Shown: positions 1 to 51,755 of the stretch, one piece after another
How the letters are laid out: each line of letters begins with the position of its first letter
How positions within the stretch are numbered: position 1 is the first letter of the stretch
Source: Nemertoderma westbladi
Lineage: Eukaryota > Animalia > Xenacoelomorpha
Reading direction: 5' to 3'
Assembly: GCA_032718475.1 (NCBI GenBank)
Contig: JAUCBJ010001950.1
Location: 1-51,755 of the forward strand
DNA: 51,755 bases
Made by a program: the position numbers and the translations under genes
Notes under the pieces: model-generated
What the model was told of the DNA's origin: nothing
What the model saw: only the letters and a program-made list of their open reading frames with translations
The model's database searches: none

Positions 1-1588
1 GATTTCTTCCGCCTTCAGTGTCAGTGGTATCGCCTTCCTCAGATGAGGTATACCCTTGTCTTTTGGGAGTAGATCGACTCATCATCTGCATATTACTAGC
101 TGCTAACTGTTTACTGAAGTCGTCTTGCTTCTCTTGAAGATTTTCCAACTCCAGTTGGATGATCTCTTCAGCCGCTTTTCGTTCTACTTCCGCCACTGCT
201 GCCGCTTTTGCCTCTGCTGCTGCCGCTTTTGCCTCTGCAGCTGCCGCTTTTCGGTCTGCTTCCGCCACTGTTCGTTCTGCTTCCGCCACTGTTCGTTCTG
301 CTTCCGCCACTGCTGCCGCTTTTGCCGCTGCCGCTGCCGCTTTTGCCTCTGCCGCTGCCGCTTTTGCCTCTGCCGCTGCCGCTTTTCTTTCTGCTTCTGC
401 CACTGCTGCTATCTTTCTGTCTTCTATACGCTTTTTCCTTAATTGTTCTTCCTTTTCTCTAGCGATGCGGAGTTGTTCATCGAATTTAGCTTGGTTCGCC
501 GCTAACCTATCCACATCAATCGCATCTAACACAAGTTTGGCTCCTTCGCTATTAGGGCTAAGTCCCTCTAGCCTTCTCCTCAACTCTTCATCTCCCACAA
601 AACGCTGATAGTCTGACAGATAGATATCAATGGCATCCTTCTTATGCGGTTTCTCTGCCGTCGCTTCACTTTCCACTTGGGAGAAAGTAGCGTCTGTTGA
701 TTCTCCATGGGTTGAGCGCTCCTCCAACTGAGCTTTCCACTGAGCTGCTCCTTGAACTTGGCGACTCACCCTTTGAAACCAAGTCTTTACGGCAACTTGC
801 AACGACGTGTCTTGCTTTCGTTTAGAAGCCTCCTCAAAGGCGGATAAGATTAGCCTAATCCGCAGAACTCTTTCTCTAACTTGATAAAGCAGCGATCCCT
901 GCTCTTGAGGTCCTGGAGGTTGTTGAAAAAGTTGCTTTTCTATTCGCTCCATAGAGCTGAAGAATCCCTGTGCGTATCCGGCTGCTGACCTCTTCCACAC
1001 AGCTGGATCGATGGTTTCCTTGGCTACTCCCATCCGGTGTATGTCTTCCCAGGCAGCTTCTGATAAATCAAACGGGAGTCCGGGTCCGGGGAAGTTCCAT
1101 TGCGACTCGACAATAGACTTCAGTTCTTCACTAGTGTAGCCCGCGTAGCTATCTCTAGTTGTCCGTTGACTCCTTGCCCAATCGATCTGGTGTTCTTCCA
1201 CCGCGATCAATAACCCAGCGAGCACGGCTGCAGGAAGGATGAGAAGGGGATCCGTATAAACCGCATCCGTCATCTCTGCTCCGCTCTCGGGTGTCAGCTC
1301 TACAGTATCCTCACTACTGGAGCTGCTGGGCCGCTGAGGAATAAGTTCTTGACTAGCGGGTTGTTGCTGTTCCGCTGCCTTTTGGTCCCGCTTGACCTGA
1401 GCTCGAGTGCCTATGATAGACCTACGATGTTGGACTAGCCTAGGTTCTGTTATTACTACTGGAGGGATGACTTTCCTCACAGTGGGAGGTGAACTGGATT
1501 TACGACCAGACGTTTGTACGTCTCTATCTGAGTCGCAGATAGTTACATCTAATAAACTGTCTGACAGGTTCTGCTTAGTATCAGACAT
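1..1588 (-). CDS. gag: BEL/Pao Gag N-terminal part (partial), with expanded Ala/Glu/Lys coiled-coil repeat
   Basis: ATG at 1588 (MSDTKQNLSDSLLDV...) matches the start of the 45373 ORF; AAAAEAK/AEAERT repeats at ~160-420; frame appears to run off the window edge. Confidence 0.85.
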   Translation of the reverse strand, partial: MSDTKQNLSDSLLDVTICDSDRDVQTSGRKSSSPPTVRKVIPPVVITEPRLVQHRRSIIGTRAQVKRDQKAAEQQQPASQELIPQRPSSSSSEDTVELTPESGAEMTDAVYTDPLLILPAAVLAGLLIAVEEHQIDWARSQRTTRDSYAGYTSEELKSIVESQWNFPGPGLPFDLSEAAWEDIHRMGVAKETIDPAVWKRSAAGYAQGFFSSMERIEKQLFQQPPGPQEQGSLLYQVRERVLRIRLILSAFEEASKRKQDTSLQVAVKTWFQRVSRQVQGAAQWKAQLEERSTHGESTDATFSQVESEATAEKPHKKDAIDIYLSDYQRFVGDEELRRRLEGLSPNSEGAKLVLDAIDVDRLAANQAKFDEQLRIAREKEEQLRKKRIEDRKIAAVAEAERKAAAAEAKAAAAEAKAAAAAAKAAAVAEAERTVAEAERTVAEADRKAAAAEAKAAAAEAKAAAVAEVERKAAEEIIQLELENLQEKQDDFSKQLAASNMQMMSRSTPKRQGYTSSEEGDTTDTEGGRN

Positions 1589-3844
1589 GACTATGTATAC
1601 TGTTGAATGTTTACTGGTGTATTACAGTCTGAGTAAGTCTAATAACTCAGTATTAACTGCTAGCCTAGTAATTAATTACCGGTACTGCTACTCAGTGTAG
1701 CGTGATATATATATAATATATTAGAATACCGGTATACTTATAGTATATATAACTATATAAGTATTATTACAGACTAGGTTTATCACAGAATACCGGTATA
1801 ATTTTAGCACAAATATATATAAATATATAATAGGCCTATCGGAATACCGGTATACAGCTTACAGTTTGTAGGATATATAATTCTGAAATAGAATTAATTA
1901 CAAGTACCGGTATAATTTCAGCCTAGATTTATAGAAATAAAGATAATAGGCCTATCGTAAATACCGGTATATCAATTATTTCAAATAATTGAATTTCTGT
2001 TACTTTAGGGTTACTTTGTTACTTTACTTACTTTATTACCGTTATTTGAGCAGTAATCCAACTGATATTGAGACCTAATGGTTGTATGGTAGGCCTACGA
2101 TTTATAAATCGTTAGATTTGATTTATAATATATATATACCCGTTTTAGTGGGTTTTGTCAATGTTTGAAATAAATGTTATTATTTCTGGGGTAATCACTA
2201 CACAAAGCGGTGCGCTTTTAGTGAAGTGTTACGTATAGGACACTAAAACAAATAATTCTAATTTACCTAAGTTACTTAATACTACAAATTACGTACAATT
2301 CGGGTTGAGATTACAATCTCTAAATAAATGCAAAAATTTACAAAAACGCAAAATACGAATTTTTAGGGTAATTTTACAAGAAGTCTACAAACCAGCCTAA
2401 CAAAGGGTTAGAAAACTGATTATTACAGCGGACAGGGTACTACGGTATTGGAAATAATAAGTAGTAGTAAATACACTGCGTTGTCTAGATAGGAAAATAC
2501 CACCGCCTGACGACCTATAGCCGTATCGCTATAGGTTCTACGTTATGTATCACGGAGTGTTCCTACCTAGAAGTTAATAGAGCTAATCGAATGTGCCTAT
2601 CAACCACTTTACAACACAAATATAATGCCTACAATAATTACTTCGGAAAGTACCGTACACTAAACCCTAAATTAGGTACGAGTACTTGTATAACAGATAA
2701 TCAGTAATTAAATATACTTGAACAGCTAAAAGAACCACGGCATCTGCTGGAGTGACCGATGCACAAAATCACCAGTCTTTACCTACGCCGAGCAGCCCGT
2801 GTAGTACCGGGGTTAATTTAACTATAACGGTATGTATAACAAACACAATTACTGTAGGAACAAACTTGGGGACATGAATGTTGCGAATAATCGCATAAAC
2901 TCTGAATAATAAATATTACGCAACGCGTACAAACCACTTAAACAAAATGCAGACTAAATACCGACAGACCACTATCAAGCCTAAACAAACCACGGTATAT
3001 GCAGACTCCGAAACGATTAGGGAGTATGCGTTCTAACCCAGTAGTACGACTTATTCCTTAATTGAGGGTTTACCTTACTGCATTGGCTGCCTCAACTTCC
3101 TAACCTTACTTAATCGGACAGATGCTCTACACACACTACAATCCGTTCAGACTTAATAACAGCCAGACAACTATCCAGCCTACAAATTATTTAAATAAAA
3201 TTATACGCTACCCGTACAGACTTACACAAACAAAGTACAGACTAAACGATGGCAGACTACTCTCAAGCCTAAATAAACTACAGGACATGCAGACTCCGAA
3301 ATGATTAGGGAGTATGCGCTCTAACCCAGTAGTGCGACTTATTCTTTAGTTGGGGGTTTACCTTACAGCGTGGCTGCCCCTACTTCCTAACCGTACTTAA
3401 TCGGACAAGTGCTCTACACACACTGCAATTCGTTCGGACTTAACAGCAATCAGACAACAGCTCAGCCTACAAATTGTCTGTACAATCTGATCAGGTTTAC
3501 ACGCCTTCTGTTCAATACTGGCCTACAAACAAATAAAACTTGACAGAAATAAGTAAAAATCTCAATAAAAAACCAGGGCTGCAGTCCCTGATTAATTATT
3601 AAGGCCTACTGGTATATAATTATCAAAATCGAATAATACTGCTGTACCTGTACTGCTGTAGGTACCGGTCCGGGTGGTTAGGTAGTCAGGCCTACTGGTA
3701 CCGGTTCTGGCAGTTGGGCCTACTGACCTACAGATGTACCGGTTGACCGGTACTTTCAACTTTATTGCTTACTGCAATAAAGAAGCTATATCCTTTAATG
3801 TTCGCGCTTTCAGACCTTTGGCAGTTTAACCCGCCAAATTAGAA

Positions 3845-5455
3845 TGTCTTCTAGATAATAAATCTGCTTTTTAGTCTATGACAAGTATTTGATTCACTAC
3901 ACTAGTCGAAACCAATCCGTGCGCGACCATTCACCCGCTGGATATTCCCGGGAGATTGGGTTCGACGGTTTAATTTTTATTGCTATGTAAGCCTAATGTA
4001 TTATTCGACTGACAGTATTATATAATCTCTGACAATATTATTCACCTTCGGTAATATTAACAGTTCCTTTAGGACGTGGCGCTTTATCTACATAAACAGA
4101 GTTATGACTTAAACTACTCGCAACGATATGGCTTAATTATAATCCACATATATGGCGCATTCTTTAGGAATTGCTTCTTTAACAGACTCACTCATACACT
4201 ATGCTGCACAATACTGCACACTAATCTGCCAATCTTCACTGATTTTAGTCACATATAAAAGGAACACAGGCTGACTCATGTAGGGTCTATCAAATAACAT
4301 TAGATTCACTTCAAACCACTTTAACATAAGTTACAATCGTTATTGGTAACCTTTCTCTCTTACCTTCGGTATATCAAGAATATTGGGTTGCGGGGTTATT
4401 TATCGTTATTCCAAATATAATTATTCATCAACCATATTATGAAGAACTGACAGCAAATAGCAGTATAAAACAACAAGTCAGTACCGGTATGTCAGTGCAC
4501 ATAGGCATGAGATATTCAAGTAGTCAGTTGTTTTGAATATATCAATCAGTTAAAGGATATATGCCCTTTATAATTAAACCTACCAGTGTACGAATAGGCA
4601 TTGCGTCATTTCTCGGAAATTCTCTGTACAAGGAGCCACAAAAACGCTCTCATTGGCTGACTGAACTGAGAGACGCCGTAGAACAAAGGAAATCAACACG
4701 TATGAATGTCAGCTGTTAACCGTAGTCATAGTAACTACTGTTCAAGAGTAGCTATCACCCTTTTGCGTCACGAATTGCCATAGAATCATAAAATATACCT
4801 TTCACAGTACACATACGGAGGAAATAGGTCTTAGATCCTCTAAAAACACAGATACAGCAATAATACGGTCTCTTACACTTATTAAATCAACTACGGAGTA
4901 TTTTAATGTAAAAGATAATAAAAATAACGGGGCAATTCAGCAAAGGCTTTTACACAATGACAACAGTAAATAGCAGTATAATAATGTATGTTGAACCGAT
5001 AATGTAAGACTGAACTGATAACAGTTATACGCTCTATAATCTAAGCCTACTAATGTTTCTTCTAAAGTCTGAAACGAATTGACTCTAGAGCCGGTGTTCC
5101 TGGCCTAGATAGAAACAACACAACAGTATCAAGAAAAACAGTAAGACTGAACACTCCTAGCACGATCTGCTAAATATCTCCACATCGACAGAAAAAATCG
5201 CTCTGATTGGCTGTTAAGCTAAACAAAGAACCATGTGTCCAATGGCCGTTTCCATGTCAGCAACCAGCTGTTAGATGTCGTAATCTGAATCATCAAGGCT
5301 AAGCTGTGCCAGGGTATTTGACGCATTGCGGGTTTTTTGCCTTACCATGTCCGCCAAAGCACACATATAGAAGAATGACTTTTATGTCCGTTAAAACACC
5401 TATAACGGTACCTTGCGGGCGAGGGGGACTGATTATATCCGCAAAAGCTTTTACA
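3845..5455 (-). repeat. Putative LTR of copy A (TG...CA; boundaries inferred)
   Basis: On minus it starts TGTAAAAGCTTTTG at 5455, the same 14-mer that starts copy B at 41909. It contains CCAAT boxes and AATAAA and ends ...TCTAGAAGACA at 3845, followed by a short spacer and TGGCGGG (PBS-like; tRNA not identified). Confidence 0.55.
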
Positions 5456-5463
5456 CCGCTCCT
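5456..5463 (-). promoter_or_regulatory. Polypurine-tract-like AGGAGCGG directly abutting the LTR start
   Basis: Minus strand reads CTAGGAGCGG|TGTAAAAG; the position matches a PPT preceding a 3' LTR. Confidence 0.45.
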
Positions 5464-5533
5464 AGAAAATGGGATTCAAGTTTATAAATATACAAAAATC
5501 ACAGTTTCTAATATATGTAAATACTCTAAACAG

Positions 5534-6427
5534 TTAGTCTTTCTTGCGCGGACAGCGTTTACGCAGTTTTTTAAAGCTGGCCAGAGTCTTTTTCTCTTTG
5601 GGGCGAGCCACCTTACAAGGAGGGCTATAACTCCTGGGTGAAGGGTGCAATATAATTGCATCAGAGGGTGTAGGATTATGGTCGGTGTATCCGCCAGTCG
5701 AAGTGCCGGGTTGATTGACATCAACGTCGGGGGAGAGGGGTCTAACGGCTTTGAGAGCGCGTTTTAAGACAGCCGCTCTTACGGGTCCTTTACGAGTGGT
5801 CTGAACGAGAGCCGTGGGTGGACCATAGGCAGTTAGAAACCTCCGGGGTTTAATGGTTCTTTCCAACTCGCGTTCGCGGGCTCGGTATTCGTAAGGCCGT
5901 TGATATACTTCCTGTAACTCGGGGTGTGAGTTAACAAATAAGTCTCCATAGTCTGGATCCTGACGGATATAATTGATTAAGTTATAGGAATGAAGGTCGC
6001 TAGGATTAACACTCCTGAGAAATTTGCGTACGAATTTGGTTGAAATACATTCTCCGACACGCTTTAGTAGTTCGTAACTCGATATGCGTGATTTCTGTTC
6101 GACCGAAGCGAATAGATAAGGATGGAACGCATAAACTCCTTCGTAAGCGCGTCCAGGATAATAGCGATGGCGCGAATCACAATGTAAATCAGCGTTCGCT
6201 TCCCAAGCTCTGATGTAACGTAGTGTGATCATTTCATCTACGCTTTCCAAATCGTGATTAAAAGGGCAATCGAAACTGGCGTGTCCCTTTAGTTGACAAT
6301 GGTGACATTGAGTCATAAATTGAGGGCAAACCGCAAAAATATGCAAGTTATTGAGTCTGCAATATGCGCAATAAATTTCCATCGTCGGTTGTTCTTGGAA
6401 ATAGGAACAGCGGACGTTTGTGTCCAT
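5534..6427 (-). CDS. Zinc-knuckle protein of unknown function (probable retroelement 3' accessory ORF, C-terminal part)
   Basis: CAYCRLNNLHIFAVC and CHHCQLKGHASFDC (CCHC-type) motifs and a basic C-terminus. The frame stays open upstream to ~6583 and adds CRLCASRDH. Confidence 0.6.
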   Translation of the reverse strand: MDTNVRCSYFQEQPTMEIYCAYCRLNNLHIFAVCPQFMTQCHHCQLKGHASFDCPFNHDLESVDEMITLRYIRAWEANADLHCDSRHRYYPGRAYEGVYAFHPYLFASVEQKSRISSYELLKRVGECISTKFVRKFLRSVNPSDLHSYNLINYIRQDPDYGDLFVNSHPELQEVYQRPYEYRARERELERTIKPRRFLTAYGPPTALVQTTRKGPVRAAVLKRALKAVRPLSPDVDVNQPGTSTGGYTDHNPTPSDAIILHPSPRSYSPPCKVARPKEKKTLASFKKLRKRCPRKKD

Positions 6428-6534
6428 GGGCGTAACATGGTCTCTCGATGCGCATAACCGACAACGTTGCCTAGAAACATAGTTGGCATGTCGATAATCG
6501 TACGCAGTGAGACACTGTGGACCTTGATACCATT

Positions 6535-6975
6535 CTAGGATGTAATCGTTGTCGCTGTTCCGGGCGCGATAGGCTGAATCTCCTCAGATTCTAGGCATAT
6601 TGGTTCGTCTTCCCAGTCTGTTACGATAGAATTTTCGTGATCTATTCTCGGTTTATCGTTACGACTCCGCTGGGTATGATATTTAAATAGAACCATTTCC
6701 CTTTCGGTGTCTACATCGTCCATATCATGTAAATCGATAGGATGGCCGGTAGTTAGGAAGTCCATATACGTACTATTACGATGCGTATAGCGAGCGGTGA
6801 ATTTTCGATAGTCCAATTCACGCGTAAGTTGCTCTTGGGACATCGGCGGTTCGATATAACGACCATCGTCCTCCGTTGGATCGGTTTCACCGCGTATCAA
6901 GCTATCCACAAATGCTTGTAAAGGTAGAGTATATCGCTCCCTGATACCAAGATCATCTTCTATCAACTCCATCAT
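6535..6975 (-). CDS. Acidic hypothetical protein; probably N-terminal part of the 5534-6427 gene across a frameshift
   Basis: 146-aa ATG-initiated ORF with protein-like composition; overlaps the open upstream frame of the next ORF at ~6535-6583. Confidence 0.5.
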   Translation of the reverse strand: MMELIEDDLGIRERYTLPLQAFVDSLIRGETDPTEDDGRYIEPPMSQEQLTRELDYRKFTARYTHRNSTYMDFLTTGHPIDLHDMDDVDTEREMVLFKYHTQRSRNDKPRIDHENSIVTDWEDEPICLESEEIQPIAPGTATTITS

Positions 6976-7578
6976 ATCTGCTATCTGAGTTTATTAATAT
7001 CGAAATGAGTTTATGTTTAGGCGAGCGGACGTCGCTGCCTACCTCTCTTTGCCCCCGGACAGTGGGATTCTCAGCGCCGATGTACCGTCGTCGCGGTGTT
7101 TACGCCAACATGTAGCAACATCACGACAACGATAACCGGCACAAGTCACTCCACTGTCCGTCCCAAAGGCTTGAATCCACTTTAGGTTCTTTCTATAGGA
7201 GAGTTGGGGTACTTTCACAATTGCGACTAGCTACTGTAAACATACTTTAGCAGTAACATTCACCTATAAACGCACAAATTCCACACAACTGTCACCAATT
7301 GTACACATACAGGCCATTTGTCCGTTAGTCAGTGCCTTCCAGAATGTCACGTTATTACTGTGTATCTTTGGATACTAACAGTGTGCTATGTATTCTCTAT
7401 GCTATGCAATGGGACAAGCTTTCTATTGTTCTTTTAACTTGCTTCTAATTCTAGCGTGGGTGTTGCTATGGTGACATTATGGAAAGCTAGCGGTAGAATT
7501 AGGGTAATTCTCATGCATACAGATCTGGAATGCTATTTAATAGTAATTCTTTAATTGTCAATATCCTCTTTATACATT

Positions 7579-8895
7579 GCACAACGGCTCACGGGTTCCA
7601 CCACAAGACTCGCACAACGGCTCACGGGTTCCACCACGAGACTCGCACAACGGCTCACGGGTTCCACCACGAGACTCGGACAACGGCTCACGGGTTCCAC
7701 CACGAGACTCGGACAACGGCTCACGGGTTCCACCACGATACTAGCACAACGGCTCACGGGTTCCACCACGAGACTCGGACAACGGCTCACGGGTTCCACC
7801 ACGAGACTCGGACAACGGCTCACGGGTTCCACCACGAGACTCGGACAACGGCTCACGGGTTCCTCCACGAGACTCGGACAACGGCTCACGGGTTCCACCA
7901 CGAGACTCGGACAACGGCTCACGGGTTCCACCACGAGACTCGCACAACGGCTCACGGGTTCCATCACGATACTAGCACAACGGCTCACGGGTTCCACCAC
8001 GAGACTCGCACAACGGCTCACGGGTTCCATCACGATACTAGCACAACGGCTCACGGGTTCCACCACGAGACTCGCACAACGGCTCACGGGTTCCACCACG
8101 ATACTAGCACAACGGCTCACGGGTTCCACCACAAGACTCGCACAACGGCTCACGGGTTCCACCACGAGACTCGCACAACGGCTCACGGGTTCCACCACGA
8201 GACTCGCACAACGGCTCACGGGTTCCACCACGAGACTCGGACAACGGCTCACGGGTTCCACCACGAGACTCGCACAACGGCTCACGGGTTCCACCACGAT
8301 ACTAGCACAACGGCTCACGGGTTCCACCACGAGACTCGCACAACGGCTCACGGGTTCCACCACGAGACTCGCACAACGGCTCACGGGTTCCACCACGAGA
8401 CTCGCACAACGGCTCACGGGTTCCACCACGAGACTCGGACAACGGCTCACGGGTTCCACCACGAGACTCGCACAACGGCTCACGGGTTCCACCACGATAC
8501 TAGCACAACGGCTCACGGGTTCCACCACGAGACTCGCACAACGGCTCACGGGTTCCACCACGAGACTCTCACAACGGCTCACGGGTTCCACCACGAGACT
8601 CGCACAACGGCTCACGGGTTCCACCACGAGACTCGCACAACGGCTCACGGGTTCCACCACGAGACTCGCACAACGGCTCACGGGTTCCACCACGATACTA
8701 GCACAACGGCTCACGGGTTCCACCACAAGACTCGCACAACGGCTCACGGGTTCCACCACGAGACTCGCACAACGGCTCACGGGTTCCACCACGAGACTCG
8801 CACAACGGCTCACGGGTTCCACCACGAGACTCGCACAACGGCTCACGGGTTCCATCACGAGACTCGCACAACGGCTCACGGGTTCCACCACGAGA
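7579..8895. repeat. 33-bp tandem minisatellite, ~40 copies (GCACAACGGCTCACGGGTTCCACCACGAGACTC)
   Basis: Head-to-tail units with no spacers; variant GATACTAG units at 7737, 7968, 8034, 8100, 8298, 8496 and 8694. Confidence 0.97.
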
Positions 8896-9890
8896 TCTGC
8901 CTGAATAGCCGACCGTTTCACGAACTCTCACCAGATTGTAACTGTACTTTCTGTGGGCTCTCTTGTGCCGACAGATTTGAAGTTCGCGCTTGTCCCAATA
9001 GTCGCTCGCTCGCTGAACTCACTCGTTAACAAAACTTTTTAATATTAATATTTTATTCATTTTTATAAACATACAATTTTAATTTACTCCGTGTATATCA
9101 TTATATTATATTAAAATCACCGCTTAAAAAAATTCAAAAAGTTGTCTGATGCTTTTATACAGGGTAGCTATTTACACACCCACAGAAATTTTCAGACTAA
9201 TTGCTCAAAAATTGTAGAAGTAGTAGGGTTTTGAAGTTGACAATTTCATAAAAAAAATATTTGGAGATAATCGACCTTTCATTATACATAGTAATAGTAA
9301 TTTCAATAGGACTCCCAAGTCTGCTCTTTTATTTTTATAACAGGTTATATTTAAAAATAAGGGCTCCAAGCTATAAATTCCATATATCAGGGGCGCCATT
9401 ACACAACAATATAAACAAATTTAATAAATGTATTAATTAGGGTGTTCTGTGGGACAGCGCAATATAACTAAAATTTATAAAAACTAGTGAGGCCTTCTCC
9501 ATTTCTTGGTCTAACTACATTTAACCAACGCAACAACGCCTTACTATCTTGCTCCAACTCCCCCAAAAGAGAAGGCCTAATTTCTTGTGATGATTCAATT
9601 TGCCCAAGTATTGAAACATAATGGTCTAACTGTCGATGTAAATAATCGTATTGATCGTAGCCGATTCAGTTTTCTGTTATGGGCCTACGACTACACTAAC
9701 ATATCAAACCCCGAAGCCGAAGGTCGATTGTAACTAAGTATTGTACATTTACATTGAAGGATTCATTATATCACAATAATCACAGAACCTAGCAACCAAT
9801 GACATATCCTCACTACCAGTGCAGTACGCAGTGGTATGTGAACTGAGGCTGGCTCCCTTGACCCCAAAGATTCAACGAAATAATAATAGC

Positions 9891-10569
9891 AGTAGTAAGA
9901 GTATGCCCATTTCGGCGACAGTTTAGTCCTACTTCACACCTTGGGTGTTAAGTAGGTCATTAATTAATTAAACAATTAATTAATTGGTCGATTAAACAAT
10001 TAATTAATTGTTTAATCAATCGATTTGTATCAAATAATGTTGCCAAAGGCAATTTAATTTGACACAAATCAATCAGATAGGGACGCGAGATGAATAAATT
10101 GTACTACAGCAAACGAAATATACAACACAATAGGCACTGTGCAATACAATATACAATACATTTGTATTATTTTTGCCATACAGTAGGTAAAGGTAGAATT
10201 AAATATAAAGACACGAACGGGACCCAAAACATAAATTACCCTTTCAAGAGAATAAAGTGGACCAGTTTGGCCCTGAGTCATCCCTCAATAATCTGTGGCT
10301 GCTTGGGCTCTTATTAGACGTAGCAAGATTAATCCCTTTGAATCCTATACTGTACGTCAACGCGTGGATGGGCCCTGCCACAGAGTTTAAATTATTCAAA
10401 CCTACAGCTTCGCTATTACATCAATTCGTCCGAGAAATTATAATAAACATCTGCTCTTGCAATAGATTGCATTCTTTCGCATCATACTTTATGAAGCAGT
10501 CCATGAGCATATTAGCTCAACGACAAAGCCATCACCCAAACACCATGTGTCAAATTAACCCCAACCTTC
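9891..10569 (+). repeat. Left terminal inverted repeat (~680 bp)
   Basis: Reverse complement of 25958-26635 with roughly ten visible differences. Confidence 0.95.
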
Positions 10570-10819
10570 TCTTTACTACAGTAGATACAGCAGTTTTTTT
10601 GTTTGAAGTAATTTCAGATGCTCTAGCGTAACATTAATTAACATACCCAGTCTGACGCAGCAACCCATTCATTACTCACACTTTTCTCCGGCGCACCCCC
10701 CGCTTCTCAATTCATCCCATTGCCCATCCTAACTAATGTTTTACATTTAATGAACCCAATGAAATGTGTTTATTATTCCCTCAACCCAATAGCGCGTCTC
10801 TCTCTCTCTCTTTTTTATT

Positions 10820-10880
10820 TCTATTGGTTCCCACAAGCTTCACTTTTATTTTCATTGGTTACCCTTTCCCTTATAAACCC
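10820..10880 (+). promoter_or_regulatory. Pol II-type promoter upstream of polB (two inverted CCAAT boxes plus TATAAA)
   Basis: ATTGG at 10823 and 10854, TATAAA at 10872; mirrored at 24735-24788 in front of the 570-aa ORF. Confidence 0.55.
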
Positions 10881-11073
10881 CCACCCATCGCTTTGAACTT
10901 TACTTACAAAAATATTATTGACAATTTTACTTTTTATTTAAAGTTATAATACATTTATTGTTATAAATAATATATTGTTGCAAACATTTATAACATCAAC
11001 GTGATTTGATTTTCCTTCTTATTATTCCTAATCGAGCAATTTTCTTTTTCCAATACCACGAATCAATCTGCAG

Positions 11074-11198
11074 GTAAGAACAATAAATTTGTATTTTTAT
11101 GAATTCGTTTAGTTTTAACATTATTGCCTCAAAATAAAAATCAACCCCACGAAACCTTCCCAAACTTATTATTATTATTTAGTTTTTTTATTTTATAG
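11074..11198 (+). other. Putative 5'-UTR intron of polB
   Basis: CAG|GTAAGA donor at 11074; T-rich tract ending TTTTATAG at 11198, five bases before the ATG at 11204. Confidence 0.55.
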
Positions 11199-11203
11199 CA
11201 AAC

Positions 11204-14200
11204 ATGCCTATGTCACCAAAATTTGTTGACTGTCCTGTCTGCAATAAGAACATGCGTAGTGACAATCTCAACAAACATCTCGCAACTCATTTTAAACAAT
11301 ATTCATGCGATTGTTGTGACACCTGGTCCTCCGATAAGAAAACTATGGTTAGCCATCTAGCGCTATGTACGCAAGGTGGGACTGGGTTCAGATTTATCAA
11401 CGAAGAAAACACTTGCAAGTGTGGCGAATCATTCACTTTATCAGCCTTTAAAGAACACGATTGCTATACGCGACTCTTCTCTCGGAAACGCAAACAATCT
11501 CAAGCGCTTTTGTCACCACCACCTCCACCAAACATTCAATCTCCAAGGGTTGGCCCTTCTACTTCAAGACAACAGACTGGAGGTTCGAGCAACAACCCAT
11601 TTTTACCACCCGTGAATAGCTCATCCCACAACCGCTTATTTACATATACAAACACGTTACTTACACCACAATTAGATGTGGAGTTAACACTTAGAGAAAA
11701 TGAAAGTAATATTTGGGATAGAGTGAGTCAACATTTTAATAATGAATTTAATTTTAAAAAAGTTTGGTTAACTATTTCTATCTTAATGGAAAGGGAGACA
11801 TCTGAGGGTACACAATTAGAAACCTTCAGTTTCAAATCAAATGCTTCAAATAATCAAATAACTTCTAATTTAGATTTTGAAAACTGGTTTTCGCAAACTA
11901 TCGAACGAATAGATGAATTAATAGCAGTCTTTGTTTGCATGGGCAGTGGTTGGAATATTGTTTCAATTAAAGAAATCAATTTACAAATTTCTACCTTCAA
12001 TCGCAACCCCTATTTAAAAGGACACGGTGATGGTTATATTCCTAAAATTTTAGCAAAGAAGCAGTGCATTATTAACTTAGATTGTCCCATTGGGGAATGT
12101 TTTAAGTACGCAGTAGTTGCCGCTGCTTGCTATAAAAAAATTGAAAGAAAGAAACAAAACATTAGTCGATTGTCAACATATACCCCATACATGGCCATGT
12201 TTGATTTCAGTACGATGAGTTTCCCAGTAGATAGAGTAGTAGGCATCCCACGTTTTTTAGAAACCAACCCTTTGTACTGCATTAATTTATTATTTTGGAG
12301 TACTGATAACATATTGAGCATTCTATCACAACCAGATTCAGAACATTGCTTCCAAAAAACTGTTTTAAATTTAATGTTTATAGAAGGTAATCAAAACAAT
12401 CCAGGACATTACTGCGCAATTGTCAACCTAAATAGACTTATTAATAAAACAGGACAAAAGAACAAATCAATTTGTGAGCGTTGTCTGAGAGCTTTTTATA
12501 CTAATAACTCATTGCAAACTCATCGGGAACTATGTTACACGAGCAAACGACAATTGGAACAAATGCCTACACCTGACAAATTAAAAATTAAATTCAATCG
12601 ATTAGATAAAACATTATCCCCTCCCTTTTGCATATATGCTGATATTGAAAGTGTTTTAGAACCTACATCAAACCCTAAATTAGTTCAAAAGCACATTGCT
12701 AGCGCCGCCGCATTTTATACAGTACCCAATCGCGAGCTAATAAACCCCCCACAAACATCATTACAAATGTTTAGAGACACTGGAACAAACCATGTTATAG
12801 ACGATTTTCTCACTGCTCTCGAATCACACTGTAGGGAATTATACGAGTGGACTATTTCTGGCACAAACACCAACGTTCCTAAACATTTGACTCGAGCACA
12901 GCAACAAAATTTTGATACTGCTACAAACTGTTACACTTGTAACTGTTCTCTAACACCCGATTCATATGGACTGAATCTAGCAGAAAATCTCAATACTAAA
13001 GTTTGTGACCACAACCATCTAACGGGAGCCTATCGTGGGGCGGCATGTGTTAGTTGTAACCGCAAACTTTCTCTTAAACGCAATAAATTTTATGTAGTGC
13101 TACACAACCTGAGGCATTACGATTCCCATTTAATATTAAAAGAAGGTCTGAAAAACAGTTCTAGAATTCATTGGAAGATAAAAGTAATTCCAAAGAACAC
13201 TGAGACTTATATCAATATAGAAATATCATTTCCTATAGACAAAACCATGCAGACAGCAAATGCAAAAGAAAGTATTGTCATCAATCTTCTAGACTCTCTA
13301 CAGTTCATGACAGCTAGTCTAGATAAGCTCAGTAGTTATCTTACTGCAAACAATTCTGATCTAACAAAAGCTATCCCACACACTTTGAAACAAATGAAAA
13401 ATCTTTATCCCAATATTAGCGATTCCACTATTAAAAATAAAGGTATATTTCCTTATAGCTATATACAATCCATAACAAACTTATACGAAACTCAATTACC
13501 ACAAATCGAGAGTTTCTATAATGATTTACAGCTTGAAGACTGTAGCGAGCATAACTATCAGAGTGCCCAAACTAGTTGGGTTGAGCTTCAATGTCAAAAC
13601 ATATTTGATTATATGATGGGATACTTGGCTCTAGATGTCACACTTCTCGCGGATACTTTCCAACAGTTTAGGGAACTATGTTTCTCCAATTATGGGTTAG
13701 ATCCTCTGCATTATTATACTTCACCAGGGTTAACGTACGATGCAGCATTGAAATTTACAAACAGTGAAATTGAACTACTATCTGATGGAACTATTTACGC
13801 AGATTTTGAAAATAATATTCGTGGAGGGCTTGTATTTCTGAATACACACTTAGAGGAAGCTAATATACCTGGCAAACCAGAATACAACCCCTGTAAACCA
13901 GAAAAATACCTAATTCCTCTCGATGCAAATAACCTTTATGGTTCTGCTCTCTCTCAGAAGCTCCCCTGCAGTAATATGAAAATCGTCGATACACCAATAG
14001 ATCTGGCTACAGTTGATGCCACTGGGTCAGTAGGATATTACTGCATCGTTGACCTCGAATATCCCCGAGAGATGACCGAGAAACTGCTGACCTACCACTA
14101 GGAGCGGAAAAAATGTCAATTCCCAAGAGCTTCCTCAGTACATACATGCAAGACCTCTGGCAACATTATAATCTCAATGATCAAGGGACCTATAAGCAAT

Positions 14201-15300
14201 ATAATGAGAAATATAGTAAACTGATTCTTCATCAATTCAAAAAAACTAATTATGGTATTCATATAAAATTACTCCAATTATACTTAAAATTAGGACTTCA
14301 AATAACACAGGTGCATAAAGTATACTCCTTCACTCAAAAATACATATTCAGAGACTATATCTCGTTTAATACATCCAAACGACAATCCGCTAAAAATGCA
14401 TTCGAAGTTTTATTTTATAAACTACTCAACAACTCACTCTATGGGAAAAGTCTTCAGAAGGTACGAGACCGGTTATCATTCCGACTCTGTACATCTCCAG
14501 AACAGTGTGACCTGCTATTATCAAAACCAAATCATGAGCGCTTCATCTCATTCTCCCCCTATCTCAGTGGTCACACTTTTACTAAAGAAGTAGCAGTACT
14601 CAATCAAGCTGTATTTATTGGGGCAACCATCTTAGATCTTTCAAAGCTAGAGATGTATGATTACTATTACTGTAAACTGAAACCTCTCGAAGAAAAGCTG
14701 AGATGTGAAATTCGAGCCTTAGCCGGGGACACGGACAGTTTCTTTCTTTCGGTTACCGGTGTTGAGCACAAAATATTCCTAGAAGCCATGTTTAACTCCG
14801 GCTTTCTAGACACTTCAAATTACGACCCCTCACACCCCCTCTTTACAAATCAAAACAAGGCTTCCTTAGGTTTTTTGAAAGATGAAAGTAGAGGTCTATT
14901 ATACAAATCATTTGTATTTTTAAAACCGAAAATGTATTCATTCGAGGCATACGACGCGCAACCAAAGCGGACTTGCAAAGGAATTTCAAAAAATATTGTA
15001 GCCAAGCAATTAACACATAAACACTATTTAGACTGCTTTATCAACGAATCAACAGATTACACAAACAATACAATATTTACTTCTAGGGAGCATCAAATGT
15101 TTACGGGGAGAATAAAAAAAAAAACATTAAGTCTCTGGGATACAAAATCATTCTGGATGACGAAATATTACAGTAGACCATATGGCCACTATATTACAGG
15201 ATTAACTAAACCAACAAAAAAAAACTGTAATACCACCTTATTTAGTTGCAGAATAAAATGCCATACAAAGCAAGCAGCGGATCAACACCAATTCAAATAA
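11204..15300 (+). pseudogene. polB: Protein-primed family B DNA polymerase (N-terminal Zn fingers, TP/vOTU-like region, EndoVII/HNH insertion), split by a 1-nt frameshift at ~14082
   Basis: ExoI YADIES, HNLRHYDSH, KGIFPY, DANNLYG, KLLNNSLYGK, GDTDS and KGI motifs; DHNHLTGAYRGAACVSCN insertion. Adding one A at GAGAAA restores EKTADLPLGAEKM and joins ORFs 11204-14101 and 14113-15300. Confidence 0.95.
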
Positions 15301-15782
15301 TCAATCGTCAATATACAGCTCAAACTGAATTTCCAATTGATATAATCAAAGTTTCTCAACAACTAAAAGGTCAGATGCGGCAAAAACCAAAAATGTTTGT
15401 GTATAAGACTGGATCTGCGACAATTATGCTATTCCCAACTGGTTCAATAACAATAGTGGGTCCATGTAAAAATGTTTGTAGTGATTTACTTTATCTGAAA
15501 CAATGTACCAACATACTAATTAAGAAAATTAAATTAAATACAGTGACCAGACTAATTAAGTTACCATCTCTTAATTTTAAATCATTAAGTAAAAAGTGTG
15601 GACATCATTTTGTAAACAATGTAAAGGTATATATTGATTTTACACCGGAGCTCTTTTGTGGAATTCGGTTGTATATTGGGCGATGTTATTTCAGTGTCTT
15701 TCACTCAATGAAAGTTATAAGTATGTGTCCTGTTGGTGATTTTGAAGAAGCTCTTATTATATTATTTAGTTTATTGAATTAA
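15258..15782 (+). CDS. Divergent TATA-binding protein (TBP)-fold protein, 174 aa
   Basis: Two TBP-like repeats: IQIINRQYTA..FPIDI, TIMLFPTGSITIVG (cf. LIFSSGKMVCTG), FTPELFCGI (cf. YEPELFPGL), SVFHSMKV (cf. IFVSGKV). ATG at 15258 overlaps the polB end. Confidence 0.75.
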   Translation: MPYKASSGSTPIQIINRQYTAQTEFPIDIIKVSQQLKGQMRQKPKMFVYKTGSATIMLFPTGSITIVGPCKNVCSDLLYLKQCTNILIKKIKLNTVTRLIKLPSLNFKSLSKKCGHHFVNNVKVYIDFTPELFCGIRLYIGRCYFSVFHSMKVISMCPVGDFEEALIILFSLLN

Positions 15783-16302
15783 TAAGTAAAATTATCTCTC
15801 AATATACTATATCATTATACTGTATATGTTTTTGTATTATTCAGGTGATTATATTATCTCTCAATATACTACATGTCATTATACTGTATGTGCGGTTTTA
15901 TATATTTATGTGATTATACTGTATGTGGTTCTATATATTCATGTAACATATATACTAATTATAGTTTTATTAAATTTAAGTAAAAAATATATTGATTTAT
16001 ATTATTAATAACATCTTACCTTGAGAACAATTCTCCCAATCTTTGCAAGTAATGGGGACCCACCTCTCCTCACCAAACCCTTCCCAAAAAGTCCGTAAGG
16101 CCAAGGTTTACTGCACTTGTTCTCCATTGGGTGATTAGTTGTTAAACTGGTGAATTCATTATATAAATTTAAATATTTACTAAAGCCGCTAGATGGCATG
16201 CATTTGTGACGCGAACATTAGTTTCATATTATACTGTATAAACGTTAAAAGTCAATTATTATTTTAATAGATATAATAATAATTGTATTATAAAAGGAAA
16301 AC

Positions 16303-16857
16303 ATGATGGATATAGTAGATATGTTATTAAATAGGAAATTGATCTTTAACGAAACCCCAAACAGTATTACTTGGTTTTATGGACAGACGAAACCAATAAT
16401 TAAAGGGGTTAATATTACCGCTTTAAATGAAATTCCAGAACACTTTAATGAAAATGTGAAAAACCATTCTATCATTATAATCGACGATTTGATGGCAGAA
16501 CTACAAAATTCCAAACAAGCGACTACGCTATTTACTAAAGTAGCTCGACATACAAATTCATTGGTAATTTTTCTCACTCAAAACCTTTATCAAAAAGGAG
16601 GAGAATCTAGGACCCGTTCCATTAATTCCACATATTTCTTATTGTTCAAAAATCCGAGGGATCAGACACAGATAAGAACTTTAGCCTATCAGATGAAACC
16701 AAATACACCCAAATTCTTAATCGCGGCATTTCAAGACGCAACAAAGGTTCCCTTTAACCCACTTCTTATTGATTTTCATCAATTAACGAATGATAGCCTA
16801 CGTATACGTGGGTATTTATTTACAAATGAACATTGTGTTAATCAACCCGTGTCGTAA
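16303..16857 (+). CDS. FtsK/A32-like packaging ATPase, apparently lacking Walker A
   Basis: Walker B IIIIDDLM, ARH, IFLTQNL and FKNPRD motifs; an in-frame TAA at 16291 lies where GxxGxGKT is expected. Confidence 0.88.
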   Translation: MMDIVDMLLNRKLIFNETPNSITWFYGQTKPIIKGVNITALNEIPEHFNENVKNHSIIIIDDLMAELQNSKQATTLFTKVARHTNSLVIFLTQNLYQKGGESRTRSINSTYFLLFKNPRDQTQIRTLAYQMKPNTPKFLIAAFQDATKVPFNPLLIDFHQLTNDSLRIRGYLFTNEHCVNQPVS

Positions 16858-16971
16858 TATACGTAGAAGAATGCTTCTATTAGCAATTGTCTGTTATTTA
16901 GTTATATTATACTTATTTGTGGTTTATCATCGACAAAGGTTTCTTAAATTTCTTAATATTATAGAACAAGT

Positions 16972-17313
16972 ATGGAACTTAATATACGAAAGTATAGGAA
17001 AGAACTAGAATTTTTGAAAAATAGCAACGCGTTAGCGCGGGGAGCATTTATTCGAAAAAAAGCTAGTAGCGAATTAATACGACTTCTCGTTAATATTACA
17101 CTGAATACGCTCTATGGGAATATAAATATTGATGGAAAGATTGTTAAAAAATTGAAGCCATATAAGAAATATATGAGGCGATTGAAATCGAAAAATTCAG
17201 TTTCACTTCAAAGACATTCTCTCTCTCAGGCTGGGGGGTTCCTTCCACTTATTTTGCCACTGTTGATAGGCGCCACAAACATTGCCACAACTGTTGCCAC
17301 AGCGTTAACATAG
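16972..17313 (+). CDS. Polinton basic virion protein with adenovirus pX-like hydrophobic tail
   Basis: Basic helical N-part, then QAGG|FLPLILPLLIGA, resembling the protease-site plus hydrophobic tail of adenovirus pX (GGILPLLIPLI). Confidence 0.75.
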   Translation: MELNIRKYRKELEFLKNSNALARGAFIRKKASSELIRLLVNITLNTLYGNINIDGKIVKKLKPYKKYMRRLKSKNSVSLQRHSLSQAGGFLPLILPLLIGATNIATTVATALT

Positions 17314-17315
17314 CC

Positions 17316-17438
17316 ATGTCATTCAAGAAACTATATTTAATAACCCCCGAACAACATGCTAGGTTGCAACCAACACAGTTGAAAACTAAACCTTTAATTA
17401 AAGAAAAAAGAAAAAAGGTCAAAATAAACGGACAATAA
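17316..17438 (+). CDS. Small basic ORF (MSFKKLYLITPEQ...), possibly frameshifted in an A-run
   Basis: ATG 2 nt after the preceding stop; 40 aa, Lys-rich; a basic frame continues to ~17497 in another frame. Confidence 0.35.
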   Translation: MSFKKLYLITPEQHARLQPTQLKTKPLIKEKRKKVKINGQ

Positions 17439-17566
17439 ACGATAGAAGAAAAGTGTTGAAACTGTTTGATTATACGCGCCGCAAATCGCGAAAATAATGT
17501 CTTGGTTAAAAAAACTTTCAGTAACTTGCAATTTTCGTTGTCTATGCAATTCTAGCAGTGTTACCT

Positions 17567-18637
17567 ATGGTTATGATCAACAAGATGGTAGAAAAACGCT
17601 TAGCCAAAGCTTACTACAATCCTTCAAGTGTTGCAGGGTTTTCCACTGTAGGAAAGCTAGCAAAAGAGACGGGAGTCAATCCAAAACTCGTGAAAAGATG
17701 GCTTCAAAGTCAGCCGACCTATACATTGCATGCCCCAGCGAGGCGTCTGTTTCCCACAAGCCGAATGTATTTTTATGGAATTAGTGACACCATTCAGGCA
17801 GATTTAATAGATATGCAAAAATATCGCGCAACAAACTCAGGTTATGGATATATTCTAACCGCAATCAACTGTTTTAGTAAGAAGGGGTGGGCATTACCAT
17901 TGAAACGGAAGACTGGTATTGAAATTAAACATGCAATACAGTCTATTTTTACTGAAGAAGTACCACGTAATTTATGTACAGATCAAGGGTTGGAATTCGA
18001 TAATAAAGTTGTACTCAATTACTTGAAAATGAAAAAAGTTAAATATTATACAACACGATCGCAGTTCAAAGCAGCCATTTGCGAAAGGTATAATAGAACG
18101 TTAAAGACAAAGATGTATAAAATTTTTAGTAGAAGAGGCAACCATAAGTGGCTTGCTATTCTACCAAAAATTGTATACTCTTATAATAATTCTATACATA
18201 GATCTATTGGAATACCCCCAATTCAAGTCAATAAGTCGAATGAAGATAACGTGAGAAGAAAACTCTATGGAAATTTAGCTAAAATCATTGTAACAAAACC
18301 CAAATTGAGAATAGGTGACAATGTGCGACTTAATATAGCTAAAACGGCGTTTGAAAAAGGTTATACAAAAAATTGGACCGGTGAGGTGTTTACTGTAAAA
18401 CGTATAAGACTAGATCGTTTTCCTCAGCCTATGTATCATATAATAGATTCAGTTGATAGAGAAATAGAAGGAACATTTTACCCTCACGAATTGCAAAAGG
18501 TTACACAAACAACTGATATTCAGCCAATCGAGTCCATTTTGAAGTCTCGAATAAAAAATGGTCGGAAGGAATTCCTTGTAAAATTTAAAAACTATAAACG
18601 GAACTCTTGGTTGAACGAGTCCCAACTACGTAAATAA
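17567..18637 (+). CDS. int: Retroviral-like DDE integrase with C-terminal chromodomain
   Basis: YYNP..GF, YTLH, IQAD, TDQGLEF, ERYNRTLK and HRSIG motifs; chromo-like IESILKSR..GRKEFLVKF..NSW. The start may be ATG 17585. Confidence 0.95.
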   Translation: MVMINKMVEKRLAKAYYNPSSVAGFSTVGKLAKETGVNPKLVKRWLQSQPTYTLHAPARRLFPTSRMYFYGISDTIQADLIDMQKYRATNSGYGYILTAINCFSKKGWALPLKRKTGIEIKHAIQSIFTEEVPRNLCTDQGLEFDNKVVLNYLKMKKVKYYTTRSQFKAAICERYNRTLKTKMYKIFSRRGNHKWLAILPKIVYSYNNSIHRSIGIPPIQVNKSNEDNVRRKLYGNLAKIIVTKPKLRIGDNVRLNIAKTAFEKGYTKNWTGEVFTVKRIRLDRFPQPMYHIIDSVDREIEGTFYPHELQKVTQTTDIQPIESILKSRIKNGRKEFLVKFKNYKRNSWLNESQLRK

Positions 18638-18647
18638 ATCAACAAAA

Positions 18648-19475
18648 ATGAATAACTATATAACTTTATTCTCAAATGGACCTACAAACAAATTTCCTAA
18701 TAACACCCTTTCGAAATTTACGGTTGATCTACCATATACAATCAATTTCAGTGGTAATGTAGAAGTGGGACTATCTGAAATTCAATACTGTTCCTCATTC
18801 TATAATATACGTCAACAATCTCTGTTTACAATTTATTATGGAGATAGGTCATCGCAAGTTGTTATATTTGAAGCAGGACTATATACGAGTGTAAAAGCCA
18901 TTATTAATAAAATCAATCAACAAATTGATCACCCGAAGTGGCCCCAAATTCAATATTTCAAATACTCAAATAAAATCGAGCTCGCTACTTCGCAACACTT
19001 TTCTTTTGAAATTACTGGAGATTTGATTACAATACTCGGTTTTGAGGAGTTTATGCAGGATTATGATCCGAGGGATGTACCTTATCTAGCTAATTGGTAT
19101 GATTATTGGAGTGTAAATGTTAGTGAATTTGGCTCTTTAACATTCAAACAGCAACCGGGCCAGCGTGCTCAATTTAGAGGGATTTGTCCCTTTTCTTGCG
19201 ATTTAGTCTTAGGGCGACATAATTTGTTTATCTATAGTGACATTACTTCTCATGTGACTGTAGGAAATATGACAGCACCGTTATTACGCACGGTACCTCT
19301 CGAACTTGAGCATAATAAAGTTATAACGCGCGAATTTAAAAAAATTTATTACAGACCAGTTGCTAGAACAGTTGTTAATCAGATAAATATTGAATTACGC
19401 AACGAAAAAGGAGAACTAATATTATTTAATGGAGGTGCAACAATAATTACCCTACACTTAAAAAGTAAGCCATAA
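18648..19475 (+). CDS. Minor capsid protein (penton) 1
   Basis: YITLFSN..FPNNT.SKF.V.LP..EVGLSEI N-terminal motif; FIYSDI..VG..PLLR..Y.PV..I.I.L C-terminal motif typical of Polinton pentons. Confidence 0.85.
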   Translation: MNNYITLFSNGPTNKFPNNTLSKFTVDLPYTINFSGNVEVGLSEIQYCSSFYNIRQQSLFTIYYGDRSSQVVIFEAGLYTSVKAIINKINQQIDHPKWPQIQYFKYSNKIELATSQHFSFEITGDLITILGFEEFMQDYDPRDVPYLANWYDYWSVNVSEFGSLTFKQQPGQRAQFRGICPFSCDLVLGRHNLFIYSDITSHVTVGNMTAPLLRTVPLELEHNKVITREFKKIYYRPVARTVVNQINIELRNEKGELILFNGGATIITLHLKSKP

Positions 19476-20269
19476 TGGAGAAAATATTATATTTACCCTC
19501 AAATTCTTCGCCTAAACGATTTCCGTTAAACCAACCTTCTAACTTTAATGTGGAACTATCTGAACCATTGCGTTTTAGTGGAAAGTGGATGGTGGGTCTG
19601 TCAGAAATTGTTTACCTCTCCTCGGTTCATAATTTAGAAGATACATTCATTTATATTCGGAGTTTACAAGGAACTAAAAGAAAATATATAAAGCCATCTG
19701 GTTGCTATACTGATGTGGAGGCGTTGCTTACACAGCTAAATATAGATGGTCTCAATTCCCATTTAGAAATAAGACAAAATGAGCTTTATGACAACATTAG
19801 TATTCAGTTTATCGACGAAAGTAAAGTTGTTCGTTTTTATGGAAATAAGTTGATTGAGTTACTTGGATTGCGGGGATTAGAAAATGAGTATTATGTTAAT
19901 AAAAATAAATTTCTTGTTAGCCTAAAAAATGATTATCTACAAATAACGCGAAGGGGGGAAATAGAGGGTGATTCTGATATATTACATATTCAAAAAGCAG
20001 CAAATGTTTTTATGGGAAACATTAGTATATTTTCAAATATTTGCGGAAATGAGATTGTTGGAAATCAACTGAAACCCCTCTTAAGATCTATTCCTTATCA
20101 AGGAGATTATGGTAAGCTTGTTCATCATGAATTCACAAATATTAATTATAAATCCAATGATATGCAAAATATAGAAACAATAAATATACAGTTAAAAAAT
20201 GATCGAGATGAATTCATAAAGTTTAATAATGGTACTGTAATTGCGACATTAATTTTGAAACGCCAATAA
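19475..20269 (+). CDS. Minor capsid protein (penton) 2, tandem paralog
   Basis: Same N-terminal (LPSN..FP.N..S.F.V.L..VGLSEI) and C-terminal (VG..PLLR..I.I.L.N..F..G) motifs; TAATG stop/start overlap. Confidence 0.85.
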   Translation: MEKILYLPSNSSPKRFPLNQPSNFNVELSEPLRFSGKWMVGLSEIVYLSSVHNLEDTFIYIRSLQGTKRKYIKPSGCYTDVEALLTQLNIDGLNSHLEIRQNELYDNISIQFIDESKVVRFYGNKLIELLGLRGLENEYYVNKNKFLVSLKNDYLQITRRGEIEGDSDILHIQKAANVFMGNISIFSNICGNEIVGNQLKPLLRSIPYQGDYGKLVHHEFTNINYKSNDMQNIETINIQLKNDRDEFIKFNNGTVIATLILKRQ

Positions 20270-20300
20270 ACGATAAATAAGGAAATATATTCAGGAAGCA

Positions 20301-20909
20301 ATGAGTTATAAAGATTATTATCAAAGGAGTTTGTAGAAAACATTACAGAGAACACTTTATAAGGTTATTCGCGGTGGTGTTAAAAATAAACAGACTGGGA
20401 CGATGAAGGGTCTCAGCTCAGAAATTGTTACACCCCCTTCCATAATGAGGCAACGATTACAATTATTAGAATGGAAACGAAAGGCGGGGGGAGGACTACC
20501 TTATTTTGAGGGGGGATATAGACATCGACACATGAACAGTCGCACAGTTTTTGTGAGACACGGTCAACGAGGTAAAGGTATCCTTGGAAATATTATTCGG
20601 ATTGCAACTAAAGTAGTGCCCAAAGTTATTAAGCCCGTCGCGCGAGCAGAAATTCGCAAAAGTGCTCCTTTTGTAAAAAAGACAGGGAGAAAAATTGTCA
20701 GACGAGTAATTCGTCGGGGAATTCCACAACTTAAAAAGATTGGAAAGAAATTAGCAGAACAGGCTCTCGCCAGCTCAAAACCTTCCACTAAACGAGTAGC
20801 TCATAAAATTATTGAAGAAGTTTTAAATGCTGCTGATGGGAGGTCAATAAACGAAACTCGCAAAAAACGCAAATCAAAAAAGCATCACTGTCCAGATATT
20901 TTTGGATAA
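20301..20909 (+). pseudogene. Basic core (pVII-like) protein with a premature TAG at 20334
   Basis: In-frame MSYKDYYQRSL*KTL..IRGG.. continues into ORF 20403-20909, with GGGLPYF, QRGKG, an Arg/Lys-rich body and a DIFG end. Confidence 0.65.
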
Positions 20910-20923
20910 ACTAAATAATAACA

Positions 20924-22174
20924 ATGGAAGAAACCACAGAAGAACTAAATTTATTTAATCGCAATAATGTTCAGACTGTAATTGAAGAAAGTTTTGAGCA
21001 GGAAATATACCCTGTGACTACATTGGGAGAGGGCACATCAGTTATAGATTTCATGATTGAAAAGTCAGAAGATTACTATATGATAGGAAATGAAACAACA
21101 CTACAATTAGTATATCGTGTTGTAACAACAACACGACCTGACAATGGCGCAGTTTATCAAACACCACTAAGCCTCTCTACTCTATTTTAAAACATTAGTG
21201 TTTTGATTAATGAGCGGGAGGTAGAGTCTAATACTGCAAACTATCCCTATAAAGCTTTCCTAAAAGCGGTCTTACTTAACGATCAGAGCACAAAAGAAAC
21301 GATTTTAGCTGCCGAAGGGTTTGCAGAACAAGAAGCATTTGGTGTTCCTGTAGACTTTGCTGCAGCTGCTCATTTGGAAAGTAAACCATATTATGTTCAG
21401 GGGTCTCTATTTGTTGACCTTTTTGAACAGGCTAAATTTATCCCACCCAAAACTAGTATAAGAATTAGATTAACAAGAGCTACAAATGCGTTTAACTTAG
21501 TATGTATTGCAGCTGTACAAGAGCCTCGAATCAATATATCTAATGCTTTGTTGAAAATTAAACGAGTAAAATTGGATCCATATATACGTCAACAACATAT
21601 AGAACAATTAAAAATAGGAGATTATATTTATCCAATTATACAGAATGAGGTGACAACCTTTACTATAGCAAATGGTCAACAATCTCATGTGAGGGAAAAT
21701 TTGTTTACAAGCAAGAATGTACCTCGCTTTGTTAATATTGTCATGGTTCGAAATGACTCTTACAATGGAAACTTAAGATCTAATTCACTATTGTTTGATC
21801 ACTTTAATGTGAATTACTTACAACTTACGCTGGATGGTAAGGTAATTGGAGGTGTGACATATAAACCAAATTTTGCTACTGGACAATATATTAATGAGTA
21901 TTGCGCCAGTCAAAAAAACCTGCTATCTATAACCAGAGGTACAAACAACGGCATTACTCCCACTAGATTTCGTGATTTATATCCAATATTTTCTTGGAAT
22001 TTATCCCCCATGGGATTTCTTGATGAAGACGAACGAAACCCACATCAAATAGGCAATGCTAGATTAGAGATTGCTTTCTCAGCTCCTTTACAAAATACAA
22101 TTAACGTTATTATGTGGGTGGGATATGATAGAACTGTGAATATCAGCAATGTCGGATCAGTAACTATTTTCTAG
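20924..22174 (+). pseudogene. Major capsid protein (double jelly-roll) with an in-frame TAA at 21188
   Basis: ELNLF..VQT..IYP, TLF*..INE..NYPYKA, LF.Q.K.IP..I.I.L.R, F.HFNV and G..RLEI.F..PL motifs. Both ORFs are in the same frame (~416 codons). Confidence 0.9.
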
Positions 22175-22184
22175 AAAGAAAAAC

Positions 22185-22613
22185 ATGTTGAACTCATATG
22201 ATTTGAATAATTTCCCTATAGGAGAACATTATCGTGGTTCTTTCGCCATTGATCAATTACCAGCGAAGGACGGCGCTAAAATGAGCTTCATTTCAAATAC
22301 TCAAGCCGCTCATTTACCTGGTATGCACTGGGTTGCTGTTTTTATGAATGAAAATATAGGTGAATACTTTGATTCATTTGGAGTGTTCCCCCCGGCTCGT
22401 ATAGAAGACTGGTTGTTGCGTAATACAATAAAATGGACAAGGACACGAAAAGTGGTTCAACATCCTCTAAGGACAAGTTGTGGGGGATACTGTTTATATT
22501 ACTTATCTGAACGATCAAAAACTGACACGCCTCTACGCAAGTTTGGAACAGACTTGAAACAAAATGAAAAGATACTTGCATGTTGGTTGCGGAACAAAGA
22601 CATAATGAATTGA
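22185..22613 (+). CDS. Adenain-like cysteine maturation protease
   Basis: Catalytic motifs GMHWVA, YFDSFG and Q....CGGYCLY. Confidence 0.93.
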   Translation: MLNSYDLNNFPIGEHYRGSFAIDQLPAKDGAKMSFISNTQAAHLPGMHWVAVFMNENIGEYFDSFGVFPPARIEDWLLRNTIKWTRTRKVVQHPLRTSCGGYCLYYLSERSKTDTPLRKFGTDLKQNEKILACWLRNKDIMN

Positions 22614-22910
22614 TATTATTAATTGTGTTACAATGTGTTATATCTTATGTGTTACAATGTGTTATATCTTAAATGTTACTCTGCTATATGTATATGTGTT
22701 ATGTTATAAATATATATTTCAATGTTGCTATATTAAAAATATGAAAATAGTCGACTATATTTCATTTTTCTTTTTTCAACTTTGGATAAATAATATAGGG
22801 GTTAAACAAAGAACATCAAAACAGTTAAACAGTTACATTTAACATTTAGACAGTAAACAGTAACAGTAAACATTTACATGACCAGTTACAATAGACAAGT
22901 AACATAAAGT

Positions 22911-24623
22911 TTAGTTTATATCCACAGCATCTAGCTTTATCTTTTTCTGTTCTATTGGAGGATAGTGAGCTAATTTTCGTTTTAAAATTTCCATCGAATA
23001 TCTTTTAGAGACGTTGGGGGAATCATTAGGGTGAAATAGATTGAGGTGGATCTGCTTGGGGAGGAAAACTACATCTTTTAGTGTGCGTTTGAGAAAGTTG
23101 ATGCAACACTCAACAGCATAGTTTGAAGGTAGGGTTAATTTGTTTGTTGTCTTCAGGCTGACAATAATTGTTTCTGATGGTGTATGTTGAATGTGTATAA
23201 GGGGAGTGAGATAGTAATGGGAGGAAGTGGATTGTTGAATGAGATGAAAGTTGGAGAAATCACTCGCTTTTATATTTAAACCATCGGTAAACTGAAACGT
23301 AGTTGATTTCAAATCTTTTTTGATGACAGGCCATATGGCAACATAAGCTTCACCTTTGAATGAATAAATGAAAGCCGCTACTGATTCGTATAAATTAAGA
23401 CACTGGTGATTAGGTAGTTGTAGTTGCTTTGGTTCATAATCACTATTGTTAGCCAATGACTTTAGTTCAGAGAGTGCTTCTCGGGCGCGATCTGTATTGT
23501 CAATAGAGAACATGTAGTCATAGCGTCTGTCAGAAATTTCGAGGGTTTCGCAGCTGTAAGAGGTATAAATTTTTATTCGATCAGAAATTAATTCTTCGTG
23601 GTTGACTTCATCGTAGCATTCGTATCCTTCGACCGCAGAATCGAACCATGAAATTTTAAGAAGTTCATTTCTCGTGAGTAAAAGTGCATCTCTTGTGGAA
23701 ACAATAACTTTGTTTGAATCAACCTCAACTCCGCTCGCGATTGCAATGTTTCTTTTATTATTAATATTTGTGATATAACCAAAAGTAGAACTATCGAAAG
23801 AAACATAGTTCTCTGGCTCTAAGACAATGTGCGAGATTGGATTGATGTAAGGACGACAAATGTTTATATAATGTTGTAGTAAAGCAGCCGCAGTGTCTGA
23901 GATGGTTAACCAACCCCCATCTACTGTATCTTCTAGTTGTATTAAATCAATAGGTTTCAGTGGGGATGTTTTCGAATAACGAACAACTTTAAAATTAAAA
24001 CCAAAATAATGTGCTTTGCTGTTGTTGTAGAAACAGGTTATTTCATTCAATTGTTCAATAAAAGTTAGTACGTCATATCCAAACAGTTTGAAGAAACGAG
24101 ATTCATCTTTGAGGGGGTGAATCGAGGTGTTCCAAATAATTAAAAGAATTGAGTTTGAAATATTATGAAAATCAAACAGACACTCATCAACAAAAAAGGA
24201 AGCTTTGAGTGTTGACATACCAAGGAGCTTGTTTGCAGATTCTTGTGTTACATTGCTGTGGATATATTCAACAACCGGTTGAGGTATTACAAATGTTTCT
24301 AACGAGGTTGTCAGATTGAACGTTATATTCGATTCTGATTTGTGCAGTTTGAAACCATGGTTTGCGGAATGAAATTTATCATTATTTAGAGTTTGATATT
24401 GACCATCCTTCAACTCAAAGCAGGATCGTAGAATGAAATGTGCATAATTTGCTGGAATGAGTTGGGGTTGGTTAGATGAAGTGGTAACCGTCATTGGAAA
24501 GCGTTTGTTCGAAGGATCAAAATATAAACCGAAAGAGTTGTCTGAGAGAGATATTTGATTTTCGTTGGAAACAATTTTTACTTGAGGGAAGTTGAACTTT
24601 TGAAGGAGTTGAGCTTGAGCCAT
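22911..24623 (-). CDS. 570-aa hypothetical protein; possible PC4-like ssDNA-binding module(s) and C-terminal NLS
   Basis: Long intact ORF; AFIYSFKGEAYVAIW...GLNIK resembles PC4 (VRDFKGKVLIDIR..GISL); KRK..KKIK tail. Confidence 0.7.
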   Translation of the reverse strand: MAQAQLLQKFNFPQVKIVSNENQISLSDNSFGLYFDPSNKRFPMTVTTSSNQPQLIPANYAHFILRSCFELKDGQYQTLNNDKFHSANHGFKLHKSESNITFNLTTSLETFVIPQPVVEYIHSNVTQESANKLLGMSTLKASFFVDECLFDFHNISNSILLIIWNTSIHPLKDESRFFKLFGYDVLTFIEQLNEITCFYNNSKAHYFGFNFKVVRYSKTSPLKPIDLIQLEDTVDGGWLTISDTAAALLQHYINICRPYINPISHIVLEPENYVSFDSSTFGYITNINNKRNIAIASGVEVDSNKVIVSTRDALLLTRNELLKISWFDSAVEGYECYDEVNHEELISDRIKIYTSYSCETLEISDRRYDYMFSIDNTDRAREALSELKSLANNSDYEPKQLQLPNHQCLNLYESVAAFIYSFKGEAYVAIWPVIKKDLKSTTFQFTDGLNIKASDFSNFHLIQQSTSSHYYLTPLIHIQHTPSETIIVSLKTTNKLTLPSNYAVECCINFLKRTLKDVVFLPKQIHLNLFHPNDSPNVSKRYSMEILKRKLAHYPPIEQKKIKLDAVDIN

Positions 24624-24646
24624 CGTGAAGAAAATATAATATTATG

Positions 24647-25400
24647 TATAACAATAAATGTATTATAACTTTAAATAAAAAGTAAAATGGTCAATAATAT
24701 TTTTGTAAGTAAAGTTCAAAGCGTTGGATGGGGGTTTATAAGGGAAAGGGTAACCAATGAAATAAAAGTGAAGCTTGTGGGAACCAATAGAAATAAAAAG
24801 AGAGAGAGAGAGATGCGCTATTGGATTGAGGGAATAATAAACACATTTCATTGGGTTCATTAAATGTAAAACATTAGTTAGGATGGGAAATGGGATGAAT
24901 TGAGAAGCGGGGAGAGCGTTGGAGAAAAGTGTATGTAATGAATGGACTGGGTATGTTAATTAATGTTACGCTAGAGTATCCGAACAAATATTTTAGGCCT
25001 GGTATGCGTGAGGGGTTATGCATTTTTTCAAACAATAAAACTGCAGTATCTACTGTAGAGAAGGTTGGGGTTAATTTGACACATGGCGTTTGGGTATTGG
25101 CTTTGTCGTTGAGCTAATATGCGCGTGGACTGCTTCGCAACACAATGCGAAAGAATGCAATCTATTGCAAGAGCAGATGTTTATTATAATTTCTCTGGCG
25201 AATTGACAATGGTTTGCATGATAGCGAAGCTGTAGGTTTGAATAATTTAAACTCTGTGGCAGGCCCCATCCACGCGTTGACGTACAGTATAGGATTCGAT
25301 GTTTGGGTTAGTCATGCTACGGCTAATAAGAGCCCATTTTATTTTCTTGAAAGGGTAATTTATGTTTTGGGCCCCGATCGTGTCTTTATATTTCATTCTA
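24647..25400 (-). repeat. Inner, more diverged inverted copy of left-end 10194-10965 (includes the promoter)
   Basis: Reverse-complement match to the left end; its 25060-25400 part is also a direct repeat of 25958-26332. Confidence 0.92.
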
Positions 25401-25618
25401 GAGTATAACTCAACGTGGGATTCCGTGGGATGCTTAATCCTTCACGCATGCCATACCAAAAACTATGGTTCTGTTTGAAATGTTAAGGTGGACCTTTCTA
25501 TATAAATAAAACCATGTAAAGTTAGATCATTATCTCTAAAAAATATTAAGTGAGGTTTTTCAAAGTTTTTTTTAAAAAAGTAAATCTTAATAAATTTTGT
25601 CTTTTGTCTTTTGTTACT

Positions 25619-25867
25619 ATGGAATATTTTATATGTCCGTATGATGCCAAACACCGAATTCATTCAGAAAAATATGTCAAGCATTTAAGAAAATGTCGTA
25701 AGAACTTTTCCAATCAAAAAATGGTTCAGTGTCCTTTTGAAGCCGCACACAGCTTTAGAGAAGCTGAAAAGGACCACCATCTACGGTTTTGCGAATATAG
25801 GAACAGGAACTCAATTTTTCAGATATTAAAAGAAGAGAAAAAAGAAGAGAAAAAAGAAAAAAAGTAG
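25619..25867 (+). CDS. GTSF1: GTSF1/Asterix-like tandem CHHC (U11-48K-type) zinc-finger protein, 82 aa
   Basis: CPYDAKHRIHSEKYVKHLRKCRKN and CPFEAAHSFREAEKDHHLRFC match the CPx4H-x9-H-x3-C pair of GTSF1 (CPYDKNH..HLIKCRKN; CPFNARH..HISSC); TATATAAA at 25499. Confidence 0.85.
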   Translation: MEYFICPYDAKHRIHSEKYVKHLRKCRKNFSNQKMVQCPFEAAHSFREAEKDHHLRFCEYRNRNSIFQILKEEKKEEKKEKK

Positions 25868-25957
25868 AGAAGAAAGGAGAATGTTCGATGGCGTGGGGAG
25901 AAGAGGTGTGGGATTGATGTTGGTATGCGCGAGAAAAACTACAGTAACTAGTATAGG

Positions 25958-26635
25958 GAAGGTTGGGGTTAATTTGACACATGGTGTTTGGGTGATGGCT
26001 TTGTCGTTGAGCTAATATGCGCGTGGACTGCTTCATAAAGTATGATGCGAAAGAATGCAATCTATTGCAAGAGCAGATGTTTATTATAATTTCTCGGACG
26101 AATTGATGTAATAGCGAAGCTGTAGGTTTGAATAATTTAAACTCTGTGGCGGGGCCCATCCACGCGTTGACGTACAGTATAGGATTCAAAGGGATTAATC
26201 TTGCTACGTCTAATAAGAGCCCAACGACCGCAGATTGTTGAGGGATGACTCAGGGCCAAACTGGTCCACTTTATTCTCTTGAAAGGGTAATTTATGTTTT
26301 GGGTCCCGTTCGTGTCTTTATATTTAATTCTACCTTTACCTACTGTATGGCAAAAATAATACAAATGTATTGTATATTGTATTGCACAATGCCTATTGTG
26401 TTGTATATTTTGTTTGCTGTAGTACAATTTATTCATCTCGCGTCCCTATCTGATTGATTTGTGTCAAATTAAATTGCCTTTGGCAACATTATTTGATACA
26501 AATCGATTGATTAAACAATTAATTAATTGTTTAATCGACCAATTAATTAATTGTTTAATTAATTAATGACCTACTTAACACCCAAGGTGTGAAGTAGGAC
26601 TAAACTGTCGCCGTAATGGGCATACTCTTACTACT
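25958..26635 (-). repeat. Right terminal inverted repeat
   Basis: Reverse complement of 9891-10569; ends CTTACTACT followed by the TSD. Confidence 0.95.
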
Positions 26636-26641
26636 AATAGC

Positions 26642-26704
26642 CTTATGTTGAATTTGAACCTGCGCCAGCTACCAATAGTGAGTGCGCCTTAACCAATTGG
26701 GCCG
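26642..26704 (-). mobile_element. tRNA-derived SINE-like head (A/B boxes) abutting the Polinton insertion site
   Basis: Minus strand reads GGCCCAATTGGTTAAGGC ... GGTTCAAAT. Confidence 0.4.
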
Positions 26705-27474
26705 TATTTATTGCCGTTATAATTATTTATTGCCGCTATAACAATTGAACACTTTCGTGGGGCGTCGCGCAGAACACGAACTTGAGCAAGTTCGAAAGAA
26801 GTTCGATTTGATCTGGAGTCAAAAGTTCGAGAGGTAATTATTTGCCCGTAACTTTCTCTAGTACAAAATACAAAATTTGGTTGAAAATGGTTAAAATCTT
26901 CAAAAGTTATTTACGAATTGATTTTTCATTACAGACGGATAGACAGACGGACGTGAAATTTTGCCCCTATATAGTATATATTATTTATAATTGTGCGCTA
27001 AGGCTCGCTCGCCCTGACAGCGTGGCTCGCCCCACATCTTTTAAATATTTACTATTATAATATTTATAAATACTGCAGTAATTGTTAAATGATTTTGAGA
27101 CGCCATATACATTCTACAATAATGATACGTCATGTAGAGAGGACTAGAGTGACTGAGACAGCCATTAGCATTTACAGGGCATTGTTCCTCAGAAGTTGTG
27201 ATTGTTTTGGTAGTGGGATGGTCGGATAATTAGAAACCTTTCACAAGTTTTTTTCTATGCAAATTAATTTTACTACACTTTTTTCCATTAAATTATTAGA
27301 TCCGACCAATAAATGATACTATTTCCACTGCCCGTGTTCGCTCGACCTAGTAGTAGTAGTATGGTCAGGGCGAGTCAAAACTGCGAGCCATCAGCGAACT
27401 GTTATAATTATACTATAATAAATGGGTAAACACTAAAGTCTTACACCCCTTAAACTAACAAAAAACATAGGATC

Positions 27475-27874
27475 AGGACATTAAGCCCTAAGTAGTACTC
27501 AGCCCTAAGGCCATCAAAAAACGACACAAAATAATACAAACAAAAACGACATAAACAAATATATTGAAACATGCTCAAAATACAGGTATGTATCGCACCC
27601 TAACCCTAACCTAACCGCCATACACTAAATGATACCGATCATTGCCTGAGTTCTACCACTTTCTGCCTTTACGGCGACAAAATGTCATATATTTTTCTAT
27701 AGGCTTAGCTATTGTGCAGTATACTACCGGTATCATTCAGTGTATGGCGGTTAGGCTTTAGAGGGTTAGGGTGCGATACATACCTGTATGTTGAGCATGT
27801 TTCATTCAATATATTTGTTTATGTCGTTTTTGTTTGTATTATTTTGTGTCGTACTACTTAGGGCTTAATGTCCT
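27475..27874. mobile_element. MITE/foldback element with ~150-bp inverted arms and CCCTAA-like subterminal motifs
   Basis: AGGACATTAAGCCCTAAGTAGTAC...ATGATACCG at 27475-27637 is the inverse of 27729-27874. Confidence 0.85.
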
Positions 27875-29852
27875 AAGCATTGAATACTTGAATAGGAAGG
27901 TAATAATAGACTATACCAAATATAGATAAATGTTAAGTCGGATTATAAAATGTACCGCGAGAGGGGTGGGGGGGGGGGGGGGGGGGGGGGGTTAAAATCA
28001 ACAAAAAAATATCACAGCTGAAAAATACAGTTTTGCTCTGATATAATTTTGTATACAAAATGCATAACATCTAAAAAAACTAACCTACTGTAAACTAAAA
28101 ATAAGGTAAGAAGCCACTTTTCTTCATTTTAATAAATACTCGGGAAAAATAGGAATTAAAGGCAAGTAAATAAAGTGAAGTAAAGTACAATTATCGATAC
28201 ACAGTAAATGTAACAACCCAAGTAATTTGTCTTCAATAAATAAAATATAACCAAATCAAATCTGGAAGTGTTCCTATATTTTTATCGGTATACCATCCGA
28301 TAGACAGAGCTATAAAACAGTCTCCTGTCCTTAAAACTAATGATTTATTGTTTTCCTAAAATACTATAGTTAGCGAAAAAATAAGGGAAAAGATTAGGAA
28401 AATGAAAGAAGAAGAAATACTGAAATGGTATTTTATATTTTGTAAAATGCTGCTGCCCTGATACCGAAATCTTTCCAAGAGAATGTACAACGACTACACA
28501 CTGTTAGCATAAAAAATCAAAATCACGATTATAAATAATTACAACATAGGGTTCGATGCTTGTAAAAATTCACAATTAAATTCACTGTAAAATAAAAAAC
28601 AGGCAAATTTGATAAAATATTAACAGCCGTAAAGTACAATAAAAGGCTATTGAAAATATTCTGTATAAATGCATTTATTTAATATAGAACATGAATATCG
28701 AGTTTGTGAATAATTGGAGTGATTGAAAATGAATTGTGAAATTCACCACTGTGTGGGTGTAACTGTAACAAACGATTATTTGTGCCAATGTGATATAAAA
28801 CAACGAGCTTGTGCAATAAATATTAATTAAACTAATTATATCGTCCAAAGACAGTTAGCTACTTGAACCACGAAAACTGTATTGTAATTCAATAATACAA
28901 CTCTGTAATAACAGGTTTTAAGTTAAGTTAAGTGATCAATGATTAATTGCCAATAACTAGAGTTTCTGAGAATATAATTTTTTTTAATACATTCTAATTT
29001 TGATATTCGAATATTTATACAAATCATCTTATAATATATGATAATTAGTAATTAATATATTATTGTTATGAAAATTATGACAATTTTAGAATGATGAAAT
29101 ACGGTAATTACTTTTTTTTGCATTAAATCGTTAATTTTAGCAGCGGTTTGTTAGAATATTCGAATATTTTGAGCTAACTTACTATTCTCAGATAAATTAA
29201 CAAATAATCAACATGACTTTCTTCTACATTATTGTTGCTAAACCCTAATTTTGCTTTCGTTAAAAATTTATAAAAAAATGTAAAAAAATAACAATGTAAG
29301 TTTGTACAATTAATTTCCAATTGCCGTAGCCTATTTATAAGGAATCAACGCAGTTAATACTTAGTAGTTTAGATACCAACCAAAGCAAGATATGTAAGTA
29401 TTTTATTGTTAAAAAAACTCGAGATTTATCTAAATATAAAAACAGTAAATAACTAGAAATACAAAAAATATTTGCTATAGAGTAACATCTAGAATCTAGA
29501 TAAACCAAAAAACATACAAATACGAAATATACAAAGTATAACGGTGCCGGAATGTAGTTTAGTTAGTGTCAATAACGGTACCGGAATGTAGTTTAGTTAG
29601 TGTCAATAACGTTAATGGAATGTCAGAAGGAGGAATGTTTTAAGGATAAATTATTCCAAAAAATAATAGGATAACTTTTAAAGAAATTTCAAACCGGAAG
29701 TCACTAAGTATTCAGTTATTATAGTTTCATATTAGAATTCACAATTATTATGAAACTTTTATTGTAAAACTTAATAGAGAGAGGAAAACAGTCCGTTCGC
29801 ACTAATAGCAAAAATTGTTTACATATAACTCAGTCAGTTCCAGCAATTTATA

Positions 29853-31508
29853 AGTACTAGTACTTATAAATCAGTGAGTTCCAACCCGCGATCAGTACTA
29901 GTCTAGTACCTATAACTCAGTGAGTTCCACCCCGCGATCAGTACTAGTACTTATAAATCAGTGAGTTCCAACCCGCGATCAGTACTAGTACCTATAACTC
30001 CGTGAGTTCCACCCCGCGATCAGTACTAGTACTTATAAATCAGTGAGTTCCAACCCGCGATCAGTACTAGTACCTATAACTCAGTGAGTCCCAGCCACAG
30101 ATCAGTACTAGTACCTATAACTCCGTGAGTTCCACCCCGCGATCAGTACTAGTACCTATAACTCAGTAAGTTCCAACCCGCGATCAGTACTAGTACCTAT
30201 AAATCAGTGAGTTCCAACCCGCGATCAGTACTAGTACCTATAACTCCGTGAGTTCCACCCCGCGATCAGTACTAGTACTTATAAATCAGTGAGTTCCAAC
30301 CCGCGATCAGTACTAGTACTTATAAATCAGTGAGTTCCAACCCGCGATCAGTACTAGTACCTATAACTCAGTGAGTTCCAACCCGCGATCAGTACTAGTA
30401 CCTATAACTCAGTGAGTCCCAGCCACAGATCAGTACTAGTACCTATAACTCCGTGAGTTCCAACCCGCGATCAGCACTAGTACCTATAACTCCATGAGTT
30501 CCAGCCCGCGATCAGTACTAGTACCTATAACTCCGTGAGTTCCAGCCCGCGATCAGTACTAGTACCTATAACTCCGTGAGTTCCAGCCCGCGATCAGTAC
30601 TAGTACCTATAACTCCGTGAGTTCCAGCCCGCGATCAGTACTAGTACCTATAACTCCGTGAGTTCCAGCCCGCGATCAGTACTAGTACCTATAACTCCGT
30701 GAGTTCCAGCCCGCGATCAGTACTAGTACCTATAACTCCGTGAGTTCCAACCCGCGATCAGTACTAGTACCTATAACTCAGTGAGTTCCAACCAGCGATC
30801 AGTACTAGTACCTATAACTCCGTGAGTTCCAACCCGCGATCAGTACTAGTACCTATAACTCAGTGAGTTCCAACCCGCGATCAGTACTAGTACCTATAAC
30901 TCAGTGAGTCCCAGCCACAGATCAGTACTAGTACCTATAACTCCGTGAGTTCCAACCCGCGATCAGCACTAGTACCTATAACTCCGTGAGTTCCAGCCCG
31001 CGATCAGTACTAGTACCTATAACTCCGTGAGTTCCAGCCCGCGATCAGTACTAGTACCTATAACTCCGTGAGTTCCAGCCCGCGATCAGTACTAGTACCT
31101 ATAACTCCGTGAGTTCCAGCCCGCGATCAGTACTAGTACCTATAACTCCGTGAGTTCCAGCCCGCGATCAGTACTAGTACCTATAACTCCGTGAGTTCCA
31201 GCCCGCGATCAGTACTAGTACCTATAACTCCGTGAGTTCCAACCCGCGATCAGTACTAGTACCTATAACTCAGTGAGTTCCAACCCGCGATCACTACTAG
31301 TGCCTATAACTCAGTGAGTTCCAACCCGCGATCAGTACTAGTACCTATAACTCCGTGAGTTCCAGCCCGCGATCAGTACTAGTACCTATAACTCCGTGAG
31401 TTCCAACCCGCGATCAGTACTAGTACCTATAACTCAGTGAGTTCCAACCCGCGATCACTACTAGTACCTATAACTCAGTGAGTTCCAGCCCGCGATCAGT
31501 ACTAGTAC
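29853..31508. repeat. 41-bp tandem array, ~40 copies, derived from the final codons and stop of the LIM gene
   Basis: Unit TATAACTC(A/C)GTGAGTTCCA(A/G)CCCGCGATCAGTACTAGTACC; the rightmost unit encodes TSTDRGLELTEL* on minus. Confidence 0.97.
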
Positions 31509-33165
31509 ACCGGGGACAATGAAGTTTAGACCCCCTTAGACGCACGTTAAACCCGGCGTTAACACCACGCAGTTGCGGCGGCTTCATAGCTATGCCGCAA
31601 ACCCGACAACAGAAACATCCGATATGGTAGGCTAGACCCAACTGGGAGATAACCATAGCGGAACCGGAACCGAGAGAATGCCGGCAGGATGAACAGAGAA
31701 CGTCTCCGTCAACGGTGGCTGGGGGGGACGAGGTGGGGGGAATGGAGGTGGTAGCGGAGGGGGCAACCGAGGGGGGAGCGGAGGGGGGAGCGGAGGGGGC
31801 AACCGAGGGGGGAGCGGATCCCAGCAGGTGCGACGAAGGGGGGCGGTGCGGGACTCGGGGGGGCATCTCCTCGTCTATCCTGTCCCCCCCGCGGTGCCCC
31901 CTTCCCCCCATTAATCTCTCGTCGTCCGGTTGGATGCTGCGGGGCCGCGGCACCTTCGGGCGACTCAGCATCCGCCCACCGCCATCTACCGGTCGTCTCA
32001 GTGAACTGCTTCTGTCCTCGGGGGAATACCTCGGGTCGCCGTTGGGGGGCGCGTCGAGTTTGTTGTTCATTCGGGATTTCAGTGTCGATATGATGTAATC
32101 GGGGAGGGGGCGTGGGGCGGGGGGCTGGAACACAGAGGGGCGTGGCGGGTCCGGTCGACGGGATTTCACACCTTTCGGCGGCAGCGGTGGAGGCTTCTCA
32201 ACGCCATCTAGCGGCGGTTTAACTTCGTCCAGGTTCTCGTAGAGGCCGTCGTCCGGGTAACTATGACTACCGTATCCGTTGGTAACCTGGTTGCTAGGGA
32301 CGCCGTTGCTACGGACCGGTGGGGGGGCGCCTGCGCGACCGGGACGCGGCGCGACTGGAGGCGGGACTCTCCGGTGGGGGACGCCGTTGGCCGCTAGGGG
32401 GCGCTCGTGCGGTCCGTCGAAGAAAACCTCGTCATCGACGACGGAGGGGGCAGGTTTTCGTCGGGGAGCCGAGGAGTAGGGGGGAGGGGGGCCGCCCCGA
32501 CCGTCCCACAACGGGCGACGGGGGATAGCGGGCTGGGTTCGCGTCGCTCCCGCTACGGGGCGACCTTGGGTTCGGGGTTCCACCGCCAGGGGGCGACCTT
32601 GGGTTCGGGGTTCCACCGCCAGGGGGCGACCTTGGGTTCGGGGTTCCACCGCCAGGGGGCGACCTTGGGTTCGGGGTTCCACCGCCAGGGGGCGAACTTC
32701 CGTTCGGGGTTCCACCGCTAGGGGGCGCCCAACATCCGGCGGCGACGCCGGACGAACCAACTCCTTCCGGAGTATCTCCGGTTTGAGAGCGCCCCTTGGC
32801 GACTCATCCATGAACCGAATACCGTGGGTTTCCTCGATCGAGGGCCTTGGGAGTGACGCTCCCCTCATCCGCTCCCCAGCCCACTCCCTCTCCACTCCCA
32901 TCAGCTGCTCCTGCTGCCGTTTAACCTGCTCTTCAACCTCTATATCTATATCACGGTCGGTTTTGGGGTGAACGTAACGGGAGACGGTGGGTTGGGTACG
33001 GTAACTCAAACCCGTTGGTTGGTAGTTCGGATCCACCGAAGGGTTAACCCGCACTTCCTTTGTTCTCGAGGAATCACTGTTTGAACTATTTCTTCGGCTC
33101 CCATTTCGATTCTCCACCGCCACTGTTCCGTGAGTTTTCGCTAAATCATCAAATTTTTGTTTCAC
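31468..33165 (-). CDS. LMO7: LMO7/LIMCH1/Smallish-like protein, terminal exon (Pro-rich region, C-terminal LIM domain, -TEL PDZ-binding-type end)
   Basis: CSSCRHSLGSGSAMVISQLGLAYHIGCFCCRVCG...VRLRGSKLHCPRC matches the LMO7-type LIM; acceptor TTCTAG at 33166, phase 0. Confidence 0.82.
   Translation of the reverse strand: MKQKFDDLAKTHGTVAVENRNGSRRNSSNSDSSRTKEVRVNPSVDPNYQPTGLSYRTQPTVSRYVHPKTDRDIDIEVEEQVKRQQEQLMGVEREWAGERMRGASLPRPSIEETHGIRFMDESPRGALKPEILRKELVRPASPPDVGRPLAVEPRTEVRPLAVEPRTQGRPLAVEPRTQGRPLAVEPRTQGRPLAVEPRTQGRPVAGATRTQPAIPRRPLWDGRGGPPPPYSSAPRRKPAPSVVDDEVFFDGPHERPLAANGVPHRRVPPPVAPRPGRAGAPPPVRSNGVPSNQVTNGYGSHSYPDDGLYENLDEVKPPLDGVEKPPPLPPKGVKSRRPDPPRPSVFQPPAPRPLPDYIISTLKSRMNNKLDAPPNGDPRYSPEDRSSSLRRPVDGGGRMLSRPKVPRPRSIQPDDERLMGGRGHRGGDRIDEEMPPRVPHRPPSSHLLGSAPPSVAPSAPPSAPPSVAPSATTSIPPTSSPPATVDGDVLCSSCRHSLGSGSAMVISQLGLAYHIGCFCCRVCGIAMKPPQLRGVNAGFNVRLRGSKLHCPRCTSTDRGLELTEL
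32536..32727 (-). repeat. Coding 33-bp repeat (GRPLAVEPRTQ x ~5-6)
   Basis: Visible in both the DNA and the translation. Confidence 0.9.
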
Positions 33166-35779
33166 CTAGAAATTAAAAACAAAGTACCCGGTATAAATTG
33201 TAAATAAGAACTAGGGCCTATAGCATAAAATAAAATACGAGGCGCGTCGCGTTATATTAAAAATAATATAATACTAATAGTACTTTTGTTCGGACTTCAG
33301 AAGTGAAAAAAATGACAACTCTGCAGTTGAACCAACGATGTACCGTTTTGGTCTATTGGCTAATGTCAGTATCGCGCTAAATGGAGTAGCACCTGGTCAC
33401 TTTTTATATTAAAACCTAAACTGTATGTATATGTATGAATATAACACTGTAATATGAGCGATATTGCGATTTCTCCGCTAAACCTTGCTACAGTTACCTA
33501 TAGAAGTCTGCCTTAAATTAGTATTTCTAATTAAGCAATGCTCGTAGGTTACTACTACCAAATTTCAGATGAATCTGTTGGTTGATTCTATAATTAAAGC
33601 TACTTTTACGTTTCTGTCAATTCGCCCACTAGCGGCAGACAGAGGAATTATAGTAGTCTGTCTGTTTGTAAAATTTCTAAACTTTTGATAAACTACATGT
33701 GTACCTATTTTGGTTACATTTCATCCATGATTGACTGACTTTTTATTGTTGACTTTGTTATTGGGAAAAATTGTACGGTACATTTTTTTTTATACAATTT
33801 TAGAAATTTTAAGCTGCAGGGCATATCAATTCAGATATAGCAAATCCCGATATTTTTTCATCGGGATCGGGACGGGATCGGCAACACTAGTATGTAAAAT
33901 GTATAGCGTCGCTTACGTAAAGTACTTAGAAGCGTTAAATTAATTATTTAATATTATTTTCCATTTTTTTCTACCATTACACTAAATCGCCGTAGCAGAC
34001 ACAGTCGTCGCTCTATCTAGTATGGTGGTATTCTCGAAAAGAGCCAGCCAATTAAATTAGAGATGTGGCTGTTTAAATATGAGATCTAAATCCAATTGGT
34101 TTCCAAATTTTTGAAAAAGGCCCTAAATCCAAATGTATACCTAATAACCTATTCAAATATGTCCCTTAAGCTTAACTCCAATTGGTTTTCATATTTTTGC
34201 ACAAGGCAATAAATCCATTGTAGTACCGGTATAATATAATAATATACTTAAATGTTAAAATGCTTTTCTGCTAGTAGAGCAAGACTAGGCCTACTGACCG
34301 AGGTAGAATAAAACGTCTGTCTTTATCTGATCTGCTCTGATCTGACAGCATCTGATCCTATAACCAATCAGGAGAAAGAGATATAATATTTACCTAACTG
34401 TCTGTTAGGTAAATAGCCAGTACAGTTTAGCTGAATAGGGGATGATCACGTTTCACGTTGCCCTGTCAGCCTGTTAAGTATCAGTATCATCATATGAAGT
34501 AGCAGTACAGGCATACCGGTATGCATCTAATGCACAAAGGTATGTTATATATTAAAAATGCGATATACAGTAGGATGGCGGGTATGAAAGTTGTGTGATT
34601 GTCCCAGCAAAGATGGGATGGTGGATAGTTTCAGATGTAAACAACTTTCGTCTGTTCGTAGATTTAGTTGGTGTTGAAACATTAAACTTTTATTAAAAAC
34701 AATACAGCATTTGCTGCAATATTTTTTTCGTAAATCTTTCTTGTTAATAGTTATCATTATTAATAGTTAAAGTTAATTATATTAATTATAATTAATATTA
34801 TTAATTAAGTACGGTAATGATACTTTATGAATATATTACATTTAAAATATTTATTGTTTGTTTGTTACGCTAAACAGCTAAAGGGAAGGCAGGAAGGGGT
34901 ATATATATCTCTAGGCCTACTGTGTAGTGTGTATATGATGACGAAATGCCCCAGTGGAGTTTACTGATACAGTGGAGTTTATACCCAGACGATGAAAGAA
35001 TATGGGAAGGTGGATGGGAATGTGGGAATTAATAAACGCTGTTGTTACCTTCCAATTGAAGGAAAAGAGCAGGTTACAGCGGCTGTAATTTCTAACCAAA
35101 ACAATAAACGATTTTGTTACCTACCGGTACCAATTGAGGGAAAGGAAAATATGTTACCGCGGCGGCTTGTTTACACCCACCTTCTTACTAACCGTCCGAC
35201 TGACTGATCAATAGATCATCCCCCTCAAAAAATAAAGGACATTGCGCACGCGCATAAAACACTTAATAAAGATAAATTTAATAAAAAATATCGACCAATA
35301 AAAAATCGACCGAAAAATGAAATCCTGGTATTCTTCACATGGGCGAAGAATACCAGACTTTCTGCCGTTTTATTTCACTTTGCAGTTACCCCCATGTGAA
35401 GAATACCAGGTTTTCCCCAAAAACACAGGTTAGAGAAGGGCTGAATATAACCAAAACAATAAACGAATTAGTATATGTACAGGTTATAAGACATAAATAA
35501 GCTCTATAATACACAGAAAAAGAATTAAAATCTTCAAATATAAAATTCCAATAAAAGTCGACCGAAAAGTGAAATCATGGTATTCTTCACAGGGGCGGTA
35601 TTCTTCACATGGACCGGCACCAAAATTTGGCACCAGCCGCTAAAAACAAATTTAAAATTTCTAGCTTATTATATTTGAATTCCTTTTAGTTCGTTTCAGT
35701 TAGTCTTTTAGTTAGTATCGTTAGTTTCAGAGCGGAGGTATTATATTGACCCCCCCCCCCCCCGGGTTTAAGGGGAATA

Positions 35780-35979
35780 CCAGGGAAACTTCACATGCTG
35801 ACATAGGCAGAAAGTCCAGTACTCATTTAGCTAACATTTAAGGATGCAAGGTAGAGATGCCTCGCTAAACCATTCAAAACAATCGTGCCGAAACGAAAAC
35901 TACCTTGGCCCCCATGCCGGGGTTGAACCCACAACCTCCGAGAGATGTGAATTCAATATAACCACTACACCAAGGCTGC
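35780..35979 (-). mobile_element. tRNA-derived SINE in intron
   Basis: A box TGGTGTAGTGG, B box GGTTCAACCCC, followed by a body containing GCTAAATGAGTAC. Confidence 0.6.
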
Positions 35980-36075
35980 AAGGTGCGCTCTGAACCAAGG
36001 TGGAACAAGTGTCAGATACCGTCAGATCAGATCAGATCAGATAAGGACAGACGTTTTAGCCATCCTACTACTGAC

Positions 36076-36960
36076 CTGGTAGAACCGATCCTCGTGTGAG
36101 TTGGAGAAGTAACGGTTACCGGAATCCTGTTTGGGTAACCAAGCGACTGCGTGAGGCGAATAGCGCTCGTACTTCTTATTGTGGAACTCGCTGCCTACGT
36201 CATCAGGTTGCACGGTATCCACGGCAACGCGATCCCTATCCGCTGTGACCACTGGTGTCGCCGTTCTAGTCGAGGATCGCATCACCCCGAAGGTTAACGA
36301 GTTTTGCTGCGAACAGATCCCGGCGACCACATCGACGACAGCCCCGTGCGAGAGGTTGGAAACCTGTTTCTTATTAGCCCAGATCAACTGATCTCCGGGG
36401 TTTAGAGGTACGACAACGCTCCCTTGAGCTTCCTGTACCTCCAGCGGGATCCCCTGATCGGAACCACCCCGGATGGCCACGTACAGAACACGACTGCCAA
36501 TACTAACCGGCTGACTAAAGGAACCGTTACAATCAACAATGAAGGTGGAATCGTGTTTAACACGGATCGTCTTTATATCAGCTTTCCCTTCAGTAAAGTA
36601 ATCCTGAGGAGCGGAAATCGATGTGATGATCTTAAAGACGGTTACTTTAACGGATTTATTAGCTGTTACATCGAATTCAAACTTATCTTGGAGAACTTTA
36701 TGCTCCATGTCGTCCTCAATGTCATCATTAACACCGTATTTCTCAATAAGATCGTGAAGTCTTTTTTCCTTTGTATCGACCATTTCCTTAAAGGTCCTAA
36801 TCTTTCCCCCAGTGTTAGTTTTCTCTGGTGGGTCCGCTTCTCTCTGGCTTACAATCTCCTGCAGTTTCTCCGATTTACTTAACCTCCGAGTTCTCCACTC
36901 CCGGAATTCTTCTTGCCATTTATCTTCCTCCTCCTTCGATATATTATCATTTTCTTCCAT
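36076..36960 (-). CDS. LMO7: LMO7-like upstream exon (DUF4757-like motif and degenerate PDZ-like region)
   Basis: EEEDKWQEEFREWRTRRLS and RTFKEM motifs; LNPGDQLIWAN..LSH PDZ-like segment. Acceptor CAG at 36976-36978; donor CAG|GTCAGT at 36075 is phase 0, compatible with the 33165 exon. Confidence 0.75.
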
Positions 36961-38406
36961 AATCACAGAATCAGTCTGATAATTGGATAATGCACAGCAA
37001 TTAGAGAATAACGTAATAATTTCATCCAGTCTTGTCCAGATGTCACGGGACACACACACAGCTATCTGAGTAGGCCTATCTCTGGCTGTCTTGCAGTCTG
37101 GCTATAAAGGAAGGCTTTCCTGTTCTCCTGTACCGGTAGGTAGGCCTACTCCTTACCTTACTGCCTTACCAGATTGCTGTCCTGCAGGCTATCAGGCTAT
37201 AGACTGTGTGTATACTGGCTGACCGGTGTACTGGCTGACTGCGACTGGCCTAGGCCTACACTACACCAGTCAGCCGTACACCATTCAGCCAGTACTGCAG
37301 TACAGCATTACACAGCAGCAGCACTACAGCACTATATGCAGATATGCTATACTGCTAGGCCTATAACTGTTTAACAGTATAGGCAGATAGCAGTCTAATT
37401 CCTAGTGCATCTTGCATTGCTACCTTGCTGGTCGTAAAATAGTGGAGGCCTATCTGCCTATTTGGGTGCTATTTATAGATCCATACCCCTTTTCTGTCCC
37501 CCAGTTTTTGTAGTTTCAGACTTTTAATAAAACCCAAAATAAGTCTGTCAATCATTGTTAAAATTAAACCAAACAAGGTGCAAAGGCCCCACGGACGTGT
37601 TACTGTTACAGAGTAGGCTATGTACCTTTGGGTGTACCGATAGCTAACATTATACACAGTGTAATAGCAGTACAACGAGACACTAGTAGGCTACTAGACT
37701 GTAAGGATTGCAGTGATATGCATGCCAAACATCCCTAGCACACAAATGCCAAACATCCCGACCGGGGGGAACTTTGATAAATTATAATACGCATAATAAA
37801 TAGGCCTATATTATTCTGTACACTTTATCGTAATACCACATAGTTGACGATCATTTTCATATATCCATAAGATTTATACTTATGAAAGGGGGGTTGCCTG
37901 AAACACAAAAAATAAAAAATTATTGTTTTGGTTGGAGAAATACAAAATGTTACCCAGGGATAGTATTATGAATTGAGTAAAAAAGTAGACCCAATCTACA
38001 TTCTGAAATGCCATTTGGAAGTGCCTCTAAATTCATGTATGCCAAACCTCCCGACGTGCCTCCCTCGACATCAAACTTCCCTAGTCAGCCCTGATTTATT
38101 GATTATTTGTATTAAATTACTTGAAACTTAATTTAATTGTTGTTATTTAATAATATTTGTTTTTAATATTTGTGAAATAGTAGAGGGGTGCGTTTATATA
38201 CTTTGGTGTTTGACTGTCGGTTGAGTTTTAAGTCAGCACTAACATCGTTACCTAAATCTGTAAATAAAAAAACTGGAACTCGGAACTGATATCACAAAAA
38301 TTATGTCGTTTAGGGTTGCCAAGGCCTATGTAAACGACACCGAGTATAGTACTTAAAGTATCATTTCAAGATCCGAGACAACATTACGAAAAGCGCAACC
38401 AGCCAG

Positions 38407-38680
38407 TTATTTCCAGAGGACACTTTCGCTGATCGAGGCTATCGAGCGGATCGCGAACTGCCCCAACCCGAACTCATCTATGGATTCCTGGTCGGTCTCA
38501 ACACCTCCAATGTTGTACAGAGTCTGATTGGAGATGTGTGCATTGTACTTGACCCAATGAACCCGGCGCAGCATTCTTGTGAAAGTACCATCCAGAGATT
38601 TGGTATCCTCTGCAGTTGGAGCCCAGCATGGACTCCCATATAAGAGTACTGGCACTACTGCTGCCATAAATAATCGAACC
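38407..38680 (-). mobile_element. RTE-like non-LTR retrotransposon fragment (RT thumb region)
   Basis: KVRLFMAAVVPVLLYGSPCW...RMLRRVHWVKY..HISNQTLY motif. Confidence 0.8.
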
Positions 38681-39630
38681 TTAACCCTATTACGGGGGGC
38701 GAATCGGCCCCTTCCTAGTTTTTAGTTGCTGTAACTATGCAACCATATTAGGTACCGGCCCAATTTTATTGAGAATTAGCCAAATTTAATGCCGCATCTT
38801 TTGCAAAAAACGACGTTGCAATTGGATTTCTACTTTTCGATGTGGGTGCCACCTCAAAATTTGGTCTCCAGCACCAAATTTTTTGAAATTTTCGAATTTT
38901 ACAAAGTCATTCGTGATTTAGTAATTATTTATGTTTGGGCTATTTTTATTGGTTTGGATCACTCTAATGCTCTATACAAGTATGTAAGTGTAGTGGTAGG
39001 GTCATTTTTGGAGCACCAAAATTAGGGCGTGGCACTTTAAAATTTCAAAATTAGTTTATTCGGAAAATTTACTAAAGTTTCGATTTAAGTTTTTATTGGT
39101 TTTCTGGAGCGCTGAATCGATTGAAAGTAATATAGAAGCCTGAAGACTTAGTGGTTCGCCATTTTTGGTGCACCAAAATTTTTCATTTCATTTTTCAAAA
39201 TTTGAAGTGCCACGACCTAATTTTGGTACATCAAAAATGGCTAACCTCTAAGTCTTCAGGCTTCTATATTACTTTCAATCGATTCAGCGGTCTAGAAAAC
39301 CTATATAAATGCGTTAAAATTTCAATTTTGGTTTATTTTCCGAATCTTGTATTTTTCAAAATTTGAAGTGCCATGCCCTAATTTTGGTGCACCAAAAATG
39401 GCGAACCACTAAGTCTTCAGGCTTCAATATTACTTTCAATCGATTCAGCGGCCCAGAAAACCTATAAAGATGCGTTGAAATAAAAAATTAGGGGCATTTT
39501 CTGAATATCTAATATTTCAAAATTTGAAGTGCCACGCCCACTTCTTAGGTGCACGAAAAATAGCATCCACTTCAATTTTTGGAAATGGAATATAATCACA
39601 TTCGATTCAGCGTCTTGAAAAACCTACTAA
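38681..39630. mobile_element. Non-autonomous DNA transposon fragment with ~161-bp internal repeats
   Basis: Starts TTAACCCT exactly where the LINE homology stops; direct units at ~39201, 39362 and 39523, with inverted copies in ~39010-39175. Confidence 0.55.
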
Positions 39631-41908
39631 ATCTAGCCAACACTGCCACACTATTAGTTTTTAGAAAACGAAAAATTTTGTAATTTTGTCCTGGGACTAC
39701 TTTTATTTTTCATCAAAATTATGATTCCCTGCTTATGAAATTTTAACTTTTTAAGGTTTGGTAGTGTTCATCTATAGTTGTTTCACCACCCTGCAAACCA
39801 TAGTAACATTAAAATAATATTTTTAAACATCTTTACCCTGCAAACCAGAAGTATCCGAGGATTAATTTTGTATTTGAAATTTAATGCTGCTAAAAAGTTG
39901 TGCAATAGTGCAATGAGACAAATTATTTGAGAAAAACCCAAAATTTTACATTTTAATATTGAAATAATCTAAAATAATATTTAAATACTAATATTAAAAT
40001 TCAGATAGTGAAATGACATTCAGAATACATTGGAACAGCAATGTTTTTTATTTAACACATATAATCGCAACATATTTTGATGATATTCTAATACTATATT
40101 CCATACTATTGATATTATAATGTATTTCCAATGTTATCAGAATGTTCAAATCAGAATATTTTCATTGGAAATGAATTTACATTGGGGATGAATCTTAGCA
40201 TTGATATAACAATGATGCGAAAAGGTTATTCTAACGTTGTTTTTCGAATGTTGGCGGGTCATACTTCAACTGCTTTGAATGACAATATTATTCTAATGTT
40301 ATCCTAATGTTATCTTTATTAGGCCCTGCTCTGGTACAGAACTTTGCACGTGAATCCCCATCGTTTTCATTATCGTTATTGTCCAGTCCTTGCCAGTGCA
40401 GATTGTTTAACACACCTACTCAGTGCATCCACATGAACCAAATGTGTTCATGTTTTGGTTTTCCTGGACCGTAACTTACAGTACATGGATGTTTTTCAGT
40501 ACGGTTCCATACAGCCATACCTACAGTAGGCCTACACCCCTACAGATATATCAGTCCTAATGTGCGGTTGTCAATGAGACCAATAAGGCATGTGCCACAG
40601 AGACCACGCACGAGATCCGAAAGGCCGCTTGCGTTTTAGTTACAGTACAGTAAATATCTAAATATTGATAAAAAAAAATTTTGCACAATAAACAAACTTC
40701 GAGAGGGGGGCGGGGTGGGTGTTTTGCCTGTCATGCCCCCTCTACATAACATTGTTCACTCCTTGGTGGAAATAAAGGAGGAAGGAGGAGTTGAAGAGTT
40801 TCCAAGGAACTTTAAAAATAATGGAATGGATTCAAGGAGAGACTCTTCAGTCAGAGTTCCTGTTCCCCGACCAGCCAGTAGTCTTCTCCTGAGGATTTAG
40901 CCAAATGCGAAAAGGCCCTAAAGGAAAAATGATGTACTGGCAAAGTATAAGGTGAGAATGAGAATGGCATCTTTATCCTTTTGTCCTATATGGGAAGTCG
41001 AATTTGACATTAAATTATTTAACAAATTGTGTAAAACAGAATCAGGAATTGTTGAAGATTACTACCTTCGGGTAGTAGCTATCGAAAGAAGAGCCTTCGG
41101 ATCGCTTCCGGCTTCAGCCGACTGTTTGCTTTGCTCGATACGTACTCGAAACGTATTCTTTTGAATTCTAATTATTTGTTCTAGATCAGTAATTAATAAT
41201 TTTTATTAATGAAATAATTGTTTATATATTTTAGCATTAAAATGTTAGTAAGCGAGGAGTTTTTTCTAATCTTTGTAGATTGACGAATTCTCCAACTTCT
41301 CACAATCACTATCGGCTGCGAGTTTTGCCATCTGTGCACGATGGATGGAAACACATTCGCCGAGAAATATGCAAAAACCGCTAGACATGCAATCGGGAAA
41401 ATTAATCGTTCTAAGATGTTTTAAAGGTTAGACAATTTTTCATATTATTTGTTACATACCGATAAGGAATTGTTACAGTATAATACGCCAGTACACATAT
41501 TGTTACAGTACACATATAGGCTACGCCGGTACACATACAGTACATTGACGCTAATGCAAGTTGGCATATGACATTTATTTATTTATTTCTAACATTTATT
41601 GACACATTGTGGGGCCTTCGCGCAGCACGAAAGTCTATAAGAAAGTGTACTAATCTCTATTAGATAAACGGAAACCGTCATTTCCAAGATATCAATCAGT
41701 GATGCATAAACTGGTTGTAAAAAGCAGAGGTCCATTTCAGTTTAACCTTACACGCTTTTTAACTATTTAACTTAACTTGAGTATTTAACCTGCCTTAACA
41801 CGATTTATAGAAGATGGATTCTTGTATCCACTACAAAACTTGTTGCGTTCGTCCTATACAACCTGGTCACCAAATATATGCCTTAAAACATTCCTTTGGC
41901 AATATTGG

Positions 41909-43077
41909 TGTAAAAGCTTTTGTGGGATAACTGATTCGTTTGCCTTGTTGGCCAGTTCCCCCCCAGTCGCTAAGAATACTCTCAAAGTGATCTACAGCTA
42001 AAAATAGTGCAAGTTACCAGCTTATTGGCTGATTTGCTGTACGCAGGCATCTGGGCTCTGTTTAATCGGCCAACAAGCCTAGGGAGGTTGCGTCATAGCC
42101 TTGTTTTTGTATCTCCCAATAGAATTTGAGTTAGCCTTGATTTTGACCTATCACAGAGCTACTGAACTGAAAATTTCCTATCTCACTGCTCTTTCTCTGT
42201 GTTGAACGGGAGCTTCGTGGAATAAGGGAGTTGGTATCCTCGTATAGAGCAGTAGTCACGAGTTTTTCAAAGCCACGAAAGAACGGCTTTTTAGTGTTTT
42301 GTGCTTTCTGCTTTTTAGCTCAACACTAGTAGGTTTAATTATAAGGACATATATCCTTTAACTGGCTTTATACTCTGTAAATATCACTCGCATTTATCGC
42401 ACCTGACTGATTGTCTTAACTCAAAACAAACTGGCATGATTGATCTGTGAATACTGCATACTGCTATTTGTTGTCGGTTATTCATTATATTTGTTGATGA
42501 ATTATTATATTGGAATAACGAGAAATAACCCCGACACCCAATATTCTTGATATACCGAAGGTAAGAGAGAAAGGTTACCAATAACGATTGTGACTTATGT
42601 TAAAGTGGTTTGAAGTGAATCTAATGTTATTTGATAGACCCTACATGAGTCAGTCTGTGTTCCTTTTATATGTGACTAAAATCAGTGAAGATTGGCAGAT
42701 TAGTGTGCAGTATTGTGCAGCATTGTGTATGAGTGAGTCTGTTAAAGAAGCATTTCCTAAAGAATGCGCCATATATGTGAATTATAATTAAGCCATATCG
42801 TTGTGAGTAGTTTAAGTCATAACTCTGTTTATATAAATAAAGCGCCACGTCCTAAAGGAACTGTTAATATTCCCGAAGGTGAATAATATTGTCAGAGATT
42901 ATATAATACTGTCAGTCGAATAATACATTAGGCTTACATAGCAATAAAATTAAACCGTCGAACCCAATCTCCCGGGAATATCCAGCGGGTGAATGGTCGC
43001 GCACAGATTGGTTTCGACTAGTGTAGTGAATCAAATACTTGTCATAGGCTAAAAAGCGATTTAATATCTAGAAGACA
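41909..43077 (+). repeat. Putative 5' LTR of copy B
   Basis: TG start, AATAAA at ~42943, end ...AGAAGACA followed by TCTTAATTTGGCGGG; the 3' ~750 bp is shared with copy A. Confidence 0.55.
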
Positions 43078-45372
43078 TCTTAATTTGGCGGGTTAAACTG
43101 CCAAAGGTCTGAAAGCGCGAACATTAAAGGATATAGCTTCTTTGTTGCAGTAAGCAATAAAGTTGAAAGTACCGGTCAACTGGTAAACCTGAACCGGTAC
43201 ATCTGTAGGTCAGTAGGCCCAACTGCCAGAACCGGTACTGCCGTAGGTCCGTAGGTCCAACTGCCAGAACCGGTACTTCTGTATGTCCGTAGGCCTAGCT
43301 GTCCTAACCGGTACTTCCGTATAAGTACACTAGTATTATTCGATTTGATTGTTGCATACCGGTAGGCTGTTTAAGGGATTAGGGATTGATCACCCCTTAT
43401 ACCTTTATATGGTTTACTTATCTCTGTCAAGTTTTATTTATTTGTAGGCCAGTATTGAACAGAAGGCGTGTAAACCTGATCAGATTGTACAGACGATTTG
43501 TAGGCTGAGCTGTTGTCTGATTGCTGTTAAGTCCGAACGGATTGCAGTGTGTGTAGATCACCTGTCCGATTAAGTACGGTTAGGAAGTAGGGGCAGCGAA
43601 CGCTGTAAGGTAAACCCCCAACTAAAGAATAAGTCGCACTACTGGGTTAGAGCGCATACTCCCTAATCATTTCGGAGTCTGCATGTCCTGTAGTTTATTT
43701 AGGCTTGAGAGTAGTCTGCCATCGTTTAGTCTGTACTTCGTTTGTGTAAGTCTGTACGGGTAGCGTATAATTTTATTTAGATAATTTGTAGGCTGGATAG
43801 TTGTCCGGCTGTTATTAGGTCTGAACGGATTGCAGTGTGTGTAGATCATTTGTCTGATTAAGTACGGTTAGGAAGTAGGGGCAGCGAACGCTGTAAGGTA
43901 AACCCCCAACTAAAGAATAAGTCGCACTACTGGGTTAGAGCGCATACTCCCTAATCATTTCGGAGTCTGCATATACCGTAGTTTGTTTAGGCTTGATAGT
44001 AGTCTGTCAGTGTTCGGTCTGTATTTTGTTTGAGTAGTTTGTACGCGTAGCGTAATATTTATTATTCAGAGTTTATGCGATTATCCGCAACATTCATTCC
44101 CCAAGTTTGTTCCTACAGTAATTGTGTTTGTTATACATACCGCTATAGTTAAATTAACCCCGGTACTACACGGGCTGCTCGGCGTAGGTAAAGACTGGTG
44201 ATTTTGTGCATCGGTCACTCCAGCAGATGCCGTGGTTCTTTTAGCTGTTCAAGTATATTTAACTACTGATTATCTGTTGTACAAGTACTCGTACCTAATT
44301 TAGGGTTTAGTGTACAGTACTTTCCAAAGTAATTAGTGTAGGCATTATATTTGTGTTGTAAAGTGGTTGATAGGCACGTTCGATTAGCTCTATTAACTTC
44401 TAGGTAGGAACACTCCGTGATACATAACGTAGAACCTATAGCGATACGGCTATAGGTCGTCAGGCGGTGGTATTTTTCTATCTGGACAACGCAGTGTATT
44501 TACTACTACTTATTATTTCGAATACCGTAGTACCCTGTCCGTTGTAATAACCAGTTTTCTAACCCTTTGTTAGGCTGGTTTGTAGACTTCTTGTAAAATT
44601 ACCCTAAAAATTCGTATTTGTGTTTTTGTAAATTTTTGTGTTTATTTAGAGTTTGTAATCTCACCCGAATTGTACGTAATTTGTAGTATTAAGTAACTTA
44701 GGTAAATTAGTATTATTTGTTTTAGTGTCCTGTACGTAACACTTCACTGAAAGCGTACCGCTTTGTGTAGTGATTACCCCAGAAATAATAACATTTATTT
44801 CAAAAATTGACAAAACCCATTAAAACGGGTATATATATATTATAAATCAAATCTAACGATTTATAAATAGTAGGCCTACCATATAACAATTAGGTCTCAA
44901 TATCAGTTGGACTACTGCTTAAATAACGGTAATAAAGTAAGTTAAAGTAACCAAGTAACCCTAAAGTTCAGAAATTCAATTATTCTAAAATAATTGATAT
45001 ACCGGTATTTACAATAGGCCTATTATCTTTATTTCTGTAAATTTTAGGCTTACATTATACCGGTACTTGTAATTAATTCTAGTCCAGAATTATATATACT
45101 ATAAACTGTAAGCTGTGTACCGGTATTCCCGATAGGCCTATTATATATTTATATATACTTGTGCTAAAATTATACCGGTACTCTGCGATAAACCTAGTCT
45201 GTAATAATACTTATATATACTATAAGCATACCGGTATTCTAATATATTATATATACCACGCTGCATTGAGTAGCAGTACCGGTAATTAATTACTAGGCTA
45301 GCAGTTAATACTGAGTTACTAGACTTACTCAGACTGTAATACAGCAGTAGACATTTAACGGTATACATAGTC

Positions 45373-48300
45373 ATGTCTGATACTAAGCAGAACCTGTCAG
45401 ACAGTTTATTAGATGTAACTATCTGCGACTCAGATAGAGACGTACAACCGTCTGGTCGTAAATCCAGTTCACCTCCCACTGTGAGGAAGGTCATCCCTCC
45501 AGTAGTAATAACAGAACCTAGGCTAGTCCAACATCGTAGGTCTATCATAGGCACCCGAGCTCAGGTCAAGCGGGACCAAGAAGCAGCGGAACAGCAACAA
45601 CCCGCTAGTCAAGAACTTATTCCTCAGCGGCCCAGCAGCTCCAGTAGTGAGGATACTGTAGAGCTGACACCCGAGCGCGGAGCAGAGATGACGGATGCGG
45701 TTTATACGGATCCCCTTCTCATCTTTCCTGCAGCCGTACTCACTAGGTTATTGATCGCGGTGGAAGAACACCAGATCGATTGGGCGAGGAGTCAACGATC
45801 AACTAGAGATAGTTATGCGGGGTACACGAGGGAAGAATTGAAGTCTATTGTCGAGTCGCAATGGAACTTCCCCGGACCCGGACTCCCGTTTGATTTATCA
45901 GAAGCTGCCTGGGAAGACATACACCGGATGGGAGTAGCCAAGGAAACCATCGATCCAGCTGTATGGAAGAGGTCCGCAGCCGGATACGCACAGGGATTCT
46001 TCAGCTCTATGGAGCGAGTAGAAAGACAACTATTTAAACAACCTCAAGGACCTCAAGAGCAGGAACAGCTGCTTTATCAAGTTAGAGAAAGAGTTCTGCG
46101 AATTAGGCTAATCTTATCCGCCTTTGAGGAGGCTTCTAAAAGAAGACAAGACACGTCGTTGCAAGTTGCCGTAAAGACTTGGCTTCAAAGGGTGAGACGC
46201 CAGGTTCAAGGAGCAGCTCAGTGGAAAGCTCAGTTGGAGGAGCGCTCAACCCATGGAGAATCGACGGACGCTACTTTTTCCCAAGTGGAAAGTGAAGCGA
46301 CGGCAGAGAAACCGCATAAGAAGGATGCCATTGATATCTATCTGTCAGACTATCAGCGTTTTTTGGGAGATGAAGAGTTGAGGAGAAGGCTAGAGGGACT
46401 TAGCCCTAATAGCCAAGGAGCCAAACTCGTGTTAGATGCGATTGATGTGGATAGGTTAGCGGCGAACCAAGCTAAATTCGATGAACAACTCCGCATCGCT
46501 AGAGAAAAGGAAGAACAAGTAAGGAAAAAACGTATAGAAGATAGAAAGACAGCAGCAGCGGCAGTGGCAGCGGCAGAAGTGGAAAGAAAGGCAGCAGAGG
46601 CGGCGGCAGAAAAGAAAGCGGCAGCGGCAGAAGCGGAAAGGAAAGCGGCAGCGGCAGAAGCGGAAAGAAAGATAGCAGTGGCAGAAGCAGAACGGAGGGC
46701 ATCTGAAGAGACAACCCAACTAGAGTTGGAAAATCTTCAAGAGAGGCAAGATAACTTTAATAAACAGTTAACAGCTAGTAATATGCAGATGATGAATCGA
46801 TCTACTCCCAAACGACAAGGTTATACATCATCTGAGGAAGGCGATACCACCGACGCTGAAGGCGGAGGAAATCGATCCCGCCTAAGCAGACGTAAAAGAA
46901 CATTCCATCGTCAGAAATTGCCTGATTTGCCTCCAGCTGTTAGAAGGCAACTAAATAACACCAACTTAGAGAGTACAGAACCCACAGACCAAATAATTAC
47001 AATAGAAAGACTCCCTACTATAGTAGATGAGCCTGAAATAAGTAGGCCTGTTCTTGAAATCACCCCTTCGGTAATAGACACACCTGTGCTCTCTGAAGCT
47101 ACCTATAAATTCCCTCTGCATAGCACTAAGCTACCTGTGCCCCGTAGAACTGCCCAGGAGACAGTTCAGGTCCTGGACCCCGAGCGAAATATTCCAAATT
47201 TGTCGCCCGTTGTCCCTCGTCTGCCCGCTACGACGTTGGCGGATCCCGTTTCGGCGGTTGATTGGGTAGACGAGAGACGGCGGGGGATGGATATTCTCCT
47301 AGGAGAGATGAAGGAGAATCGGATACGCTCTTCCCAACAGGTCCGAGAGTTGGAAGGGACTGTCCAACATTTAAAAGGAACGGTGAGGGAAAGTAAGTTA
47401 GAGTTGCAAGAAGTGCAGCAAAGTATCGCGTTAGAACGCGATAAATTAGTAAACTTAAAAAAGGGTATACCACCACCCTCTGTAACAATGTGTCAACCCG
47501 TTAGGTCTGAAGTATCTCATGCGCAAGGTGTGGAGCCTACACGCATCTATACTGCTAGCGAAGTAGAAACTCCTATAGTGAACCCTATTAAGGGTAATTA
47601 TAGACCTGTTGATAGTGATATTCCTTATAGACCGGATCATAGTCCGAGAAATTTATATACCGATAACTCGATATTAAATAGCACGATGGCCCAAGAAAGT
47701 TTTACGCGTCAAATGGCTAGAACCGAAGCCCGGCAAGCGGTAAAGGTTGGAGAGATCGTCAAGTTCAATGGAGATGAGATGAAATGGTTACCTTTTAATG
47801 AATATTACAAAGATAACATACAGAACTCTGTACTATCTAATGGAGAAAAACTTAGATACCTCATCGAGTGCTTGGAAGGATCTCCCAAGTTAATGGCGTT
47901 AAAGTTTATTGGACATCCAGACGGATTAAGACAAGTTTGGGATACACTAAACATCAGGTATGGTAATAGGAATAATATCGCTGGGTACTTGTATGCAAAG
48001 TTAGTAGCGCCCCGAAAGTTTATTAGTAGCGGAATTATCGAGTTTTCCGATGAGATCCAGGAGATCTGCAGACAATTAGATTGGCTAGGTAAGTCTCATG
48101 AGTATCAGAACACTATGGTTATTAGAGCAGTGGCTTCTACTTTACCTAAAGGTGGAGTAGGTACACGCTGGGATAAGAAAGTGTTATATATGATGGAACA
48201 ACAACGGCGAGACCCTACCATGGCTGATCTCATGTCATTCCTGGATGGAGAAGTGAAATTACAGCTCCTGAAACTGTCTAGGGAGAAAACACCGGAAAAC

Positions 48301-48627
48301 AAGGTAAGTGAAAAACCCGTCTCTAGGAGAAAAATAACACCAGTATGTTATACCGATGACGGCGAAAGCCAGACTTCTCAAGGAGAAGATAGCGGGAAGG
48401 ACACGGATAGATCTTATTACGTGAATAAAATGCCTAAAGATCAGGTAAGTAAATTCAAGTCTCGAACAAATGACAGGAGGGAACAGGTAAGAAAAACTCC
48501 TCCCACGTCTCCCAAGATAATTCAGGTGAGAAAGCCCGAAGAAAAGGCAAGTGTACACAATGTGACTCAAAATAAGGTAAGTAACATCAAACCAAATGTG
48601 CGCTGTGCGACGGGACCCACCATTTGA
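45373..48627 (+). CDS. gag: BEL/Pao Gag (long N-terminal extension)
   Basis: KFNGDEMKWLPF, EKLRYLIECLEG and LNIRYG motifs (DUF1759-like); coiled-coil AEAERK repeats. Confidence 0.9.
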   Translation: MSDTKQNLSDSLLDVTICDSDRDVQPSGRKSSSPPTVRKVIPPVVITEPRLVQHRRSIIGTRAQVKRDQEAAEQQQPASQELIPQRPSSSSSEDTVELTPERGAEMTDAVYTDPLLIFPAAVLTRLLIAVEEHQIDWARSQRSTRDSYAGYTREELKSIVESQWNFPGPGLPFDLSEAAWEDIHRMGVAKETIDPAVWKRSAAGYAQGFFSSMERVERQLFKQPQGPQEQEQLLYQVRERVLRIRLILSAFEEASKRRQDTSLQVAVKTWLQRVRRQVQGAAQWKAQLEERSTHGESTDATFSQVESEATAEKPHKKDAIDIYLSDYQRFLGDEELRRRLEGLSPNSQGAKLVLDAIDVDRLAANQAKFDEQLRIAREKEEQVRKKRIEDRKTAAAAVAAAEVERKAAEAAAEKKAAAAEAERKAAAAEAERKIAVAEAERRASEETTQLELENLQERQDNFNKQLTASNMQMMNRSTPKRQGYTSSEEGDTTDAEGGGNRSRLSRRKRTFHRQKLPDLPPAVRRQLNNTNLESTEPTDQIITIERLPTIVDEPEISRPVLEITPSVIDTPVLSEATYKFPLHSTKLPVPRRTAQETVQVLDPERNIPNLSPVVPRLPATTLADPVSAVDWVDERRRGMDILLGEMKENRIRSSQQVRELEGTVQHLKGTVRESKLELQEVQQSIALERDKLVNLKKGIPPPSVTMCQPVRSEVSHAQGVEPTRIYTASEVETPIVNPIKGNYRPVDSDIPYRPDHSPRNLYTDNSILNSTMAQESFTRQMARTEARQAVKVGEIVKFNGDEMKWLPFNEYYKDNIQNSVLSNGEKLRYLIECLEGSPKLMALKFIGHPDGLRQVWDTLNIRYGNRNNIAGYLYAKLVAPRKFISSGIIEFSDEIQEICRQLDWLGKSHEYQNTMVIRAVASTLPKGGVGTRWDKKVLYMMEQQRRDPTMADLMSFLDGEVKLQLLKLSREKTPENKVSEKPVSRRKITPVCYTDDGESQTSQGEDSGKDTDRSYYVNKMPKDQVSKFKSRTNDRREQVRKTPPTSPKIIQVRKPEEKASVHNVTQNKVSNIKPNVRCATGPTI

Positions 48628-51600
48628 ATAGGTGTGATGAATTTCTAAAGAAATCATTAACGGAGAGACGCGAAGTCATGTGGGATAAGCGGTTATGTTA
48701 TAATTGCCTCAGACAAGGACACCAACGGCGAACCTGTTTCTCTGACATAAGGTGTGCAAAGTGTGGTGCGAAACATCATATCTTGTTGCACGCTGAATTC
48801 GATCGAAATAGTACGAATCAGGTAAGTGATTCCGAGCTACATGTCCAATTCAGTGATGTGAACGACACTGATCAATCTGAGATGGAAGGATTCTATACAG
48901 ATGAGTTCTCCGACGAAAACGAATCCTGTTACATGATAAATACCGCAGTGTATCGAGCACTCACATATGAAAAAGATACAGACAACGACTTCACTCTAAC
49001 TACTTCTGAAAGACAACCATCTTGGAAAGAGCCATCTTCCAATGTAGGGATCCGAGAGTTTCCTGTGGTGCAAGTAAGGGTTCACGGACCTGAGAGGAGT
49101 TATGTAGTAAACGCCCTCCTGGACTCCGGCAGCACAGGAACATTCATCGATAAAGAGTTAGCCGAAGATATATTTGCTGGACAACCCAAGTTCCAAACTA
49201 AGCTCAACATGTCAGGCATTATGCAAGTTTGGAAATCTACAATAACAGCTGATTATTATGTAGGAGCATTGTCCACCCCCCAGGACGAATTAGGAGGAAA
49301 CAGCATAAGGTCAGTGAAAATGGTGGCTATAAAGAACTTCGCTACTACTCAAGCAGACCTTTATAATTGGGACGAGGATGAGAGCATCCAACATCTTAAC
49401 ATACCTCGATTCCAGACTGATTATCCTGGAGTGCAAATACTCATCGGCCAAAACGCGCATGAGGCGCTGGAGACGTTAGAGAAACGGCCTGCTCAACCGC
49501 AGCCCCTACAGACCTATGCGGTAAGAACTAGAGTAGGTTGGTACTTTACTGGCCCTTCCCGTAGAACACTCAGAGAAAGACTACCGCAAGAGAGAGTCTG
49601 CCAGGTGAGTGAATGGGAAGATGATACTAGTGAAGGAGACGATTCAACTGAGGGAATTCCATACTCCTCAGATAACGACGACGTTCACCAGCTTTTTGAT
49701 GAGGAGAATACCATCGATCTCCTTAAGGAAAACGAGGCTTGGCAAAACCAAGTTAACTTATGTCAACTTCTCTATCCATCTGAACGAGAAGCTTATAACG
49801 ACGAGTTAAATGACGTCATTGAACGTTGCAATGCCAAGACTCGAGATGAACATGCTGTACGATTCTTTACGCAAGAGGCGGTAGAGCCCAATTCCTACGA
49901 TAAAGCCGTGTCGGTGGAAGAGGAAAGGGCCAAGCAGATCCAAGAGACAACTACGCGTTTCCTCAAAGATCAAGGAAGATACGAAGTCGGTTTACCTTTT
50001 CGCAAGAGAGAACCGAAGTTCATCAATAATAGACCCCTGGCGGAAAAAAGAATCGCGCAACTCCATCGACGCCTTACGGCTAATTCTTCAGCGAAAGCAA
50101 TGTATCAAACGCAGCTGGAAAAATTTATTAATAAGGGATACGCGGAGAGGGTACCGGAAGAAACACCTGTGACTGAAAGAACGTATTATTTAACTCACCA
50201 TTACGTTCCTAAACCCGGCAAACCAAATGAAGTGAGAGTAGTGTTTGATGGCTCCGCTCTTTACATGGGTCAATCCCTTAACTCTGAATTGTTACCTGGA
50301 CCCAACTTGCTTCAATCTTTGTTGGGAATTCTTTTAAGATTGAGACAATATTCGATTGCTTTCGCCTCCGATATAGAAGGCATGTTCTTACAAGTCAAGG
50401 TGTTAGATAGGGATCGAGATAGTCTACGATTTCTGTGGTGGCCCGAAGGAGACCTCAACCAGAAACCGGTGGAGTACTGGATGACCATCCAGGCCTTTGG
50501 GATAATCTCAAGCCCTTCCAACGCCTGTTCGGTAGTGCGTACTACTGCAGAGGACAACAGAGAGGCCTTCTCTAAGGAAGTGATCGACAACATCAAGAGA
50601 GACATATACATGGACGACAATCTGAAGTCCCTTCCATCAGTTGAGGAAGCCATTGAGGTCGCTAAGGGAACGGTAGAGTGCTTAAAAAGAGGTGGGTTTC
50701 GATTAACCAAATTCACCAGCAACTCCCGTGAGTTTCTGGAGTCGATCCCTGCGGAAGATCGCGGAGCGAAAGATCTCGATTTGATCAAAGATGATCTGCC
50801 AGAAACCAAGACACTCGGCTTGAAATGGGACACAGAGAGAGATATCCTGTTTTTCCAACTAAAACAGCGAGATAATCCTGTTCGAACCAAACGGATTTGC
50901 TTAAGTATACTGAGCACTTATTTCGATCCATTGGGATTTATTAGCCCAGTTATATTGATTGCTCGAAGTTTGGTACAACAAATGTGGCTTGAAAACCACT
51001 CATGGGACGATCCACTTAAGGGGGAATTACTGAAGCAGTGGATGAAATGGGAAGATTCTCTGCCAGCCATCGAGGATTTTATAATTTCCCGTTCATATTT
51101 TGGTCATGTTCTCCCTACGTATTCCTATCAACTCCATGTGTTTGGAGACGCCAGCGATATGGGAATCGGTATAGTAGCCTACCTAAGAGTGGAAACTCCG
51201 GATGGAATCAAAGTCGCCTTGGTTACTTCTAAGGCATTAATCAACAACAAGTTGAAAGTTCCTCGAGCGGAGTTAAAGGCGGCTCTATACGCTACAGCCA
51301 TCGGCCGGAATGTAACCGAGCAGATTGACTATCCATTAGAGAAAACTGTCTATTGGACCGACGCTTTACTCGTGTTAGAGTATATAACCAATGAAGTCTG
51401 TCAGTTCAGCGTCTTCGTTACCAACAGGGTAGCCATCATACTTAGTCGCACGACGATGGACCAATGGAGACATTGCCCCGGAACGATTAATCCAGCAGAC
51501 ATCGCGTCCCGAGGAGCGACTCCCAAGGAATTGGTAAATACTCCCGAATGGTTAGGAGGACCCGACTTTCTCTACAGAGAAGAAGAAGAATGGCCTCCCC

Positions 51601-51755
51601 ATCTCACAACAGCAGAGATCAGACAGGCCAAGGGAGCGGAGAAAGTTAAACCCAAAACTCGAGCGAGTAAATCGAAGTTGTTTAAACCTGCGGTTGATCT
51701 ATCTGTATTATTTACTTCCGGAGAGGATGCTTTGGATCAGAAACCCATCGCCACG
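48585..51755 (+). CDS. pol: BEL/Pao Gag zinc knuckles + Pol (protease, RT, RNase H), partial; -1 frame relative to gag
   Basis: CALCDGTHHLNRC, CYNCLRQGH..C, CAKCGAKHHILLH; ALLDSGS at 49113; YMDD at 50607; LHVFGDAS at 51132; NPADIASRG at 51489; all in one frame. Confidence 0.92.

Follow-up and report, generated by a model that had tools for sequence, protein, structure and literature searches.

A selected GTSF1-like gene in a Polinton family of Nemertoderma westbladi: a candidate element-encoded modulator of PIWI

A Polinton family has captured a gene of the GTSF1 type, and this capture is real, family-wide and under selection. The gene was found in a stretch of 51,755 nucleotides of Nemertoderma westbladi DNA (contig JAUCBJ010001950.1; the whole stretch is called the window below), where it lies within the right terminal repeat of a complete element. 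We regard it as a strong candidate for an element-encoded PIWI modulator. That it is a competitive PIWI-binding antagonist, a GTSF1 mimic that would blunt piRNA silencing, we put at even chances, and the direction of the effect, to block or to activate, is a prediction by analogy with characterized GTSF proteins.

Results

The Polinton that carries the gene

9891-26635, no strand assigned: complete Polinton/Maverick of 16.7 kb with AGTAGT...ACTACT ends, flanked by AATAGC as 6-bp target duplication
9891-10973, + strand: left terminal inverted repeat (TIR), ~1.08 kb
11204-15300, + strand: protein-primed PolB gene, PF03175 above cut-off, in two frames in the window copy
17567-18637, + strand: Polinton-type integrase with chromodomain (rve and Chromo)
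20924-22613, + strand: likely major capsid protein, without profile match, and adenain-like protease (Peptidase_C5, weak, E 0.0058)

The element has the long TIRs, the AG...CT ends and the 6-bp target duplication (9885-9890 and 26636-26641) of Polintons/Mavericks, and these ends enclose the cassette described below, in agreement with the original prediction that the gene is carried by a Polinton. The gene set of this class, consisting of protein-primed PolB, integrase, ATPase, protease and capsid, is present as well, with the capsid genes assigned from position and the usual gene order. The integrase has 1056 relatives at E<=1e-30, mostly with rve plus Chromo, and the ATPase match was weak (E 0.008 in the profile search). 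From position and the usual Polinton gene order, the major capsid protein is presumably encoded within 20924-22613, together with the protease. We take a tandem pair of ORFs at 18648-20269 (+ strand; 275 and 264 aa), with similar ends and no profile match, to be likely duplicates of a minor capsid (penton-like) gene. The window copy is partly decayed: PolB is in two frames with a break around 14053-14101, the likely capsid gene contains an in-frame stop at 21188-21190, and no Walker A motif was seen by eye upstream of the ATPase ORF. Positions 15790-16290, the expected site of the ATPase 5' part, are AT-rich and contain no long open frame.

Directly 3' of PolB, a 174-aa ORF (15258-15782, + strand) has a weak match to TATA-binding protein (PF00352, E 0.0012, below cut-off) and a poor single-sequence fold (pLDDT 48.9); a TBP-like gene in a Polinton would merit attention. 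An intact 570-aa ORF (22911-24623, - strand), which starts 16 nt inside the inner right TIR, had no match in either Pfam or the Atlas. A 1407-nt contig of sequencing run X5 lies over this ORF and ends at 24651; the run, which is not on record as RNA, includes neither the single-copy flank nor a near-identical piece of the cassette, and such missing cover proves nothing. Host exons near the element match LIM, PDZ and DUF4757, a set that we take to be the LMO7 layout.

The captured gene belongs to the GTSF1 family by similarity

25619-25867, + strand: 82-aa ORF, the 5' part of a GTSF1-like gene with an early end in the window copy
25634-25696, + strand: CHHC finger 1 (C6, H12, H22, C26) with basic residues K18, K25 and K28
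25730-25792, + strand: CHHC finger 2 (C38, H44, H54, C58), more variable between copies

The ORF of 82 aa with two CHHC fingers had been predicted from the DNA, and both features were recovered: HMMER detected PF05253 twice (E 7.6e-12, 45.3 bits against a cut-off of 21.1), and all eight CHHC ligands are invariant in an alignment of 47 sequences. By similarity, the gene belongs to the GTSF1 family rather than to U11-48K/TRM13. Its best PDB matches were mouse and silkworm GTSF1, aligned over both fingers with 47.9 and 40.8 bits; U11-48K matched over one finger with 20.4 bits. The predicted structure (pLDDT 81.8) retrieved the same two GTSF1 proteins as the top two Foldseek hits. In another comparison, a TRM13 cluster appeared at rank 23 (score 0.85). 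Among the best 150 of 509 homologues from a HMMER search, all contained PF05253 and none the TRM13 family, and the named relatives were GTSF1 or GTSF1-like. U11-48K and TRM13 are characterized by a single CHHC finger in a larger protein, spliceosomal in the one case and a methyltransferase in the other, whereas this gene encodes the two tandem N-terminal fingers of GTSF1 and no other domain. The original preference for GTSF1 is thus upheld by PDB, Foldseek and homologue similarity, and by these measures of similarity the feared grouping with TRM13 or U11-48K is absent. The nearest library proteins share about 28-47% identity with the ORF, and a word-based protein search with it gave no matches among 65 candidates. 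A degenerate DNA pattern for finger 1, which fits 125 of the 150 listed homologues, matched the window only at 25634-25696 and none of 100 shuffles.

Mouse R26/R29/K36/K39, the RNA-binding basic positions of finger 1, correspond to H15/K18/K25/K28. The basic KCRK surface had been described as kept. Three of the four RNA-binding positions are indeed basic, so that full function of the protein is conceivable; the fourth, H15, is a position that is basic in just 31% of the family. In the ORF, E occupies residue 41, at which 83% of the family have N. In a tree of 166 finger domains, the gene formed a long branch that grouped with two amphioxus proteins and with unnamed compact forms (support 0.77 and 0.66), a placement too uncertain to name a donor.

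A tryptophan motif lies in another frame of the window copy

25827-25864, + strand: A-rich run, the probable site of the frame break
25891-25917, + strand: GTSF1 tail motif AWGEEVWD (25891-25914) followed by a stop, in another frame

The absence of Trp and the end soon after finger 2, both noted in the original prediction, are true of the 82-aa translation, but the acidic aromatic PIWI-binding motif that follows finger 2 in GTSF1 is present in the DNA, in another frame of a broken copy. This second frame is open from 25801 to 25917 and ends with MAWGEEVWD and a stop. A motif matrix was derived from the 150 listed homologues, 115 of which have a tail of at least 45 residues after the finger pair; 101 gave a first Trp in the searched range, and 71 of these 101 tails contain [ED]-x-W-[DE]. 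AWGEEVWD ranked first among all 64,829 six-frame 8-mers of the window (14.2 bits, next 12.0) and was the sole one with [ED][ED]-x-W-[DE]; leave-one-out scores of the homologues' own motifs had a median of 17.4 and quartiles of 10.6-20.0. The motif Trp follows the last Cys by about 39 codons (family median 39) and aligns, via a homologue, with mouse W107 and silkworm W103. W98, W107 and W112 were reported to mediate PIWI binding (10.1101/2021.05.04.442675). Compared with the PDB by itself, the Trp-frame stretch retrieved no GTSF1, just low-scoring unrelated matches.

We infer that the window copy was frameshifted within the A-rich run, by mutation or by assembly error. The ORF had been called intact; its frame is broken, and both contigs that bridge the run in other copies carry a gap. 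Together with the Trp motif in the other frame, this gap marks the KEEK tail and the early stop as features of a broken copy, and the apparent lack of Trp in the window ORF as a consequence of the break. The motif, its spacing and the frame of the bridging contigs point to a gene of ~99 aa that encodes an RNA-binding as well as a PIWI-binding module. In the unbroken family product, a charged linker likely connects the two CHHC fingers with an E-E-x-W-D motif at the C-terminus. In 87 homologues, a median of 149 residues follows the motif and six of the 87 end within 5 residues of it. The putative product is likely cut directly after the Trp motif, without the C-terminal region; trimming would thus have occurred downstream of the motif, and not before the Trp as first proposed.

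The cassette splits the right terminal repeat

24639-25400, no strand assigned: older, inner part of the right TIR, whose segments differ from the left TIR by 4.2% and 6.7% substitutions
25401-25934, + strand: GTSF cassette, bordered on each side by a directly repeated TIR segment (25037-25400 and 25935-26332)
25499-25505, + strand: TATA box TATATAA
25527-25531, + strand: initiator-like TCATT ~30 nt 3' of the TATA box, imperfect and identified by eye
25935-26635, no strand assigned: current right TIR on the outer side, which over 25949-26635 differs from the left TIR by 1.7% substitutions

The right TIR consists of an inner copy, the cassette and an outer copy, with a TIR segment of ~360-400 bp repeated directly on both sides of the cassette. 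The outer copy is closer to the left TIR than the inner parts are. The gene appears to have entered the TIR first; the left TIR then served as template for a new end, while the inner part drifted. The TATA box attributed to the gene is indeed present at 25499; none of nine other element ORFs tested had a TATA match within 160 nt. GC3 of the fingers (0.32) falls among the values for element genes (0.24-0.34), unlike that of two host exons (0.52 and 0.67), which suggests a long residence of the gene in the element.

Diverged copies show purifying selection

Three DNA-type runs from two studies, under one organism label, contain the cassette; X1 and X2 stem from one sample, which may be the source of the window. 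Copies were viewed via short contigs, with 25 pieces among the matches listed and at least 93 further ones. In run X3, positions 25686-25737 are covered by five gap-free contigs, each with 6 to 19 differences, so that at least five diverged haplotypes are present in one run. Summed contig depth over the ORF was 33-45 times that of the single-copy flank in X1-X3, which is in line with tens of copies and is no copy number as such. Of the 25 listed pieces, 23 are free of gaps at up to 20% divergence. Two bridge the A-rich run and have one gap each relative to the window; their lengths indicate that fingers and Trp motif probably share one frame in other copies, although the two contigs may represent one haplotype group and the gap site is deduced. 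Contigs identical to the window cover parts of the fingers (25682-25769 and 25756-25818); among the contigs listed, these identical ones do not extend across the A-rich run.

Several observations concern the tail. Summed contig depth over the motif was 6-17 times that just past the stop. In the Trp frame only, a tail substitution among those listed is synonymous and a 9-nt indel respects codon boundaries; each of these signs is weak when taken singly. One contig, with 20% divergence in the fingers, drops out of alignment across the linker and aligns again from 25890, at the motif. One bridging contig runs past the stop into TIR sequence at 26000, and several loose ends look TIR-like by eye, so that at least some haplotypes reside in Polinton ends; the most diverged haplotypes could be host paralogues, as TIR linkage was seen for some haplotypes only.

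Selection was assessed on 38 variants upstream of the break, each classed singly, from 40 of 57 variant rows. Twenty-two were synonymous, 16 were not and none created a stop, and 24 fell at third positions. The expected synonymous share is 24% (binomial p 1.1e-5, ratio about 0.23). These values come from counted sites rather than from a codon model, and the variants are not independent since they are shared between runs. The other two frames gave 5 and 3 synonymous variants. One haplotype alters the finger-2 ligand H44. The GTSF1-like gene is under purifying selection across the family; diverged, gap-free copies and the synonymous excess speak against the concern that it might occur in a single, neutrally decaying copy.

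A more diverged GTSF-like paralogue was seen in X3 and X5, with 36 of 45 bases alike at 25652-25696 and flanks like finger 1; it could be a host gene or belong to another element family. A further GTSF-like variant appeared as loose ends at 25682 and 25695.

Other carriers and previous reports

IMG/VR yielded no element or virus with the gene when queried with the 82-aa ORF, the compact homologue P0080, the homologue alignment or the finger-1 DNA pattern. The integrase had no close locus there, so IMG/VR says little about animal Polintons. BFVD gave no structure at E<=0.001, and one metagenome scan returned three weak loci, L001 being a bacterial chance match and L002 and L003 matches of 21 residues. 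Unnamed compact GTSF-like proteins in the library (P0033, P0080, P0015, P0121, P0144, P0081 and P0019; 105-133 aa) end at an acidic Trp motif; some are encoded on contigs of 9-50 kb, and some might be element-borne. P0079 combines CHHC fingers with a reverse transcriptase domain and probably reflects a gene model fused with a LINE.

A literature search whose coverage excluded most subscription journals and Repbase found, among the papers listed, no report of an element- or virus-encoded GTSF, in accordance with the original remark of not being aware of one for Polintons. Polinton and GTSF1 occurred together only in a review that mentions each separately. The words piRNA and zinc finger are absent from the main texts of three Polinton papers, among them PMC8502044 and PMC11131425; the supplements could list such a gene.

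Discussion

The Polinton gene shares with mouse GTSF1 (PDB 6x46) and silkworm Gtsf1 (SIWI-GTSF1-Maelstrom, PDB 9nhb/9nhc) the tandem CHHC fingers, the basic ridge of finger 1 and the acidic Trp motif, which lies 35-39 residues after finger 2. It differs from GTSF1/Asterix by its location in a mobile element, by a coding stretch in which no intron was seen and by its end at the motif. We tentatively propose, at slightly less than even chances, that the protein is an antagonist of the piRNA effector step, acting as a minimal GTSF1 mimic that would sit on target-engaged PIWI via its Trp motif and prevent activation. From known GTSF1 biology, finger 1 would be expected to bind an RNA duplex and the Trp motif to bind PIWI or a Tudor partner, and the element protein might dock on target-engaged host PIWI in place of host GTSF1. 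Because it would lack the long C-terminal region from which host GTSF1 derives its PIWI specificity, the site could be occupied while slicing and co-factor recruitment are not licensed, and piRNA silencing of the element would be blunted.

C-terminal differences were reported to set the PIWI specificity of GTSF proteins. GTSF2 and GTSF1L bind MILI (PMC9539491) and are described as stimulating it little or not at all, and silkworm Gtsf1 is reported not to stimulate MIWI. An anchoring competitor is favored by the conservation of both modules, the end directly after the Trp, the role of the C-terminus in specificity and the existence of paralogues that bind and barely activate. An anti-piRNA action is thus a plausible putative function. 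Against antagonism speak the compact cellular forms, several library proteins of 105-133 aa ending at the motif as well. Moreover, a broad block of the piRNA pathway is expected to harm host fertility (PMC6719617), and with it the element itself.

Such a cost would not arise if the protein instead activates host PIWI as a working cofactor, an explanation that we consider unlikely, yet the most serious alternative. The closest parallel is silkworm Gtsf1L, a partner of Ago3 and Vreteno; the conserved Trp of its 39-aa tail, W99, binds Ago3 and the Vreteno Tudor domain (PMC10711660). Judged by its description, Gtsf1L has the same layout of two fingers and a short Trp tail and nearly the same size as the Polinton protein, but it is a host gene that supports piRNA biogenesis (PMC10711660). 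Retention of both functional modules would suit a cofactor, and the element could gain if competitors or helper viruses were silenced, if its own damage to the germline were limited, or if ping-pong were retuned via a Tudor partner. However, the paralogue in X3 and X5 makes it very probable that the host has GTSF genes of its own, so that any gain to the element would be indirect, and finger 2 deviates from the family consensus.

A PIWI-independent role, in which the fingers bind structured RNA such as tRNA or element transcripts, or another partner, in the service of the element cycle, seems improbable. GTSF1 does bind tRNA (PMC9539491), and nematode GTSF-1 has been rewired to RRF-3 (PMC13650160). 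From the rewired nematode proteins, however, both the aromatic residues and the basic surface have disappeared, whereas the Polinton gene keeps the two, and the motif is common to copies up to its stop.

Capture of piRNA-pathway sequence by transposons has a precedent in TART-type elements of Drosophila, where telomeric elements repeatedly acquired fragments of nxf2, piwi and aub for which a counter-defence function was proposed (PMC7785250, PMC13534243). These fragments act as sources of piRNAs, and by the same logic the captured sequence could yield piRNAs that silence a host GTSF gene; the 36 of 45 bases shared between finger 1 and the paralogue piece in X5 would fit. We nevertheless consider an action at the RNA level very unlikely in the Polinton, a DNA virus-like element that carries a whole gene with promoter and no mere fragment, with constraint on amino acids, free third positions and element-like GC3.

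Two further readings deserve hardly any credence. The 82-aa protein as real product, a dominant-negative RNA-binding decoy devoid of the PIWI-binding Trp as first suggested, fits the window copy as it reads and the window-identical contigs over the finger parts, but it conflicts with the gap in both bridging contigs, with a top-scoring motif at the expected distance that recurs widely in cassette copies, and with a window copy whose PolB and likely capsid genes are disrupted too. That the gene is passive cargo, a host sequence gained without benefit during repair of the element end, agrees with host cargo genes in Polintons (Widen et al. 2023 via PMC11131425) and with the rearrangement that the duplicated TIR segment records at the cassette end, but is largely refuted by purifying selection, by fingers without frameshift in 23 pieces up to 20% diverged and by element-like codon composition.

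Element-encoded accessory proteins that were proposed or shown to act against host silencing are represented by the VANC proteins of Arabidopsis VANDAL elements, which differ in being sequence-specific, in acting on plant DNA methylation and in not being copies of a silencing cofactor (PMC6719617). Polintons and adintoviruses are known to carry other host-like accessory genes, such as PLA2X, gasdermin-like genes and, in nematodes, protease and kinase cargo (PMC8502044, PMC11131425), and Polinton insertions rearranged nematode eri-6/7 (PMC11414722). A 2019 review states that protein-based counter-defence of animal transposons or endogenous viruses against piRNAs had not been described. If antagonism is true, the Polinton would provide a case of protein-level piRNA counter-defence by an animal transposon or endogenous virus, of which our searches found none since that review. 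An element-borne and selected GTSF1 is a concrete and small candidate PIWI modulator, and either outcome would be telling: PIWI would have an inhibitor of natural origin, or the host would receive a silencing cofactor from a mobile element. The compact gene also shows which parts of GTSF1 may form a minimal PIWI-engaging unit.

Additional features of the window

A BEL/Pao-like retrotransposon region is present in two inverted copies (1-4414 and 42510-48627) that are 93-97% alike, with a DUF1759 gag at 45373-48627. Tandem arrays of 33-bp units (7449-9030) and 41-bp units (29780-31400) comprise ~40 copies each, and the 33-bp array contains long open frames on both strands.
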